Assembly (NCBI GenBank): GCA_030682655.1
Contig: JAUXNU010000045.1
Span: 9,909 to 73,908, forward strand
Length of the DNA: 64,000 bases
Reading direction: 5' to 3'
Source: Actinomycetota bacterium
GTDB taxonomy: Bacteria > Actinomycetota > Coriobacteriia > Anaerosomatales > JAUXNU01
Part shown: one piece after another, positions 1-64,000 of the stretch
How positions within the stretch are numbered: position 1 is the first letter of the stretch
Layout of the letters: every line of letters begins with the position of its first letter
Notes under the pieces: generated by a model
The model's input: the letters and a program-made list of their open reading frames with translations, nothing else
What the model was told of the DNA's origin: nothing
Databases searched by the model: none
Position numbers and translations under genes: made by a program

Positions 1-1
1 C

Positions 2-190
2 CATTTCTGGGACGCAACTGACGACGAGATCAAGAGCGCTGTCGAGTCGGACGGCATCGGGCGCAGGGAACACGACGCGCTCGTGAAGGTGTGGAACGCC
101 CGGCGTCCGCCGTTGCGGATCAAGACCGAAGAAGAATACCGCGCGTATATCAAGTCCCTAAACGGAGCGAAGAAGAAAGCGGGCGAGTAG
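2..190 (+). CDS. 3' fragment of an unknown protein, probably element-borne, truncated by the window edge
   Basis: Frame is open from the window edge (..ALVKVWNARRPPLRIKTEEEYRAYIKSLNGAKKKAGE*) and ends at TAG 188-190, 2 nt before the integrase ATG. It is absent from the ORF track because it has no start codon in the window. Confidence 0.3.
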   Translation, partial: HFWDATDDEIKSAVESDGIGRREHDALVKVWNARRPPLRIKTEEEYRAYIKSLNGAKKKAGE

Positions 191-192
191 TC

Positions 193-1407
193 ATGAGCAA
201 CCGAATCCGCAAGGTCGCGAGGCAACACTACATCGTCACTATCGAGCTCAAGCCCGATCCCATGACGGGCAAGCGGCGGCGCGAGAGTCACACCGTCCAC
301 GGCCCGCGCGACCAGGCCGAGGCGTTGTGTTCCCAGCTGCTCGTGGACATACAGCGTGGCGAGTATGTCGCGCGCTCATCCTCGACGGTCGCCGACGTTT
401 GCCGCACATGGCTGAACAAAAAGAGCGCGGCTATGGCCGCGAAGAACGGGCAGAAGGGCTCACCAAGGACGCTTGAGAGGTACAAGTCCCTTCTGAACGG
501 CAGCGTGATCCCATCGCTCGGCGCGTGGCCCATCCAGAAGCTCACCACTGAGCACATCGAAGCCTTCTACGCAGCCAGTCTGGAGCACGTCAGCGCAGCG
601 ACCGTGCATCATCGCCACGTCGCGCTACAGCAGGCGCTTGAGTACGCGGTCAAGTCCCACCTCATCGCGACGAACCCGGCCAAGGACGCCGACGTGCCGG
701 AGGCCGAGCATCGGGAGATGCGCTTCCTCACCGGCGAAGAGGCAGCGACCCTGATCGCCGCAGCGACGGGCACGAGCCTGGAGGTCCCTGTCCGCCTCGC
801 ACTCGATACCGGAATGCGCTTGGGCGAGATTCTGGGTCTACGATGGTCGGACGTGTCACTCGACGCCGGACGCCTCACGGTCAACCAGACGGTACTCGAG
901 CTGTCCTCAGCGGGAACCGGCCTCGATTTCAAAGGGCCCAAGACCAAGGCCGGACGGCGGACCATCGCCCTTGCCAGTCCAACCGTGGCGTTCCTGCGCG
1001 AACACAAGCGCGCGCAGACCGCGCAACGCCTTGCGATGGGACCGGGATGGGCTAGCAACGATCTGGTCATCTGTAGCGCCTGTGGCGAACCTGTACGGCC
1101 GTCCACGGTCTCTCGGCACTTCGGGCGGCTAGTGAACCCGCCGACGCCGAAGGCCACACGCAGGACGCCGGAGCCGGAGCCGAAGAGCGGGCCCCTGTCC
1201 AAACCGTGCCGCTTCCATGACCTGCGACACACCCACGCGACGCTCGCGCTCGCGGCCGGGATGCCGGTCAAGGTCGTCTCGCAACGTCTCGGTCACACCA
1301 AGGCCAGCTTCACCCTGGACGTCTACGCGCACGTCCTACCGAAACAGGACCAGGAAGCCGCCGATACGGTCGCGTCGGCTATCTACGGAACCGCTCACGC
1401 GCTGTGA
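193..1407 (+). CDS. Tyrosine recombinase / phage-type integrase
   Basis: C-terminal catalytic region RFHDLRHTHATLALAAGMPVKVVSQRLGHTKASFTLDVYAHV (R..HxxR..H..Y signature) plus LRWSDV box. Start moved from track position 91 to ATG 193 (MSNRIRKVARQHY..), just after the upstream stop. The gene ends 89 nt from the 3' end of tRNA-Met. Confidence 0.9.
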   Translation: MSNRIRKVARQHYIVTIELKPDPMTGKRRRESHTVHGPRDQAEALCSQLLVDIQRGEYVARSSSTVADVCRTWLNKKSAAMAAKNGQKGSPRTLERYKSLLNGSVIPSLGAWPIQKLTTEHIEAFYAASLEHVSAATVHHRHVALQQALEYAVKSHLIATNPAKDADVPEAEHREMRFLTGEEAATLIAAATGTSLEVPVRLALDTGMRLGEILGLRWSDVSLDAGRLTVNQTVLELSSAGTGLDFKGPKTKAGRRTIALASPTVAFLREHKRAQTAQRLAMGPGWASNDLVICSACGEPVRPSTVSRHFGRLVNPPTPKATRRTPEPEPKSGPLSKPCRFHDLRHTHATLALAAGMPVKVVSQRLGHTKASFTLDVYAHVLPKQDQEAADTVASAIYGTAHAL

Positions 1408-1495
1408 ACGTGCCACATGGCGAATTTCGGGCGAATCTCAGGCCTGAGTAGATGAACGGGAACGCTCCCGGGGGAACGTTCCCGCAGATAGATGG

Positions 1496-1570
1496 TGGTG
1501 GGCCCGGCAGGATTCGAACCTGCAACCAAGGGATTATGAGTCCCCTGCTCCACCGTTGAGCTACGGGCCC
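1496..1570 (-). tRNA. tRNA-Met (anticodon CAT); an Ile2-type CAU tRNA cannot be excluded
   Basis: Hand-folded cloverleaf. Acceptor GGGCCCG/CGGGCCC, D stem GCTC/GAGC, anticodon loop CTCATAA, T arm GCAGG-TTCGAAT-CCTGC, encoded CCA. Confidence 0.9.
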
Positions 1571-1666
1571 ACTCGGGGTCGACGGCAGAACGCAGAGTTG
1601 TAGTGTAGCGCAAGCTCTCGTATAATCCTCAACCGTGCCCTGACAGCCTGTGCAGGCACAAAACAC

Positions 1667-1742
<76 letters not shown>

Positions 1743-1862
1743 AGCGACTTCAGGACCACCGCCATGCGGTGGTCCTTTGCTTGCCGCACAAGCATCGTTA
1801 TCCCAGCTACAATAGCGGGTAGGACACAAACGGGGAGCACGGGACGACACACGAAGGGCTAC

Positions 1863-3344
1863 ATGATGCGAGTCATCGTTGCCGATGACGACGAGTCTAG
1901 CCGCTACATGATGACTGCAATGCTCCGCGCTGTCGGCCACGAACCCGTTCCGGCCGAGGACGGCGTCGAAGCGCTCCGTCTCGCACGACAGGAGCCGCCG
2001 GACCTCATCGTGAGCGACATCCTCATGCCCACGATGGACGGCTACCAGCTCTGCCGCGAGTGGCGTGCGGACGAAGCTCTCGCCCAGGTCCCTTTCGTCT
2101 TCTACACCGCCAACTACACCGACGTCGGCGACGAACGCTTCGCCAAGAACCTTGGGGCCGACCGCTTCCTCATCAAACCCATGGATCCGCACAAACTCCT
2201 GAACGAACTCGAGCGCCTCCTGCAGCTTGCTGAGACGGGAGTCATCGAGCCGCATACCCCGGAGGTGGACGAGTCCGAGATACTCCGCGAATACAACACG
2301 CGACTCGTCCACAAGCTCGAACAGCAGATCGAGGAGCTTCGAACATCCAACGAGAGCCTGGCGCAGACCCAGGGCAACCTCTCACGTCTAGTCGAGACGG
2401 CCCCCGTTGGGATCATCACGATCAGCGCCACAGGGAAGGTGCTCATGTGGAACCCTGCAGCGGAGAAGATGTTCGGCTGGTCGTCCGAGGAGCTGCTCGG
2501 GCGAACCTGTCCGCTCATCGAGCAGCCTTCCGGCGTTGAGTGCATCCAGCTCCTCAAGGCCGTCAACGCACCGGTTTCCGGCCACGAGACGGAGTTCCGC
2601 GCCAAGGACGGCCACCTGGTCGAAGTGAGCGTCTCAGCTGCGCCTTTCCCCGGCGAGGGAGATGATGGTCTCCTCGCCATCATCACGGACGTCACATTGC
2701 AGCACGCGACCAAAGACGACCTCGAGGCCACGATCGAGCGCCTCTCGAACATGATGGAGGGAACGGTCAACGCCATCGCGAAGATCGTCGAGGCGCGTGA
2801 CCCGTACACATCCGGCCACCAGGAGCGTGTCGCAGCGCTCGCCGAGGGCATAGCGCAGGAAATGGGCCTACCCGGGGACGCCGTTGAGGGTATTCGTGTC
2901 GCAGGACTGATTCACGATATCGGGAAAGTCTACGTACCTGCCGAGATACTCGCCAAGCCCAGGCGGCTCACAGATGTGGAGTTCAGCATCGTCAAGATGC
3001 ATCCCGAGGTCGCCTACGATGTCTTGGGGGCCATCGAGTTTCCTTGGCCGATCGCTACCTATGTTGTGCAGCACCACGAACGGCTCGACGGCTCGGGATA
3101 CCTGGGGGCGCTGCGAGGCGACTCGATTCTGCTGGGTTCGCGGATCCTCGCGGTAGCGGACGTGGTAGAGGCTATGTCGTCGCACCGGCCCTACAAGGTC
3201 GCTTCCGGCATCGACGCGGCCCTCGAGGAGATCGAATCCGGGGCGGGCAGCCGCTACGACGAAAAAGCCGTGCGAGCCTGCGTCACGCGGTTCCGGACGC
3301 GCGGCCTCAGCCTCGACGACCTGCAGGTGACGACACTCGCGTAG
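1863..3344 (+). CDS. Response-regulator receiver + PAS + HD-GYP-type domain protein (putative cyclic-di-GMP phosphodiesterase)
   Basis: N-terminus MMRVIVADDDESSRYMM..DLIVSDILMPTMDGYQL..KP is a REC domain. Middle region LVETAPVGIITISATGKVLMWNPAAEKMFGWS is PAS. C-terminus GHQERV..LIHDIGKVYVP..HHERLDGSGYLG is HD-GYP class with GYL in place of GYP. Start set at ATG 1863, preceded by GAAGGG. Confidence 0.85.
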   Translation: MMRVIVADDDESSRYMMTAMLRAVGHEPVPAEDGVEALRLARQEPPDLIVSDILMPTMDGYQLCREWRADEALAQVPFVFYTANYTDVGDERFAKNLGADRFLIKPMDPHKLLNELERLLQLAETGVIEPHTPEVDESEILREYNTRLVHKLEQQIEELRTSNESLAQTQGNLSRLVETAPVGIITISATGKVLMWNPAAEKMFGWSSEELLGRTCPLIEQPSGVECIQLLKAVNAPVSGHETEFRAKDGHLVEVSVSAAPFPGEGDDGLLAIITDVTLQHATKDDLEATIERLSNMMEGTVNAIAKIVEARDPYTSGHQERVAALAEGIAQEMGLPGDAVEGIRVAGLIHDIGKVYVPAEILAKPRRLTDVEFSIVKMHPEVAYDVLGAIEFPWPIATYVVQHHERLDGSGYLGALRGDSILLGSRILAVADVVEAMSSHRPYKVASGIDAALEEIESGAGSRYDEKAVRACVTRFRTRGLSLDDLQVTTLA

Positions 3345-3364
3345 CACCCGGCCGGATCCGCCGA

Positions 3365-4750
<1,386 letters not shown>

Positions 4751-4766
4751 GCTTGTCCCACACTTC

Positions 4767-6602
4767 CTACTCGTTCTTCCCGGCTCCGCGGCGCAGCTTG
4801 TCCACGCGTTGCTGCAAAGCCGCGATTTCCTTGAACAGGTCATCGAATTCGACGCGGTCACTTGCCGGGTCGAGTCGCTTGAAACGGGTCTTCTTCTCTA
4901 TGATTTGACGCTCGAGGGCAAACTCCTTGAGCTTACTTAACAATTCCTTGGAGATATCGCCCGTGTCTTCCTCGTCGTCGCCCCCGACGACAAGTCCGCT
5001 GAGCAGCTCTCCAGCGTCGGAATCGACGGCCACAACAGCGTTGTAGAGGTCTCTACCCGTTGCCGTACCGGCTTCCACGACCAATCTGAGCAGCGTCCGC
5101 AATTCTTGGTCGCCAAGGACATCATTGTCAAGCAATTCCCGTGCCTCGGACCGCAGCGAGCTGTCAGCCGCCAGAAGCGACACGTACTCCCGCTCGGCCG
5201 CCAGACGCGGATCTCTGAGCGCCGGTCGTTCCGTGCGCCGCGGACCTGGAGCGTCTTCGCGATCGACCGACTCCGGTCCACGCACAACGGACGGCTGCGC
5301 ATGCCGCACCGCCTCGGCGACCGTGGCGTAGTCTACCAGCAGCCGGTCCGCCACGTAGTTCGAGTAGTCCTGCGCCAGGAGCGTTCCCTTCACAGACGCG
5401 AGTACCGACGCCGCGGCAGCAAGCGCCCGCGAACGGCCTTCCGGCTTGTCGAGCTCGTGCTTCTCCAGACGGCGGTCGAGCACGAACTGCATGAGCGGCT
5501 CAGCGGACTCGATAACCCCCCGGACGCCTTCGGCGCCGTGTAGCGCAACGTAGTCCGCAGGGTCCTTCCCCTCCGGTACCACGGCAACCGCCAGCTCGAT
5601 CGGATCGCGTCCGGCGGTTCCCTCCACGCTCACGTCGATGAACTCAGCTGCTCTCTCCGCAGCTCGCAGTCCGGCCTCGTCCGCGTCGAAGAGATACACG
5701 ATGCGTTTGGCGAACCTGCCAAGGAGCTTCACGTGATCGCGCGTGAGCGCTGTCCCGAGCGTCGCCACCGCGTCACGCACGCCGGCTACATGTAGCGCGA
5801 TGACATCCGTGTACCCTTCGACCACCACAGCCGTTCCGCTTTGCACGATCTCGTTCTTCGCCCGGTCAAGCGCATACAGGTTGCGCGACTTCTGGAAGAC
5901 GGCCGTCTCGCTCGTATTGAGATACTTCGGCTCCCCCTCGCCAAGGACGCGCCCCCCGAAAGCAATGGCCCGTCCGCGCAGGTCTTGGATCGGAAACATC
6001 ACGCGGTCGAAGAAGCGGTCGCGCAAGTCCCCACGATCGGTGCGAAAGCCCAGGTTCGATTCGACGATCTCCTCGGCGGTGAAGCCGAGCTCGCGAAGGT
6101 GACGGGTGAGCGTTCCTCGGCCCTGCGCGAAGCCGAGCTGAAACTCCTTGGCGACGTCGATGCCGAACCCGCGAGTCGCGAGATACGCCCGCGCGGTCTT
6201 CGCACTCTCTTCGCGTCCGGACACGAGCACCTTGTGGTAGAAGTCGGCTGCCGCCTCACACGCCTCGATGAGGCGTTCTTTGTGACCGCGCGGCGTCGCG
6301 TCGCCCACTTCGTGAATCTCGATCCTGGCGCGGTCGGCAAGCGCGCGCACGGCATCGGGGAAGTCGTAGTGCTCCTGACGCATCAGAAACCCGATGGCGT
6401 CTCCGCCCTCACCGCACCCGAAGCAGTGCCAGAGCTGGGTAGCGGGATCCGCTTTGAACGACGGGGTCTTCTCACCATGAAACGGGCACAACCCCCAGTA
6501 CAGGCGGCCCTTCTGCTTGAGCACGATTGACTCGGATATGAGGGCGACTACGTCCGTGGCGTCACGTACGCGCTGCACGTCTTCGTCAGGTATGCGACCC
6601 AC
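4767..6602 (-). CDS. dnaG: DNA primase
   Basis: Zinc-finger [36 protein letters not shown] region [21 protein letters not shown]. Lies next to rpoD, as in the classical operon. Confidence 0.95.
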
Positions 6603-6672
6603 ACGCCCTCCTTTCGACCTGCTTCTCTATACCCCGTCCGGAGGTCCTGGCGGCCCCCGGGAAGAAACGACG

Positions 6673-6704
6673 GTGCTCCCGGACGGGGATCCGTCCGGGA
6701 GCAC
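6673..6704 (-). terminator. Hairpin downstream of hppA (candidate intrinsic terminator)
   Basis: Perfect 14-bp stem GTGCTCCCGGACGG / CCGTCCGGGAGCAC with a 4-nt loop. On the minus strand it is followed by CGTCGTTTCTTCC, a weak U-tract. Confidence 0.4.
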
Positions 6705-6755
6705 TCGCCGACATGACCGGCAGTCTCACGCAAGTGAGCCGCCGGGAGCTTGAAT

Positions 6756-8852
6756 CTAGGCGCCGTGAATCTTGAGGAACAGCGGCACGAATACCAGTGA
6801 CACGACTGTCATGAGCTTGATGAGGATGTTCATCGCCGGACCGGAGGTGTCCTTGAACGGGTCACCCACGGTGTCGCCGACGACGGCCGCATGGTGGGCA
6901 GCAGAACCCTTTCCACCGTGTACGCCACCCTCGATGTACTTCTTGGCATTGTCCCAGGCTCCACCGGCGTTCGCCATCATGATGGCAAGCAGGAAGCCCG
7001 AAACGACCGCACCGGCGAGGAAGCCACCGAGCATCTCGAGGTTGAGAAGGCCGAGCCCGATCGGGATGACGACGGCCAGAATGCCGGGAACAACCATCTC
7101 CTTGAGCGCACCCTTGGTCGCGATCTCGACACACGAAGCGTAGTCTGCGCGCGAGCCCTCGACACCTTCAAGCAGACCGGGGATCTCCTTGAACTGCCTG
7201 CGCACTTCGCCGATCATGGCGAAGGCCGCGCGTCCGACGGCGTTCATGGTGAGCGCTCCGAACAGGAACGGGAGCATCGCGCCCACGAACAGTCCGACGA
7301 CGACCAGCGGATTCTCGAGCGACAGGTCGAGCGTGATGCCGCCCGCGGCTATTGTGGTGCGGAATGCAGTGAACAACGCCAGGGCGGTCAGACCGGCAGA
7401 ACCGATCGCAAAGCCCTTGGCGATGGCGGCCGTGGTGTTGCCGACCGAATCCAACGAGTCGGTGATCTTGCGGATACCCGGATCCATGTGCGCCATCTCG
7501 GCAATGCCCCCGGCGTTGTCGGCGACAGGACCGTATGCGTCGACGCCGACAGTGATCGCGGTGATCGACAGCATCCCTAGTGCGGCCAAAGCAATACCGT
7601 AGATGCCGGAAACGGCATTGTCCGGAACCGCAAGGTTCCCCATGTAGTACGCGCCGTAGATGCAGACCGCCACCACGAGGATAGGGCCAACCGTCGAGAT
7701 CATACCGACTCCGAGACCGGCGATGATGTTCGTCGCAGCGCCGGTCTTGCTCGCCTCGGCGATACCTTTGACCGGCTTGAAGTGATCCGAGCAGTAGTAC
7801 TCGGTGATCTGACCGATCGCGATACCCGCAGCAAGGCCTATGACGACCGAGCCGAAGAACCACAAGCGGGACATGTCACCAACGGTAGAGGCCCACCAGT
7901 AGAACAGGCCCGCCATCGCTCCGACCTCGAGGATCGCAGCAACGTACGTCCCCGTGTTAAGAGCCAGGTGCAGGTTGCTGCCCTCCTTGGCGCGAACCGC
8001 GAACAGGCCGATAATCGACATGATGATGCCCGCGGCCGCGATAAGCAGCGGCATAGTGACGCCGAACGCGAAGTCGACCGTGCCGGTCGCCCATAGGGAC
8101 AGAGCGAGCACGATCGGGGCAAGCATCGAGCCGACGAAGCTCTCGAACAGGTCGGCGCCCATACCCGCGACGTCGCCCACGTTATCGCCCACGTTGTCGG
8201 CGATAACGGCCGGGTTGCGGGGATCGTCCTCGGGGATACCGGCTTCAACCTTACCCACAAGGTCGGCTCCCACGTCAGCGGCCTTGGTGTAGATGCCACC
8301 GCCGACACGTGCGAACAGCGCGATCGAGCTGGCACCCAGAGCGAAGCCGTTCACGATGGCCTGGTCAGCGATCGGATTCTCGCCGGTAACGATGAAGACG
8401 ATAGTCCACAGGGACAGACCCAGTACACCGAACGAAGCGACCGTGAGGCCCATCGTCAGACCGGAGCGGAACGCAACGTTGAGCGCCTTGGCGATGCCGG
8501 TGGTGGCAGCCTGGGCCGTACGCGAATTCGCACGGGTGGCCACGTACATGCCCACGAAGCCCGCCGTGGCGGACAATAGACCGCCCGTGAGAAACGCTGC
8601 GCCTGTCAGCACACCCTCTCTGATACCCGTGCCGCTCACAGCGAGTGCGACAAAGACCACGGCGGCGAAGACGATCAGCACGCGCCATTCCGCCTTCAGG
8701 AACGCCATAGCGCCTTCCTGGATGGCCTTCGATATCTCCTGCATCTTCGAGTTGCCCGGATCCTGCTTCAGGACCCACGAGCCAAGAAACGCGGCGACGG
8801 CCAGGCCGACGACCGCAGCGGCAGGCGCAAGCCACGCTACTGCCTCATTCAT
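6756..8852 (-). CDS. hppA: Membrane-bound proton/sodium-translocating pyrophosphatase
   Basis: Polytopic protein with hallmark motifs [41 protein letters not shown] and [13 protein letters not shown]. Start set at ATG 8852 (MNEAVAW..), preceded by AGGAGA. Confidence 0.93.
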
Positions 8853-8979
8853 ACACCCTCTCCTTTCGATCCACGAATGGACCTCTCCCATACCCCTCCC
8901 GGGGCGGTTGGCGCTCGGCTGATGATACCGGAGCCCCCGAAACGCGGCAACAGAACGGCACCCATGCCGCATCCACGGG

Positions 8980-10014
8980 CTAGAACATCCAGTTCTTTGG
9001 CATGAAGAGGCTCTCGAACTGGCGCAGGGCGAACCGGTCTGTCATGCCCGAGACGTAGTCCACGACACGTTGCGGCAGCTCTTCGGCGGTTGATGCGCCG
9101 AACTCCTCGGCGAGCAGTTCCGGATGCTGCATGTAGTGCTCGAAGAGGCGCCTCACGACTCCGAACGCCTTCGGCTCCTCGGACTTGGCCTTCTCGGACA
9201 GGTAGACGTTGTCGAAGAGCCATTGCCGCAGATCGAGCATCGCGGACCGGACCTCGTCCGACATCCGGATCTCGTCACCTTCGAGGCTGTGCTCCACAAG
9301 GTCGTTCACCATTGTGGTGATCCGTGCCCCGTGATGGTGGCCAAGGACGTCCGTGGGCCCCGCCGGCAGATCGCTTTCGTGCAGGATGTCGCCTCGGATC
9401 GAGTCGTCGATGTCGTGATTGATGTAGGCGATCCGATCGGCGATCGCCACGACTTGGCCCTCCAGAGTCTGCGCTCGCTGGCCCCCGGTGTGGTGCGCGA
9501 TGCCGTCGCGGACCTCCCAGGTGAGGTTCAGGCCCTTCCCATCGTACTCGAGCTTCTCCACGATCCTCAGCGATTGCAGGTTGTGGCGAAACGGTCGCGG
9601 CGCGGACGGGTACTCCTCGGCCAGCGCTTCAAGCGTCGCGTTCAGCGCGTCTTCGCCGATATGGCCAAAGGGCGTGTGCCCGAGGTCGTGCCCCAGCGCG
9701 ATAGCCTCCGTGAGGTCTTCATTCAGGCGAAGCGCTCGCGCGATGGAGCGCCCGATCTGCGCGACCTCGAGAGTGTGGGTGAGACGGGTGCGATAGTGGT
9801 CTCCTTCGGGAGCCAGGAAGACTTGCGTCTTGTGCGACAGACGACGGAACGCCTTGCAGTGGATGATACGGTCCCGGTCTCTCTGGAACTCGGTTCGGTA
9901 CGGATCGGGAGCCAGCACGCTCGCACGGCCCCGTGTGTGATCGGCAAACGCCGCGCGCGGGGAGAGGCGTTCGTGCTCTTGCGCCTCGTACCGGGCACTC
10001 GTGTTGATCTCCAA
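8980..10014 (-). CDS. dgt: dGTPase-like HD-domain deoxynucleoside triphosphate triphosphohydrolase
   Basis: [55 protein letters not shown], and C-terminal [11 protein letters not shown]. Start set at TTG 10014, 4 nt after GGAGG. Confidence 0.85.
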
Positions 10015-10028
10015 GACGCCTCCGTGCT

Positions 10029-10400
10029 TCAGCTTGCGAGCATCCCAAACACCCAGATTCCTCCCAGTGAGCCAGCGACAGCGAGCACCACTCCCGGGAT
10101 CCACCTGCGGCGCGCGCCCCACGAACTAGCAAGCGCGACGCCGAGCACCGCTCCGATCAGTGAGCCCAGCAGAACTCCAGGGCTGCGCTCGAACCACGTC
10201 TGAAGCGCATCAAGCGCCGCACCAGGGAGAGTCCGACCGTCTGATACGGCCACGTACCACCAGACGGGAAGCGGTCCGAACACACCGGCTGCGGCTGAAC
10301 CGGCAAGCGCCTGCCACCAGGGTCGGACGCTCTTGGAGCTTCCCTGGATCAGCGGCGAACCAGTCCTCTGGAACAGCCTCGTGGATCTTCCCACGGCCAC
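10029..10400 (-). CDS. Hypothetical small membrane protein
   Basis: This is the tail of track ORF 10029..10910 lying in the dgt-ppdK gap. Hydrophobic segments LAGSAAAGVFGPLPVWWYVAV, GVLLGSLIGAVLGVALA and IPGVVLAVAGSLGGIWVFGML. Third-codon positions are G/C-rich. The GTG 10400 start is uncertain. Confidence 0.35.
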   Translation of the reverse strand: MAVGRSTRLFQRTGSPLIQGSSKSVRPWWQALAGSAAAGVFGPLPVWWYVAVSDGRTLPGAALDALQTWFERSPGVLLGSLIGAVLGVALASSWGARRRWIPGVVLAVAGSLGGIWVFGMLAS

Positions 10401-10456
10401 CCGCCCTAAGTCGCACCCGCGGCGGCCCCCCAATGCGGGCCTGACCGCCGCGATCG

Positions 10457-13174
10457 CTACCTGTTGTCCGATGCGTTCGTCTTTGCTGCAAGCGCCGCCT
10501 GCGCTGCCGCCAGCCGTGCAAGCGGGATTCGGTACGGCGAACACGACACGTAGTCGAGCCCTATGTCGAAGAATATCTTCACGCTTTCCGGATCGCCGCC
10601 GTGTTCCCCGCACACTCCCAGCTTGATCTTCGGGTTCGCGGCACGTCCGCCCGCGCAACCGAGCGCAACCAGTTCTGCGACACCATCGTCGATCGTCTCG
10701 AACGGGTTGCGAGACAGGACCTTTCGCTCCAGATAGCGCGGAAGGAACTTCGCCTCGATATCGTCGCGGGAGAAACCGAAGGTAGTCTGCGTCAAATCGT
10801 TCGTTCCGAATGAGAAGAAGTCGGCGACCTTCCCGATCCTCTCGGCCATTACCGCCGCACGCGGGAGCTCGATCATCGTCCCGATGGGGATGTCGATCTC
10901 GATCCCGCACTCGGCCTTGACCTCCGCGACGATGATCTCGCTTTCGGCCCGCAGTATCTCAAGCTCGGTCATGAGCGAAACGAGCGGGATCATGATCTCG
11001 GGCCGCGGGTCCTTGCCGGCCTTCTTGAGCTGGCATGCGGCGAGCGTGATGGCCCGGACCTGCATCCCGTAGATCTCGGGGAACATGATCCCGAGCCGAC
11101 ACCCGCGAAGGCCGAGCATCGGGTTCGCCTCGGTCATCGAATCGATCTGCGAGAGGAGCTTCCTCTTGGGAGCGAGCTCCTCGGCGGAAGCGCCAGCGCA
11201 CTCCGCGCGAACGATAGCGACTTCGAGCTCGCGCGGCGAGTCCAGGAACTCGTGCAGAGGCGGATCGAGAAGGCGCACGGTAACGGGTAGCCCGTCCATG
11301 GCCTCGAAGATGCCGAGGTAGTCCTCGGTCTGGACCTTCATAAGCTTCTCGAGCGCCCCATCGCGCACCGACTGGTCGTCGGCCAGGATGAAGTCCTGGA
11401 TGATGTCTTTGCGCTCGCCGAGGAACATGTGCTCGGTACGGCATAGTCCGATGCCTGCCGCCCCAAACTTGCGGCCGAGAGCAGCGTCGTCTGGCGTGTC
11501 GGCGTTCGCACGAACACCCATGGTGCGGAACTCGTCCGCCCAGCCGAGGATCGTGTCGAAGTCCCCGGACACCTCGGGCTCTATGAGAGATACCGCACCC
11601 GTGACCACGATGCCGCTCGTGCCGTCGATGGATATGATGTCGCCCTCTCGCAGCACAATGTCGGTGCCTGAGACGGTAGCTTGCTTGCTCCGCGCGTCGA
11701 TCTTGAGCTTCTCTGCGCCGCATACGCACGGCTTGCCCATTCCACGCGCGACAACGGCCGCATGCGACGTCTTGCCACCGTGGCTGGTCAGGATGCCTTG
11801 CGCGGCGATCATGCCGTGCAGGTCGTCAGGGGTGGTCTCCCAGCGCACGAGGATGACCTTGCGGCCCTCGGCGGCAGCCTCCACGGCAGTGTCGGCGGAG
11901 AACACCACTTCGCCCACAGCAGCACCGGGAGAAGCGTTGAGGCCCTTCGCGAGTACGTCGTAGTGCGCTGACGCATCGAACTGCGGGTGAAGCAGCTGAT
12001 CGAGCTGTGCCGGATCGATGCGCAAGACGGCCTCTTCACGATCGATGAGACCTTCCTCGACCATATCGACGGCAATCTTGAGCGCTGCCCGGGCGGTGCG
12101 CTTGCCGACGCGGGTCTGCAGCATCCACAGCGTGCCCTGCTCGATCGTGAACTCGATGTCGCACATATCGCGATAGGCATTCTCCAAGGTCTCGAAGACC
12201 TTCCAAAGCTCCGCCCCGGCCTCAGGAAGCACTTTGTGCAGGTCCGGAAGCGACTCGGTCACCCTGATGCCGGCCACCACGTCCTCGCCCTGGGCGTTGG
12301 TGAGGAAGTCGCCGTATATCTCGTTGGTGCCATCAGCCGGGTTGCGCGTGAACGCAACGCCGGTCGCGCTTGTCTCGCCTTTGTTGCCGAAGACCATCGT
12401 CTGCACGTTGACCGCAGTGCCGAGGTCATCGGGAATCCTCTCCATCTTGCGATAGTCGATCGCACGACGGTTGTTCCACGACCTGAACACGGCCTCGATG
12501 GACAGGTGGAGCTGAAGCGCGACGTCCTGCGGGAAGGCGATTCGTCCATCGATGGCGAGCTCCGGGAAATCTTCGGCGGACACATGCTCGGCGACGATAT
12601 CCTTGAAGGTGCCGGTGAGCTCCCGCATGTCCTCGGCAGAGAGGTCCGTGTCGCTCGAGACGTTGCGGTCGAGTTTCATCTGGCTGATAGCGTTCTCGAA
12701 GAGGTCACCCTCTATGTCGAGCACGACCTTGGAGAACATCTGGACGAAACGCCGGTAGCTGTCCCATGCGAAACGCTCGTTGCCGGTCTGGGCGATGACG
12801 CCCTGGACCGAGAGATCGTTGAGGCCCAGATTCAAGATCGTGTCCATCATGCCGGGCATGGAAAACGGTGATCCCGAACGAACCGACACAAGAAGCGGGT
12901 CGTCCGTGTCGCCGAGCTTCTTGCCCATCTTGCCCTCGAGCTCGGCGACGTATTCCGCGATCTCGGCGGCAAGTCCTGCGGGAAACGCGGGTGGCGTCGA
13001 GTTGTAGTACTCCATGCACGCCTGGCAGCTGATCGTGAACCCTGGAGGCACCGGGAGACCCATATTGGCCATCTCGGCCAGGTTCGCACCTTTGCCGCCA
13101 AGGATGAACTTCAAGTCCTTGTTGCCCTCGGTGCGTCCCCCACCGAAAGCGTACACTCGCTTGACGTCGGACAA
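10457..13174 (-). CDS. ppdK: Pyruvate, phosphate dikinase
   Basis: Full-length match by eye: GGKGANLAEM, phospho-His region GGKTSHAAVVARGMGKPCV, and C-terminal PEP-utilising region FFSFGTNDLTQ..GVCGEHGGDP. Start set at TTG 13174 (MSDVKRVYAF), after AGGGAG. Confidence 0.95.
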   Translation of the reverse strand: MSDVKRVYAFGGGRTEGNKDLKFILGGKGANLAEMANMGLPVPPGFTISCQACMEYYNSTPPAFPAGLAAEIAEYVAELEGKMGKKLGDTDDPLLVSVRSGSPFSMPGMMDTILNLGLNDLSVQGVIAQTGNERFAWDSYRRFVQMFSKVVLDIEGDLFENAISQMKLDRNVSSDTDLSAEDMRELTGTFKDIVAEHVSAEDFPELAIDGRIAFPQDVALQLHLSIEAVFRSWNNRRAIDYRKMERIPDDLGTAVNVQTMVFGNKGETSATGVAFTRNPADGTNEIYGDFLTNAQGEDVVAGIRVTESLPDLHKVLPEAGAELWKVFETLENAYRDMCDIEFTIEQGTLWMLQTRVGKRTARAALKIAVDMVEEGLIDREEAVLRIDPAQLDQLLHPQFDASAHYDVLAKGLNASPGAAVGEVVFSADTAVEAAAEGRKVILVRWETTPDDLHGMIAAQGILTSHGGKTSHAAVVARGMGKPCVCGAEKLKIDARSKQATVSGTDIVLREGDIISIDGTSGIVVTGAVSLIEPEVSGDFDTILGWADEFRTMGVRANADTPDDAALGRKFGAAGIGLCRTEHMFLGERKDIIQDFILADDQSVRDGALEKLMKVQTEDYLGIFEAMDGLPVTVRLLDPPLHEFLDSPRELEVAIVRAECAGASAEELAPKRKLLSQIDSMTEANPMLGLRGCRLGIMFPEIYGMQVRAITLAACQLKKAGKDPRPEIMIPLVSLMTELEILRAESEIIVAEVKAECGIEIDIPIGTMIELPRAAVMAERIGKVADFFSFGTNDLTQTTFGFSRDDIEAKFLPRYLERKVLSRNPFETIDDGVAELVALGCAGGRAANPKIKLGVCGEHGGDPESVKIFFDIGLDYVSCSPYRIPLARLAAAQAALAAKTNASDNR

Positions 13175-13258
13175 CTCCCTCTCCCTCTCTTTCGGGGACC
13201 CGATGTGAACCGCATGATACCGCACTGCGCCCCCGCCGGGGGCGTGCGGCGCACGGCC

Positions 13259-14077
13259 TTAGTCCCTTGTCGTCAGACTACCCCGAATGTGACGGACGAT
13301 CTCCTGCGCAGCCTCCTCGACCGCCCGGTTGTCCGTGTGAACCACGAGACACCCGATTCGCCGCATTATCGCCCGTGCTTCTTCGAGCTCGCTCTCCACG
13401 GCCTCTCGCTCCGCGTACCCGGGCACGTACGCGCCAAGCTCCTTCATCCGCGCTCCCCGGATCTCCAGGAGGACGTCGGCATTCGTGACAAGGCCAAAGA
13501 CACGTCGCGGGTCAAGTTCGAACAACTGTGGCGGATTGGCTACCCCCGGCGCAAGCGGCACGTTGGCCACACGCCAACCCTTGAAAGCAAGGTACATGGC
13601 CAACGGCGTCTTGCTCGTGCGTGAGACGCCTATGAGAACGATGTCCGCATCGATCAGTCCTTCGGCATTGCGGCCGTCGTCGTGTTTGACAGCGAACTCC
13701 ATCGCCTCGATGCGATCGAAGTAGTACTGATCGGTACGGCGAACCGCGCCCGCAACGCCGGTCGGCTCGATGTCGGTCGCCCTGGACAGCAGCGCTATCG
13801 CCGGCCCGAGCAGATCGACGCCGTTGACGCCGCCACGACAAAGCGATTCCATCTCGACACGGAGGGCGTCGTCAACAAGCGTGTAGAAGAACACGCAGTG
13901 ACTGCCGCAATGCGACTGCACGGACTCCCGGAGCGCCTCAGGCGTCGTCACTTTCATTAGTCGCTCGATCACGAACGTCTCGGGCTCGTACTGAGCCGCC
14001 ACGGCCCGCGCGACCATCTCGCCGGTCTCACCGAGCGAATCGGAGACTACATGGATCGAGATGGGACGCTCCAGCAC
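13259..14077 (-). CDS. Pyruvate phosphate dikinase regulatory protein (PDRP, DUF299 kinase/pyrophosphorylase)
   Basis: P-loop-like ADIVLIGVSRTSKTPLAMYLA and an N-terminal VSDSLGETGE repeat domain. Lies directly next to ppdK. Confidence 0.88.
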   Translation of the reverse strand: MLERPISIHVVSDSLGETGEMVARAVAAQYEPETFVIERLMKVTTPEALRESVQSHCGSHCVFFYTLVDDALRVEMESLCRGGVNGVDLLGPAIALLSRATDIEPTGVAGAVRRTDQYYFDRIEAMEFAVKHDDGRNAEGLIDADIVLIGVSRTSKTPLAMYLAFKGWRVANVPLAPGVANPPQLFELDPRRVFGLVTNADVLLEIRGARMKELGAYVPGYAEREAVESELEEARAIMRRIGCLVVHTDNRAVEEAAQEIVRHIRGSLTTRD

Positions 14078-14083
14078 TGTGAC

Positions 14084-16183
14084 CTACCCTGTCAGGCGCG
14101 TGAAATCCGCGAAATCCTCGATGAGTCCAACCAACCGGTTGAGAAGGCGCAGCCTGTTCGCACGGACCGCCTCGTCCTCGGCCATCACCAGCACGTCGTC
14201 GAAGAACGTGTCGACCGGCTCTCGCAGCTCTGCAAGCAGCGCCAATGCACCTTCGTAGTCATGATCCGCCATGAGGAGCGTCACGCCGGACGCAGCTCGA
14301 TCCAGCGCCTCGAAGAGCACCGTCTCGGCCGTCTCGACAAGCGAGTCACGATCCGGCTCGGTGCCGAGATCCGGTTGGGCCAGGTTCGCGGCGCGCTTGA
14401 ATGCCACTGCAAGATCCCTGCCCGCCTCGCTCTCACGGAAGGCCCGGAGCGCAGTTGCTCGCCGCATGATATCGGCAGGATCCAGAACCTCGCCGACGTG
14501 GCGCAACGCTGCCGCGATCACTGCGTCTACAACGTCCGGTTCGATGCCCCGGTCGCGCATGATGACCTCGAGGCGGCCAACGACGAACGACCGCACGCTC
14601 TCACCGACGCTATTGGGGGCGAGACCTTCGAGAACGCCCTCGTAGCCGGCCAAGGCGGCCGATATCGCCGCCGTGAGATCGAGCCGAAGCCCACCGTCGA
14701 GAATCATCGTGAGAATCCCGATGGCCCCGCGCCGCAGCGCGTACGGATCGGCCGAACCCGTCGGTCCTTGGCCAATGGCGAAGATGCCGACCATCGTGTC
14801 GAGCTTGTCGGCCGCTGAAGCGATCATGCCGACGGTCGACGGAGGAAGCGCATCGCCCGCGAAACGCGGCTGGTAGTGCTGGAGAACCGCATTCGCAACC
14901 GGCTCGGTCTCTCCAGCGGCCAGGGCGTAGTAGCGCCCCATCACCCCCTGCAAGACAGGGAACTCCACCACAACATGCGAAACCAGATCCGCCTTGCACA
15001 GGTGGGCCGCGCGGACTGCTTCGGCACTCTCTCCTGGGTCGGCGCCGTGAAGCTCAGCCAGCGTGCCAGCTAGCTGCTCGTTGCGCCACACCTTCGCTCC
15101 AGAACTGCCAAGCTTCTCCTGGAAGGTGATCGCGTCCAGCCGGGTGACCCAGTCCTCCATGTTGACCTTCAGATCTTCACGGTAGAAGAAGGTAGCGTCA
15201 GCCAGGCGCGCACGGATCACGCGTTCGTGACCCGAGACGATGCCATCGGTGCATGCAGGATCGCCATTGTGTACAACGACGAAGAGATTCGTGAGCGCCC
15301 CGTCGGGACCCTCCAGAGGGAAGTACCTCTGGTGTTTGGTCATCGCGGTCTCTATTACTTCGCGCGGAACCTCAAGGAACTCCTCGTCGAACTTGCCAAC
15401 GACGACCGTCGGCCATTCCACAAGGTTAACGACCTCGGCAAAAGTCTTTTCGGGCACGACCGCCCGCACCCCATGCTGTTGTTCGACGGCTGCGATGCCC
15501 TCGCGCACGAGGCGCGCACGCTCCTCGTGGTCGTAGACGAACATCCCCCGGCGCGCCGCCGCGTCGTAGTCCCCGGCGGACGCGACCGGAACCCGCCGGT
15601 CACTCGATAGGAACCTGTGGCCGTTCGTGTAGCGGTCTGCAATCAATCCTGCGAACTCCACCGGCAGGATATCCTCGCCGAAGATCGCCAGCAGCCACCG
15701 CACAGGCCGGATGAACCGTGCCGCTCCCGATCCCCAGCGCTGCGACTTCGGCCATGACAGCCCTTCCGCAAGTTCCGCCAGTATCTCGGGGAGCACAGCC
15801 CGAGCGTCGCGACCGACCTGCTCGACGACAGCGTAGACGTACTCGGAGCCGGAATCGTCAGTGACGCGCTCGAGCGCGGACACGTCCACGCCCTTGCCGC
15901 GGGCGAAGCCTTCTGCAGCCTTCGTCGGAATCCCCTCGGCATCGAACGCTGCTTTGACTGCCGGTCCCCTCGCACGCAGCGTCTGGTCGTCCTGACGCTC
16001 GGCAAGTCCGGTCACCTGGAGAACGAGCCGCCGCGGGGCACCGAACGTCTGCAGCGTATCGTAGCCGAGACGGGCATCATTCAGGGCCTTCTCCGCATCG
16101 GTCCGGAGCTGGGAGATGGCTTCATACAGCGGAGCCGAGGGAATCTCCTCGACGCCGATCTCAAACAGAAGATCGCGGCTCAT
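14084..16183 (-). CDS. glyS: Glycine--tRNA ligase beta subunit
   Basis: [15 protein letters not shown].. N-terminus, ..TPRRL-like [10 protein letters not shown], and 699-aa length. Overlaps the glyQ stop (ATGA). Confidence 0.93.
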
Positions 16184-17130
16184 GACGCATCACCGCCTTC
16201 GGCTACCTGAGCAGTCTCGGCGGCATCTTGCGCCTCTGCGCCGTTCTCCTCGGCCAGCGCACCGCGTACCCGGGCGACGTAGGCCTCGCAGCACGCCTTG
16301 GCCAGCGTACGCACCCGCAGGATGAAGCTCACGCGCTCGGTCACGGCGATCGCGCCGCGTGCGTCGAGCAGGTTGAACGCATGCGAGCACTTGAGCACGT
16401 AGTCGTAGGCGGGAAGCACGACGCCGCCATCCAGCAGCCGCACGCACTCGGCCTCGTAGGTGTCGAAGAGCCGGTAGAGCATCTCGGTGTCGGCAAGTTC
16501 GAAGTTGTGCTTCGAGTACTGCCGCTCGTTTTCGAGGAAGACGTCGCCGTAGGTGTACGTGAGGCCGTCCGGTCCGACCGACCAGACGATGTCGTATACG
16601 CTGTCGACGCCTTGGATGTACATCGCGAGACGCTCAAGCCCGTAGGTGATCTCCGCCGGCACCGGGCGACAGTCGAACCCTCCGACCTGCTGGAAGTAGG
16701 TGAACTGGGTGACCTCCATGCCGTTGAGCCAGACCTCCCAGCCGAGTCCCCACGCACCGAGCGTCGGCGACTCCCAGTCGTCCTCGACGAGGCGGACGTC
16801 GTGGTCCGCCGGCTCGATCCCTATCGCGCGCAGCGAGTCGAAATACAGGTCCAGCACGTCGTCGGGGCTTGGCATGAGGATGACCTGGAACTGGTAGTAG
16901 TGCTGGAGACGGTTCGGGTTCTCGCCATACCGCCCGTCCGCAGGCCGCCTCGACGGCTGCACATAGGCCGTGCGCCAAGGCGTCGGATCCAGCGTCCTCA
17001 GTGTGGTAGCTGGGTGAAACGTCCCCGCCCCGACCTCGCTGTCATAGGGCTGGAGCACGACACATCCCTGATCAGCCCAGTAGCGTGACAGGGTGAGGAT
17101 GATGTCCTGGAACGTCATGCCGTTCGTCAA
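16180..17130 (-). CDS. glyQ: Glycine--tRNA ligase alpha subunit
   Basis: [37 protein letters not shown].., [29 protein letters not shown] start 7 nt after GGAGGGG; ATG 17118 is an alternative. Confidence 0.95.
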
Positions 17131-17224
17131 GGGAACCCCTCCGGCGGTGAAGCGGATGGCAGGTACGCGCGATCAGCGCCTCCTGCAGTGTGTAGGTCAT
17201 GCTATCGGATGGTCGGAAGCAGGG

Positions 17225-17728
17225 TCAACGAGCGCGACCTCGCGGGCCTCGTGCAACGTGTGCACGCAGTAACGTTTCCAGGTCCTCCGGTGTGCCCACA
17301 ACCAGTGAATCATCAGGCAGAAGCAGAAACGCCCCCCACGCTGCATGCAATACGTAGTGACCGGCTGCAACTCGCCAGCGCACGATCGAGGACCACGGAA
17401 TCTCACCTTCGCCGTCCGTCGTGCGGTAGGAGACCCCGTCCTCGGCGAACTCGTAGCGGACGGGCTCATAGATCGAGCGATTCACGGGCGAGCGCACCTG
17501 CCACTCGACGTACGCCCAGACGATGAGCAAGAAGCCGACGAACGAGTAGATTGACAGGACACCCGCTCCGGAGTCCCCCGACGCAACCGACGCGAATACG
17601 ACCGCCGTCAGCATCGGAGCAACATAGCGAAGCCGAAGAGCCGAGAGGTGCACCAGAGCGCGCCGGTAGCCGACCTCAGTGAGGTGTACGTCCGCGACAA
17701 CCGTTGCCGTCCGCCCCTCCTCGCTCAC
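17225..17728 (-). CDS. Hypothetical membrane protein, YcxB-like (two TM segments + bPH-like C-terminal domain)
   Basis: Hydrophobic MLTAVVFASVA..VLSIYSFVGFLLIVWAYV, followed by YEFAEDGVSYRTTDGEGEIPWSSIVRWRV..LLLPD. GTG 17728 overlaps the recO stop (GTGA). The track ORF up to 18082 runs into recO and was trimmed. Confidence 0.5.
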   Translation of the reverse strand: MSEEGRTATVVADVHLTEVGYRRALVHLSALRLRYVAPMLTAVVFASVASGDSGAGVLSIYSFVGFLLIVWAYVEWQVRSPVNRSIYEPVRYEFAEDGVSYRTTDGEGEIPWSSIVRWRVAAGHYVLHAAWGAFLLLPDDSLVVGTPEDLETLLRAHVARGPRGRAR

Positions 17729-18474
17729 GTCAGAAGCCCTGCATAGAAGTCCAGTGCCTTCAGCCGCGCATGCAAGTGATAGGCGACGAAAGAGCGCATC
17801 AGCTCGAAAGCCTCGCGCACGTCCGCCTCCGGCGGAGGCATCTCGGCGATATCGGCCATCGTCGAGCGCAGAAGCCGCACCAGCAGTACGCGCCCGGCTT
17901 CGCTCAGGCGCAATGCCGAGGAGTCTGCGTCGCCGCACTCCGCGCATAGAACCCCTCCGGACGCGAGCGAGAAGAACTTCCCGCCGCTGACGTGTTCCGA
18001 GCAGGCGGCACACGCCTCCAGCTGCGGGCGGTATCCCTGCATCGCCATGGCCTTCACGAGAAACGCGGTGACGAGGGCACACAAGGTCTCCAGCGAACCT
18101 GACTCCAGGGAGGCCAACGTCACCTGTGCCAGGCTGAAGAGCCGCTCCTCGATCTGGCCTTCAAGCGATATCTTGTCGAGAACGTCCGCCACGACCGATG
18201 CGGCAGCGGACCGGTCCAAGTCCTCGCGCAAGCGTGCATGCGCCACAAGCACTTCGACCTCGGAGATCACGTCGAGCGAGCGCCCGGAGTGGACCAGCAG
18301 GTCGACCTCGCTGAACGGCTCAAGGCGACCAGACGTCCTCGATCCCGGCTTGCGCATTCCCTTGGCAACGGCGCGTATCTGCCGACCGTCCTCGGCAAGC
18401 ACGCTGAGGATCACGTCGGTCTCCCCGAGCTTGGTCTTGCGAAGCACGATCGCACGGACGGAGTATGCGGCCAT
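17725..18474 (-). CDS. recO: DNA repair protein RecO
   Basis: N-terminal OB fold AIVLRKTKLGETDVILSVLAEDGRQIRAVAKG and zinc motif CAACSEH..GGVLCAECG. Start ATG 18474 (MAAYSV..). Confidence 0.9.
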   Translation of the reverse strand: MAAYSVRAIVLRKTKLGETDVILSVLAEDGRQIRAVAKGMRKPGSRTSGRLEPFSEVDLLVHSGRSLDVISEVEVLVAHARLREDLDRSAAASVVADVLDKISLEGQIEERLFSLAQVTLASLESGSLETLCALVTAFLVKAMAMQGYRPQLEACAACSEHVSGGKFFSLASGGVLCAECGDADSSALRLSEAGRVLLVRLLRSTMADIAEMPPPEADVREAFELMRSFVAYHLHARLKALDFYAGLLT

Positions 18475-18484
18475 CGCGGAGCGA

Positions 18485-19174
18485 CTAGTCTTGGACTGGC
18501 AGGGCCGCGACGATCTCGATTCCCGCAGAAGCGCCCAGACGCGTCGCGCCTGCATCGATCATCGCGAGCGCAGTGTCCAGGTCGCGAATGCCACCGGCCG
18601 CCTTCACTCCGATGTCGGGTCCCACTGCGGCGCGCATGATCTCGATATCGCGCACGGACGCGCCGCGTGGCCCGAACCCGGTCGACGTCTTGACGTACTG
18701 CGCCCCCGCTTTGACGGCGATCCGGCTTGCCTGCGCAATACCGGCCTCGTCGAGGTATCCAGTCTCCAGAATCACCTTCACGATCCCCGCCCCGTCGGAG
18801 ACGGAGGCAACTGCATCGACGACGGCACGGATGTCGTCGAGCACGAACTCGAACTCCCCTTCGAGGAAGGCAGCTATGTTCATGACCATGTCGACCTCGA
18901 CGCAGCCGAGATCGACTAGCAACGCCGCTTCCTCGGCTTTCGTCTCTGTGTTGGCATACCCGAGGGGGAACCCGCACACGGAACACACCACCGTGGACGT
19001 GCCGGAGAGCTTCTGCGCGGCGAGCGGTACGAGGAACGGAGACACGCACAGTGAAGCGAAGCCCTGGTCGCAGCTTGCGTCCATCCACTCGGACGCCTCT
19101 GCGAAACCGATGGTCGGCTTCAGCAGAGTCTGGTCGATATGGGCAGCCAATGTCGTGGCATCCATGGCGTTCAC
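18485..19174 (-). CDS. deoC: Deoxyribose-phosphate aldolase
   Basis: IDQTLLKP, VCGFPLG, EVDMVMN, YVKTSTGF (Schiff-base Lys context), GVKAAGGIR, RLGASAG. Confidence 0.92.
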   Translation of the reverse strand: MNAMDATTLAAHIDQTLLKPTIGFAEASEWMDASCDQGFASLCVSPFLVPLAAQKLSGTSTVVCSVCGFPLGYANTETKAEEAALLVDLGCVEVDMVMNIAAFLEGEFEFVLDDIRAVVDAVASVSDGAGIVKVILETGYLDEAGIAQASRIAVKAGAQYVKTSTGFGPRGASVRDIEIMRAAVGPDIGVKAAGGIRDLDTALAMIDAGATRLGASAGIEIVAALPVQD

Positions 19175-20085
19175 AGCCCTTCCCCGTAGCCAAACCGTCG
19201 AATCTGGCTTGCATCGCGGCGCCAGTTGCGCCGCACTTTCACGACGAGATCGAGATACACGCGACTGCCAAGGAGACGCTCAAGGTCCGCTCGCGCCTCG
19301 GTGCCGACACGTTTGACCATCTCGCCGCCCTTGCCAACGATTATGCCCTTCTGTGACTCCCGCTCCACGAAGATCACTGCGTAGATGGTCGTAAGGTCAC
19401 GCTTCTCCTCGAAGACCATGTCTTCGAGTGCGACTCCGACCGCGTGAGGCACCTCATCTCGCGTGGTGCGCAGAACCTTCTCCCGGATGAACTCCGCGAC
19501 CATCACTTCGACCGGCTGGTCAGTGGCCATATCGCGCGGGAAGTATCGCGGCCCCTGCGGGAGCAGGCCTATGACGGTGTCCGCGAATCCGTCCACGTTG
19601 AAGCCCGTCTTCGCCGAGACCGCGAGCGCGTCGTCGAACTTCGCAAGCGCGGATGCCACATCTATCTGCCGGGTCACCGTCGCCTGATCCACGAGATCGG
19701 CTTTCGTCACGACCAGGACCCGGGCGCTGCGCGCGGCAGCCACATGTTTGGCCACCCACTCGTCTCCCCTGCCCACGGGCTTGGACGCGTCAACGACGAA
19801 GCACGCGACATCCACATCGCTCAACGCCTTCAGGGCCGAACGGTTGAGCTCCTCGCCCAGTGCATCGTGGGGCTTGTGCAGCCCGGGGGTGTCGACAAGG
19901 ATGGCCTGCGCATCATCGCGATCCAGCACAGCGCGCAAACGGTGCCGTGTGGTCTGCGGCGTGTCCGAAGTGATTGCGACCTTCGCTCCCACCACGGCGT
20001 TCACGAGCGTGGACTTTCCGGCGTTCGGGCGCCCGACAAGAGCCACGAACCCGCTCAGAACCGATTCCTGGCCGTTGATGGTCAC
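19171..20085 (-). CDS. era: GTPase Era
   Basis: G motifs GRPNAGKST, DTPG, TKAD, and a C-terminal KH domain (VERESQKGIIVGKGGEMVKRVG). GTG 20085 lies 1 nt after the cdd stop. Confidence 0.93.
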   Translation of the reverse strand: MTINGQESVLSGFVALVGRPNAGKSTLVNAVVGAKVAITSDTPQTTRHRLRAVLDRDDAQAILVDTPGLHKPHDALGEELNRSALKALSDVDVACFVVDASKPVGRGDEWVAKHVAAARSARVLVVTKADLVDQATVTRQIDVASALAKFDDALAVSAKTGFNVDGFADTVIGLLPQGPRYFPRDMATDQPVEVMVAEFIREKVLRTTRDEVPHAVGVALEDMVFEEKRDLTTIYAVIFVERESQKGIIVGKGGEMVKRVGTEARADLERLLGSRVYLDLVVKVRRNWRRDASQIRRFGYGEGL

Positions 20086-20086
20086 G

Positions 20087-20506
20087 CTATTTCGCGTCGT
20101 CCTGATCGAGATACCCGCGAACGAACGCCTCGGGAAGCAGCTCATCGAGAGTCATGACCATGACCTCGTCGGTCCGTCCCCCCATTATCACGCGCATCTC
20201 CGGGTTGAACTCGGCCAAGAACTGACGGCACGCGCCGCATGGCACCGTGGGTGCCTCTGAATCGCCCACAACAGCGATCGCGTCGATCTCGCGGCATCCT
20301 GCGGCCACAGCAGCCATCACGGCTCCCCGTTCCGCGCACACGGTAGAACCGTAGGCGGCGTTCTCCACGTTCACTCCTTGGAAGATCTCGCCACCGGCAT
20401 AGACAGCGGCTCCGACACGAAAACCCGAGTACGGTGCGTACGCCTTTTCCTGCACCTCGCGGGCAAACGCGAGGAGCGCCAGGTCGGTCTGTGTGAGGTT
20501 ACGCAT
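20087..20506 (-). CDS. cdd: Cytidine deaminase
   Basis: Zinc-binding motifs CAERGAV and PCGACRQ; 139 aa. Confidence 0.92.
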   Translation of the reverse strand: MRNLTQTDLALLAFAREVQEKAYAPYSGFRVGAAVYAGGEIFQGVNVENAAYGSTVCAERGAVMAAVAAGCREIDAIAVVGDSEAPTVPCGACRQFLAEFNPEMRVIMGGRTDEVMVMTLDELLPEAFVRGYLDQDDAK

Positions 20507-21776
20507 CGTCCCTCTCCTTGTCTGCCGCAGGTCCGGCGGATTCCACTATCAGCTGACGGATTCGAGTTCCTTCGAGTTCCTCGACGGTCATCCTGAGGCC
20601 CTCGACCTCCACCGAGTCGCCGACATCCGGAATGCGCCCTGCGACTTCGGCAACCACACCACCAACACTGTCCGAGTCAGAGACGACAGCGGTGTCGAAC
20701 AGCTCGTTCAGTTCATCGACGGGCAGCCGCGCATCGACGCGGTACCGTCCGTCACCGATCTCGGAAACGAGCCGGATCTCGAGGTCGAACTCGTCGAATA
20801 TCTCTCCCACGATCTCCTCGAGCAAGTCCTCGATGGTGACGAGACCGGCTGTACCGCCGTATTCGTCGGCCACGATCGCGATGTGGGTTCTCAGGCGCAT
20901 CTCGATTAGAAGCTCTTGTACCGGCTTGGTCTCCGGGACGAAGTAGGCGGCACGAGCAATCGTCGCGGGCCGCACCGTACTGTCGCGAGCGACGGCGGCG
21001 AGCAGGTCCTTCGCATAGAGCACGCCGCGGATGTCGTCGACGGTCTCATGGTACACCGGTATCCGCGAACAGCCCGCACCCTCGATGACCTCGATTGCCT
21101 CGAGCGCTGTCGCAGTGTCCGGCACGCACGTCATGTCCGTTCTTGGCACCATGACCTCGCGGACGACTTTCTCCGCGAAGTCGGAGAGCGCCTCGAGCAA
21201 CGCCTCCTCGGTCTCCTCGCGCGCTGACTCCTCGCCGTTGCCGACGGAGCCCGCGCGGTACTGGTCCTCGGTGATCCATGGCCGCACCGGCGGTTCACCT
21301 GTCACGAGTCGCACACCCCAACTCCACGGCGAGCCAAGGACCTTTGCGAAGGGGTACAGCAAGCTGCTGAGCGACAGCGCAACGCGTGCGAATGCGAGAG
21401 CGACCCCTTCGGGGTTCTGCACAGCCACGGTCCTGGGAAGGGCCTGCCCGAAGCTGAACACGACGAGGACGCCCGCGGCCACACCGATGGAGACCGAGAC
21501 GAACGCCGGTGCATCCGCGTACAGGTCGCGCACGGCCCACGAGGACATCGCTATGCCGGTCCCATACGCCAGCGCGAGAGAGAACGCGGCAGCGGCCCGG
21601 AACCGGTAGGCCCGGTCCACCAGCCGGTCAAGGGCCAGGGCACCCGGCTTCTCCGCCTCGACGAGCCGCAGTATGCGCCCGGGAGAGACCAGAGCCGAAG
21701 CGGCCTCCTCGGCGGCCAAGACGGCGGCAAGGGCCGTGGCAACAGCGATAGCACCAAGTGTAAGCAGTGGTACCAA
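20499..21776 (-). CDS. CNNM/TlyC-family hemolysin-like protein (DUF21 + CBS pair + CorC_HlyC)
   Basis: N-terminal TM region, CBS region VREVMVPRTDM..IPVYHETVDDIRGVLYAKDLL, and C-terminus EYGGTAGLVTIEDLLEEIVGEI. Confidence 0.88.
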   Translation of the reverse strand: MVPLLTLGAIAVATALAAVLAAEEAASALVSPGRILRLVEAEKPGALALDRLVDRAYRFRAAAAFSLALAYGTGIAMSSWAVRDLYADAPAFVSVSIGVAAGVLVVFSFGQALPRTVAVQNPEGVALAFARVALSLSSLLYPFAKVLGSPWSWGVRLVTGEPPVRPWITEDQYRAGSVGNGEESAREETEEALLEALSDFAEKVVREVMVPRTDMTCVPDTATALEAIEVIEGAGCSRIPVYHETVDDIRGVLYAKDLLAAVARDSTVRPATIARAAYFVPETKPVQELLIEMRLRTHIAIVADEYGGTAGLVTIEDLLEEIVGEIFDEFDLEIRLVSEIGDGRYRVDARLPVDELNELFDTAVVSDSDSVGGVVAEVAGRIPDVGDSVEVEGLRMTVEELEGTRIRQLIVESAGPAADKERDDA

Positions 21777-21806
21777 GATCAGGCACTCTCCCGATTCAGT
21801 CGTCCG

Positions 21807-22508
21807 TCAGGCAAAGAATATCTGAAACACGGCGGTCGTGATGAGAAACCCCAGCAACGCGCCGAACATGACCTGAGGAATCGTGTGTGTCTCGCTCTCC
21901 ACGCGGCTCTGTGCCACGAGGCCCGCGATGAACAGGGCGAGTACGGCGGTCTTGGCGCTGTTGGTCGTGAAGGCGATCGCCGTCGCGGCTCCCACCGCAA
22001 GCGCCGTGTGGCCGGACGGCCATCCCCCGCGGAGGAACGATCCCTCGCGTGTCGCCGCCTTCACGACGACGACCGCCAGACTCGTGAGCACCAGCGCAAT
22101 CACGGTCAGACCTGCCGAAGACTGGCGCGCCAGCGTCAGTCCGTCCTCGGCGACCAGCGCGAGACGATCATAGAACACCACATAGCCGACGGCCACTGCG
22201 TTGATCGAGGCGATGAGCACGGCACCTGCCGCGACATCTTTCGCGACCTTGGCCATCGGGTCGAACCGGTCGATCGAAAGATCCACCGTCGCCTCGAGCG
22301 CGGTGTTTGCCAGCTCCGTCACGAGTACGAAGCCGATCGCGAACAGCAACGCGACGAGCTCCCAGCGTGCCACGTTGAGCACGAGCGCTCCGACCAGCAC
22401 TGTTGCTGCCGCGAGAGTGTGCAGCCGCATGTTGCGCTGGGTGCGTAGCGCGTAGACGATGCCGGCGATCGCATAATTGAAGCTCCATAGCAGCGACCTG
22501 CTCGTCAC
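21807..22508 (-). CDS. Fusion protein: DgkA-type lipid (diacylglycerol/undecaprenol) kinase + PAP2 phosphatase domain
   Basis: The N-terminal half SFNYAIAGIVYALRTQRNMRLH..VTELANTALEATVDL..AKDVAAGAVL is DgkA-like. The C-terminal half has PAP2 motifs WPSGHT and SRVESETHTIPQV. GTG start 22508 lies after the ybeY stop. Confidence 0.8.
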   Translation of the reverse strand: MTSRSLLWSFNYAIAGIVYALRTQRNMRLHTLAAATVLVGALVLNVARWELVALLFAIGFVLVTELANTALEATVDLSIDRFDPMAKVAKDVAAGAVLIASINAVAVGYVVFYDRLALVAEDGLTLARQSSAGLTVIALVLTSLAVVVVKAATREGSFLRGGWPSGHTALAVGAATAIAFTTNSAKTAVLALFIAGLVAQSRVESETHTIPQVMFGALLGFLITTAVFQIFFA

Positions 22509-22534
22509 GGATGCACCGTCTCCTCGTCCTACCG

Positions 22535-22981
22535 CTACAGGCTGTCCGCGTACGCGTCGAGAAGCTCCCGCTCGCGAGCCTCCATCGCAGCCGCGTCTTC
22601 CTCGGTGTCGTGCGTATAGCCGAGGAGATGCAGTATGCCGTGCACTACGAGGAGATTGAGCTCCTCTTCGACGGTGTGCCCGTACTCTTCGGCCTGCGTC
22701 TCGGCGACCTCTGGAGCGACGATCACGTCGCCGAGAGTGATCGGCTCGTCGCTGTCCACCGGGCACGGATCATCACACCCGAAGGACAACACGTCGGTTG
22801 GACCTTCGATGCCACGGTAGCCGGAGTTGAGCTTCGCCATCTCGGCGATCTCCACGACCGCCAGCGACAACTCGGCCTGCTCGGGTACGTCCTCGCGGTC
22901 GAGCACGAACGCCGCAAGGTTCTCGAAGGCCGCCAAGTCCAGCGGCTCAGGGTCGCGATGGCTCGTGATGCGGATTCGCAT
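22535..22981 (-). CDS. ybeY: Endoribonuclease YbeY (rRNA maturation)
   Basis: Metal site VVHGILHLLGYTHD. Start ATG 22981 (MRIRITS..). Confidence 0.92.
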   Translation of the reverse strand: MRIRITSHRDPEPLDLAAFENLAAFVLDREDVPEQAELSLAVVEIAEMAKLNSGYRGIEGPTDVLSFGCDDPCPVDSDEPITLGDVIVAPEVAETQAEEYGHTVEEELNLLVVHGILHLLGYTHDTEEDAAAMEARERELLDAYADSL

Positions 22982-25061
22982 GCTGGGCCTTCCTCGGAGT
23001 AGCGTCGGGATACTCGATGCGTGGATGGTACATGCTCGCAAGCATCCTGGAGTAGACCTTCACGATTCTCTCGATGTCAGCGAGAGTCAGCTGGGCGTCG
23101 ACAAGCTGTCCGTCGGCCACCTTCCCATCAACGATCTTGCGCACTGTCGCCTCGATGCGGGGCAATGTCGGCTTGCGAACCGCGCGTACGGCGGCCTCCG
23201 AGGAGTCGGCAAGCATCACCAGGGCCGCTTCCCGCGACTGCGGGCGCTCACCGTCGTAGCGGAAGTCCGCCTCGTAGACGGGGCCTTCGCCCTCAGCCGC
23301 CTTGCTGTAGAAGTAGGACACCAGAGAGGTGCCGTGGTGTTGCCTGATGATGTCGACGATCTCTCGCGGCAGCCCGTGCTGTTCTGCCAGCTCAAGCCCC
23401 TCACGAACGTGCGCGGTGATGATGAGCGCGGAGAGGTTCGGCGCCGTGGAGTCATGGGGATTCTCCGAACCGGCCTGGTTCTCGACGAAGAATCCCGGCC
23501 GTCGCGACTTGCCGATGTCGTGATAGTAGGCCCCGACGCGCGCAAGCAACGGATTCGCCGAGATAGCCTCGGCAGCAGCCTCGGCGAGGTTGCCTGTCAT
23601 CACCGAGTGGCTGTACGTTCCGGGCGCCTTGGTCATTAGCTCCCGCATCAACGGATGCCCAGGACTGCCGAGTTCGAGAAGCCGGATGTCGGTGGTCACG
23701 CCGAAGATGTGCTCGAAGAACGGCAGGAGCCCATAGCCAAGGACCGCGGATATCATCCCGCCGAGGGAGGCCCAGCCAGCCGCAGTCAATGCCTCCTGCA
23801 ACTGAACACCTCCCGCGAGGGAGGCGATGAATCCGATCGCCATGCCCGATCCGACCAGATACGAGCCCACATAGAACAGACGCCGCCGATCCGTCATGAA
23901 CGCCATTGCCACAACTGCAGAGAGGCTCCATACCAGCATCGAAACGACCGCCGAACCGCCTGAGAACCCGAGCAAGACCGCGGAGAGCGACGTGATGATA
24001 GCGACCAGCATTCCTTCACGGGGGCCGATCAGCAGGGTTGCGAGCATCGCTGCAAGTGGAATCGGGAAGACGTACACGGAAAGTTCCGGAACGATCCACA
24101 GCATCCCGCGTGTGATCCAAACCATGCCGACCAGCAGCACCGATATGATCACAAGATCGCGGAAGCGCTCCCACACCCCGGGGTCATAGCGCCACACGAA
24201 CGTTCCGGCGACAGCGACCATCGACGCGAACAGGGTGACTAGAGCCGCCAAAGAGCCGAAGGACCCGCCCTGCTCGAGCAGTCCAAGGCGCCGAACGATC
24301 TCTATCTGCTCCGCTGATACGATCTCGCCACGCTGGACGATATTCTCACCGGCCTGCTTCACGATCACGACCGCGTCGAGACCATCAGCGGCGGCCTCGC
24401 GCGCTGCCACTGTTGCCGCCGGGTCCACGGCCACGGTGGGTCGAATCGACTGCTCGATGACGCCTGCAATCATCTTCCGAACCGCGGCATCATACGGCAT
24501 CGAATCGGCGCTCTCGCGCATCTGGGCTATGGCGGACTCGATCTCATCGGCGGTGAATCGGCGCGACAGGACGGTCGTCACAAGCTGCTCCGAGGAAACG
24601 CGTACCTGCTGCAGCGTCACTTCGTCGAGACCGACGGCCGTCTCGATCCAGGCCTGCTCGTATGCCGCAAGCTCCCCGTGAAGGGCAGCTATTGTCGCGG
24701 TGGTGCTCTGGCCGTGCTGTGCCTTGGCACCCACGACATCGTCGTAGAACCCGCGAATCTCCCCTCGAGCATTCGTCAGTGCGGTCGCATCAAAGACCGT
24801 GACTGGCTTCACGGACGCGGCTGCCTCATCGCGCGCGTCCCGAGTGGCGATCTCGTCGATGAACTGCACCGTCCGATTGGCGCGGAATGTACGTGGCGCC
24901 GGGGCTCCCTCGGTGAGTCCGACGGGGGGCGTTTGCACTACGAGTGGGCCCGAGGCAATCGCAATCACAGCGAAGCCCAGCGCTACGCGTTGCGCAAGCG
25001 CACTGCGAAGTGGGCCTCTGGTCGGAGCGAGGCGCATCAGTCTGTCCAGAAGGCTAGCCAT
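22947..25061 (-). CDS. pgpH: 7TM-receptor HD-domain phosphohydrolase (PgpH/YqfF-like cyclic-di-AMP phosphodiesterase)
   Basis: Extracellular N-domain, seven hydrophobic helices, and a C-terminal HD domain HSVMTGNLAEAAA..YYHDIGKSRRPGFFVENQ..HHG. Conserved phoH-pgpH-ybeY order. Confidence 0.85.
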   Translation of the reverse strand: MASLLDRLMRLAPTRGPLRSALAQRVALGFAVIAIASGPLVVQTPPVGLTEGAPAPRTFRANRTVQFIDEIATRDARDEAAASVKPVTVFDATALTNARGEIRGFYDDVVGAKAQHGQSTTATIAALHGELAAYEQAWIETAVGLDEVTLQQVRVSSEQLVTTVLSRRFTADEIESAIAQMRESADSMPYDAAVRKMIAGVIEQSIRPTVAVDPAATVAAREAAADGLDAVVIVKQAGENIVQRGEIVSAEQIEIVRRLGLLEQGGSFGSLAALVTLFASMVAVAGTFVWRYDPGVWERFRDLVIISVLLVGMVWITRGMLWIVPELSVYVFPIPLAAMLATLLIGPREGMLVAIITSLSAVLLGFSGGSAVVSMLVWSLSAVVAMAFMTDRRRLFYVGSYLVGSGMAIGFIASLAGGVQLQEALTAAGWASLGGMISAVLGYGLLPFFEHIFGVTTDIRLLELGSPGHPLMRELMTKAPGTYSHSVMTGNLAEAAAEAISANPLLARVGAYYHDIGKSRRPGFFVENQAGSENPHDSTAPNLSALIITAHVREGLELAEQHGLPREIVDIIRQHHGTSLVSYFYSKAAEGEGPVYEADFRYDGERPQSREAALVMLADSSEAAVRAVRKPTLPRIEATVRKIVDGKVADGQLVDAQLTLADIERIVKVYSRMLASMYHPRIEYPDATPRKAQHANPHHEPSRP

Positions 25062-26052
25062 GACGGCGTTCCGCCTTCGCCTCCTCATACTCGCCGTACG
25101 CCGTGACGATGCGTTGCACTAGCTTGTGACGGACGACATCGCGCGCACCAAGCTCGACGAATTCGAGGTCCGGAATGCCCTGCAGGATTCCGCGCACCTG
25201 CTTCAGGCCCGAGGCGCCGTTGGGCAGATCCACCTGAGTGACGTCGCCGGTGATCACGACCTTGCTGCCGAAACCGAGTCGGGTCAGGAACATCTTCATC
25301 TGCTCCGGACTCGTGTTCTGCGCTTCGTCGAGAATGATGAAGCTGTCGTTCAGGGTGCGTCCGCGCATGAACGCAAGCGGCGCAACCTCGATCACCCCAC
25401 GGTCCATCAGCTGCTGCGACTTGTCTACATCCATCATGTCGAACAACGCATCGTAAAGCGGCCGCAGGTATGGATCGACCTTCTCGAACAGCGTCCCCGG
25501 CAGGTAGCCGAGCGACTCGCCCGCCTCGACAGCAGGACGCGTGAGGATGACCCTGCCCATCTCGCGCTTCTTGAGCGCCTCGACGGCCATCGCCATAGCG
25601 AGATATGTCTTGCCGGTGCCGGCAGGACCGATTCCGAACGTGACGGTGTTGGAGCGAATCGCGTCAACATAGCGTTTCTGCCCCGCGGTCTTCGGCCTGA
25701 TGGTTGTGCCTTTGTGAGCCAGTATCACGTCAGACGCAAGCGACGAGGGCGTGCATTCGCCGTCGCGCATCATCTCGATGGAGCGTTCGACGCCCTCCTC
25801 GGTCAGGTGCTCACCGCGCTCAACGAGCGTGATCATCTCTGCAAAGAGCGACGACACCGCCTGACCTTCGGTCGGCAGGCCTGTGATGGTGATCTGGTTC
25901 CCGCGTACGGATATCTGCGACTCGAACTGGTCTTCGATCACCCGGAGCAGGTTGTCGCTCTGTCCGAGCAGTTCGGTCATATTCAGTTCGGGCGGGACAA
26001 CGAGCCGTATCTGAGTCGGTTCCACCAAGCGAGCACCTCTTGTCATGGGCAT
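25054..26052 (-). CDS. phoH: PhoH-like ATPase
   Basis: Walker A GPAGTGKTYLAMA, Walker B FIILDEAQN, ITGDVTQVDLP. The track's long N-terminal extension (to 26535) overlaps mtaB and was trimmed to ATG 26052. Confidence 0.9.
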   Translation of the reverse strand: MPMTRGARLVEPTQIRLVVPPELNMTELLGQSDNLLRVIEDQFESQISVRGNQITITGLPTEGQAVSSLFAEMITLVERGEHLTEEGVERSIEMMRDGECTPSSLASDVILAHKGTTIRPKTAGQKRYVDAIRSNTVTFGIGPAGTGKTYLAMAMAVEALKKREMGRVILTRPAVEAGESLGYLPGTLFEKVDPYLRPLYDALFDMMDVDKSQQLMDRGVIEVAPLAFMRGRTLNDSFIILDEAQNTSPEQMKMFLTRLGFGSKVVITGDVTQVDLPNGASGLKQVRGILQGIPDLEFVELGARDVVRHKLVQRIVTAYGEYEEAKAERRHG

Positions 26053-26137
26053 GCCATCCACTCCACCCTCACCGGTGACAGCACGGCACGCACCTGCCAT
26101 TTGCTGCGATTCTACCACCCTTGGCCGGTCTTCCCCG

Positions 26138-27493
26138 CTAAAGCGCCCTGCCAAGGAGTTCCGCATCCACTCCACGCCCGACGATTTCGACCTCGACGAT
26201 ATCGCCGGCGCACGCCTCCGAACGCTCGATCTCGACGCGTGCGTAGTCTCGCGTCGTTCCGATGCGGCGCCGCCGCACGGTGTCGTCGACCGTCGTCTCT
26301 TCGACGAGCACTTCGGCATGTGCGCCGACCATCGCGCCGAGCGCAGCATCCCGCAGACGGAGGCCAACCTCCCGTAGCCCGCGTGCCCTGCGCGACCGCT
26401 CGCCCGGGTCCACCTGTCCGTCCATTTGCGCGGCAACGGTTCCGGCGCGGGCCGAGTATCTGAAGACGTGCAGCTTCGAGAACCCGATGTGCTCGCAGAA
26501 CTGCCGGGTAGCGGCAGCTTCGGCCACGCTTTCACCGGGAAGCCCCGCGATCACGTCTGTCGTCACCGCCAGTCCGGGCAGAGCTTCACGCGCCGCAGCG
26601 ACACGCGCCTCGTACTCATGGGCGGTGTAGCCCCGGCCCATCCGCCGAAGAACCGCATCGCTACCGCTCTGCAATGGCACGTGCAGGTGAGCGCATGTCG
26701 CCGGAGTCTCGCTCAGAGCTGCAAGCAGCTCATCGTCCAGGTCTAGCGGTTCTATGCTGGACAGACGTATCCGCGGGATTCCGGTTTCGGCAACAGCGCG
26801 GTACAGCCCGGCGAGTCCGCCGGGGGCATCGTCGTACTTGCCGATGTTGATACCGGTCAGGACGATCTCCCGCGTCCCGGCTCGGACAAGCTGCCGCACA
26901 CGCCCGATCACGTCACCGATGGCAACCGAGCGGGGTACACCGCGGGCGAACGGGACGACGCAGTACGCACAGAAAGCATCGCAGCCGTCCTGCACCTTCA
27001 CCATTGCCCGCGTGTGGAAGACCGTCTGGGCGGGTGGCCGTATGTCCACCGCCCCGGCCCCAGTGTCCGCACCTGCCGCTCCTCCGACGTTCGCGACATC
27101 ACCCAGCAGACGCGCCACGCGCTCTCCGACCCGCGAGCTGTCCGGCTCCACCATCACGCGCTCGCCAAGGGCGGTGATTCCCTCCGCGTCCAGCGCGGCA
27201 AGACACCCTGTTACGACAACCACGGGAGCCATGCGAGATTGCAGCGCATGCCGAACGATCTTGCGCACCTTGCGATCGGCTTCGGCGGTGACGGTGCACG
27301 AATTGACGACGACGATCCGCGCCTCGTCCTCGGCAGTCAGCACGCACCCCATGCCAAGGAGACTCGATGCGATGGTTTCGGATTCGACCTGATTGACCTT
27401 GCACCCGAGGGTGCGCAGCGAGACAGGGACGGCGGCCGGGGGCCGGACCGAATGACCGGTCTGGGTGGAGGAGCTGGCGAACGACTCAGCCAC
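26138..27493 (-). CDS. mtaB: Radical-SAM methylthiotransferase, MtaB-like (MiaB family)
   Basis: N-terminal UPF0004 LRTLGCKVNQVESE, radical SAM CDAFCAYC, and a C-terminal TRAM-like end. Start is uncertain: GTG 27493 or ATG 27523. Confidence 0.85.
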   Translation of the reverse strand: MAESFASSSTQTGHSVRPPAAVPVSLRTLGCKVNQVESETIASSLLGMGCVLTAEDEARIVVVNSCTVTAEADRKVRKIVRHALQSRMAPVVVVTGCLAALDAEGITALGERVMVEPDSSRVGERVARLLGDVANVGGAAGADTGAGAVDIRPPAQTVFHTRAMVKVQDGCDAFCAYCVVPFARGVPRSVAIGDVIGRVRQLVRAGTREIVLTGINIGKYDDAPGGLAGLYRAVAETGIPRIRLSSIEPLDLDDELLAALSETPATCAHLHVPLQSGSDAVLRRMGRGYTAHEYEARVAAAREALPGLAVTTDVIAGLPGESVAEAAATRQFCEHIGFSKLHVFRYSARAGTVAAQMDGQVDPGERSRRARGLREVGLRLRDAALGAMVGAHAEVLVEETTVDDTVRRRRIGTTRDYARVEIERSEACAGDIVEVEIVGRGVDAELLGRAL

Positions 27494-28259
27494 GAGACCG
27501 GCCCCCGAGCCCGCCAATCTCATAAACGCACAACGCGACTGCGAGGATACCGGCTGTTTCGGATCTCAGTATGTTTCTTCCAAGGAAGACCGGCAGGGCC
27601 CCCGCGTCCACGAGCGTACGCACCTCATCGGGGGTCATTCCGCCCTCCGGCCCGACCACCACGGCGATACGCGATCTGGCGTGCGCACCGGCAGAAGCAA
27701 GTGCTTCGCCGACCCCGGGCGCGTCCGCAGCGTCCTCGGCGGTGACAAGTACCACGTCGTAGGCGGGAATCTGCTCGACGAAGACTGCAAGCGGCTGCGG
27801 ATCGTGAATGCGCGGGATCGTGGAACGTTGCGACTGCTGCGCTGCGGCACGGGCGACACGCCGCCAACGCTCGCCGCGATCGTGGGTCTTCTCCCCGTCC
27901 AGTCTCACGACACTGCGAGCCGTGAGCACGGGCACCACGGCCTCGACACCGATCTCGGTCGTCTTCTCCACGACGAGATCGATCTTGGCCCCCTTGGCCA
28001 GCCCCTGCACGAGCGTCACGCGCCACGCAGGATCCTCGTCAAGACGCAGTAGGCGCAAGCCCTCGACACCGGCACGATCAACGCGAGATACCTCGACCTC
28101 CCACGCGGTCCCGTCCGGATCCACAACCGCGATGCGCTCTCCAACGCGGACGCGCGCAACGTCGGCCAGATGATGCCGGTCGGCATCGGCAAGCGGGATC
28201 TCGACAGGGCCATCGCCTTCGGGAAGGGCAGCCCCAAGGAAGAATCGGTGTGGCGACAT
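27486..28259 (-). CDS. rsmE: 16S rRNA (uracil1498-N3)-methyltransferase
   Basis: MSPHRFFL N-terminus, PUA-like domain, and a C-terminal SPOUT knot GPEGGMTPDEV..LGRNILRSETA. ATG 28259 shares a T with the dnaJ stop. Confidence 0.88.
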   Translation of the reverse strand: MSPHRFFLGAALPEGDGPVEIPLADADRHHLADVARVRVGERIAVVDPDGTAWEVEVSRVDRAGVEGLRLLRLDEDPAWRVTLVQGLAKGAKIDLVVEKTTEIGVEAVVPVLTARSVVRLDGEKTHDRGERWRRVARAAAQQSQRSTIPRIHDPQPLAVFVEQIPAYDVVLVTAEDAADAPGVGEALASAGAHARSRIAVVVGPEGGMTPDEVRTLVDAGALPVFLGRNILRSETAGILAVALCVYEIGGLGGRSRG

Positions 28260-29377
28260 CAGCCCGTCAGCCACTCCTTGAGTTTCTGGATCGTTGAGCG
28301 GCGCTCGGGATCGCCCAGTGACTCACCGAGTTCGCCCAGCAGCTCCTTCTGGCGCTTGCTGAGCTTGCGAGGGACCTCGACCGCCACGTGCACGATCAGG
28401 TCTCCCCTGCCGCCACCGCGAACACGAGGCATTCCGTGACCACGGAGCCTCACCGTCTCGCCATGCTGACTGCCCGCAGGGATGCTTGCATGCGTGTCCG
28501 GGTCGAAACCGCACACGTCGATGTCAGCCCCGAGCGATGCGGCAGCGATGCTGATGCTGGCGCGGCAGTGCAGGTCGTCTCCCTGTCTGTGCAGGAACTC
28601 GTGCTCGGCGACGCGCACGTTCACGATGAGATCGCCGGGGGCTGCCCCTCGGATCCCGGCCTCACCCTTGCCGCGCACGCGCAGCTGCATACCATCGGCC
28701 ACGCCCGCCGGTATCTTTACTGGCACGTGCTCGCGGTCGGGGACGCGGCCCTGGCCCTGGCATTCCGGACACGGATCGGCAACGACCACACCCGTCCCCG
28801 AGCACCGGTCGCACGGCGTGAGGGTCTGCATCGTGCCGAGGAATGTCTTGCGATACGTCTGCTTCTGACCCGAGCCGCCACACTCGGGACAGCTCTCCGG
28901 CCCGTGCGAACTGACCGATCCGGTCGCACCGCAATCGTCGCATCCGACAAGACGATTGAGAACGATCTCCTTCGTGACACCGGCGAATGCCTCGTCAAGC
29001 GTGACGGTGAGAGACGCGACCACATCGCGACCTTCCATCCGAACGCGGCGTCCTCCCCCACCCATGCCACCGAAGAAGACCGAGAACAGGTCCTCCATGC
29101 CGAAGCCGGCAAACACGTCGCCGAAATCGGCCCCGCCCATGCCGCCCGCGCGCGGGTCCGCGGTGCCGTACGTGTCGTAGGTCTGCCGACGCTGCGGGTC
29201 GGACAGCACGTCGTAGGCCTCGTTGATGCTCTTGAAGCGCTCCTCGGCGTCGGGCTCGGGGCTCACGTCCGGATGCGTTTCGCGCGCCTTGCGGCGAAAT
29301 GCCTTCTTGATATCGGACTCGGACGCATCCTTCGCCACACCGAGGATCTCGTAGTAGTTCTTCGTACCTGCAGACAC
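28259..29377 (-). CDS. dnaJ: Molecular chaperone DnaJ
   Basis: J domain YYEILGV..HPD, Gly-rich linker, and four CxxCxGxG zinc motifs (CDDCGATG, CPECGGSG, CDRCSGTG, CPECQGQG). Confidence 0.95.
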   Translation of the reverse strand: MSAGTKNYYEILGVAKDASESDIKKAFRRKARETHPDVSPEPDAEERFKSINEAYDVLSDPQRRQTYDTYGTADPRAGGMGGADFGDVFAGFGMEDLFSVFFGGMGGGGRRVRMEGRDVVASLTVTLDEAFAGVTKEIVLNRLVGCDDCGATGSVSSHGPESCPECGGSGQKQTYRKTFLGTMQTLTPCDRCSGTGVVVADPCPECQGQGRVPDREHVPVKIPAGVADGMQLRVRGKGEAGIRGAAPGDLIVNVRVAEHEFLHRQGDDLHCRASISIAAASLGADIDVCGFDPDTHASIPAGSQHGETVRLRGHGMPRVRGGGRGDLIVHVAVEVPRKLSKRQKELLGELGESLGDPERRSTIQKLKEWLTG

Positions 29378-29427
29378 GTCAGCGTTGTCCCTTCGGGTTC
29401 GCGTCGATCAAGCGGCTTCGTCCCGGC

Positions 29428-30441
29428 CTAGCCGAGGACGTCTTCCAGACCCTCCGCGGCGGCGCGGACCGCAGCGATACTCCGGGTGTAGTCCATCCGG
29501 GTGGGGCCGATGACCCCGATCACCCCGTCGGCAGACGGCGTGGCGTACGTGGTAGCAACGAGGCTCATGCCCCCAAGCTCACTGCGCCGATTCTCGCTGC
29601 CGATGCTTACCGTTAGTCCCGTCGCCTGCATCGTTTCCGACAGAGTGTCCAGCATCGCCAGGCCGTCTTCAAGCAGGCCGAGGAGCGGGCGCAGTCTCGC
29701 TGACTCGGCGAACTCGGGAAGCGCAAGAAGCTCTGGCACGCCGACATGGTACAGGCGGTCCCGGTCTGCTTCTTCGAGGCACTCCAGCAGCTCCTCCATG
29801 ACGCCGGCCACGACACCGTCGCCCGGGCGAGCCGGGTCCAGCGCCTCGCGCAACGAGCGAACCTCGGAGGCCCGTTTGCCCGCAAGCGCGGCGTTGATGG
29901 CGACCTCGACCTGGCTGAACCGCTCCTGAGAAGTCTCCTCGGCCAGCTCGATATGGCGGTTCACGACCTGGCCGCTCTCGGTGATCAGCACGACGAGCGC
30001 GCGGGTGGGCGACATCGACACGAGGTCGATGCGGCGCACTGTCGCGAGCGAAACTGTCGGAGCGAGCACGACGGCGACGTAGTGCGTCAGGTGCGAAAGC
30101 ATCGTCGAGGTCTGGCGCATGAGGTCGTCGATCTCTCCGGCGAGCCGCGCGTAGCGCTGCGTCATCTCCCTCGCGCCGAGACTGCTGGCTGCTGCGCTGT
30201 CCTGCAGGATGTCGTCGACGAACTCACGGTAGCCGAGGTCGGTCGGAATTCGCCCGCTCGAAACATGCGGCTGGTAGACGTAGCCGGTCTCTTCGAGCGC
30301 TGCAAGTTCGTTGCGCACAGTCGCCGGACTGCAATCCAGCCGGTGCCTGTCGACCAGGCTCCGGGAGCCCACGGGCTGCCCGCTGTGTATGTACTCTTCG
30401 ACAAGTGCCTGCAGCACGTGCCGGCGTCTTTCGTTCAACAT
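29428..30441 (-). CDS. hrcA: Heat-inducible transcription repressor HrcA
   Basis: LNERRRHVLQALVEEYIHSGQPVGSRSL..SPATVRNELAALEETGY. A CIRCE operator lies 14 nt upstream. Confidence 0.93.
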   Translation of the reverse strand: MLNERRRHVLQALVEEYIHSGQPVGSRSLVDRHRLDCSPATVRNELAALEETGYVYQPHVSSGRIPTDLGYREFVDDILQDSAAASSLGAREMTQRYARLAGEIDDLMRQTSTMLSHLTHYVAVVLAPTVSLATVRRIDLVSMSPTRALVVLITESGQVVNRHIELAEETSQERFSQVEVAINAALAGKRASEVRSLREALDPARPGDGVVAGVMEELLECLEEADRDRLYHVGVPELLALPEFAESARLRPLLGLLEDGLAMLDTLSETMQATGLTVSIGSENRRSELGGMSLVATTYATPSADGVIGVIGPTRMDYTRSIAAVRAAAEGLEDVLG

Positions 30442-30455
30442 CCAGGTTCACCTCA

Positions 30456-30482
30456 CTAGCACTCGATTATAACGAGTGCTAA
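30456..30482 (-). promoter_or_regulatory. CIRCE operator (HrcA binding site)
   Basis: Minus-strand reading is TTAGCACTC-GTTATAATC-GAGTGCTAG. That is 17/18 matches to consensus TTAGCACTC-N9-GAGTGCTAA. The spacer contains TATAAT. Confidence 0.9.
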
Positions 30483-30513
30483 CGGCCGTGGCGAAAGGCC
30501 AACCCGATGCATG

Positions 30514-31743
30514 CTACTCCTGCGTCCACACCCTGCGAAAGACCTCGTTGCCAAGGAGCCAGCCGCGCCTTGTCGTCCGCCAGCGCCGCTCGTCCCGCTG
30601 ATCGTCGACGGCCTCGAGCAGATCCTGCGAGGCGAGCGACTCGACAACGCTGTCCAACCGGGCGCCGTGAATCGCCGACGCAGGCACCCCTCGCACGAGC
30701 CGAAGACCCAGCATGACGTCTTCGCGGCGCGCTTCGTCTTCGGACAACGTCTCGATCTCCGGCGGGTCGCGCTGAAGCAGCCACGCCTCGAAGTCCGCAG
30801 CGTAGGCATAGCGGACACGCGACGTTCCCACCGGCAGCTGCGGCCCTGCCACGAGCCCGACCGCCCGTGCGGTCGCCGCATCGAGCATGCCGTGTGCGGC
30901 GGGACCCACGCCCAGGTAGCTATGACCGGTCCAGTACGCGAGATTGTGCGCGGACTCATGCCCCGGGACGGCGTAGTTGGCGACTTCGTAGCGCTCGATG
31001 CCTGCCAACGCCAGCGCTTCCTCGGCCAGCACCATCATCTCTGCGGCCATGTCGGGATCGGGCTCATCCAGCAGACCGCTGTCGCAGGCCACGGCCAGCG
31101 GCGTGCCCTCCTCAAGCGTCAGCGGGTAGACCGAGATGTGCCGGGCGCCCGTGCGCACCGCACGGTCGAGCGTCTCTACCCACGATGACACGCTCTGCCC
31201 GGGCACTCCGCACATCAGGTCGATCGAGAGATCGAGTCCGGCATCGAGCACGGTCTCACACGCCTCCTGCGCCTGCTGCACGTCATGAGCCCTGCCAAGG
31301 ACCCTCAAGCTGTGGTCGTCAAAGGACTGCACGCCCACGCTGATGCGCGTGACCCCTACCCCGCGCAGCGCACGCGCGACGCTCGAGTCAAGCGAGTCCG
31401 GGTTCGCTTCAACCGTGATCTCTGCACCAGCGCGAAGCGGGATCTCGTCAACGAGGTTCCCCAGAACATCCCTGAGATGAGGCATGGCGAATGTGGGGGT
31501 TCCGCCACCCACGTACACGGTCTCGAGCACGCCCGGAAGTCCGCTTTGCACCCACCGGTGCACCTCTGTCTCAAGCCCTAGCAAGACCGCGTCGACGTCT
31601 GCTCGTGCGGGGTCGGAAACCGAGTAGAAGTCGCAGTACGAGCACTTTGAGCGGCAGAAAGGCACGTGAAGGTAGACGTGGGAGGGCAGGCGCGGTCCCG
31701 CGAGCTCCCCTGCGAGGTCCGACGTATCGGGCCCGCTACTCAT
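30514..31743 (-). CDS. hemW: Radical-SAM heme chaperone HemW (HemN-like oxygen-independent coproporphyrinogen oxidase family)
   Basis: [16 protein letters not shown] radical-SAM cluster and GGGTP motif. Conserved lepA-hemW-hrcA order. Confidence 0.88.
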
Positions 31744-33538
31744 CGACCTTCAGGATGGCCATGAAAGCTTCCTGTGGCACTTCGACGTTGCCGACGGCCT
31801 TCATGCGCTTCTTGCCCTTCTTCTGTTTCTCAAGCAGCTTGCGCTTCCGCGTGATGTCGCCGCCGTAGCACTTCGCCAGCACGTCCTTGCGCTTCGCGCG
31901 CACGGTCTCTCGCGCCAGGATGCGTCCGCCGATGGCCGCCTGGATGGGCACCTCGAACATCTGCCGCGGGATGATCGCGCGCAGCTTCTCGGTGAGCACC
32001 TTGCCTCGTTGGTAGGCCTTGTCCTTGTGGACGATGAACGACAGCGCATCAACAGGCTTGCCCGCAAGCAGTATGTCTAATTTGACGAGGTGGCTCGATC
32101 GATACCCGATGAATTCGTAGTCCAGTGAGGCATACCCCCGCGTGCGGCTCTTGAGCTGGTCGAAGAAGTCCATGATGAGCTCGGAAAGCGGTATCTCGTA
32201 GTGCATCTCGACGGTGGTCGCCGATAGATACTGCATGTCCTTGAAGGTGCCACGACGCTGTTCGGAGAGTTCCATCACGGCGCCGACGTGGTCAGGAGGC
32301 ACAAGAATCGTCGCCCGCAAGTAGGGCTCCTCGATGCGCTCGATCGCGCCGGCGTCGGGCATGTCCTGGGGCGAGTGCACGTCCGCATGCTCACCGTTCG
32401 TCTTGTAGACGTGGAACTCCACGCTCGGAGCCGTAGCCAGAAGATCCAGGTCGAACTCCCGCTCGAGCCGCTCCTTGATGACCTCCATATGAAGCAGGCC
32501 AAGGAAGCCCACGCGGAATCCGAATCCCAGCGCATGGCTCGTCTCGGGCTCGTAGATCAGCGCCGGGTCGTTGAGCGTGAGCTTGTCGAGTGCGTCCCGC
32601 AGATCCGGGTACTGGTCGCCGTCGATCGGAAAGAGTCCCGTGTAGACCATCGGCTTGACCTCGCGGTAGCCCGGAAGAGGCTCCTGGGCTCCGTTCTTCG
32701 CAAGTGTGACCGTGTCGCCTACCTTCACAAGGGCGGGGTCCTTCAGACCGGTGATAAGGTATCCGACCTCGCCGACACCGAGCGTGTCCACCGGCACGTT
32801 GGCGGGTCGGCGCACACCGACCTCCTCCACTTCGGTGACGGTCTTCGTGGCCATGAGGCGCACCTTCATGCCCTTGGACACGCTGCCGTCGATGATCCGG
32901 ATGAGGGCGACGACACCCCTGTAGGCATCGAAGTACGAGTCGAAGATGAGGGCTTTCAGCGGTGCGTCCGGATCGCCCTTCGGAGGCGGCACGCGACGAA
33001 CGACGGCCTCAAGCGCCTCGCGTACGCCTTCGCCGGTCTTGCCCGACGCCAGAATCGCGTCCTGGGCAGGTACCGCGAGCACCTCCTCGATCTCGTGACG
33101 CACGCGATCGGGATCGGAGGCGGGCAGGTCGATCTTGTTGATAAGCGGGATGACCTCGAGGTGGGCGTTCATGGCGAGCTGCGCGTTGGCGACGGTCTGC
33201 GCCTCGACTCCTTGGGCTGCATCCACAACCAGAAGCGCGCCCTCGCACGCCTGCAGGGATCGGCTGACCTCATAGGTGAAGTCGACGTGGCCCGGAGTGT
33301 CGATCAGGTTGAGTTGGTAGGTCACACCATCGCTCGACTCGAAGAGGACACGCACCGCCTGGGACTTGATCGTGATACCGCGCTCCCGCTCGATGTCCAT
33401 CGAGTCGAGGACCTGCTCCTTCATGTCGCGCTCTTCGATAGTGTGCGTCAGCTCGAGCACACGGTCGGCGAGCGTGGACTTGCCGTGGTCGATGTGCGCG
33501 ACGATCGAGAAGTTGCGGATGTGTTTGGGGTCAGTCAT
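31736..33538 (-). CDS. lepA: Translation elongation factor 4
   Basis: [33 protein letters not shown], and the LepA-specific C-terminus ..[23 protein letters not shown]. Confidence 0.96.
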
Positions 33539-33702
33539 GGGAGCGTTAGCATATCAGGGGCATCGGGGCGGAGGAAGAAGCAGACGCCTGGTCCGCCTCA
33601 TGCGTGACGGTTGGCCACACCTGACGCCGTGTGCTAACATCGCAGGGTTCGTCCGCACCCCACTGCGGAGGGCACCACCTGAATCGGAAGGAACGACTGA
33701 AC

Positions 33703-33969
33703 GTGGCCAACATCAAGAGCCAGAAGAAGCGCATCCTCACCAACGAGAAGGCCCGGCTGCGCAACAAGGCGGTCAAGTCCGAACTGAAGACGGCTGCCAA
33801 GAAGGTCGAAACCGCCGTCGCCGCGGGCGACGCGGACACTGCCAAGCAGGCTGCCGCCGAGGCGTCTCGCATGTTCGACAGGGCCGTGAGTAAGGGCGTC
33901 GTCCACAAGAATCACGCCGCCAACCGCAAGTCCGGCCTCACCAAGCGCGCGAACTCGGTCGACGCCTAG
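33703..33969 (+). CDS. rpsT: 30S ribosomal protein S20
   Basis: (M)ANIKSQKKRILTNEKARLRNKAVKSELKT..HKNHAANRKS. GTG start at 33703. Confidence 0.93.
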   Translation: MANIKSQKKRILTNEKARLRNKAVKSELKTAAKKVETAVAAGDADTAKQAAAEASRMFDRAVSKGVVHKNHAANRKSGLTKRANSVDA

Positions 33970-34946
33970 CTGCACACTCCGACCAACCATCTCTCGAACG
34001 CGAGCCGGGGATCCCGGCTCGTCTTCATTTCCGCGTCGGTTCGCGCGGCATCCCGCAGGGCATCGATGAGCTCATCGGAAGAGAAACGCGCCGCCTGCCG
34101 CATCAGACTCTTCCCCTGCCAAGGAGCCACGCCCACTTCACGGGCGATGCTCTCGGGAGACGGTGTCCCACCGCGTCGATCGACGAGGGCGCGTGTCGAA
34201 AGCAGGTTGCGGACGTGGCGCAACGTCATGGCCTGGACGCCGTGGATGGACTCCCCCTCCGACATGAGGCCCGAAAGGAGCCGGAGAGCCTGTTTGCAGT
34301 CGCGAGAGCCGATGGCATCCAGGAAGTCGAAGATCGAAGTCGGCGCCGTGGTCGACATGACCTGCTCGATGTCTTCACGCGACAGCGTGTCATCGGCAGG
34401 GTTGAACGCGATGACCTTGTCCATCTCGATCGCAAGTTTGCGCAGGTCGTAGCCGACCGCGCGAACGAGGACTTCCGCACCGTCGATTCCGACCCTCTTG
34501 CCACGTTCGCCGAACATCTCCACGACCTTGCGCGGATACTCGCGCTTGGTGGGAGCCTTGTACTCGGCGACCCCGCCAAGTGAGTCGACGGCCTTGTATA
34601 TGCGCAGATTCTTGGCGATCTTCTCGGCCACGAGCACGAGTGTCGTGTCGGGATTGGGGTCCTTGGCGTAGTCCGCCAGAACGCCCAGATCGTCGGTGGC
34701 CAGCTTGTCGGCCTTGCGTACGATGACAAGTCTGCGGTCGGACATGAACGGTAGCGTGTTCGCCGCAGCGACGATCTGGTGCGCATCGGCGCTTTCGCCG
34801 TCAAACACGTCCATGTTGAACTCGAGGTCCGCGCCGGCGCCGTCTGCAAGTCGCTTCCTCAGGCGATCCACGGCCTGGTCGAGAAGGAGGTCCTCGGGGC
34901 CGTAGATGAGGTATACGGTCTTGAGGTCAGCAAGCCCTGACGACAT
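33966..34946 (-). CDS. holA: DNA polymerase III delta subunit
   Basis: YLIYGPEDLLL N-terminus, ~326 aa. Sits in the conserved position between comEC and rpsT. Confidence 0.85.
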   Translation of the reverse strand: MSSGLADLKTVYLIYGPEDLLLDQAVDRLRKRLADGAGADLEFNMDVFDGESADAHQIVAAANTLPFMSDRRLVIVRKADKLATDDLGVLADYAKDPNPDTTLVLVAEKIAKNLRIYKAVDSLGGVAEYKAPTKREYPRKVVEMFGERGKRVGIDGAEVLVRAVGYDLRKLAIEMDKVIAFNPADDTLSREDIEQVMSTTAPTSIFDFLDAIGSRDCKQALRLLSGLMSEGESIHGVQAMTLRHVRNLLSTRALVDRRGGTPSPESIAREVGVAPWQGKSLMRQAARFSSDELIDALRDAARTDAEMKTSRDPRLAFERWLVGVCS

Positions 34947-35034
34947 GGTTATCCTCGGTCCGACGGGAGTCGTGAAGGGGGACGCGTGCCGGAGAATTGT
35001 CGCACACCTCGCGCCGCCGATGCCACGACGCCTG

Positions 35035-37356
35035 TCAGGGCGCGGGGCCGTGGTCGGTCCTGACCCTCATGCCTGATCGACCAGGGATGACTACGACGTC
35101 GCCGCTGTGGTCCGTCCGGAAGGTCCTGACTCCCGCTCCGGCAAGTTCGGAGATGGTGGAGGGCGCCGGGTGACCGAAGTCGTTGTCTGCTCCCACGCTC
35201 ACGACCGCCACGCTTGCGCCGAGGATTCCCCATGCCGTTCCGTCGATGCCCCCGGAGCTGCCGTGGTGCGGGACCTTCACGACCACGCACGAGGTCAGCT
35301 CCCCGCTGCGCATCAGATACCGGTAGATCGGTTCCTCGGCATCCCCGGTCAAGAGAGCTCGGAAGGATCCGCTCGATGCTTCGATCACTAGCGAGGCCTC
35401 GTTCTCCGACTCGCACGTCGTGCCGCGCTCAGGCGAGAGCACGCGGAGACGCCACGTCCCAAAGTCGAGCACATCTGGGTACGCCAGAAAAGCCGTGTCC
35501 GGATTGCGGGCCCTGATCGTCTTCGCGGCGCGCACAAGTCCTTCTTCATCACCGGCGGCGCTCACGAACACGCGCTCAACCCGTACAACTCCGGCAAGCG
35601 CGGCCGCACCACCTGTGTGATCCTCGTGCCCGTGAGTCAGAATGACCGCGTCGAGGGCACGCACGCGCTGACGTGCAAGGGCCTCTCTCAGCTCGCGCCG
35701 GTCCGGGCCGGTGTCTATCAGCACAGCATGGGTTGCGTCACGAACGAGAATCGCGTCTCCTTGGCCGACATCGAGCACGACGATCTCGGCGGTTCGCGTC
35801 GCAGGCATCCCCACCCACAGCACTGCAAGCATCAGACAAGCCGCGCCCGTTGTCCGTATGCGACCCGGCGTCCGGGGGTGCGGCCATGCTGCCCACGCGA
35901 GGAGACACGCCGAACCAATCCCTCCCGCAAGCAGCCACGCATGGCCTCCCACCGCAATGGCAGCGAATGGGACCCGTGCCAGGCGCTCGATCCCCCACGC
36001 GAGCGCTCCAAGCACCCGGGAGGCCGTCCACAGGAGCGCATTCCCGGGAGCGGACAGCGGACCGCTCGCGAGAAGACCTGCCAGCCCGCCAGCGAGTGCC
36101 GCGCCAGTCACCGGCACCGCGATGAGATTGGCGATCGGCGACACGAGCGAAAGCGTGCCGAAGAGAGGAATCGCCAGAGGCAAGGTGACCAACTGCGCTG
36201 TGACGCACACGGCCAGGGGGCCTGCGATCCGGCGGACGCGGGAAGGCAGGGCTACTGCCAACCACTCCTCGGCCAACGGAGCGATAGACACCAGGCCCGC
36301 GACAGCGGCGACAGACAGACGCAGGCCGACCGAGAACGCGTTCGTTGGGTCGAAGGACAGCAGAACGAGAACTGCCGCCGCAAGAGAGGCGAGCGGATCG
36401 GCACGCCGCGCGCCGATCGCCGCCGCCGCCGCGACACCGGCCATGGCGAGAGCACGCAGCGACGACGGCTGACATCCGCTCATCAGCGTGTAGGCCAGAC
36501 TCCCTGCCATGACCGCCGCTATCGAAGCGCCCCGGCGCACCTGAAACGCCCGGCAAGCGCCTGCGCAGAAGCCCGCCACGATCGCCAGGTGCGTGCCCGA
36601 GACCGCCAGAAGATGTGACAGGCCCGTCGTGGCGACGTCACGTTCAAGATCGGTGCCTCGTATCCCCTCGCGGTAGCCGAGCAGGATGCCAAGGGCAAGC
36701 GGTTCTCCCCGCCCGCCTATCCGCTCAATGCGCTCGCGCGCACGCTCTCGCAGACGCATGACCGCGCCCGAGAGCCCGGGTGCCCATCCAGTCACGGTCG
36801 CGCGGTACGGGCTGCCCGAAGCCACAACGCCCGACGTCAGCGCGCGAGCACGGACGAGACGGTCCTCGGCGGGGGCAAGACGTCCCGAGAATCCCACCTG
36901 CTGACCGCACGCGGGCGGGGCTATGTCTCGCGGCCACCACAGCGACACTGCTGCGCCCGGAACCGGTCCGTCGAGGAGCCGCACCTCCACAAGCGTGCCG
37001 TCGCCGACGCGCCGGGCATCCGAGGCCACAGCCCCGGTCCATTGGCGCGAGCGCTGCGTCTCAAGTGCCAACCCGTCCCGCTCGAGACCGTCTGCTTTCG
37101 CGCAACCCACGGCAACGCCGGCGCAAATGGCGAGCGCGATCAGTGCCGCCGTTCGAACCGCCTCGGCACCACGAATCGCTACGACGGCCGACCCCGCGGC
37201 CGCGGCTGCGGCTGCCGGTATGAGCCACTCCGGGCGACCCCAGCCAACGATGGTCCCGGCCCAGAGTCCGACCGCGATCCACGCCAGGACGGGAATCGAA
37301 GGTCGCGTAGCGGTCGGACGGGCTCTACTTCCAGCTCTCCCAAGGTCCGCCGTCAC
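35035..37356 (-). CDS. comEC: DNA internalisation competence protein ComEC/Rec2 (with metallo-beta-lactamase domain)
   Basis: Polytopic central competence domain (GLSHLLAVSGTHL). C-terminal MBL motif ILTHGHEDHTGG..KVPHHGS. Confidence 0.9.
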   Translation of the reverse strand: MTADLGRAGSRARPTATRPSIPVLAWIAVGLWAGTIVGWGRPEWLIPAAAAAAAGSAVVAIRGAEAVRTAALIALAICAGVAVGCAKADGLERDGLALETQRSRQWTGAVASDARRVGDGTLVEVRLLDGPVPGAAVSLWWPRDIAPPACGQQVGFSGRLAPAEDRLVRARALTSGVVASGSPYRATVTGWAPGLSGAVMRLRERARERIERIGGRGEPLALGILLGYREGIRGTDLERDVATTGLSHLLAVSGTHLAIVAGFCAGACRAFQVRRGASIAAVMAGSLAYTLMSGCQPSSLRALAMAGVAAAAAIGARRADPLASLAAAVLVLLSFDPTNAFSVGLRLSVAAVAGLVSIAPLAEEWLAVALPSRVRRIAGPLAVCVTAQLVTLPLAIPLFGTLSLVSPIANLIAVPVTGAALAGGLAGLLASGPLSAPGNALLWTASRVLGALAWGIERLARVPFAAIAVGGHAWLLAGGIGSACLLAWAAWPHPRTPGRIRTTGAACLMLAVLWVGMPATRTAEIVVLDVGQGDAILVRDATHAVLIDTGPDRRELREALARQRVRALDAVILTHGHEDHTGGAAALAGVVRVERVFVSAAGDEEGLVRAAKTIRARNPDTAFLAYPDVLDFGTWRLRVLSPERGTTCESENEASLVIEASSGSFRALLTGDAEEPIYRYLMRSGELTSCVVVKVPHHGSSGGIDGTAWGILGASVAVVSVGADNDFGHPAPSTISELAGAGVRTFRTDHSGDVVVIPGRSGMRVRTDHGPAP

Positions 37357-37362
37357 CCGTCT

Positions 37363-38091
37363 TCACCTCACACAGGCCAGGTCCCGCAGCGCTTCAAGCT
37401 TCTTGGGGCCTATGCCAGACACCCGTGCGAGATCGTCGACGCTGGCGAACGGCCCGTTCTCCTCGCGGTCCTGCACGATGCGCGCCGCGGTGGCCGGACC
37501 CACACCCGGAAGCGTGTCGAGCGCCGTCAAGTCAGCCGTGTTCAGGTCGACGAGCGCCCCGGACGCGCCCTCGCTTCCCCCGGCGGCCACACCGGAGCTG
37601 CTCCCGCCTCCCACGTCAGCACCGCCGGCAGCATCCCACTCATCCTGCGTGGGTACTCGCACCTGCTCGCCGTCGACAACCAGGCGCGCCAGGTTCACAC
37701 CCTCTTGCGCCGCATTGCCAAGGAGCCCCCCCGCGGCGCGAATCGCATCGCCTGCCCGAGAGCCTGCGGGGAGTTCGTAGATGTCGGGAACCCTCACCGC
37801 GCCGACCACGTGCACCCACACAGTCGATGTGGTCTCCACCGCGGGGGCGACCGCCGATGTGACACTGCTCGCTGCGGCTTCGGCGGATACTGCGCCCTCG
37901 TAGCTGACTTCCTCGCCCCCGCCGGTCCTGCCACCACGCGCAAGCGTCCAGGCAACCGCAAGCGCGAGCACCGCCGCGACAGCGACCGCGACGTTTCGGC
38001 GCACGCCGGAGAGACCGGCACGTGTCGCAAGCTCATCGATTCGAGTTCGGAGATCCACCTGTACGTCCCATCGTCTCTCGCCGGAGACCAT
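37363..38091 (-). CDS. comEA: ComEA-like DNA-binding competence protein (SLBB + helix-hairpin-helix)
   Basis: TM anchor, then GAVRVPDIYELPAGSRAGDAI (SLBB). C-terminal HhH repeats VDLNTADLTALDTLPGVGPATAARIV..LARVSGIGPKKLEAL. Start is uncertain: 38091 or 38172. Confidence 0.85.
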   Translation of the reverse strand: MVSGERRWDVQVDLRTRIDELATRAGLSGVRRNVAVAVAAVLALAVAWTLARGGRTGGGEEVSYEGAVSAEAAASSVTSAVAPAVETTSTVWVHVVGAVRVPDIYELPAGSRAGDAIRAAGGLLGNAAQEGVNLARLVVDGEQVRVPTQDEWDAAGGADVGGGSSSGVAAGGSEGASGALVDLNTADLTALDTLPGVGPATAARIVQDREENGPFASVDDLARVSGIGPKKLEALRDLACVR

Positions 38092-38181
38092 GGGAACACG
38101 ACGACCTTTCCGCGCTCTTGCCGCAATCCAACCCGCGCGAGCCGGCGAGCACGCCGACCCGCGCTGCCCCACGCGCGGTGA

Positions 38182-40716
38182 CTACCCCGCGACCACCACG
38201 CTCACGAGCTTGTCGGGGACGACAACGACCTTCCTCACGTCCTTGCCCTCCACCCAGCTCGCGACCTCGGTGAGCGCAACCGTGATCACGTCCTCCTCGG
38301 CAAGGCCCACCTCCACGGTGATCTTGCCGCGGACCTTCCCGTTGACCTGGACGGCCATCTCGGTCACGTCGGCGGCGGCGGCACTCGCGTCGTAGGCGGG
38401 CCACGATTCGCGGTGCACCGAATCCCCATGGCCAAGGACCTCGCGCCACAGCTCCTCGGCCATGTGCGGCACGAAGGGCGCGAGTAGGCGCGTGATCGTC
38501 TCGGCGACGTCGCGCACGAGTGCTAGGTCGCGCGAACCCGCGGCAACAGCGTTGCGGTAGTCGTAAGCGGCGTTCGTGAGCTCCATCAGCGCGGCGATCG
38601 CGGTGTTGAGCTGGAATCGGCGAATGTCGCCCTCGACCTTGTCGATGACGCGGTGCATCTCGCGGTGCAGCGTCTTGGCCGTCTCGTCACCCGACGCGGC
38701 GACGCCGCAGCCCGCCGCTGTCTCCTCGGCAGACTCGGCGACGAGGCGCCAGACGCGGCCGAGCCAGCGAAACATGCCGTCGAGCCCCTCGTAGGACCAC
38801 TCGAGGTCCTTGTCGGGCGGCGCCATGAACAGGATGTAAGCGCGTAGTGCATCGCACCCGTACTTGGCGATCATGTCTTCGGGGGCGACGACGTTGCCCT
38901 TGGACTTGCTCATGACCTCGCCGTCCATCTTCACCATGCCCTGCGTGAGCAGGTTCGTGAACGGCTCGCCGAACTGCACGAGCCCCATATCGCGGAAGAC
39001 TTTCGTGAAGAACCGCGAGTAGAGCAGGTGCAGGATCGCGTGCTCGATGCCGCCGATGTACTGATCTACCGGCATCCAGTAGTCGGCCTTCGACGTCTCC
39101 CAGATCGCTTCGGCGTTGCGCGCGTCGGTGTAGCGCAGGTAGTACCAGCTCGAGCACGTGAACGTGTCCATGGTGTCGGTCTCGCGCTTGGCGGGGCCGC
39201 CGCACTTCGGGCACGTCGTCTCGTAGAACTCGGGATGGTCCGCCAGTGTCTCGCCCTTGGTGATGTCGACGCCTCCCGGCAGCTCGATGGGCAGCTGCTC
39301 CTCGGGCACCGGCACAAGGCCGCACGCCGGGCAGTGGACCGCCGGAATCGGGTTGCCCCAGTAGCGCTGCCGAGAGATCAGCCAGTCGCGCAGGCGGAAG
39401 TTGATCGAGAACCGGCCCTGGCCACGCTCATCGAGCCACTCGGTGACCGCGCGCATGCCCTCGCTCGCCTTGCCACCGGGCATGCCGGTGAACTCGCCGG
39501 ACTGCACCATGATGCCGGGGCCGTCGTAGGCCTCATCCCACGGCACGTCCTCGCGCAGCCGCTGCGGAACATCCCGAAGCTCGCCAAGGAGCGCGTCGTC
39601 CTCGGCCACCACCACCGGCGGGATCGGCAGCCCATACTTCCGGGCGAATTCGAAGTCGCGCTGGTCACCGCTCGGAACGGCCATGACCGCGCCGGTTCCG
39701 TAGTCCATCAGCACGTAGTTGCTCACCCAGATCGGCACCTTCTCGCCGTTGACAGGGTTCACCACGTAGCGTCCCGTGAACGCGCCGATCTTCTCCGCCT
39801 CGCCGCTCGCACGCTCGACCGCCGTCTCACGTGCCGCCGTGTCCACCACGGCGCGTACGGGAGCCGCGTACTCGGTTCCATGCACGAGCTCGTGAACGAG
39901 CGAGTGCTCCGGTGCAAGCAGGAAGAACGTGCAGCCAAAGAGCGTGTCCGGCCGCGTCGTGAACACAGCGATCCTCTGATCGGTCGGCTCACCGGCAGCA
40001 TCGCAGAGCGTGAACTCGACCTCGGCGCCCTCGGAGCGCCCGATCCAGTTCGCCTGCATCGTCTTGACGCGGTCGGGCCAGCCCGTCAGCGTGTCGAGGT
40101 CGTCGAGCAGCTCTTGGGCATACTCGGTGATCTTGAAGTACCACTGCTCGAGGTCACGCTTCCCCACCACGCTCTTGCAGCGCCAGCACACGCCTTCGCC
40201 GATGACCTGCTCGTTCGCAAGCACGGTCTTGCAGCTGGGGCACCAGTTCACCGGCGACTTACGCCGCTCGACCAGACCGCGTTCCCAGAACTTCAGGAAG
40301 ATCCACTGCCCCCAGCGGTAGTACTCAACGTCGCTCGAAGCAAGTTTGCGGTCCCAGTCGTAGCTGAACCCCATGCGCCGGAACGACGCTTCCTGACGTG
40401 CGATGTTGGCGTGCGTCCAGGTCGCCGGATGAGTATTGCTCTTGATCGCGGCATTCTCCGCTGGCAGACCGAACGAGTCCCACCCCATCGGGTGAAGCAC
40501 CTTGCGCCCGGTCATCGTGAAGTACCGCGCCACGACATCGCCGATGGTGTAGTTGCGCACATGGCCCATGTGGATGTCGCCCGAGGGGTACGGAAACATC
40601 TCCAGGAGGTAGTACTTCGGCTTGGTCTCGTCCTCGATCACCGAGTAGAGCCGGTCGCTCTCCCAGACCTGCTGCCACTTCTCCTCGATCGAATGCGGGT
40701 CGTACTTCGATGCCAC
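38182..40716 (-). CDS. leuS: Leucine--tRNA ligase
   Basis: [18 protein letters not shown]-type motif [16 protein letters not shown]-type motif [11 protein letters not shown] 40716 lies 5 nt after GGAGG. Confidence 0.95.
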
Positions 40717-40826
40717 AACGGCCTCCGTGAAATGCGGGAACGGACTCCTTGGCATGATAGCCGAGGAGAGGCATGCGCGAAACGGCGGACGGCTGACACG
40801 CTGCGTGCACGACGGCGCGCGGCGCA

Positions 40827-41225
40827 CTACTCGGTGACCACGACCCCGACCGTGAAGGCGTCTTGAGCCGGTTGCGTGGTCTCCCACGAACGGCGGTACT
40901 CGAGACGAAGCGACCCCTCGCCCGTCCCCGATGGCTCCAGGTGCATCGTGAGGATACCCGGCGCGCCGATGGCATTCGAATCGAGCTGGAAATCCGGCTC
41001 GCCGACGAGCGTGAGTACCCCTCCATCATCGGCGACCGTCCAGTTGTAGCCCGTGCTCGGGTTCGCCGGCAGCGAGACATCCAGGGTCTGGTCCTGCCGC
41101 ATCTTGACGATAGAGCCTTCGTCGTCCACGCCGATCTTCACGACGTCGCTGGACCTGCAGCCAGCGAGCACTACAGCGGCAACCGCGAGTGTCGCCAGGA
41201 GCACGTATGTGAGCCTTGTGCGCAT
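40827..41225 (-). CDS. Chagasin-family (I42) peptidase-inhibitor-like lipoprotein
   Basis: Lipobox VVLAGC after the signal peptide [17 protein letters not shown]. Family motif NPSTGYNW. ~110-aa beta-rich domain. Confidence 0.7.
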
Positions 41226-41293
41226 GTGTTCCTCCCTATGGAAGTCCGTCCCCATCACTGTGACGCCACAAACGGCGTGCAGGTTCGCGCACG

Positions 41294-41366
41294 GCTGCAA
41301 AGGGCGCACGCAAAGAAGCCCGCCGGTTTCCCGACGGGCTTCGAAGTCCTCTCGGTGGAGCCAAGG
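41294..41366. repeat. Distal direct repeat (att-like) of the tRNA-Ala island
   Basis: 73 nt aligning without gaps to 50846..50918 with 9 mismatches by hand count. The last 13 nt GGTGGAGCCAAGG are identical to the 3' end of tRNA-Ala. Contains the hairpin GAAGCCCGCCGG-TTTC-CCGACGGGCTTC (41315..41342). Confidence 0.8.
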
Positions 41367-41427
41367 CATGGTCGGTCGAGAGGATCTCGCCTAGCCGGGC
41401 GCGAGCACGCGCGTGACGCCACGCCAA

Positions 41428-41460
41428 GGCCCGAACGGTTCAGGTTCTCACCGTCGGGCC
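41428..41460 (-). terminator. Hairpin downstream of the zinc-ribbon ORF (weak terminator candidate)
   Basis: GGCCCGAACGG ... CCGTCGGGCC stem with one bulge and a 12-nt loop. Only a weak T tract follows. Confidence 0.25.
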
Positions 41461-41475
41461 GTGACGCACGCCAGT

Positions 41476-41613
41476 CTACTGCTTAACGAAGACCGTCTTG
41501 CTGCAGTTGGGGCACGGCGGGAGCGTATCCGTCGTGTCGTCCAAGTGAACCAGCTGCCCGCAGTTCGTGCACTTGTACGTGCCCTTGCCCGGCTTCTCGC
41601 CCGTGGTCGGCAT
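41476..41613 (-). CDS. Small zinc-ribbon protein (45 aa), not in the ORF track
   Basis: Own translation: MPTTGEKPGKGTYKCTNCGQLVHLDDTTDTLPPCPNCSKTVFVKQ*. Two CxxC pairs. Strong RBS GGAGGGAGG upstream of the ATG. Confidence 0.6.
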   Translation of the reverse strand: MPTTGEKPGKGTYKCTNCGQLVHLDDTTDTLPPCPNCSKTVFVKQ

Positions 41614-41746
41614 TACCACACCTCCCTCCGCACGCAACGTCTTGCACTGCCGCGAAGATCAGTCTGCGCCCCGAGTCTGACATCGGAAGCGAAGCGAGCG
41701 GTCGGTTGATTCAGCTGCCCGCCGCCGGCCCGAACCGCCGCGACGT

Positions 41747-42655
41747 CTACTCTTCGATGAAGAAGTCCTCGTCGAGCCGGTTCACGACGTACGTCGCGGC
41801 CTCCGTCACGCCGACGCCGTGATCAATCATCAGTTCGGCCAGTTGCTCGCCGTCGATCAGAACGATTCGCTTGTCGATGCGCCGAACGTAGTCACGCGCC
41901 TCGGCCGAGAACCTCGACGTGGTGATGAAGACACCTTTGCTCGCGCCCTGCCCCATGAGGCTGCCAGCGAAAGCCTGAATCTCCGGCCGTCCCACGTTGT
42001 TGGCCCAACGCTTCGCCTGGATGTAGACGACGTCGAGTCCGAGCTTGTCTTCCTTGATGATGCCGTCGATGCCATCGTCACCGCTGCGGCCGACGGCCTG
42101 ACCAGCGTCTGCAAGCGAGCCGCCGTAGCCCATCGTCACCAACAGCTTGACCACCAGCTGCTCGAAGAACCGAGGCGAAACCGCACCCACCCGCTCCATC
42201 ATCAGCTGCGCGAGATCCGAGCGCAGGGACTGGTAGCCGTTCTCCATGAGTTCTTCTGGAGTCTGGTCGCTCGCGTCCTCGCCCGCCGAGGAGTGCTCTG
42301 CCTGCGTGTGTGACCGATTCTTGAACTCTAGGAACTCCGGAAACTGCTTCAGAAATGCGTTGTTGATGGGTCCTGTGTGTGCAGCCAGCGTGTCCCGCCC
42401 GCGCTCAGTGATGCGCAGGATTCCCCTGGCAGGGCGCTCCACCAAGCCGGCTTGGCTCAGGTACGTCGCCGCCCATCCCGCGCGATTGTCGAAGGTTGCC
42501 TGACGGCCGCTTGGAAGAAGCTCGGCGCGGTCCGTCTCGGAGACACCGGTGGCAGTCGCCAGCGCATCCTTCGCGTCGGCCCATCTCCAATCGCCCCCGT
42601 CACCAAGCGACTTGAGCAGTGGCGACATCATCGACTGGTAGTCCGGAACGGTCAT
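41747..42655 (-). CDS. mrr: Mrr-like restriction endonuclease (Mrr_N winged helix + Mrr catalytic domain)
   Basis: N-terminus MTVPDYQSMMSPLLKSL..ATYLSQAGLVERPARGILRITERG. Catalytic core GRSGDDGIDGIIKEDKLGLDVVYIQAKRW (D..QxK). The ATG lies 1 nt after the stop of the upstream methyltransferase fusion. Confidence 0.88.
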   Translation of the reverse strand: MTVPDYQSMMSPLLKSLGDGGDWRWADAKDALATATGVSETDRAELLPSGRQATFDNRAGWAATYLSQAGLVERPARGILRITERGRDTLAAHTGPINNAFLKQFPEFLEFKNRSHTQAEHSSAGEDASDQTPEELMENGYQSLRSDLAQLMMERVGAVSPRFFEQLVVKLLVTMGYGGSLADAGQAVGRSGDDGIDGIIKEDKLGLDVVYIQAKRWANNVGRPEIQAFAGSLMGQGASKGVFITTSRFSAEARDYVRRIDKRIVLIDGEQLAELMIDHGVGVTEAATYVVNRLDEDFFIEE

Positions 42656-42656
42656 C

Positions 42657-45600
42657 CTACTTCCCCCACTCCCACACGTCGGCCTTCACGCACTCGTAGT
42701 TGGCGTCGAGCTCGGGCTGCATGAGCACGAGCGCGGCGATGCGACGCACCATCTCGGTGACGTAGCGCGCCTCCTCGGGCTTGAGGTCGCGGCCGAGGAG
42801 CGCGCGCTCGCGGTAGCTCAGCCACTTCTTGATGACCTGGTAGCCGCCAATCGTGTAGCGCCACACGTTGGCTGGCACGCAACGCCAGTACGCAACGTCG
42901 TTGAGGTAGATGTCGAAGCACGACTCGCCGAGGAGGGCGATCGCAGTTTCGGCCGACATGCCGAGCGGCTCCGCCTCCCGGGAAACCGCGGCGCACTCGT
43001 CGTCGGTGTAGGGCCGCTCGGTGAGCTTGCCGGTCGATGGCATGCAGACGCCACCCTGCCCAGCGACACCCCACCGAGCGGTCACAGCCAGATCTCCGGA
43101 ATCGAGCGAATCCCCCGTCGAAGAAGAGAGCGTGCCGACGCGAATCTGCGGCTGCGCGGCTGCCAGGCCAACCGGGGCATCAGGGTCTAGAAGCCGAATG
43201 ACCCTTTCCCCGAGTGCTGCAGAAGCCGCAAGCGCCTCTGAGTCCTTTGGCAGCGGGATTCGCGGCCAACCAGCTGCCACGCCGTCCGCGTTCGCCCCCA
43301 AGTAGGCGGGCGCAGCCATGACGGCGACGGCATGGGGCATCAGCGCAAAGCTCTCGCGCTGAGTACCGCCGTCCCCCAGGTAGCAGGCGACTCGTTCAGA
43401 AACGTTGGCCTGACCGGGCACTTGCTCGAATAGCGAGGTAGCGCTGCCCCTTGTCTGTAGCCACGGAAAGGCAGCGCCGTTGGGGCGAATGAAGTGATGG
43501 TCACAGGGCTCCGAGACGATGCAGAATGGTAGACCTTCGCGTGATCGCTCCGCCTTCGGGCGGGAGACCACGAAGACCTGACCGTCGGCGACAGCACCGA
43601 CGAGCGTGTCTCTGCGACGATCGAGCAGGCGGGCGCGATCTGTCCAGAAGACCCAGCGAGTGTCTAGAGGCCGGTATGCGTACCGGATGATGCGGCCCGC
43701 TTCGTCCCCGGCGCTGAGCAGGGCGTCCCGAACCTCACGGGCATTGAATTGTGGCGTGGCCGTAGCCAGCTGCGGAAGATGAGCACGAAGGTCGTCGAGC
43801 CCTCGCGAAGCGTCGAGGTACTCATCAATTCGACCCTGCAAAGTGCTCTGGTCGATCGCCACTAGGTCGATATCCCGAGCCGTAGTGATTCCCGGAGACC
43901 AGTCGGCGAAGAGGTCCTCCACGGTTGGCCACGACGTGAAATCCGGGTCGGTGGTTCTCGGCGAGAAGGCGAGCATTGGATCGGCGTCCGGGTCAAGGCG
44001 TTGCCAAGGCCTGCAGGGATCGCTGCTTTCCGAGGCGAGGTCGCTCAGTTTCGATGCACCCCAGAACTCGCGGTACATCACTTGGGCGGACTGCTTAGTG
44101 TCCCCTCCCTTGCGCGACAACACCGAGATCGAAGTCCCGATGCCGATCCCTTCCCTGTTCGCCGCCGTCGAAAAGACGCTCGGATCTGGACGCCCGTCCG
44201 GAGTCACCTTGCCTGTTCGAAACTTGTCTCCGTTGAGGCTATCGATCCAGATTGAGTCAAACACATCGAGAAACCGCTCTCGCATCCCGGTGTACGAGAA
44301 CCCGTCGAGCCACGAGTAGTTGGAGATCAGGCAGACAATGCCTTTCCCCATGTGTTGCACGATTTGGCGCTCGGCGATCCTGAAGAACCGGACGTACAGG
44401 TCATTGAGGCCCCTGCCCTCGGGTTTGGGAGCTCGCTTTGTGGTGCGGTAGGCATCCGACAGGTCTCGCTCCTCGTCAACCGCCATCCCGGCAAACCCGT
44501 TGTACGGTGGGTTTCCGATCACCACGAGGATCTGCTCTTCACGCTTGATGCGGTCCGCTGCGTCGCGCTCATGAGCGAACTCTGGGAACAGCAGGGTGGA
44601 GTGCATCTGACCCTCGCCGACCCGGCGATCCTTGGGCGATGCGACTTGGGCACCGTCGCCCCAGCCGGTTAGCGCGTTCGTTAGGTATATCGGTGCGCGC
44701 TCGCCGGCGTCACGCAGCGGCACGCCGAGTTCGGCCAGGAGGATGCCGAGCTGTAGGTGCGCCACGACGTATGGCGCGGGCATGATCTCGAAGCCGATGA
44801 CGCGACTCATCGCGGCGCGCTTCACGTCCTGGCGGGTGAGCGCATCAGCTCCCTTGGCCTGCAGCGTCTCGTCGATTTTGCGCAGCACCTCGACCAGGTA
44901 GGCGCCGGTGCCGCAGCACGGGTCGAGGACGACCACGCTCTCATCGGCGAGCCCGTCGGCGATGCCGAGCTCCTCGCGCAGGACGGTATCGACGCGAGCG
45001 ACCATGTACTTCACGACTTCGTCGGGCGTGTACCAGACGCCCAACTCCTTGCGCAGCTGTGGGTCGAACGCCTCGAGGAATGGTTCGTAGAAGTACTGGA
45101 CAGCGTGCTCCTCACGGAACTTCTCGAAGAAAGCGGCGCGATCGATGCGCCAGATGACCTCCTCGGCCCACTCGAGCACCTCGGAGATGCCAAGCGCGCC
45201 AAGCTGGCGAACGTCGGCGAACTGGCGGAAGAGCTCGTAGACCATCGGGACGTGCAGGGTCGCCGTCGCCGTCTCCCACTGGAAGCGCGACTCCCACGGG
45301 ATCGCCTGCGTGTGGTCGCGATCGCGCGCCCACAGGACCCAGCTCGCGAACATGCCGTAGAAGAGCGTCTGGACCAGCGTAGAGCGGAAGAAGTGGTCAC
45401 CCTTCTCGCCTTCGAACTTCAGGCCGAGCGCGTCTTCGAGCTGGCTGCGGAGCTGGTCGAGCGCGGGCAGCTCGTGGCGATGCTCCAGACGCAGACGTGC
45501 GGTGCGCGCATAGCTCGCAAGGAACCAGGCGAGGTCTTTGGGGTCGGAGAGCGGTGCGTTGTGGAGCAGGACTCGGCGGAGGAACTCCGTCAGGCCCTCG

Positions 45601-46103
45601 GCCGCGGTGTCGGCGAAGTTGCGGGGCTGGGTGACGCGAGCCCAGAAGGCGGCCTCACTCGTGGCGAGGCTGCAGGTCTCGAGCGTGCGCACGCCGGCGC
45701 CGGTGACGTTGCGGCCCACCAGCACGAAGTCGCGCAGGTTCGTGACCAGCACGAGGCCGTACCGCTCGACGTAGCGGGCGACCTGCTCGGACTCAGCAAC
45801 GGCGAATGCATCGTCGCTGGCGCCCTTGACCTCAATCGCGCCGCGGTTGGGAAGCTGGCCTTGGAGCGGGTTCTCGCCCAGCTCCCAGCCCTTGAGCTGC
45901 GGTGCCATGAACAGGCCACCGTCCGGGATTCCGCCGCCGGTGTTGCGCAGGTTGATGATGGCGCGGACCTTCGGCTTGAGGTGCTTGCCGACCTCATCGA
46001 GAAGGTTGGCGAGCGGCGCGTAGTAGCTGGTCTCGGCGACGCCTGCGCCTGATGCGCGGATGTCGCGTAGTTGCGTGAAATACGCCTCGACTGGTTCCCC
46101 CAC
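42657..46103 (-). CDS. Single-chain Type IIG-like restriction-modification protein (N-terminal PD-ExK-like domain + gamma-class N6-adenine methyltransferase + C-terminal specificity domain)
   Basis: N-terminus GIPDGGLF..GAIEVKG is PD..ExK-like. Methyltransferase motif I VLDPCCGTGAYL and motif IV VIGNPPYNGFAG. The C-terminus YRPLDTRWVFW and IGGYQVIKKWLSYR resembles the Type ISP/YeeA-type C-terminal specificity domain. Start set at GTG 46103, after GAGGGGG. Confidence 0.8.
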   Translation of the reverse strand: MGEPVEAYFTQLRDIRASGAGVAETSYYAPLANLLDEVGKHLKPKVRAIINLRNTGGGIPDGGLFMAPQLKGWELGENPLQGQLPNRGAIEVKGASDDAFAVAESEQVARYVERYGLVLVTNLRDFVLVGRNVTGAGVRTLETCSLATSEAAFWARVTQPRNFADTAAEGLTEFLRRVLLHNAPLSDPKDLAWFLASYARTARLRLEHRHELPALDQLRSQLEDALGLKFEGEKGDHFFRSTLVQTLFYGMFASWVLWARDRDHTQAIPWESRFQWETATATLHVPMVYELFRQFADVRQLGALGISEVLEWAEEVIWRIDRAAFFEKFREEHAVQYFYEPFLEAFDPQLRKELGVWYTPDEVVKYMVARVDTVLREELGIADGLADESVVVLDPCCGTGAYLVEVLRKIDETLQAKGADALTRQDVKRAAMSRVIGFEIMPAPYVVAHLQLGILLAELGVPLRDAGERAPIYLTNALTGWGDGAQVASPKDRRVGEGQMHSTLLFPEFAHERDAADRIKREEQILVVIGNPPYNGFAGMAVDEERDLSDAYRTTKRAPKPEGRGLNDLYVRFFRIAERQIVQHMGKGIVCLISNYSWLDGFSYTGMRERFLDVFDSIWIDSLNGDKFRTGKVTPDGRPDPSVFSTAANREGIGIGTSISVLSRKGGDTKQSAQVMYREFWGASKLSDLASESSDPCRPWQRLDPDADPMLAFSPRTTDPDFTSWPTVEDLFADWSPGITTARDIDLVAIDQSTLQGRIDEYLDASRGLDDLRAHLPQLATATPQFNAREVRDALLSAGDEAGRIIRYAYRPLDTRWVFWTDRARLLDRRRDTLVGAVADGQVFVVSRPKAERSREGLPFCIVSEPCDHHFIRPNGAAFPWLQTRGSATSLFEQVPGQANVSERVACYLGDGGTQRESFALMPHAVAVMAAPAYLGANADGVAAGWPRIPLPKDSEALAASAALGERVIRLLDPDAPVGLAAAQPQIRVGTLSSSTGDSLDSGDLAVTARWGVAGQGGVCMPSTGKLTERPYTDDECAAVSREAEPLGMSAETAIALLGESCFDIYLNDVAYWRCVPANVWRYTIGGYQVIKKWLSYRERALLGRDLKPEEARYVTEMVRRIAALVLMQPELDANYECVKADVWEWGK

Positions 46104-46277
46104 GCGTCTGCCCCCTCGGCATGCCAGAACGACCTCGAAGCCCAGCATACAAGAAGGATCCCTGGAGCACATGGGACAGGCGGCCAGATATAGTTGGCTG
46201 CTAGATAGTCACGTTCTGGAGGTGATTATCGTGACGCGGACTGCAACATCGCTCTGGGCGGCCGAGAGAACGACGAG

Positions 46278-47138
46278 CTAGGTGCTGGGCGGACTCAGAT
46301 TCCCGACGAACTGCCGAATCACAAGCACTGCCTCGTTCGCCGCTTGGGCCATCTCCGTCGCAGAGCCGCCCCGAGCCACGAGACTGGCGTAGTCCACAGC
46401 CCCGACCCGATTCGATTCCGAAAAATCCCCGGAGACTCGAATCAATGCGTCAGCAAGGAATGGGTCGCTCGCGACCGGACTCGCCGCAACCGCGACGGCC
46501 GCAGCCTCGGGCCCACCCGGCCACCATCGAAGCACGTAGACCAGGTCGTAGGCATCCTTCGGCTTGCGCCGGTCCAAATAGGCGTCCGCCTTCAGCGCCA
46601 CAAACGGCGCCAGATTCGCAACCTGGAAGTCCACTTCCGAGTAGGCTCCGTCAAGCAGCTGAAGGTCGCGCGTGATCGTGATGGAGTCCCTGAACGCAAG
46701 CTCAAGACCCCTCACGCACAGCAAACCCACGCCACCCGCACCGGCGGGTGGCGTGACCTTGGGTCGAAACACGGTTCCGGGCTCGACGTCTTCCCTGTCG
46801 CCGAGAAGTTCCAGAACGACGACATCACCGTCAACGGTGGCGGACCAGCGCCATGAGCTTCCGTCCACCCTCGAAAACCCGTTGTTCTTCAGGTTCGTCT
46901 CGAGTGTCGTGTATGCGCCCAGATCCTCCGCCTCGACCGCGAGTCTGAGAGCAACATCAACATCCGTCGAACCAACGTGGACCGGCTGGGCATAGCCGTC
47001 GCCCCGTACGAGGTATAGCGGGACGAGTCCGCCGACCAAACAGACCTTCTCTCTCCACGGTTGCCCGATTCCGCGCATCAGCGTGCCGAGAACCCTCTCG
47101 CAGCGCTTGGTTGCCTCACTGTTGTACTGCTCGACCAT
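46278..47138 (-). CDS. Minimal nucleotidyltransferase, AbiEii-like (module 1, 'B1')
   Basis: NTase signature VGGLVPLYL..VHVGSTDVDVAL (G[GS]..DxD). Later acidic strand VVVLELLGD. C-terminal KPKDAYDLVYVLRWWPGGP. Paralogous to 49866..50696. ATG 47138 lies 10 nt after the A1 stop, with GAAGGGGA as RBS. Confidence 0.7.
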   Translation of the reverse strand: MVEQYNSEATKRCERVLGTLMRGIGQPWREKVCLVGGLVPLYLVRGDGYAQPVHVGSTDVDVALRLAVEAEDLGAYTTLETNLKNNGFSRVDGSSWRWSATVDGDVVVLELLGDREDVEPGTVFRPKVTPPAGAGGVGLLCVRGLELAFRDSITITRDLQLLDGAYSEVDFQVANLAPFVALKADAYLDRRKPKDAYDLVYVLRWWPGGPEAAAVAVAASPVASDPFLADALIRVSGDFSESNRVGAVDYASLVARGGSATEMAQAANEAVLVIRQFVGNLSPPST

Positions 47139-47148
47139 GCAATCCCCT

Positions 47149-48168
47149 TCAGAAGCCGATGGAAGTTTCGCGCAGGTGCTCCGCCTGTTCCTCGCCGCGA
47201 GTCGGATCGGCAAGCGCGTCGGCGTAGATTCTGAACAAGGACACCCGGCGCACACCTCGGTCGTACTCCGACCCGACAAGGACGCCCTTGTGACCCCGCA
47301 GTACGACAAGGTTCGCACCGTCGTCGGCGGGCATCGCCCCCATCGCGCTCAAGACCACGTCGGCACGATGTGGAGTGGCCACCCAAGCCTCGAAGGTCCG
47401 CACCGCCGTGACGTGTGGAGCTACCATCTGGGCCGCAGCCACACCGGTGAAGTAAGCCTGAACGCCGTGGCCATCGTTAGTCAGATGTTGTGCCACCGTG
47501 CGCATGGTCTCTTCTGCACCGTTGTTGAGAAGGAAGCCCCGTGCGGTCACTTTGCGATCGGCCACTGCATCACGGGCGTACAGATCAAGCAGGCCGGCGG
47601 GATCCATCACGCGACGACGCGTCGCGGGTCCGCGGCCCGAACGCTCCAGCAGACCTGCGGCCTCAAGTGCGACGACCGTGTTCTGGGCAGCCCCGAGCGA
47701 CGCGCGACCCTCAGCCGCCAGGTCAGTGACCTTCCAGTCCCGTTTCGAGTCCGACAGCAGAGCGAGCGCAACGCCCCCCGCGGCACCGCTCAGGCTTAGA
47801 GACGCAGCGGGCCGTTCCGGTGGCAGCTCGGCTTCGTCCTGGAGCCGTATGAGAATACTCGGCGTCATCAGCCGCACCCTGATGTGACGGTCGTCCATGT
47901 AGTTCGCCTCAGCGGCATTCAATTCTGCGAGTGCCTTTTGGCTGAAATGGCGGCCTACGATCACGGGCACGCCCGACGAAGCCTTCGAACGGCCGAGCGC
48001 CAGCTCAACTTGCTCGGTCCTTCCCGATCCAGCATCGACCACCTGTAGCGGGACGTGGTAGTCGTAGTCGCCGTCGAGGTCCACGGTGTCGCCCACTGCA
48101 CGAAAGCGAGCGACCTCCGTTTGTGTCAGGCGGCGAGCAAGTTCAAGAGCTTGCGTCTCGGCATCCAT
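47149..48168 (-). CDS. Three-domain partner protein (module 1, 'A1'): degenerate nuclease-fold N-domain + wHTH + AbiEi-like C-domain
   Basis: Central wHTH ALALLSDSKRDWKVTDLAAEGRASLGAAQNTVVALEAAGLLE. C-terminus GANLVVL..RRVSLFRIYADAL..RGEEQAEHL. Paralogous to 48811..49872. ATG 48168 lies after GGAG; the track start at 48318 was trimmed. Confidence 0.65.
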   Translation of the reverse strand: MDAETQALELARRLTQTEVARFRAVGDTVDLDGDYDYHVPLQVVDAGSGRTEQVELALGRSKASSGVPVIVGRHFSQKALAELNAAEANYMDDRHIRVRLMTPSILIRLQDEAELPPERPAASLSLSGAAGGVALALLSDSKRDWKVTDLAAEGRASLGAAQNTVVALEAAGLLERSGRGPATRRRVMDPAGLLDLYARDAVADRKVTARGFLLNNGAEETMRTVAQHLTNDGHGVQAYFTGVAAAQMVAPHVTAVRTFEAWVATPHRADVVLSAMGAMPADDGANLVVLRGHKGVLVGSEYDRGVRRVSLFRIYADALADPTRGEEQAEHLRETSIGF

Positions 48169-48222
48169 TTTCACTCCATTGCCATTTTCATTGCGCACTG
48201 AAAATACCACATGGGTGAAAAT
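48165..48222. promoter_or_regulatory. Nested inverted repeats at the A1 start (candidate operator or RNA structure)
   Basis: Outer pair CCATTTTCAC (48165-74) / GTGAAAATcG (48215-24). Inner pair CATTTTCA (48183-90) / TGAAAATa (48199-206). On the coding strand the last half-site reads GAGTGAAAATG and runs into the start codon. Confidence 0.5.
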
Positions 48223-48642
48223 CGCGCCACGTGACCTCATCCCCTCCCGTCTCCTATCCGTCCGCCTGACCACAGCACAGATCGCCGTGGGCAACCGCAC
48301 CGCCTTCGACCTGTTCAAGGGGTCGAGAGCTCCGAACTTACGGTCGAGGGCAGTGAAGATCGAGTGCAGACCTTGAGAAGGAGAACGCAGGATAAGCAGA
48401 GCCGCTCAAGGCGCGGCGCTGTGGAGAGAACGCATCGCCGACTAAGCCGGTGAGCAGCGCAAGAGCCACTGAGCCTCACCCGTGAGCCACGAGCGGCTAT
48501 CGGCGTCACCGAGACGCCCCGAGCCGCTCTGGCGCCCGCACGGGAGCAGCTCTGAAAGAGGCCTTTTCGGATCCACGGAGCGACAAGTCCCTTGTGCACC
48601 GGTGCATAGCAGGCGGCGGTCAATCTGCCAAATGGAATCATG

Positions 48643-48689
48643 CTCTGTGTACACAACGTGCCTTCGAGAGGCAGATTGTGTACACAGAG
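48643..48689. promoter_or_regulatory. 13-bp inverted repeat containing two copies of the palindrome TGTGTACACA
   Basis: CTCTGTGTACACA (48643-55) ... TGTGTACACAGAG (48677-89), with a 21-nt spacer. Located in the divergent intergenic region ~120 bp upstream of A2. Confidence 0.4.
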
Positions 48690-48762
48690 CATCACTAGCG
48701 AACGCATCGGGAGCAAGGCTATCAACTCCAGACCGTCGTCGCCCGGTTTGACGGTTGGCCGG

Positions 48763-48816
48763 TTTCACTGATATGGTCGCTTTCACCGCCTGGTGAAAGG
48801 GGCCACTACAGTGAAA
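48763..48816. promoter_or_regulatory. Nested inverted repeats at the A2 start (candidate operator or RNA structure)
   Basis: Outer pair TTTCACTG (48763-70) / CAGTGAAA (48809-16). Inner pair CTTTCACC (48780-87) / GGTGAAAG (48792-99), spacer GCCT. The last half-site contains the GTG 48811 start. Confidence 0.5.
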
Positions 48817-49872
48817 GAACTCGAACTCATAGAACAGCTCCCCGAGGCCCTGCGGGCATGTCTCGAGAATGTGCCCAGGACCAGTATCGAAGCAACCCAG
48901 CGAGAGCAGCTTCTGACCAACGGCATGAGAGCCGATCTCATCGTCAGCCTCAGCATCTTGGGCCGCAAGCGAACGATGGTCATCGAGGCCAAAGGCAGTG
49001 GTCAACCGAAGCGAGCGAGAGAGGCGGCCGACCAGCTCAAACGCTTCCTGCTCGATGACCGCCTCAAAGGCGCCTATCCCGTGTTCGCCGCGCCCTATGT
49101 CTCGGAGGCCAGCGCAGCCATCTGTCAGGAGTCTCAGATTGGCTTCTTCGACTTGGCCGGCAACTGCCGCTTCGCGCTGGACGACATCTACGTAGAGAAG
49201 ACATCGGCCGACAATCCACTCAAGGAGAAGCGCAACGAGGCCTCTCTGTTCACTCCCAAGTCATCTCGGATTCTGCGAGTTCTCCTGAACGAGCCGCAAC
49301 GCGACTGGCAGGTTCAGCAGCTTTCCAAGGCGGCTGAGGTGAGCATCGGTCTGGCGTCAAAGATCAAGCGTCAGCTCGAGGACCGGGAGTGGATTGTCGT
49401 CGGCCAGAGCGGAATCCGCCTCACCCAGCCCGAGGCTATGCTGCAAGCATGGGCAACTGTCTATTCCTACAAGCAGAATCAAGTCCGCGAATACTACACG
49501 CTCGACGACCTGAGCGATGCCGAAACCACGATAGCCGACTGGTGTCGCGAGAGCGAAGTGGAGTACGCGCTCACTGGCTTCTCGGGAGCCCGGCTCTCCT
49601 CTCCCCGCGTTCGCTACAATCGCGCAAGTGTGTACGTGCGCTCGAGGATGGACAGCCTTACCGAGAACACGGGTCTCAAGCCAGTCGACACAGGAGGGAA
49701 TGTCCTTTTGCTTAAACCCTATGACGACGGCGTCTTCAACGGCGCGCGAGTCCATTATGAGATGCGAACCGTCTGCCCTGTTCAGCTCTACCTGGATCTG
49801 CAGTCCATGGCGGGACGGGGCGAAGAGGCTGCAGAGGAGATTCTGGCGAGGGAGCTGCGTCCCTCATGGTGA
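48811..49872 (+). CDS. Three-domain partner protein (module 2, 'A2'): PD-(D/E)xK-like N-domain + wHTH + AbiEi-like C-domain
   Basis: N-domain ADLIVSLSILGRKRTMVIEAKGSG (D..ExK) and FFDLAGN. wHTH SSRILRVLLNEPQRDWQVQQLSKAAEVSIGLASKIKRQLEDREWI. C-terminus GGNVLLL..RTVCPVQLYLDLQSMAGRGEEAAEEI. Start GTG 48811, after AAAGGGG; the track start is 48793. Confidence 0.7.
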   Translation: MKELELIEQLPEALRACLENVPRTSIEATQREQLLTNGMRADLIVSLSILGRKRTMVIEAKGSGQPKRAREAADQLKRFLLDDRLKGAYPVFAAPYVSEASAAICQESQIGFFDLAGNCRFALDDIYVEKTSADNPLKEKRNEASLFTPKSSRILRVLLNEPQRDWQVQQLSKAAEVSIGLASKIKRQLEDREWIVVGQSGIRLTQPEAMLQAWATVYSYKQNQVREYYTLDDLSDAETTIADWCRESEVEYALTGFSGARLSSPRVRYNRASVYVRSRMDSLTENTGLKPVDTGGNVLLLKPYDDGVFNGARVHYEMRTVCPVQLYLDLQSMAGRGEEAAEEILARELRPSW

Positions 49873-50696
49873 AGAACAGAACAGACTACCCGCCGGACGC
49901 AGTCGAGGCGGCAAGATCAGTCCTCGTGGAGCTGGTACATATCCTCGGAGAGTATCGCGACGACATGGTGATCGTTGGCGGATGGGTACCGCCGCTTCTG
50001 ATGCCCGACAGCACGGGGCACGTGGGCAGCACCGACGTCGACATCGCGCTGAACCACATGGCTGAGAACGACGAAGTCTACGCCAGGATCAGTGCATCAC
50101 TGCTGACCAACGGCTATGTGCAGCACGAGTCTCAACCATTCATCTGGTTTCGAGAGGTCTCTCTGGGCGGCGGCGTCGTGACCGTCGAGATCGACTTCCT
50201 CGCGGGTGAGTACGGCGGCACCGGGAAGCACCATCGAACACAGCGAGTCCAGGACCTCAAGCCGCGCAAGGCGCGCGGCGCCGATCTCCTCTTCAGTGAG
50301 ACGAGAGAACGCGAGATAGAGGGTCGGCTCCCCAGCGGCGCGTTGGACACCGTCTCGGTAAAGGTTGCCGGAGTCGTGTCATACCTCGTGATGAAGAGCT
50401 CGGCACTCGAGACGCGAATCAAAGATAAGGACGCCTACGACATCTGGTTCACGTTGGCCAACTACCCGGGTGGAATCCCAGCAGTGGTCGAGGAGTTCAC
50501 TCCGTTCGCGGACCACGGACTCGTGCGCGAAACCGTCTCGGTTCTGGAAGGTAAGTTCACCTCCCCTGAGCACTTCGGGCCAACCTCGGTTGCGGTGTTT
50601 CTTGAGCATGACGGCGATGCGGCGGTGCTCACCAAGCGCGACGCATTTGAGCGTGTTCAAGCGCTGCTTGACGGTCTGGGAGCGTTGCGGGACTAG
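49866..50696 (+). CDS. Minimal nucleotidyltransferase, AbiEii-like (module 2, 'B2')
   Basis: VGGWVPPLL..GHVGSTDVDIAL, VVTVEIDFLAGE, IKDKDAYDIWFTLANYPGG. The ATG overlaps the A2 stop (ATGGTGA). Confidence 0.72.
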   Translation: MVKNRTDYPPDAVEAARSVLVELVHILGEYRDDMVIVGGWVPPLLMPDSTGHVGSTDVDIALNHMAENDEVYARISASLLTNGYVQHESQPFIWFREVSLGGGVVTVEIDFLAGEYGGTGKHHRTQRVQDLKPRKARGADLLFSETREREIEGRLPSGALDTVSVKVAGVVSYLVMKSSALETRIKDKDAYDIWFTLANYPGGIPAVVEEFTPFADHGLVRETVSVLEGKFTSPEHFGPTSVAVFLEHDGDAAVLTKRDAFERVQALLDGLGALRD

Positions 50697-50845
50697 AGCA
50701 ACGGCTCAGGAGTCCCGCTTGGCTCCCGCCCTCACCCGACGCCGGAAGTCAGGGTTCACGCCGCTGCCGCCCCAGTTCGGGCAGTCATTCCGCAGTCCTT
50801 CCGCAGACCTCGGCCCCTCTTCGCCCCTTCAGCCCCTGTCGCGTA

Positions 50846-50918
50846 GCCGCAAAGGGCGTATGCGAAGAAGCCCGCCGGTATCCCGACGGGCTTCGGAGTT
50901 CTTTTGGTGGAGCCAAGG
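50846..50918. repeat. Proximal direct repeat (att-like) overlapping the 3' end of tRNA-Ala
   Basis: Partner of 41294..41366. Includes the hairpin GAAGCCCGCCGG-TATC-CCGACGGGCTTC (50867..50894) and the tRNA 3' terminus. Confidence 0.8.
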
Positions 50919-50980
50919 GGGATCGAACCCCTGACCTCATGGCTGCCAGCCATGCGCTCTCCCAGCTGAGCTATGGCCCC
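50905..50980 (-). tRNA. tRNA-Ala (anticodon GGC)
   Basis: Hand-folded cloverleaf. Acceptor GGGGCCA/TGGCTCC with the G3:U70 Ala identity pair, anticodon stem CATGG/CCATG with loop CTGGCAG, T arm AGGGG-TTCGATC-CCCCT, encoded CCA. Confidence 0.9.
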
Positions 50981-51110
50981 ACGTCTGGGCACCGCCTGAG
51001 CGGCAAGCGGTAGTATACCAGCACGTCACGGGCGGTCAAGCTAGCGCGTTGACTCGAGAAGAGTGTACTCGAAATCGATTCGATGCCTCACAAAAGAAGG
51101 TACTCGAACC

Positions 51111-51141
51111 GGCCCTTGCCGGATCGACCGGCGAAAGGGCC
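51111..51141. terminator. Hairpin between thiD and tRNA-Ala (candidate terminator)
   Basis: GGCCCTTgCCGG-ATCGA-CCGGcgAAAGGGCC. On the minus strand a T-rich run (TTCTTTTGT) follows only after ~12 nt. Confidence 0.3.
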
Positions 51142-51244
51142 CGAGGATGCCGCTATCAATGGCTCGCGTTGCCTCACCGGAAATGTACTCGAACGCGCTC
51201 GGTTGCGCCTTGAATCAGCCTGATGAGAATCGCTTGCAAGTAGG

Positions 51245-52072
51245 TCATCGCATGTATTCCCAAGGTTGAACGAGGCGCGCAAGGTCGACCTGCCAGCGCC
51301 CTTGGCCAATCGACCGTGCGCACCCGAGCAGGTCGCGCACGGTCGCGTGCGCTGCGGCGAGGGCATCGACCGGCGACAGCCTACGGGCCAGGTGGCACGC
51401 GAGCGCTGAGGAGAGCATACAGCCGGTTCCGCGGACATCGCCGACTCCGGCGACGAGCGGGTGCGTTGCGCACACGGCGCTCCCGTTCGCAAGCACAAGG
51501 ACATCGACTGCCTCAGCAGGGCTGCTACCCGGCAGCCCCGTCACGCACACCGCCGAGCCATAGCGAGATGCGAGCGTTCGCGCCGCCGCGACTGCGGCGT
51601 CCGCATTCGCAACGCCGTCGACGGCGGCGAGGTGCGCAGCCTCCTCGGCGTTGGGGGTGATGAGGGTTGAGACCCGCGCCACCATGTCCACCGCGCGCAC
51701 CGCGCCCTCGACAAGCGAACCGCCGCTCGAGCTTGCGAGCACCGGGTCCGAGACGACGGCGGGCAGGTCGGCGCGCACGAGCCACTCGCCGACGGCCAGA
51801 GCGAGCACGTCCGAGCCGAGTGCACCGACCTTCACGCACGAGAAGCTGCCCTCGGCAAGCACGGCTTCGAGCTGCGCGATGAGCGTCTCGGGCTCGACGG
51901 GCCAAGCACCAGCGAAGCTTGCCGAGTTCTGTGCGGTGACAGTGGTGACCACCACCGCGGGCTGATAGCCGAGGCGCGACATCACGAACGCGTCGAGGAG
52001 CACGCCCGCGCCCACCGAGGGGTCGAGCCCACCCACGGCGAGTGCTCGCGGCGCTGCGACTGGCGCGCTCAC
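51245..52072 (-). CDS. thiD: Hydroxymethylpyrimidine/phosphomethylpyrimidine kinase
   Basis: LAVGGLDPSVGAGVLLD, VKVGALGS, and C-terminal GTGCMLSSALA. GTG 52072 overlaps the thiC stop (GTGA). Confidence 0.88.
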   Translation of the reverse strand: MSAPVAAPRALAVGGLDPSVGAGVLLDAFVMSRLGYQPAVVVTTVTAQNSASFAGAWPVEPETLIAQLEAVLAEGSFSCVKVGALGSDVLALAVGEWLVRADLPAVVSDPVLASSSGGSLVEGAVRAVDMVARVSTLITPNAEEAAHLAAVDGVANADAAVAAARTLASRYGSAVCVTGLPGSSPAEAVDVLVLANGSAVCATHPLVAGVGDVRGTGCMLSSALACHLARRLSPVDALAAAHATVRDLLGCARSIGQGRWQVDLARLVQPWEYMR

Positions 52073-53361
52073 GCGAGGACCTCCGTGCTCGTCACGCGCA
52101 TCGAGCACAGTGGACCGCACATTGTGCATTCGCTCGCGTCACCAGCGTCGCTGTCGGCACGCATCTCGGCGGGCAAGGCCGGGTCGATTGCTAGCGCAAA
52201 CTGGCCGGGCCAGTCGAGCGCCTTGCGAGCGGTCGCCATCGCGTCGTCCCAGTCGCGCGCGCCGGGCAGCCCGGCCGCCACGTCGCCGGCGTGCGCGGCG
52301 ATGCGGCACGCGATCACGCCCTCTCGCACGTCGTCCGCGTCAGGCAGGCGCACGTGCTCGGCGCGCGTGACGTAGCACAGTAAATCGGCGCCCGACATCG
52401 CCGCAAGTGTTCCGCCGACCGCTGAGGTGATGTGGTCGTAGCCCGGCGCGACGTCGGTGACGAGCGGGCCGAGCACATACAGCGGCACGCCGTGGCACGC
52501 GCGCTTGATGGCGGTGATCTGTGCCGCGACCTCGTGCAGCGGTACGTGTCCCGGCCCCTCGACGATGACGCGAACCCCGGCGTCGCACGCTCGCTGAACC
52601 AGCCCGCCAAGCACCGCGACCTCCGTCATCTGGGCCTCGTCGCCGGCATCCGCCAAGCAGCCGGGCCGCATCGAATCGCCGAGGCTGAGCGTCACGCCGT
52701 ACTCCCGGCAAATCTCGAGCACCTCGTCGAAACGATCGTAGTATGGGTTCTCGGCGTCGTGGACGCGCATCCAGCACGCGAGCAGCGCCCCGCCTCGCGA
52801 GACGATGCCTATGCGCCGCCGTTCGATTGCGCCGGACGAGAGCTGGCTGCAAGTGATGGAGGCATGCACCGTCTGGAAGTCGACGCCCTCCTCGGCGTGG
52901 CGTCGGACAGCGCCGATGAGCGAGTCCGACGTCATTGCCGCAGGCCTGCCGCCAAGCTCGGCGGCCTTCACCGCAGCTTCGTACACCGGGACGGTGCCGA
53001 CCGGCACGTCGGCTCGCGCCAGCACGGCACTGCGCACAGCGCGGATGTCGCCGCCGGTCGAAAGGTCCATGACCGCATCGGCGCCGGCCACGATGGCGAC
53101 GTCGAGCTTGTCCAGCTCGCCAGCGAGATCGGACGAGAGCGCTGACGTGCCGAAGTTCGCGTTCACCTTCGTGCGCAACCCGGTCCCGACGACGCAGGCG
53201 CGAATCCGCCCGACCCGCGCATGCGAGCCGAGCACTGTCGCGCGACCGTCGAGCAGCAGCTCGCGCAAGGCGTCGGGCGTAGTGTGCTCCTCGGCGGCGA
53301 GGCGCCGAAGGACCACCTCCGGCGGGACGAGGGAGTCGTCGTGGGAACGGGTCGAGCTCAT
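52069..53361 (-). CDS. thiC: Phosphomethylpyrimidine synthase (short-form ThiC)
   Basis: KVNANFGTS, DLSTGG, VPVYEA, GIVSRGG, IEGPGHVPL, and the C-terminal cluster CTMCGPLCSM. Confidence 0.93.
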   Translation of the reverse strand: MSSTRSHDDSLVPPEVVLRRLAAEEHTTPDALRELLLDGRATVLGSHARVGRIRACVVGTGLRTKVNANFGTSALSSDLAGELDKLDVAIVAGADAVMDLSTGGDIRAVRSAVLARADVPVGTVPVYEAAVKAAELGGRPAAMTSDSLIGAVRRHAEEGVDFQTVHASITCSQLSSGAIERRRIGIVSRGGALLACWMRVHDAENPYYDRFDEVLEICREYGVTLSLGDSMRPGCLADAGDEAQMTEVAVLGGLVQRACDAGVRVIVEGPGHVPLHEVAAQITAIKRACHGVPLYVLGPLVTDVAPGYDHITSAVGGTLAAMSGADLLCYVTRAEHVRLPDADDVREGVIACRIAAHAGDVAAGLPGARDWDDAMATARKALDWPGQFALAIDPALPAEMRADSDAGDASECTMCGPLCSMRVTSTEVLA

Positions 53362-54026
53362 TGGGCACCTCCGGAGAAAGGGACGCTCGCCGCAATGTCA
53401 GCGAGACGGCGTGCTGCAGCGTGCGGATCCCGCGCGTGCGCGACGGCCGAGATCACGCATACCGCGTCGCCGCCGGCGGCCAGGACGTCAGCGGCGTTGC
53501 GCTCAGCGATTCCGCCGATCGCGGCAAGAGGCAGACCGACCGCCTCGCGGACGCGCCGCAGCCCGTCGAGGCCAATTGGCGGCACAGCGTCGTCCTTCGA
53601 CCCGGTCGCGAAAATCGGCCCGACGCCCAGGTAGTCGGCACCCAACGCCACGGCGACCATCGCCTCCTTCGCGGTCGAGACCGACACGCCGAGCAGCCCG
53701 CGCCCGCAAGCTCGCCACTCGTCGAGCGCCGAGAGGTCCGACTGCCCGAGGTGCAGGCCGTCGGCGCAGGCGGCCACAGCGAGAGCGGCGTCGTCGTTGA
53801 CGATGAACAGCGCCCCGAACGCGGAGCACACGTCGCGAACCGCGCGCGCAGCCTGAAGCCTACGGGCGTCGAAGCGCTTGTGACGGAACTGCACGATGCA
53901 AGCGCCGCCTGCCGCTGCATGCACCGCGAGCCCTTCGTGAGTGCGCCCCAACTCCGGCACGTCGGCGGTGACGAAATACAGACCGCGGATGACGTCGAAC
54001 GCTCGAGGGACGGCCTCCACGGTCAC
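53358..54026 (-). CDS. thiE: Thiamine-phosphate synthase
   Basis: LYFVTAD.., VQFRHK, FIVNDD, HLGQSD, GVGPIFATGSK, AIGGI. Confidence 0.9.
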   Translation of the reverse strand: MTVEAVPRAFDVIRGLYFVTADVPELGRTHEGLAVHAAAGGACIVQFRHKRFDARRLQAARAVRDVCSAFGALFIVNDDAALAVAACADGLHLGQSDLSALDEWRACGRGLLGVSVSTAKEAMVAVALGADYLGVGPIFATGSKDDAVPPIGLDGLRRVREAVGLPLAAIGGIAERNAADVLAAGGDAVCVISAVAHARDPHAAARRLADIAASVPFSGGAQ

Positions 54027-54841
54027 GCCGTCTCAATCCGGACGCTCGTCAGCGCGGTGGCGTCCAGCGCATCGAGCGCGTCGTAGAGGGCGGCGTGGAA
54101 CGTGCCCGGCCCCTGCGACCGGACTGCGGCGAGTTCGCCCGCCACTCCGAAGGCGGCGAGCGCCTCGGCAGCGGCGGCTGCGTAATCGGAGGCGACGGCG
54201 AGGAATGACGCGCACATCGTCGACGACATGCAACCCGAGCCGGTGATGCGGCCCATAAGCGGGTGACCGTTTGCCACGACAAAGACGCGCTCGGCGTCGG
54301 CGATGTGGTCGACCGCGCCGGTCACCGCGACGGCACAACCGTGCTGCCGAGCGAGCGCCTGTGCGGTCACCGCAGTTTCGCCTGCGACGCCCATGCACTC
54401 GACGCCGCGGATCTCGGCGGACTCGCCCGCGAGGAACGCGACCTCGGCGGCGTTGCCGCGCACGAGTGCGACATCGACCTCGACAAGGATACGGCGAGCG
54501 GCATCGTTGCGCAGCGCAGTCGCACCCGCACCGACCGGGTCGAATACCACCGGGACACCAGCTTCGTTGGCCGCGCGACCCGCAAGAACCATGGAGTCGA
54601 CGAGGCCCGGCCAGAGGGTACCGATGTTGAGCACCACGGCACCCGCCATCCGTGCGAACTCCTCGACCTCTTCGGGCGCGTGCGCCATGACCGGCAGCGC
54701 GCCGAGCGCCAGGATCGCATTCGCGGTCTCGTTCATCACCACGAAGTTGGTGATGTTGTGGATGAGCGGCTTGGCCTCGCGAATCGCCGAGAGGTGCTCG
54801 GCAGTCGAAGTGGCGTCGGGAACGGAGCGGTTCACACACAT
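54023..54841 (-). CDS. thiM: Hydroxyethylthiazole kinase
   Basis: PLIHNITNFVVMNETANAILALGALPVMA, VLNIGTL, VFDPVGAGAT, GSGCMSS. ATG 54841 lies after AGGAG. Confidence 0.9.
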   Translation of the reverse strand: MCVNRSVPDATSTAEHLSAIREAKPLIHNITNFVVMNETANAILALGALPVMAHAPEEVEEFARMAGAVVLNIGTLWPGLVDSMVLAGRAANEAGVPVVFDPVGAGATALRNDAARRILVEVDVALVRGNAAEVAFLAGESAEIRGVECMGVAGETAVTAQALARQHGCAVAVTGAVDHIADAERVFVVANGHPLMGRITGSGCMSSTMCASFLAVASDYAAAAAEALAAFGVAGELAAVRSQGPGTFHAALYDALDALDATALTSVRIETA

Positions 54842-54864
54842 GTCGTGACTCCTCTTGTCGCGGT

Positions 54865-55011
54865 AAACAAAAAGGCCGCCTCCACGTGAAGACGGCCTAC
54901 GAGCACTTCCCTGCGCTGGAATTACCCAGGGCGCGTCGCCGCGCCGAACAGGTTCGAACGGTCGAAGGGTGACCCCCTTCCTCTCAGCCGCATGTCCAGC
55001 AGCTCCCGTAG
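54865..55011 (-). promoter_or_regulatory. TPP (THI-box) riboswitch with intrinsic-terminator expression platform
   Basis: Minus-strand reading: CUACGGGAGC..CUGAGAGG..ACCCUUCG..GAACCUG..UGGGUAAUUCCAGCGCAGGGAAGUGCUCGUAG. P1 is CTAC..GAGC / GCTC-GTAG. It is followed by the hairpin GGCCGTC..GGCGGCC and UUUUUGUUU. Sits directly upstream of thiM. Confidence 0.88.
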
Positions 55012-55066
55012 GCATATGCGGTTGTGCACGCATCGTAGTGTATGCGCGCACGGCGACGCAACGGGG

Positions 55067-56041
55067 CTACCGACCTGCTGACCGAGAGACCCTCGAGCGT
55101 GGTCCGCCCTTGGCAGTCTCGATTACCGACACGCTCGGACCCTCGATTGCCGGTTCAAGCACCACCTTCCCGTGCGCGTCGGACTTCGCGCCGACCATCT
55201 CAGCCAGTATCATGCCGCCAAGGATGAGCGCGGCACCTGCAAGTCCCGAAAGCCCGAGAGCCTCGCCGGCAAGCCAACCGAACAGACCGCCGAATGCTGG
55301 CTCGGAGATCAGGATCAGTGCGGTGCGCGCTGGCGGGATGTGTCGCTGCGCGTAGGTTTGCACTGCGAACGCCACCGCTGAGGCCAGGACGCCGGTCACA
55401 ACAAGCGCGATCCAGATGCTGGTGTCGGTCGGAAGGCCCGGGCGCTCGATAGCGAGAGAAACCCCTCCGCACACCACGCCAGTCGTCGCAAGCTGCACGA
55501 GTGTTAGCGCACCCACGTCGTGATCGCGCCCGACGCTCCCGAGCACGATCATGTGCGCCGAATACGCCACCGCACACAAGAACACCCTCGTGTCGCCGGC
55601 GGTCCACCCGCCTCCGGATCCACCGGACAGCAACCACAGGCCACCGACCGCCAGCACGACACCGACCACGGTCGCCCAACCGGGTACTCGCCGTAGAAGC
55701 ACGGCCTGCATCACCGGCGTGATCACCACGAACATCCCGGTGATGAAGGCAGCTTTGCTCGCGGTGGTCCCCTGGAGTCCCCAGGTCTGAAACACGTAGC
55801 CCGCGCACAGAAACGCACCGGCCACCAGTCCAACACCCACCGTCCGTGCACTGAGGCGCATGATGGACTTCGGGAACAGCACGACGAACGCCGCCACGGC
55901 TATCGCAAAGCGCAAGCCAAGGAACCCGTATACCGGGTAGAGCGCGACTGCGTCCTTCACCATGACGAAAGTCGCGCCCCAAACCATCGCGACGCCTGCT
56001 AGAGCGAACTGGATCCAGTAGCGCCTGTGGGCCGAGGCCAC
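55067..56041 (-). CDS. EamA/DMT-family transporter
   Basis: Ten hydrophobic helices in two EamA-like halves (WGATFVMVKD.., ..LISEPAFGGLFGWL). Confidence 0.8.
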   Translation of the reverse strand: MASAHRRYWIQFALAGVAMVWGATFVMVKDAVALYPVYGFLGLRFAIAVAAFVVLFPKSIMRLSARTVGVGLVAGAFLCAGYVFQTWGLQGTTASKAAFITGMFVVITPVMQAVLLRRVPGWATVVGVVLAVGGLWLLSGGSGGGWTAGDTRVFLCAVAYSAHMIVLGSVGRDHDVGALTLVQLATTGVVCGGVSLAIERPGLPTDTSIWIALVVTGVLASAVAFAVQTYAQRHIPPARTALILISEPAFGGLFGWLAGEALGLSGLAGAALILGGMILAEMVGAKSDAHGKVVLEPAIEGPSVSVIETAKGGPRSRVSRSAGR

Positions 56042-56044
56042 CCG

Positions 56045-56476
56045 CTATACCTCGGTTTCTGCGGGTGTGGGCGCCTTGGCAGGTATCGGCACCGGTCCTG
56101 TCACGCTCTCGGGCAACTCAAGGGACTTCGCCTCGCCCCACAGCTTCTCCAGTCGATAGAAGTCGCGCTCGGCAGGCTGGAACACGTGCACCACAACGTC
56201 GACGAAGTCGAGGAGGAGCCATTTGCCTTCCTCCCTGCCCTCGATGCCGATGGCAGGAAGCCCTGCCTGCTTGAGCTTGGACTCCACCTCGTCGGCTATC
56301 GTGCGGACCTGCCGGTCGTTGTTGCCGGTACAGATCACGAAGTAGTCGGTCACCACGAGCAGTTCGGCCACGTCGATCGCGACGATGTCGGCTGCCTTCT
56401 TGTCTGATGCGGCCTCTGCAGCCAGCAACGCGTAGTCCTTCGAATTCAGTTCGATCGCCCTCTTTCTGTCAGTCAC
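56045..56476 (-). CDS. rsfS: Ribosome silencing factor RsfS (iojap)
   Basis: KKAADIVAIDV..TDYFVICTGNNDRQVRTIADEV..WLLLDFVDVVVHVF..R.FY.LE.LW. Confidence 0.92.
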   Translation of the reverse strand: MTDRKRAIELNSKDYALLAAEAASDKKAADIVAIDVAELLVVTDYFVICTGNNDRQVRTIADEVESKLKQAGLPAIGIEGREEGKWLLLDFVDVVVHVFQPAERDFYRLEKLWGEAKSLELPESVTGPVPIPAKAPTPAETEV

Positions 56477-57699
56477 TCGGTCGCCCCCGCGGGCGGCTTG
56501 TAGTCTTTCCCGATGATCACGATCACGTCCGCGACTTTCTGATCCGCCGGCTGCACGGTCACGACACCCGCACCAAGGACGCGTTTGATCTCCTCGCCGA
56601 GCGCTCCGTCACCGTTCTGGACGATAACCTGCGTCTTCGTGTAGTCGAACCGGTCTGCATTCTTCGTGTCCACGACACGCACACCGTTGCGAATGAGCTG
56701 CTGCGCGGCCCTTCCGGCCACGCCTGGAGTTCCCGATCCGTTGTAGATGATCGCGCGCGTCGCATTGTCGGTGTCTGATATAGAGACGCCCCACCACTGC
56801 TCGACAAGATCTGAGACCTCGGCGCGCTGCGGCTCGAAGTACGTCTGCGCCCCGAGTGTGATGGGCTTGACCGGCATCGGCACCAACGCCACACCATCGG
56901 AGGGGGCGGCATCGAGCGCCGCTATCCAGCGCTCCTTCTCCTCGGTGCCCAGGTTCGATACCGAGGTCTCGTTCATGATCCCCACCATGCTCTGGGAGGT
57001 CAGTGCCGTCTGGTACGCCTCCGGCGTGATCTCGACGTACGTGTTGAACGGCACGGTGAAGAAGTTGGTCGCCGCAGCAAGGGAGACATCGGGGCCGGCC
57101 TGGTACGAGTCGCCGATACGCTCGAATCCCTGACCCGGAACCTCGATGAACGCCGCATCGGGGATGGCGATCCCGTAGATCATCTTCTGCTCCGGGTCGA
57201 CGCGAACCGCCAAGAAACCCGTCGCCGACCCGTTCTCGACAGCGATGAACAGCAGGTTCTCCTTGGCCTTCTCGAGCAAGGCCTCGGGAGAGCTCTCGCG
57301 TTGGGCCCTGCGTTCGGCATTCCAACGCGCGACCGAGTTGATACCGGTGAACACCAGGACAAACGCCAGAACGACTACCACCAGCCCCACCAGCGTCACG
57401 CCGGCCAGGTACGATGCGTCCTGAACGGCACGGCCCGCTCTGCCGGCAGCTTCTGAGATCTTCTCGCGTTTCTCGTGGACCTTGGCCTGTCGTCGGACCC
57501 TCTTCCGGGTCTTCGAGCCGCGCCGCGTCGTCCTCCATCCGCTCGGCACCGCCGGACCCGCTGTCGGGCGCTTCGCGCGCCGAGGAGGCTCATCGCGTGC
57601 GTCGCGCTCATCGTCTTCCGACTCGTCGCCTGTCAGCTCGTCGCCAGTCAGCTCCCATTCCTCTTCACGGGGGAGGTCGTTGTCGCGGTCTCGACTCAT
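56473..57699 (-). CDS. LytR_C-domain / LCP-like membrane-anchored protein with charged cytoplasmic tail
   Basis: Acidic/basic N-tail, one TM (LAGVTLVGLVVVVLAFVLVF), and a C-terminal LytR_C-like block RAIIYNGSGTPGVAGRAAQQLIRNGVRVVDTKNADRFDYTKTQVIV. ATG 57699 overlaps the yqeK stop (ATGA). Confidence 0.65.
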   Translation of the reverse strand: MSRDRDNDLPREEEWELTGDELTGDESEDDERDARDEPPRRAKRPTAGPAVPSGWRTTRRGSKTRKRVRRQAKVHEKREKISEAAGRAGRAVQDASYLAGVTLVGLVVVVLAFVLVFTGINSVARWNAERRAQRESSPEALLEKAKENLLFIAVENGSATGFLAVRVDPEQKMIYGIAIPDAAFIEVPGQGFERIGDSYQAGPDVSLAAATNFFTVPFNTYVEITPEAYQTALTSQSMVGIMNETSVSNLGTEEKERWIAALDAAPSDGVALVPMPVKPITLGAQTYFEPQRAEVSDLVEQWWGVSISDTDNATRAIIYNGSGTPGVAGRAAQQLIRNGVRVVDTKNADRFDYTKTQVIVQNGDGALGEEIKRVLGAGVVTVQPADQKVADVIVIIGKDYKPPAGATE

Positions 57700-58277
57700 G
57701 GCGTGTCCTCGGAAACGATCGCGTTCCATGCCTCGACGGTGCCGGGGTGCAGGTGGCGACGCGTGCGGATCAGGTGGATGAGCGACGCCTCATACGCCCT
57801 CGCGTATAGCTCCGCCAAGGAGACCTCACTCGCAGCCAGACGCAGGTCATCGACGCCTTCGAACGTCCGACCAGGTTCGATGAGATCTGCCACGTAGACC
57901 ACGCGGTCGAGATCGCTCATGTCCACCGCTCCGAGCGTGTGCCGCTCAATGGCGCGCACGACCTCCTTGGCAAGGCCGGGAAACTCGGCATGTACCGCCG
58001 CAGCACCCAGTCGCGCATGCAACAGGTACGGGACCGTGCGATCGATGTCGCTCACGGGAATCCCCGCAGCATTCGCTTCTTCGAGGAGTCGCTCGCGGCC
58101 GTCCTCGCGGGCCCAGTCGTGCAGCAGCCCGGCGATGCGGGCATCCTCTGCATCAACGCCATGGCGCGCGGCGAGCATCGCGGCGGTCTCGGCCACTCCG
58201 ACGCAGTGGGCGAGCGCCTCAGGCCCTAGGCGACATGCGAGCACTTCGCGAGCGACCTGGTAGTCTGGGCCCGCCAT
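57696..58277 (-). CDS. yqeK: HD-domain bis(5'-nucleosyl)-tetraphosphatase YqeK
   Basis: HCVGVAETA..GLLHDWARE..HARLGA. Lies directly downstream of nadD. Confidence 0.85.
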   Translation of the reverse strand: MAGPDYQVAREVLACRLGPEALAHCVGVAETAAMLAARHGVDAEDARIAGLLHDWAREDGRERLLEEANAAGIPVSDIDRTVPYLLHARLGAAAVHAEFPGLAKEVVRAIERHTLGAVDMSDLDRVVYVADLIEPGRTFEGVDDLRLAASEVSLAELYARAYEASLIHLIRTRRHLHPGTVEAWNAIVSEDTP

Positions 58278-58278
58278 G

Positions 58279-58896
58279 CTAGAAGGCCTCCCGGTAGAGC
58301 CGGTACTTCTCGATGTAGGCGACTACCGGCTCGGGCAAGAGATAGCGCACCGGGCGTCTCTCTGCGCGGCGCTGACGGATGTCAGTCGAGGAGATCGCGA
58401 GAGCGGGCACCTCGATGAACTCTATGCGCAGCTGCTGGAGTGTTTCCGCGTGCTGCTCTCGGGCGGCATCCAGGTCGTATCCGGGCCGCGTTGCCGCGAT
58501 GAACGTGCACAACCCGGCGAACGCCTCTGCATCCTTCCAGGTCACTATCTCCCATACCGCGTCGGCGCCCGTGATGAAGAAGAGCTCCGTGCCCGGCCCC
58601 GACGCATCGCGCATCGCTTTGAGCGTGTCGACAGTGTAGGTTGTGCCCGGACGCTCGATCTCCATGCGCGAGACTTCGAAATCCGGGTTTGCCGCCGTAG
58701 CGATAACGGTCATGAGATATCGATGCTCTGCGGACGTGACCTGCTGGTGCGTCTTGCGCGCGGGCTGACCGGTGGGCATGAAGACGACCTTGTCCAGGTT
58801 GAACTGGACGAGGGCCTCTTCGGCCGTCACCAGATGGCCGAAGTGAATGGGATCGAACGTCCCACCCATTATGCCGAGGCGCGCCTTCGTTCTCAC
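58279..58896 (-). CDS. nadD: Nicotinate-nucleotide adenylyltransferase
   Basis: GIMGGTFDPIHFGHL (HxGH) and ISSTDIR (SxTxxR). Confidence 0.93.
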   Translation of the reverse strand: MRTKARLGIMGGTFDPIHFGHLVTAEEALVQFNLDKVVFMPTGQPARKTHQQVTSAEHRYLMTVIATAANPDFEVSRMEIERPGTTYTVDTLKAMRDASGPGTELFFITGADAVWEIVTWKDAEAFAGLCTFIAATRPGYDLDAAREQHAETLQQLRIEFIEVPALAISSTDIRQRRAERRPVRYLLPEPVVAYIEKYRLYREAF

Positions 58897-60146
58897 TCCC
58901 TGATCTGTCCGCTCCCCATAAGGACGAACTTCGTCGACGTCAGCGCATCGAGTCCCATCGGGCCGCGCGCGTGAAGCTTCTGGGTCGAGATTCCGATCTC
59001 AGCACCCATGCCGAACTCGCCGCCATCCGTGAAACGTGTCGAAGCGTTCACGTAGACCGCTGCAGCGTCAACCTCGCGCAGAAAGCGCTGGGCTGCCGAG
59101 TAGTCCCCGGTGACTATCGCTTCACTGTGCTTCGTGCCGTACTTGTTCACATGGTTGATGGCCTCGTCGAGTCCCGACACGACCTTCACGGCTATCTTGA
59201 GGTCGAGATACTCCGTCGCCCAGTCCTCCTCGGTCGCAGGCTCTACGCGCATCACGGCCCCGAGCGATCGAGCCGCCTCGTCAGCGTGGATCTTGACGCC
59301 CTTCTCCTCTAGCTCCCTCAGGATGGGCGGCAGCACCTGCTGGTAGATCTCCTCGTCGATCAGCAGCGACTCTGCCGCGTTGCACACTCCCGGACGCTGC
59401 GTCTTGGCGTTGACGACGATGCGCCGCGCCATCTCCGGATCGGCCGCGCTGTGAATGTAGACGTGACAGTTGCCAACACCGGTCTCGATCACCGGGACCT
59501 TCGCGTTCTGCACCACGCTTTGGATAAGACCCGCCCCGCCCCGGGGAATGAGCACGTCAATGTATCCGTGCAGCCCCATGAGCTCCTCGGCGGCCTCACG
59601 CTCGGTCGATTCGACGGACTGGATGCAACCATCGGGCATCCCCGCTGCCGTCGCCGAGTTGGCGAGCACGCGCGTGAGCGCAAGGCAGCTCTGGATCGCG
59701 AGGGACCCACCGCGCAGGATCACCGCATTCGCGGTCTTGATGCACAATCCGGCAGCATCGACGGTCACGTTCGGACGCGCCTCGAAGATCATCGCCACCA
59801 CGCCGAGGGGCACGCGGACCTGTGTGAGCTGGATGCCATTGGGGAGCGTATGTCCCTCCACGACCTCGCCGATGGGATCGGGCAGCAGCGAGAGCGCCTT
59901 GAGCGCCTCCGACATCGACTTGATACGTGCCGGGTTCAACTCGAGGCGATCGAGGAGCGGCGCCGGGGTGTTCTTGGCCCGCGCTGCCTCCATATCGCGC
60001 CCGTTGGCGGCCAGAATCTCATCCTGGTTGTGAGTCAGCGCGTGCGACATGGCCAAGAGTGCGCGATTGCGCTGCTCCGAGGAGGTAGTCCCCAGTCGCT
60101 GCGCCGCCTCCCGCGCTCTCGTCGCCAGCGTCAAGACTTCCGACAT
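58893..60146 (-). CDS. proA: Glutamate-5-semialdehyde dehydrogenase
   Basis: ILAANGRDM, VILRGGSLA, catalytic Cys context GVCNAAESLL, HSEAIVT. Confidence 0.93.
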   Translation of the reverse strand: MSEVLTLATRAREAAQRLGTTSSEQRNRALLAMSHALTHNQDEILAANGRDMEAARAKNTPAPLLDRLELNPARIKSMSEALKALSLLPDPIGEVVEGHTLPNGIQLTQVRVPLGVVAMIFEARPNVTVDAAGLCIKTANAVILRGGSLAIQSCLALTRVLANSATAAGMPDGCIQSVESTEREAAEELMGLHGYIDVLIPRGGAGLIQSVVQNAKVPVIETGVGNCHVYIHSAADPEMARRIVVNAKTQRPGVCNAAESLLIDEEIYQQVLPPILRELEEKGVKIHADEAARSLGAVMRVEPATEEDWATEYLDLKIAVKVVSGLDEAINHVNKYGTKHSEAIVTGDYSAAQRFLREVDAAAVYVNASTRFTDGGEFGMGAEIGISTQKLHARGPMGLDALTSTKFVLMGSGQIRE

Positions 60147-60184
60147 CGCAATCCCCTATCCGCGTTGCGTACGTGCAGGTCCGT

Positions 60185-62972
<2,788 letters not shown>

Positions 62973-63027
62973 GACTCGCTACCTGCTTTCGTGAAAAACG
63001 GGGACGCCGGGCCTTACCCTCGTCCGA

Positions 63028-63588
63028 CTACCCTTCGTACTTCTTGGCGTGAACGCCGCAGTACTTGGAGCCTTCCTTCGCCTTGTTGGCGCAGCGCTCG
63101 CCGCTGGCCTTCACGGCGGCGCACTGACTCTCAGCGACCTCAGTCAGGGCCAGCTTCTCGGCGGTCTTGGGCGCGGCCTCTACCTTGGGGGCCTTCTCGA
63201 CCTTGGGAGCGACCTCTGCCTTCGGTGCGGCCTTGGACGGCGCCTTGTGAACAGCCTTCGCGACCCTCGTGCCTCCGCCAGCAGCGACGATGTCCGTCAC
63301 CAAGATGCGGGTCTGCTGCTGCCGGTGGCCCTTCAGACGCTTGTAGCCCTTGCGTTTCTTGAACTTGAACACTACCGCCTTCTCGCCCTTGAAGTGCTCG
63401 ACGACCTCGGCGGTCACAGTTGCAGCGGTCAGTGCAGCAGGATCGGTGGTGATCTCATCACCATCGGCCACGAATAGGACGTCAAGAGCAACGGTATCGC
63501 CGACTTCTGCATCGATCTTCTCGACAACGGCGACGGTGCCCTTTTCGACCTTGAGCTGCTTTCCGCCGGTAGAAACCACAGCGTACAT
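63028..63588 (-). CDS. rplU: 50S ribosomal protein L21 with ~85-aa C-terminal extension
   Basis: MYAVVSTGGKQLKVEKG..VVFKFKKRKGYKRLKGHRQQQTRILV is the L21 core. It is followed by AP/K-rich repeats and a terminal Cys/His motif. Confidence 0.9.
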   Translation of the reverse strand: MYAVVSTGGKQLKVEKGTVAVVEKIDAEVGDTVALDVLFVADGDEITTDPAALTAATVTAEVVEHFKGEKAVVFKFKKRKGYKRLKGHRQQQTRILVTDIVAAGGGTRVAKAVHKAPSKAAPKAEVAPKVEKAPKVEAAPKTAEKLALTEVAESQCAAVKASGERCANKAKEGSKYCGVHAKKYEG

Positions 63589-63656
63589 CTGGAAACCTCT
63601 CACTCGCGTGTGTGCGCAAGGGGGTACTCTAGCATACGGCCTGACCAGCGTCAACG

Positions 63657-64000
63657 CTATTCGAACGCGCGTTGGACAGCTCCTGCCCTACCCTCGATGA
63701 GCACTCGCACCTCGGTGGGACCACACTCTCCATCGGCCACAATGGCGACTTGCCTGCCAGTCGACGATCTGAGCGCAGCGATGACGTTCTGACCTGGGGC
63801 CATGACGAACTCGTAGGTCTCGGGATTGAGGCCGAATAGATACGCGGGCGACTTGCCCGCGGCAAGAATCTCACGCATCCGGCGTTCGACTGCGATCTTG
63901 CGTGTGGTTGTCGAAAGCACCCTGCCCTCCCCGGCACAACAGGGACAAGGTTCTGTCAGGATGCCGTAGAGCCCGTCCGTCACATTCTTCCGGGTCATCT
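63657..64000 (-). CDS. Ribonuclease E/G family protein, C-terminal part (continues beyond the window)
   Basis: ..LTEPCPCCAGEGRVLS is the CPxCxGxG zinc-link motif typical of RNase E/G. The ORF is open to the window edge. Confidence 0.75.
   Translation of the reverse strand, partial: MTRKNVTDGLYGILTEPCPCCAGEGRVLSTTTRKIAVERRMREILAAGKSPAYLFGLNPETYEFVMAPGQNVIAALRSSTGRQVAIVADGECGPTEVRVLIEGRAGAVQRAFE

Follow-up and report, generated by a model that had tools for sequence, protein, structure and literature searches.

The 9,479-bp segment at positions 41367-50845 of the window (the whole 64,000-nucleotide stretch of DNA that was analysed) is probably a mosaic, decayed, horizontally acquired integrative defence island of the CIME type, lying just downstream of tRNA-Ala(GGC) between two copies of a direct repeat. 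A CIME is defined by attL and attR sites that are kept and by integration and transfer genes that are absent (PMC5704250), and the island has this arrangement: att-like ends, between which no integrase, excisionase or relaxase gene was found.

Two divergent AbiE-like toxin-antitoxin pairs, a Type IIG/ISP-like gene coupled to an Mrr gene, and a small Zn-ribbon ORF make up the island content (Table 1); the leftover ORFs had no Pfam match even at E<=5. PADLOC and Pfam identified an Mrr type IV enzyme, a Type IIG restriction-modification (RM) enzyme and AbiE-like pairs (mREase_IV, REase_MTase_IIG, AbiEii and AbiEi_2), that is, at least two recognised anti-phage systems, in agreement with the earlier note, which had described the segment as a defence island. 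In both pairs, which are 25% identical to each other, AbiEi-type and AbiEii-type genes are adjacent in one predicted operon. The 339-aa wHTH gene of pair A ends 10 nt ahead of AbiEii_a, and in pair B the AbiEii-like gene overlaps the stop codon of AbiEi_2, whose product is a 100% match to P0121 (NCBI name: AbiEi family antitoxin). The palindrome upstream of this pair is probably an operator. The true start of the IIG gene probably lies ~20 codons downstream of the one in Table 1, its homologues being ~1,140-1,150 aa long. Classification as a Type ISP enzyme was rejected, since the domains are limited to N6_Mtase, Eco57I and Type_ISP_C and the PADLOC class is Type IIG; no helicase or nuclease domain was detected in the protein, including its first ~350 aa. 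The Mrr gene starts 1 nt past the IIG stop codon, and a terminator-like hairpin (~41418-41472) follows the Zn-ribbon ORF. Judged from these assignments, the two AbiE-type toxin-antitoxin pairs (abortive infection), the Type IIG enzyme and the methylation-dependent Mrr would shield the host from phages and incoming DNA.

Table 1. Features of the island and its flanks (coordinates of the window).
Feature	Coordinates	Strand	Evidence
leuS, conserved anchor gene	38182..40755	-	80 related loci
Chagasin-family (I42) inhibitor lipoprotein, core-side flank	40827..41225	-	PF09394, 9e-20
Distal repeat copy (attR-like): 13-nt tRNA 3' fragment (41354-41366) and homologous hairpin	41294..41366	-	
Zn-ribbon ORF, 45 aa, strong RBS	41476..41613	-	DUF1451 in precomputed calls; 93% aa identity to L095
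Cassette of 6.9 kb (339 aa, AbiEii, IIG, Mrr)	41661..48605	-	blastn, collinear with L089, 80-89% nt
Mrr type IV restriction endonuclease (Mrr_N + Mrr_cat)	41747..42655	-	PF04471, 1e-37; PF14338, 1e-29; PADLOC mREase_IV, 5e-91
Type IIG / 'type ISP'-like methyltransferase + specificity protein	42657..46172	-	N6_Mtase, Eco57I, Type_ISP_C; PADLOC REase_MTase_IIG, 3e-82
AbiEii nucleotidyltransferase, pair A toxin, 286 aa	46278..47138	-	PF08843, 7e-6; PADLOC AbiEii
wHTH protein, distant AbiEi paralogue, pair A antitoxin, 339 aa	47149..48168	-	weak MarR_2; 25% identical to AbiEi, E 7e-12
Palindrome, 24-nt arms, 92% complementary, divergent promoter region upstream of AbiEi	48640..48692	.	
AbiEi_2 antitoxin / transcriptional regulator, pair B, 353 aa	48811..49872	+	PF09952, 8.6e-15
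AbiEii-like nucleotidyltransferase, pair B toxin, 276 aa	49866..50696	+	weak PADLOC AbiEii matches; 25% identical to AbiEii_a, E 4e-19
tRNA-proximal repeat copy (attL-like), stem arms 50867-50878 / 50883-50894	50846..50918	-	RNA fold -32.5 kcal/mol, z -4.6
Intact tRNA-Ala(GGC), CCA encoded, insertion target	50905..50980	-	ARAGORN; Rfam RF00005, 65 bits

Recomputation of the repeat confirmed the gapless alignment of 41294-41366 with 50846-50918 over 73 nt with 9 mismatches (64/73, 88% identical), including an identical 13 nt from the end of tRNA-Ala, as had been reported. The repeat is composed of the last 13 nt of tRNA-Ala(GGC) (GGTGGAGCCAAGG on the + strand, covering the last 3 nt of the T stem, the 3' acceptor strand, the discriminator base and CC) and of 60 nt of downstream sequence with a terminator hairpin, the latter part being 85% identical between the copies. 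The distal copy lies 69 nt upstream of the chagasin-like gene. Its counterpart of the CCACCA in the tRNA is CCACCG, and no tRNA-like structure was found in it past the 13 nt (Rfam, E<=1). The earlier note had placed all mismatches in the hairpin part; none indeed falls within the 13 tRNA nucleotides, but the 12-bp stem (distal arms 41315-41326 and 41331-41342) is clean as well, and the nine differences (41296, 41307, 41309, 41312, 41328, 41344, 41348, 41351 and 41353 in the distal copy) comprise one in the loop and, on either side of the stem, four towards the tRNA end and four away from it. By hand calculation, nine random mismatches would all avoid the 13 + 24 constrained positions with p ~0.001.

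A chance match, or a dispersed terminator or REP-like element enclosing core genes, would agree with the conservation of the hairpin motif GCCCGTCG...CGGCGGGC 3' of tRNA-Ala throughout the family. However, the 73-nt pair is the longest and best direct repeat of the window (runner-up 44 nt at 70%), it includes part of the tRNA, and the hairpin core occurs twice in the 64 kb, both times in the repeat copies, against an expectation of 0 (100 shuffles). Moreover, the two hairpin copies resemble each other more than the hairpin of any relative, and the enclosed genes are missing at the locus in all empty-site relatives. We regard this explanation as effectively refuted.

The empty site predicted by the earlier note was found in six relatives, all MAGs or metagenome contigs (L004, L006, L084, L085, L086 and L088), in which tRNA-Ala, a hairpin of the same family, a chagasin homologue and leuS are contiguous; these relatives are at genus or family distance, the closest having 82% LeuS identity. 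Neither a same-species empty site nor a circular junction was found, and the organism's only other contigs (L001 and L097, SRR13727541) show occupied junctions. The island interrupts this otherwise conserved arrangement, adjoining the intact 3' end of the tRNA, and the sequence absent from the empty-site relatives starts past the terminator, at ~50845. In an initial set of 87 related leuS or tRNA-Ala loci, none contained the island genes.

A second copy of the island is located at the same tRNA, between leuS and tRNA-Ala, in GCA_947085935.1 (L095). The island genes of the window and L095 show 87-94% protein identity and 73-89% identity at third codon positions, whereas the core flanks (EamA, RsfS, NadD, ProA/B, Obg, L27, L21 and leuS) show 55-80% and 33-66%, respectively. 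Since the island genes are so much more similar than the flanks, the comparison shows that the island moved horizontally and that it is much younger than the divergence of its two tRNA-Ala hosts. Together with the absence from the 87 loci, this bears out the foreign origin proposed earlier. As to the proposed acquisition by site-specific integration, its horizontal part stands on the L095 identities, and the site-specific route of entry is what we infer. The proximal copy and L095 agree in the first 9 nt past CCA (AAAGAACTC), from which the distal copy and all relatives depart. As to which of the two repeat copies is foreign, comparison with the relatives gave an ambiguous picture. L095 has an unrelated hairpin 3' of tRNA-Ala and no distal repeat, and its distal flank is rearranged, with cation ATPase and TrkA genes replacing the chagasin gene. 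The same gene content without flanking repeats in a close relative had been named as evidence against integration; L095 does lack the distal repeat, but it is not a close relative, and its flank is the rearranged one.

The statement that no recombinase lies between the repeats held in a scan of all ORFs against Pfam, NCBIfam and PADLOC, and because genes fill the island (non-coding space ~1.1 kb), no space is left for one. Neither island copy, in the window or in L095, carries an integrase or an integrase remnant, and the integrase is therefore hypothetical. A transposon with target-site duplication was rejected: there is no transposase, there are no terminal inverted repeats, and the repeat is 73 nt long and 12% diverged. 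The integrase encoded at 91-1407 of the window sits at tRNA-Met, the 3' end of which differs. This integrase and L106, an integrase-encoding circular 11.7-kb phage or satellite-like element from IMG/VR, were examined, and neither provided an element recognising the island att sites. L106 targets the same tRNA-Ala(GGC), and its attP consists of 36 nt of the 3' part of tRNA-Ala followed by its own terminator hairpin, the design that we propose for the ancestor of the island. In contrast to the island, its 36-nt identity block, absent from the distal copy of the window, reaches the anticodon stem, and it encodes terminase and D5 primase besides the integrase; no common sequence was found beyond the tRNA part.

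The cassette is collinear with positions 7593-14445 of L089, inside an 11-kb element at tRNA-Pro(GGG), and L100 is a second integrase-bearing example at this tRNA. In the Coriobacteriia MAG elements of this group (L089-L092 and L100), the cassette likewise consists of the 339-aa gene, AbiEii and IIG, followed by Mrr or GmrSD, and its orientation with respect to the tRNA is that seen in the island. Unlike the island, these elements encode an integrase together with an HTH_17 (Xis-like) protein and a 282-aa protein, and they have arm-type repeats and an exact att repeat of 45 nt that lies within tRNA-Pro, whereas the island has the AbiEi/AbiEii pair in place of the integration module and tRNA-Ala as its target. 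Thus 6.9 kb are held in common with integrase-bearing elements, but those use tRNA-Pro, and no counterpart with an integrase and a 13-nt core was found at tRNA-Ala. With 13 nt from the tRNA and 60 nt from its flank, the island repeat is atypical beside those of L106 and L089, whose att repeats are 36-45 nt long and lie within the tRNA.

Composition set the island apart only in part: its tetranucleotide distance is ~4 SD above that of 72 same-size windows, a signal that comes from the AbiE half (GC 0.60), but the RM/Mrr half (GC 0.645) is compositionally core-like, and the GC3 of the island genes (0.70-0.80) overlaps that of core genes. The AbiEi pair was also found in unrelated contexts (L098, L099 and L104), and with the cassette common to tRNA-Pro elements, the single element of the earlier note becomes a mosaic. 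The same features would suit a hotspot filled by several independent events (AbiE pair, cassette and Zn-ribbon ORF), in which the repeats do not bound one element and are left from an older, unrelated integration, the cargo of which was later exchanged. The thi operon, a lineage-specific insert on the other side of the tRNA, agrees with this, as do studies of E. coli tRNA integration hotspots, which include hotspots without a detectable mobile element (PMC10121019). We nevertheless consider it quite unlikely, since the homology between the two island copies begins within ~5 nt of the inner edge of the proximal repeat, and the AbiE pair and the cassette occur together with similar identity in the window and L095 (88-92% nt), which shows that they moved as one unit at least once.

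According to the reading that we prefer, a circular element carried an attP made up of the tRNA-Ala 3' end and terminator, captured from a related host. Recombination of this attP with the 3' end of tRNA-Ala in the chromosome, in which a tyrosine integrase probably acted within the last ~10-13 nt (GGCTCCACC), would have restored the tRNA and moved the native 3' fragment, together with its hairpin, to the opposite end of the insert. Later loss or replacement of the integration module would have left a CIME-like remnant. If the proximal hairpin was borne by the element, one lineage must have exchanged it, given the state of L095, and a distal CCACCG that descends from the displaced native end would call for a later mutation. 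Because its ends are 12% diverged, the island is now probably fixed, or at most mobilisable in trans.

Entry could also have been independent of any integrase, if circular or linear DNA that carried the island, along with 73 nt captured from a related tRNA-Ala locus (13 nt of tRNA and the terminator), was inserted by Campbell-type homologous recombination or by homology-facilitated illegitimate recombination; this would duplicate exactly the homology carried, and the island would never have needed an integrase of its own. Both known copies have the same tRNA-proximal gene and no integrase, so the integrase-less form seems to have moved, and the extent of the repeat resembles an arbitrary captured fragment rather than a tRNA-internal core. 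Eight of the nine mismatches are transitions (8:1 over transversions), which, with ~25% divergence at unconstrained positions, fits homeologous sequence from a related donor, and a 31-nt hairpin block with one mismatch between the copies could be the crossover site. We judge this course of events unlikely all the same: RecA works very poorly on a stretch of 73 nt that is 88% identical and has no perfect run longer than ~15 nt, the circular intermediate is hypothetical as well, L095 is without any repeat, and the perfect conservation of a non-functional 13-nt fragment fits a recombinase core better.

In the preferred reading, the island resembles tRNA-integrated genomic and defence islands in its insertion at a tRNA 3' end, with the tRNA restored and a partial 3' copy at the far end, in its defence cargo (RM, type IV and Abi), and in an occupancy that varies among relatives, including empty sites, and its history is unlike that of its flanks. 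It differs from them in having no integrase of its own and in a repeat that reaches 60 nt beyond the tRNA but takes in only 13 nt of it, an atypically short tRNA share. The sublocations of att sites in tRNA genes were reportedly classified by Williams in 2002. With CIMEs, the island shares att-like direct repeats containing the target gene's 3' end, the absence of integrase, excisionase and transfer genes, and cargo partly common to integrase-bearing elements. Unlike CIMEs, it has diverged repeats (12%) that take in only 13 nt of the target gene, no incoming element is known that would be cognate to it and share its core, its descent from an ICE or IME is one that we infer, and its host is an uncultured Coriobacteriia-like actinobacterium. 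The island would thus represent a familiar kind of decayed genomic island, which calls for no new mechanism.

The 73-nt repeat pair flanking the island (41294-41366 and 50846-50918) was the strongest direct repeat of the 64-kb window, the runner-up being 44 nt at 70%. The earlier note had described it as gapless with nine mismatches, and this was confirmed (64/73 identical). Read on the tRNA strand, a repeat copy consists of CCTTGGCTCCACC, which takes in the final 3 nt of the T stem, the 3' strand of the acceptor stem, the discriminator base and CC, followed by a spacer of about 10 nt and then by a 12-bp stem with a tetraloop and a CUUCUU tail. The hairpin core was found at only two sites in the window and did not occur in 100 shuffles. 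All mismatches had been assigned to the hairpin part; they do lie outside the 13-nt tRNA part, but none is in the stem and one is in the loop (p ~0.001 for the distribution across the repeat, hand calculation). Transitions account for eight of the nine. In the distal copy, CCACCG stands in place of the CCACCA of tRNA-Ala, and a search for a longer decayed tRNA there gave no Rfam tRNA match at E<=1. Alignment of the tRNA flanks of 12 relatives was ambiguous as to which copy is native: the proximal copy is native-like at CCA, and past the hairpin the distal copy has TTGCG, the consensus of the family. When both island ends were examined, the sole candidate for an arm-type integrase site was a tandem of TTCCGCAG (x2, 50788-50808), a motif that is not enriched within the window. 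The 3' end of tRNA-Ala also recurs as a 14-nt inverted near-copy (TCCCGCTTGGCTCC, 50713-50726, 93% complementary to 50909-50922) within a terminator-like hairpin (50678-50727) after the AbiEii-like gene; this could be a chance match or the relic of another att site.

The closest LeuS match of the window was 82%, and this comparison places it among uncultured Coriobacteriia-like Actinomycetota. In six relatives (L004, L006, L084, L085, L086 and L088), tRNA-Ala(GGC), a hairpin of the same family as that of the window (GCCCGTCG...CGGCGGGC), a chagasin-like lipoprotein gene and leuS occur in this order, exactly matching the empty site predicted by the earlier note. Elsewhere among the relatives, leuS and the tRNA are separated by 155 bp (L083) or 1.1-1.7 kb (L002, L036 and L087), and L003 contains a 2,283-aa ORF as a different insert at the locus. 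A history of several events at a hotspot is also possible, and partly compatible with the explanation that we favor below. No homologues of island genes were found in 87 related loci. A same-species empty site was not found; exact matches to the chagasin and AbiEi proteins all came from sample SRR13727541, on contigs with the same occupied junctions as the window.

Each ORF and each leftover ORF of the island was scanned against Pfam. The genes detected (two AbiE-like pairs, a Type IIG protein and Mrr) bear out its description as a defence island.

Features of the island and its target tRNA (window coordinates)
Feature	Position	Strand	Remark
tRNA-Ala(GGC)	50905-50980	-	Rfam 65 bits
AbiEii-like nucleotidyltransferase	49866-50696	+	nearest the tRNA in the island
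AbiEi_2	48811-49872	+	partner of the AbiEii-like nucleotidyltransferase
Palindrome, 24-nt arms	48640-48692		divergent promoter region
339-aa wHTH protein	47149-48168	-	
AbiEii	46278-47138	-	
Type IIG / 'type ISP'-like methyltransferase-specificity protein	42657-46172	-	
Mrr	41747-42655	-	start 1 nt past the IIG stop
45-aa Zn-ribbon ORF	41476-41613	-	terminator-like hairpin next

At 25% identity (E-values 4e-19 and 7e-12), one AbiE-like pair is a distant paralogue of the other. Neither a recombinase nor an excisionase, relaxase or transposase was detected in the island, and ORFs in its non-coding DNA (~1.1 kb in total) had no Pfam match even at E<=5; therefore, the earlier claim that the island is integrase-less holds. 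The first ~350 aa of the IIG protein gave no match to a nuclease or helicase domain.

An AbiEi homologue with 89% identity was identified in a second genome, GCA_947085935.1 (L095), where the island is located between leuS and tRNA-Ala and comprises the AbiEii-like gene, AbiEi, the 339-aa gene, AbiEii, a truncated IIG gene and the Zn-ribbon ORF; Mrr is absent. The island genes share 87-94% identity with those of the window at the protein level and 73-89% at third codon positions, versus 55-80% and 33-66%, respectively, for the core flanks (leuS, EamA, RsfS, LytR_C, HD, NadD, ProA, ProB, Obg, L27 and L21). The exception among island genes is the IIG gene, cut to 706 aa in L095 (5629-7749; protein 59% against ~90% for its neighbours, third positions 48%), probably because its specificity region has highly diverged. 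Since island identity is far above flank identity, the island moved horizontally and is far younger than the split of the two hosts, yet it occupies the same tRNA in both. Both loci contain AAAGAACTC, 9 nt directly after CCA, and a common 46-nt block just inside the repeat. The hairpin after the L095 tRNA-Ala is unrelated to that of the window, no distal tRNA-derived repeat scored above shuffled controls in L095, and rearrangement of its distal flank has put cation ATPase and TrkA genes in the position of the chagasin gene. Where Mrr would be, L095 has a 42-aa ORF and four tandem copies of an 11-nt unit (CCGCAGGNACA; L095 5445-5488). Upstream of the 339-aa gene, ~380 nt (window 48223-48637) with several short repeats and palindromes are deleted in L095 and common to L089, an integrase-bearing tRNA-Pro element; this region is probably regulatory.

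Homologues of the IIG protein with 81% identity are present in four such elements (L089-L092). L089 7593→14445 is collinear with window 48605→41661 at 80-89% nucleotide identity, and this cassette lies within an 11-kb element at tRNA-Pro(GGG), with a 380-aa integrase adjoining the tRNA, HTH_3 and HTH_17 (Xis-like) genes, a 282-aa gene, an exact 45-nt att repeat and TGTAGCAACG arm-type repeats at both ends. A second such element, L100, carries GmrSD and SIR2-HerA where Mrr would be. The AbiEi/AbiEii-like pair also occurs in unrelated defence contexts elsewhere, and thus the window island is a mosaic: the cargo of an integrative-element family without that family's integration module. In the window (41747-46172), L089 (10001-14351) and L100 (10001-15179), the Type IIG/ISP-like gene is preceded by an AbiE-like pair and always lies directly 5' of a gene for a modification-dependent (type IV) nuclease, which is Mrr in the first two and GmrSD in L100; this is a conserved composite with a swappable nuclease partner. 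A further AbiEi_4/AbiEii pair just outside attR of the L089 element (15405-17091) suggests that AbiE pairs accumulate repeatedly at the edges of such islands.

The tetranucleotide distance of the island as a whole (0.0118) is higher than in any of 72 windows of equal size (mean 0.0077, sd 0.0010), a signal that stems from 46.5-51 kb (GC 0.60-0.62). As proof of foreignness composition is only partly informative, because the RM/Mrr half is core-like and the thiM-thiE-thiC-thiD operon across tRNA-Ala (51245-55051, minus strand, GC 0.69-0.71) deviates more than the island, being the most deviant in the window. This operon, preceded by a full-length, sub-threshold TPP riboswitch (54890-55019, minus strand, 37.9 bits, E 6e-6), is absent in L082, L083, L086, L087 and L095, where an EamA gene directly adjoins the tRNA; it is a second lineage-specific insert at tRNA-Ala.

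That integrases target tRNA-Ala(GGC) is exemplified by L106, a circular 11,663-bp IMG/VR contig (144-nt terminal overlap) with genes for an integrase, a terminase and a D5-like primase. In its attP, 36 contiguous nt are identical to the 3' part of tRNA-Ala and precede a terminator hairpin that belongs to the element; this is a direct precedent for the supply of a tRNA 3' end plus terminator by an element. As a trans-acting helper, an L106-type integrase was rejected: the 36-nt core is absent from the distal copy, so it could not act on the island. In plasmid and phage databases, the tRNA alone matched. The window's 438-aa tyrosine recombinase (91-1407, plus strand; Phage_integrase 7.5e-21 and Phage_int_M; 30% identical to the L089 integrase) is also an unlikely helper; 89 nt lie between its end and the 3' terminus of tRNA-Met(CAT) (1496-1570, minus strand), which differs from that of tRNA-Ala. 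The recombinase probably marks one end of a further integrated element, which would extend past the left edge of the window; tRNA-Asn (1667-1742, plus strand) lies nearby.

Most likely, the island descends from a circular element. We infer that this ancestor bore an attP homologous to the tRNA-Ala 3' end plus terminator, that it would have recombined within the ~10-13 nt at the 3' end of the tRNA (candidate core GGCTCCACC), and that its integration module was lost or replaced afterwards. The L095 tRNA retains its own A66/T7 base pair, so any crossover lies 3' of position 66. The principal alternative is entry without an integrase, Campbell-type or homology-facilitated, through a captured 73-nt segment, which would account for the unusual extent of the repeat and for the absence of an integrase from both island copies, but depends on very short, imperfect homology. 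We regard the island as a decayed tRNA-associated integrative island or an element like a cis-mobilizable element (CIME), with att-like ends and without an integrase; loss of the integration module fits the CIME definition (PMC5704250). It is rather unlikely that the unit which moved between genera is the integrase-less island as such, carried to the same tRNA in both hosts by a portable att or homology cassette of tRNA 3' end plus terminator and served either by an unlinked trans-acting integrase (hitch-hiking in the manner of a satellite or CIME) or solely by host recombination.

The island is real, well delimited and horizontally acquired. It reveals no new mechanism, and offers a clean, well-bounded example of defence cassettes shuffled between integrative frames in an uncultured Coriobacteriia-like lineage: the 6.9-kb cassette (AbiE, Type IIG and type IV nuclease) occurs in tRNA-Pro elements with an integrase as well as in a tRNA-Ala island without one, and this island nevertheless crossed a boundary at genus level and reached the same tRNA. 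How defence islands without mobility genes move is an open question from work on E. coli and Pseudomonas hotspots (PMC10121019), on which this island bears. Its main interest lies in the documented sharing of the cassette and in two genera having received an integrase-less unit at one and the same tRNA.

Follow-up and report, generated by a model that had tools for sequence, protein, structure and literature searches.

Two divergent AbiE-superfamily modules of the COG4861-COG4849 branch, with predicted antitoxins of three domains, in a tRNA-Ala-associated defence island of an Actinomycetota bacterium

The association of COG4861 with COG4849 was described in 2014 as an AbiE-like pair (PMC3985639), and PF09952 corresponds to COG4861 and PF08843 to COG2253 together with COG4849 (PMC7251935). 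MenA2-MenT2 of M. tuberculosis is a DUF1814-COG4861 pair (PMC3968373; PMC7450476), and RefSeq labels the members of such pairs 'AbiEi family antitoxin' and 'AbiEii/AbiGii toxin family protein'. [quoted passage not shown]

In a 64,000-nucleotide stretch of contig JAUXNU010000045.1 (the window) we find two diverged copies of this already catalogued toxin-antitoxin/abortive-infection pair, which belong to the same COG4861-COG4849 branch of AbiE as MenA2-MenT2. Open reading frames are present at the following coordinates:

46278-47138, minus strand: B1, 286 aa
47149-48168, minus strand: A1, 339 aa
48811-49872, plus strand: A2, 353 aa
49866-50696, plus strand: B2, 276 aa

All elements of the layout given in the preliminary description, namely four genes, a 10-nt gap, an ATGGTGA overlap and a divergent gap of ~640 bp, were located in the sequence: 10 nt (aggggattgc) separate the TGA stop of A1 from the ATG of B1, the A2 stop and the B2 start overlap in ATGGTGA at 49866-49872, and the start codons of A1 and A2 are 642 bp apart. 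Alternative upstream starts (TTG 48318, GTG 47318 and GTG 48793) were rejected, as the alignments with homologues begin at the starts used here. The B proteins are indeed paralogues (25% identity across nearly the full length, E 8e-20), as are the A proteins (25% identity between residues 115 and 332, E 2e-12), and the sequence motifs quoted for both hold up: VGG..P, HVGSTDVD and KDAYD are invariant in 34 aligned B sequences, and so are the RDW..V block of the winged helix-turn-helix (wHTH) domain and the C-terminal G.N and RGEE.AE block in A. Taken as a whole, each module is best explained as a bicistronic toxin-antitoxin or abortive-infection pair of this branch, a reading to which we assign a probability of about 0.75.

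B1 and B2 are identified by sequence as DUF1814/AbiEii nucleotidyltransferases of the COG4849 type. B1 matches PF08843 (AbiEii) at 26.5 bits, against a cut-off of 22.5 bits and over only part of the model; B2 has no Pfam match of its own, and 23 of the 34 aligned B members match PF08843, as do many of the 829 relatives of B2 (~275 aa each). Family motifs I-IV are all invariant in the alignment of these 34 sequences, including the K..A...R motif and KDxxD pentad defined for the COG4849 type (PMC3985639). The respective residues are G36-G37, S57-x-D59-x-D61, K..A...R and KDAYD in B1, and G38-G39, S55 (50028-50030), D57, D59, K177..A180...R184 and K188-D189..D192 in B2. The best match of the B profiles in the PDB is a CCA-adding-type enzyme (E 0.79), and this sequence profile search did not reach the MenT or AbiEii structures.

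The A proteins consist of three domains:

48811-49872, plus strand: A2, three-domain AbiEi_2 antitoxin/repressor of PF09952/COG4861 (Pfam AbiEi_2, 55.8 bits)
48811-49215: A2 N-domain, NucS-like PD-(D/E)xK fold
~49246-49425: A2 wHTH
~49426-49869: A2 AbiEi_2 pseudo-nucleotidyltransferase domain
47149-48168, minus strand: A1, three-domain AbiEi_2-like antitoxin/repressor
~47839-48168: A1 N-domain, degenerate nuclease fold
~47599-47796: A1 wHTH
~47152-47598: A1 C-terminal antitoxin domain

The earlier AbiE/MenAT-like interpretation, in which a minimal DUF1814 nucleotidyltransferase comes after a wHTH protein, is borne out by the Pfam matches of A2 to AbiEi_2 and of B1 to AbiEii. A1 has no Pfam match, and its relatives, of which only 63 were found, are annotated 'hypothetical'. 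The N-terminal domains of A1 and A2 are not aligned by BLASTP; profile-profile comparison (hhalign) relates A2 residues 51-349 to A1 residues 36-337 (probability 99.6%, E 8e-24), and the AF2 models (pLDDT 92.2 for A2 and 87.6 for A1) have a common topology. In Foldseek searches, the wHTH matches MarR/ArsR/IclR folds, and the A1 model has matches in this domain only. The A2 model additionally matches ANT(2'')-Ia and MenT1 (158-191 aligned columns), matches that we attribute to the C-domain, although Foldseek gives no aligned query residues; they would agree with the inactivated fold of the AbiEi C-domain (PMC13621843).

The architecture had been regarded as non-canonical and possibly uncatalogued, which is not the case: N-domain, wHTH and AbiEi_2 make up the normal full-length form of PF09952/COG4861. 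A full-length match to a standard AbiEi family, with the N-domain included in the model, had been expected to mark ordinary AbiE systems; the family is indeed known, but the Pfam AbiEi_2 model spans just the C-terminal 143 residues of A2 and leaves the N-domain out. This domain is covered by no Pfam, NCBIfam or PADLOC model, and no PADLOC AbiEi model matches A1 or A2.

The proposal that a restriction endonuclease-like domain with a D...ExK pattern precedes the wHTH stands for A2; for A1, the D...ExK claim fails. The modelled A2 N-domain has a PD-(D/E)xK fold, with NucS/EndoMS as the best structural match (Foldseek E 3.5e-4, TM ~0.34 on target) and further matches to AF1548, PaqCI, Card1/Can2, MspJI and BamHI, and the profile alignment places ExK..Q..AP of A2 on NucS. 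Its catalytic-type residues are:

48934-48936, plus strand: D42
48985-48987, plus strand: E59
48991-48993, plus strand: K61

Among 80 relatives that are only ~41-45% identical overall, D42 is conserved in 78, E59 in 76 and K61 in 75 (94-98%). In A1 the positions aligned to ExK are V44 and A46, the A1 family alignment contains no conserved acidic/lysine triad, and the A1 N-domain has no nuclease match in Foldseek; judging from the models, A1 keeps the fold of the N-domain but lacks ExK.

Both A genes are preceded by predicted regulatory sites in the divergent gap:

48169-48220: module 1 four-box palindromic operator, TTTCAC-N11-TTTCAT-N6-CTGAAA-N11-GTGAAA, immediately next to the A1 start codon and spanning the ribosome-binding site
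48640-48692: inverted repeat with 24-nt arms, TGTGTACACA in each arm, a candidate second operator or RNA hairpin
48748-48777, plus strand: module 2 sigma-70-like promoter, TTGACG, 18-nt spacer, TG-TATGGT
48763-48816: module 2 four-box palindromic operator, TTTCAC-N12-TTTCAC-N6-GTGAAA-N12-GTGAAA, flanking the -10 box and including the GTG start codon

The TTTCAC-N12-TTTCAC unit occurs on both strands at module 2 (0.00 expected in shuffles), and the two A starts account for 6 of the 15 TTTCAC sites of the window. Of 84 non-redundant loci from many phyla, 65 carry the four-box pattern upstream of A, and it also occurs on a Sphingobium plasmid; half-sites remain constant in related loci whereas spacers change, as in the module 1 operator kept in L001, L003, L004 and L005. 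In most related loci, a TTGAC box lies in a position equivalent to that of the module 2 promoter, and the 48640-48692 repeat is kept in L001 with a compensatory C>T/G>A change. This is, as predicted from sequence, a deeply conserved TTTCA operator that overlaps the promoters and start codons of both A genes.

By analogy with MenT1, MenT3, MenT4 and AbiEii, we propose that B would attach nucleotides to the 3' ends of tRNAs and halt translation. The pattern and its conservation suggest that the central winged helix of A binds the four-box operator, and since this overlaps the -10 box, the ribosome-binding site and the start codon of A, transcription of the operon would be self-limited. Judging from work on AbiEi-AbiEii and MenA-MenT, the catalytically dead AbiEi_2 C-domain would neutralise B through binding, and probably also by provoking autophosphorylation of B on the invariant Ser (S55 in B2, S57 in B1) two residues before DxD. 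The S-x-D-x-D arrangement corresponds to the phosphoacceptor geometry of T39/D41 in MenT1 (PMC11375011; bioRxiv 2026.01.19.700257). MenT4 is not phosphorylated, so autophosphorylation is not universal within the superfamily. Toxin activity of B is not assured either, because MenT2, the sole COG4861-partnered nucleotidyltransferase to have been tested, is non-toxic in M. smegmatis and E. coli (PMC7450476).

The family comprises more than 2,600 relatives and at least 545 genome loci from many phyla, and B lies directly downstream of A in ~90% of evaluable loci. B1 homologues immediately follow A1 homologues in L001, L003, L004, L005 and L007. Both genes are intact and adjacent in 58 of 72 evaluable genome loci; A is intact with B broken or absent in 11, and only one has an intact B with a broken A, the kind of asymmetry that a harmful B would be expected to produce.

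The modules reside in a 9.5-kb island flanked by 73-nt att-like repeats at a tRNA-Ala gene and containing no integrase:

41294-41366: left att-like direct repeat, tRNA-Ala 3' end remnant and downstream hairpin, 73 nt, 88% identical to 50846-50918
41747-42655, minus strand: Mrr-type Type IV restriction endonuclease (Pfam Mrr_N and Mrr_cat; PADLOC mREase_IV, E 5e-91)
42657-46172, minus strand: Type IIG/Type ISP-like restriction-modification enzyme (Pfam Type_ISP_C, N6_Mtase and Eco57I; PADLOC REase_MTase_IIG, E 3e-82)
50846-50918: right att-like direct repeat, overlapping the tRNA-Ala 3' end
50905-50980, minus strand: tRNA-Ala (GGC), the probable integration site of the island

The adjoining Mrr and Type IIG enzymes support the defence-island setting; in one related genome, the Type IIG gene is reduced to a fragment. 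The back-to-back copies are, as had been noted, unusual: A2-B2 is the sole module in 78 of 80 genome loci and A1-B1 in four of five distinct A1 contexts, among them one beside an integrase (L003), one within an island of Type I RM and CBASS (L005) and one in a toxin-antitoxin cluster (L007). The two modules most likely entered this island, or were kept in it, as separate cassettes.

That the twin arrangement is instead a functional unit, a two-toxin circuit in which A1 (dead nuclease) and A2 (live) cross-regulate via their common TTTCAC half-sites or form mixed oligomers, appears unlikely. The operators share the half-site and a 12-bp inner spacing, the divergent pair is kept in a related MAG (89-93% identity), and a 66%-identical A2 recurs in L014 beside a truncated, far more diverged A1-like gene; yet single modules are far more frequent, the recognition helices are unlike (SIGLASKIKRQL vs SLGAAQNTVVAL), the outer spacings are unequal (17 vs 18 bp) and the intergenic regions of the two closest genomes differ by ~390 bp. 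Because both modules use one half-site, cross-repression is possible, without being required. It is highly improbable that the genes are decaying remnants devoid of current function, as the missing integrase and the fragmented neighbour might indicate, given four full-length reading frames with all invariant family residues and the preserved translational coupling, operators and promoter-like site.

Another reading is an ordinary AbiE pair in which the N-domain is a structural or oligomerisation module with no catalytic or sensing role, for example, joining a pair of wHTH dimers at the four-box operator. The four half-sites do imply a higher-order assembly, D114/D92 is invariant in both A families, unlike ExK, and the A1 family without ExK still has the N-domain, the operator and the B partner; since the domain is retained despite this loss, it can serve without catalysis. 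Nevertheless, near-universal D42/E59/K61 among such divergent relatives is difficult to account for unless there is a metal or catalytic site, and we consider a purely structural role somewhat doubtful. Quite improbable is a reversed or shared division of roles, in which A would act as the effector, its PD-(D/E)xK domain cleaving DNA of the phage or the host, and B would regulate or modify A or the target of A. The non-toxicity of MenT2, the conserved A2-type catalytic residues and the 11 loci with an intact A and a broken or missing B would fit; on the other side, the catalytic motifs of proven DUF1814 toxins are all present in B, decay is much more frequent in B than in A, as is typical of toxins, and A1 remains paired with B without nuclease residues. 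Non-conservative D/E/K changes affect 3 of 11 orphan A genes compared with 5 of 69 paired ones, a weak hint at coupling of A with B rather than independence.

In the literature searched, we found no description of a conserved nuclease-type domain in an AbiEi_2 antitoxin, and annotation of the N-domain is the remaining gap in an otherwise known family. Given that D-ExK of A2 is intact and conserved across phyla, the A2 domain probably binds or cuts nucleic acid. The odds are about even that A would thereby have a further function, as a sensor or an effector.

All four open reading frames lie where the preliminary description placed them. They make up two divergent modules, each encoding an AbiEi_2-like putative antitoxin/repressor (A) and a DUF1814/AbiEii-type nucleotidyltransferase, the predicted toxin (B):

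47149-48168, minus strand: A1
46278-47138, minus strand: B1
48811-49872, plus strand: A2
49866-50696, plus strand: B2

In both modules, the antitoxin gene is located immediately upstream of the toxin gene, which is the AbiE gene order. The tight coupling described previously holds as well: 10 nt separate the A1 stop from the B1 ATG, A2 and B2 share ATGGTGA (a 7-nt overlap), and the start codons of A1 and A2 are 642 bp apart, in line with the ~640-bp gap between the pairs. Longer upstream starts (389, 346, and 359 aa) were ruled out by homologue alignments. The proposed paralogy is borne out for both proteins, with B1 and B2 sharing 25% identity across almost the entire length (E 8e-20) and A1 and A2 sharing 25% identity over the winged helix-turn-helix (wHTH) and the C-terminal part (E 2e-12). 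Furthermore, profile-profile comparison with hhalign supports the homology of the A1 and A2 families (99.6% probability, E 8e-24) and extends it into the N-terminal domain, from residue 51 of A2 and residue 36 of A1. The motifs quoted in the preliminary description are invariant throughout the family alignments (42, 29, and 34 sequences).

At the level of Pfam, the AbiE affinity is directly recognizable for A2, in which the C-terminal ~145 residues match AbiEi_2 (PF09952; 55.8 bits, cut-off 21), and for B1, which matches AbiEii (PF08843; 26.5 bits, cut-off 22.5), but not for A1 and B2: A1 has no Pfam match of its own and B2 falls below Pfam detection. PF09952 was found in all but one of the 120 A2 relatives listed, and PF08843 matches 23 of the 34 aligned members of the B family. 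A2 thus belongs to PF09952/COG4861, and A1 is placed there through hhalign and through a single PF09952 protein among its relatives. AbiEi_1/3/4 of Pfam and the AbiEi models of PADLOC match neither A1 nor A2, and NCBIfam contains no family that matches any of the four proteins. Given that PADLOC-DB v2 yields no AbiEi match to the A proteins and only weak AbiEii matches to B1 and B2, pairs of the COG4861 type are probably missed or under-counted by PADLOC in defence censuses.

The toxin motifs of DUF1814 proteins, including the COG4849-type motif III KLxAaxxR, have been defined by Dy et al. (PMC3985639). Motifs I (hGG/S), II (DxD), III (K-centred), and IV (+DxxD) are all invariant among 34 B sequences; the invariant residues of B2 are G38-G39, H52, G54-S55-x-D57-x-D59, K177..A180...R184, and K188-D189..D192. 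Motif III reads LKADAYLDR in B1 and MKSSALETR in B2 and is, judged by the published definition (PMC3985639), of the COG4849 type. The invariant serine precedes the first catalytic aspartate by two residues (S55/D57 in B2), the same offset as that between the phosphoacceptor T39 and D41 of MenT1 (PMC11375011); T39 of MenT1 is in turn structurally equivalent to T65 of AbiEii (bioRxiv 2026.01.19.700257). Searches of PDB sequences with A2, B2, the B profile, and the N-domain profile of A returned nothing significant. The sole PDB sequence match of the B profile (B2, 49866-50100) is to 3h37, a tRNA nucleotidyltransferase of the CCA-adding type, at a non-significant E of 0.79; VGGFVRDLL...DID of 3h37 is aligned with VGGwVP.LL...DxD of the profile.

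The A proteins lack the organization of canonical AbiEi, i.e., two domains with an N-terminal wHTH and a match to COG5340. In the predicted model of A2, the wHTH is central (residues ~146-205) and follows a domain of ~135 aa; Foldseek matches identify it as a winged helix of the MarR/ArsR/IclR type. The A2 model also matches ANT(2'')-Ia and MenT1 over 158-191 aligned columns and, judging by the alignment length, these matches are attributed to the C-terminal AbiEi_2 domain of the model. [quoted passage not shown] For A1, the inactive nucleotidyltransferase-like C-terminal domain is supported via hhalign to the A2 family only. The motifs of B, the wHTH and C-terminal domain of A, and the antitoxin-first operon all agree with the AbiE-like reading advanced in the preliminary description. 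Gene order and coupling, the catalytic motifs of B, and the three domains of A are established by the sequence and its comparison with relatives.

The structure of A2 is modelled with high confidence (pLDDT 92.2), and the first 115 residues are predicted to form a helix, three strands, a helix, a strand, a helix, and a strand (H3-17, E25-34, E40-49, E52-60, H66-79, and E89-94 among the elements of the model), with D42 at the start of strand 2, E59-x-K61 at the end of strand 3, and Q75 in the next helix. The predicted layout is that of a canonical PD-(D/E)xK domain, with its alpha-beta-beta-beta-alpha-beta core. The top PDB match of the A2 model in Foldseek is NucS/EndoMS (E 3.5e-4), followed by AF1548, PaqCI, Card1/Can2, MspJI, and BamHI; on the model, the NucS match is assigned to the N-terminal domain. 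In both NucS (PDB 2vld, 5gke) and A2, strand 2 carries the aspartate and strand 3 the ExK, and the motif ExK..Q..(V/F)AP is aligned at ~13% identity; in the profile search, ExK..Q..AP is aligned with NucS residues 168-227 (E 0.26, not significant). Unlike NucS, A2 has neither the NucS N-terminal domain nor the PCNA-binding tail, and its predicted nuclease fold shares one polypeptide with a wHTH and an antitoxin domain. Among 80 relatives (~41-45% identity), D42 is conserved in 78, E59 in 76, and K61 in 75, and D114 and N118 are invariant in all 80. Given this fold match and the conservation of the D/E/K residues, the nuclease-fold interpretation is well supported for A2, and the conserved triad argues for a genuine metal-binding or catalytic site.

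For A1, the D...ExK part of the same claim does not stand. The A1 model (pLDDT 87.6) shows the same order of elements as A2, but V44 and A46 stand where A2 has E59 and K61, the alignment of the A1 family shows no conserved acidic/lysine triad, and the only PDB matches of the A1 model in Foldseek are wHTH proteins, with no nuclease among them. The N-terminal domain of A1 is a degenerate copy, and the loss of the triad implies that this domain also serves a non-catalytic role. No model in Pfam, NCBIfam, or PADLOC covers the N-terminal domain of A. A nuclease fold in AbiEi, COG4861, or DUF1814 antitoxins was not found in the searchable literature, the coverage of which is incomplete, so that this absence is not proof.

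The preliminary description set the A proteins apart from canonical AbiEi as a sensor/effector-regulator fusion; within its own family, the three-domain layout is not unusual. More than 2,683 relatives of A2 were detected, and those listed, of ~352 aa, cover 92-100% of the query (79% in one case) and therefore include the N-terminal domain. With one genome per species, at least 545 A2-type loci were found in Actinomycetota, Thermodesulfobacteriota, Nitrospirota, Chloroflexota, Planctomycetota, Verrucomicrobiota, Spirochaetota, and other groups. The profile of the N-terminal domain alone matches 2,298 cluster representatives; among the 150 matches listed, the domain begins at or before residue 15 in all but a handful (residue 55 at the latest), and the proteins reach lengths of ~350-450 aa, the shorter ones probably being fragments. 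Full-length relatives, the number of loci, and the position of the domain close to the N-terminus thus make the three-domain layout the norm of this family. The A1 family is much smaller, with 63 relatives, mostly from Coriobacteriia-like MAGs and all named "hypothetical". No A2 homologue was found in phage genomes.

Pairing could be assessed in 72 of the 80 genome loci, those with enough sequence downstream of A.

State of the A and B genes in the 72 evaluable loci
A and B both intact: 58
A intact, B broken or absent: 11
A broken, B intact: 1
A and B both broken: 2

The co-occurrence of A and B is evident from these counts, an intact B lying downstream of A in 58 loci; for A1-type genes, a B1-type gene follows in every context examined. 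Broken remnants of B were found downstream of A in 11 loci (9 with A intact and 2 with A broken). B decays far more often than A although the B gene is shorter, as expected if B is harmful and A is protective. The intact orphan A genes, with B broken or missing, are those of the relatives' loci L021, L024, L036, L041, L043, L047, L048, L061, L066, L071, and L072. Non-conservative changes in the D/E/K triad occur in 3 of 11 orphan A proteins vs. 5 of 69 paired ones, which hints weakly that the nuclease site might matter only in the presence of B.

The second conserved element is a four-box operator. Ahead of A2, at 48763-48816, the boxes are arranged as TTTCAC-N12-TTTCAC-N6-GTGAAA-N12-GTGAAA, so that TTTCAC-N12-TTTCAC is present on both strands (shuffle expectation 0.00); of the 15 TTTCAC sites in the window, 6 are at the A1 and A2 starts. 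Boxes lie on either side of the -10 element in the promoter-like sequence TTGACG-18-TATGGT, and the last box holds the GTG start codon. The A1 operator (48169-48220) is of the same design, with spacings of 17-12-17 compared to 18-12-18 for A2; it spans the Shine-Dalgarno sequence of A1 and directly adjoins the ATG. In L001, the closest related genome, the boxes are retained and the spacers are altered. Across 84 non-redundant loci (642 kb), a search for TTTCA-N11-14-TTTCA-N5-9-TGAAA-N11-14-TGAAA located the pattern immediately ahead of A in 65. These comparisons provide strong evidence that A would repress its own operon, and we infer that A binds the four-box operator. The operator pattern, its conservation, and its overlap with promoter and start codon, like the A2 triad (lost in A1) and the preferential decay of B, are established by sequence comparison.

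Tandem operators, in pairs ~75 bp apart, occur in many A2-family loci (L020, L021, L023, L027, L029, L034, L038, L044, L046, L048, L050, and L052), ~75-165 nt upstream of the A start; the window has one operator per module. A separate inverted repeat, not of the TTTCA type, is located at 48640-48692, ~120-170 nt upstream of A2; each of its 24-nt arms contains the palindrome TGTGTACACA, and it is kept in L001, where C>T in the left arm is compensated by G>A in the right arm. The length of the A1-A2 intergenic region differs by ~390 bp between the two closest genomes: ~48223-48519 and ~48542-48637 (~297 and 96 bp) are absent from L001, in which the gap is 263 bp. A six-frame search of the ~640-bp gap with the A and B profiles detected no gene or pseudogene remnant; Rfam matched only tRNA, with no family in the extra intergenic sequence.

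Both modules are located within a 9.5-kb island delimited by two direct copies of a 73-nt sequence, at 41294-41366 and 50846-50918, which are 88% identical. The right-hand copy takes in the 3' end of tRNA-Ala(GGC) (minus strand, 50905-50980) together with the hairpin downstream of the tRNA. The island also encodes Mrr and a Type IIG/ISP enzyme, which justifies the label of defence island applied previously, and it contains no integrase; it is flanked by leuS at one end and by thiD/thiC at the opposite end. The Type IIG/ISP enzyme (42657-46172) is full length in the window (1171 aa); at L001 9989-12109, only a 706-aa C-terminal piece is called.

The divergent twin arrangement is shared with a related MAG (89-93% identity); in another Actinomycetota MAG, A2 (66% identity) lies beside a truncated, much more diverged A1-like gene. 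A1-B1 is otherwise solitary (next to an integrase, in a Type I RM/CBASS island, or in a toxin-antitoxin cluster), and A2-B2 is solitary in 78 of the 80 genome loci. One lone A1-B1 module (L003, 1-9900), 90% identical to that of the window, has a tyrosine integrase, an HTH_36 protein, and small ORFs as neighbours and a HEPN/MNT pair in the vicinity; its adjacency to the integrase suggests that the module travels on an integrative element. In L005 (1-11000), an A1-B1 insertion separates the S gene of a Type I RM system from the R gene, and Mrr and a CBASS-like SMODS/E2 pair adjoin it, so that the module again occupies a defence island. A recent tandem duplication as the origin of the twins is ruled out by the 25% identity and by the occurrence of each module alone elsewhere; we read them as two cassettes that landed together. 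Cross-repression via the half-site common to both operators might be possible.

The notion that this architecture is uncatalogued proved incorrect. PF09952 corresponds to COG4861, and PF08843 to COG2253 together with COG4849 (PMC7251935); COG4861-COG4849 was reported in 2014 as a highly associated AbiE-like pair (STRING score 99%; Dy et al., 2014, PMC3985639), and Rv0837c-Rv0836c of Mycobacterium tuberculosis, named MenA2-MenT2, is a DUF1814-COG4861 pair (PMC3968373). RefSeq also annotates plasmid homologues of the two genes, as "type IV toxin-antitoxin system AbiEi family antitoxin" and "nucleotidyl transferase AbiEii/AbiGii toxin family protein". The pair on plasmid pBSY17_2 of Sphingobium sp. 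RAC03 (WP_083217230.1/WP_069067151.1) consists of a three-domain A protein (37.6% identity) that has both D and ExK and is preceded by the four-box operator, as in the window, and B directly downstream with a 4-nt overlap; it is a single module, without a second copy, on an alphaproteobacterial conjugative plasmid. Like A2, the MenA2 antitoxin belongs to COG4861 (PF09952), its partner is a DUF1814 nucleotidyltransferase, and its gene is upstream of, and "much larger" than, the toxin gene, as in the window. This likeness is set at the family level, between a pair from M. tuberculosis and pairs from an uncultured Actinomycetota genome, and MenT2 was without toxicity in published tests (PMC7450476). 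Compared to the MenA2-MenT2 type, A1-B1 is a divergent sub-family, the A side of which is unrecognized by Pfam.

The window modules share with AbiEi-AbiEii of Streptococcus agalactiae/Lactococcus (COG5340-COG2253; Type IV, lately proposed as Type VII) the bicistronic, antitoxin-first organization, a toxin with motifs I-IV, and an antitoxin with a wHTH and a C-terminal inactive nucleotidyltransferase-like antitoxicity domain. Promoter inverted repeats, which allow autorepression of AbiE, are present in both, albeit with a different sequence and layout in the window. The principal difference is in the antitoxin: AbiEi has two domains with an N-terminal wHTH, whereas in the A proteins the wHTH is central, behind the ~135-aa nuclease-fold domain, and COG5340 and COG4861 have no detectable sequence similarity (PMC3985639). 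MenT1 of MenA1-MenT1 (Rv0078B-Rv0078A) is, like B1 and B2, a DUF1814 toxin of the COG4849 type, although the B profile has no sequence-level match to it; MenA1, unlike A1 and A2, is only 68 aa long and has neither a wHTH nor a nuclease domain.

By analogy with characterized relatives, B would modify the 3' ends of tRNA and thereby halt translation, the C-terminal domain of A would bind B and trigger its phosphorylation at S55 (S57 in B1), and the wHTH would repress the operon. A more ambitious scheme is that COG4861 "antitoxins" are not simple antitoxins: the NucS-like domain would actively sense or cut DNA and either couple the detection of phage DNA to toxin release or act as a second effector, and a live A2 next to a dead A1, with a common half-site, would form a cross-regulated two-toxin circuit. 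We consider this scheme unlikely; if an active nuclease sensor or effector does exist, the inertness of MenT2 as a classical toxin could be explained. The locus itself is ordinary: in a small defence island, it adds two members to a toxin-antitoxin/Abi family that is very common and already has a name.

To our knowledge, no antitoxin of COG4861 has ever been characterized. What should be useful to the AbiE/MenAT field is family-wide rather than locus-specific: a PD-(D/E)xK domain at the N-terminus of COG4861 proteins, with catalytic residues conserved across phyla, and a four-box TTTCA operator that is strongly conserved and interleaved with promoter, ribosome-binding site, and start codon. 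Both features open direct and cheap experiments for a branch in which the one pair tested so far, MenA2-MenT2, showed no phenotype.
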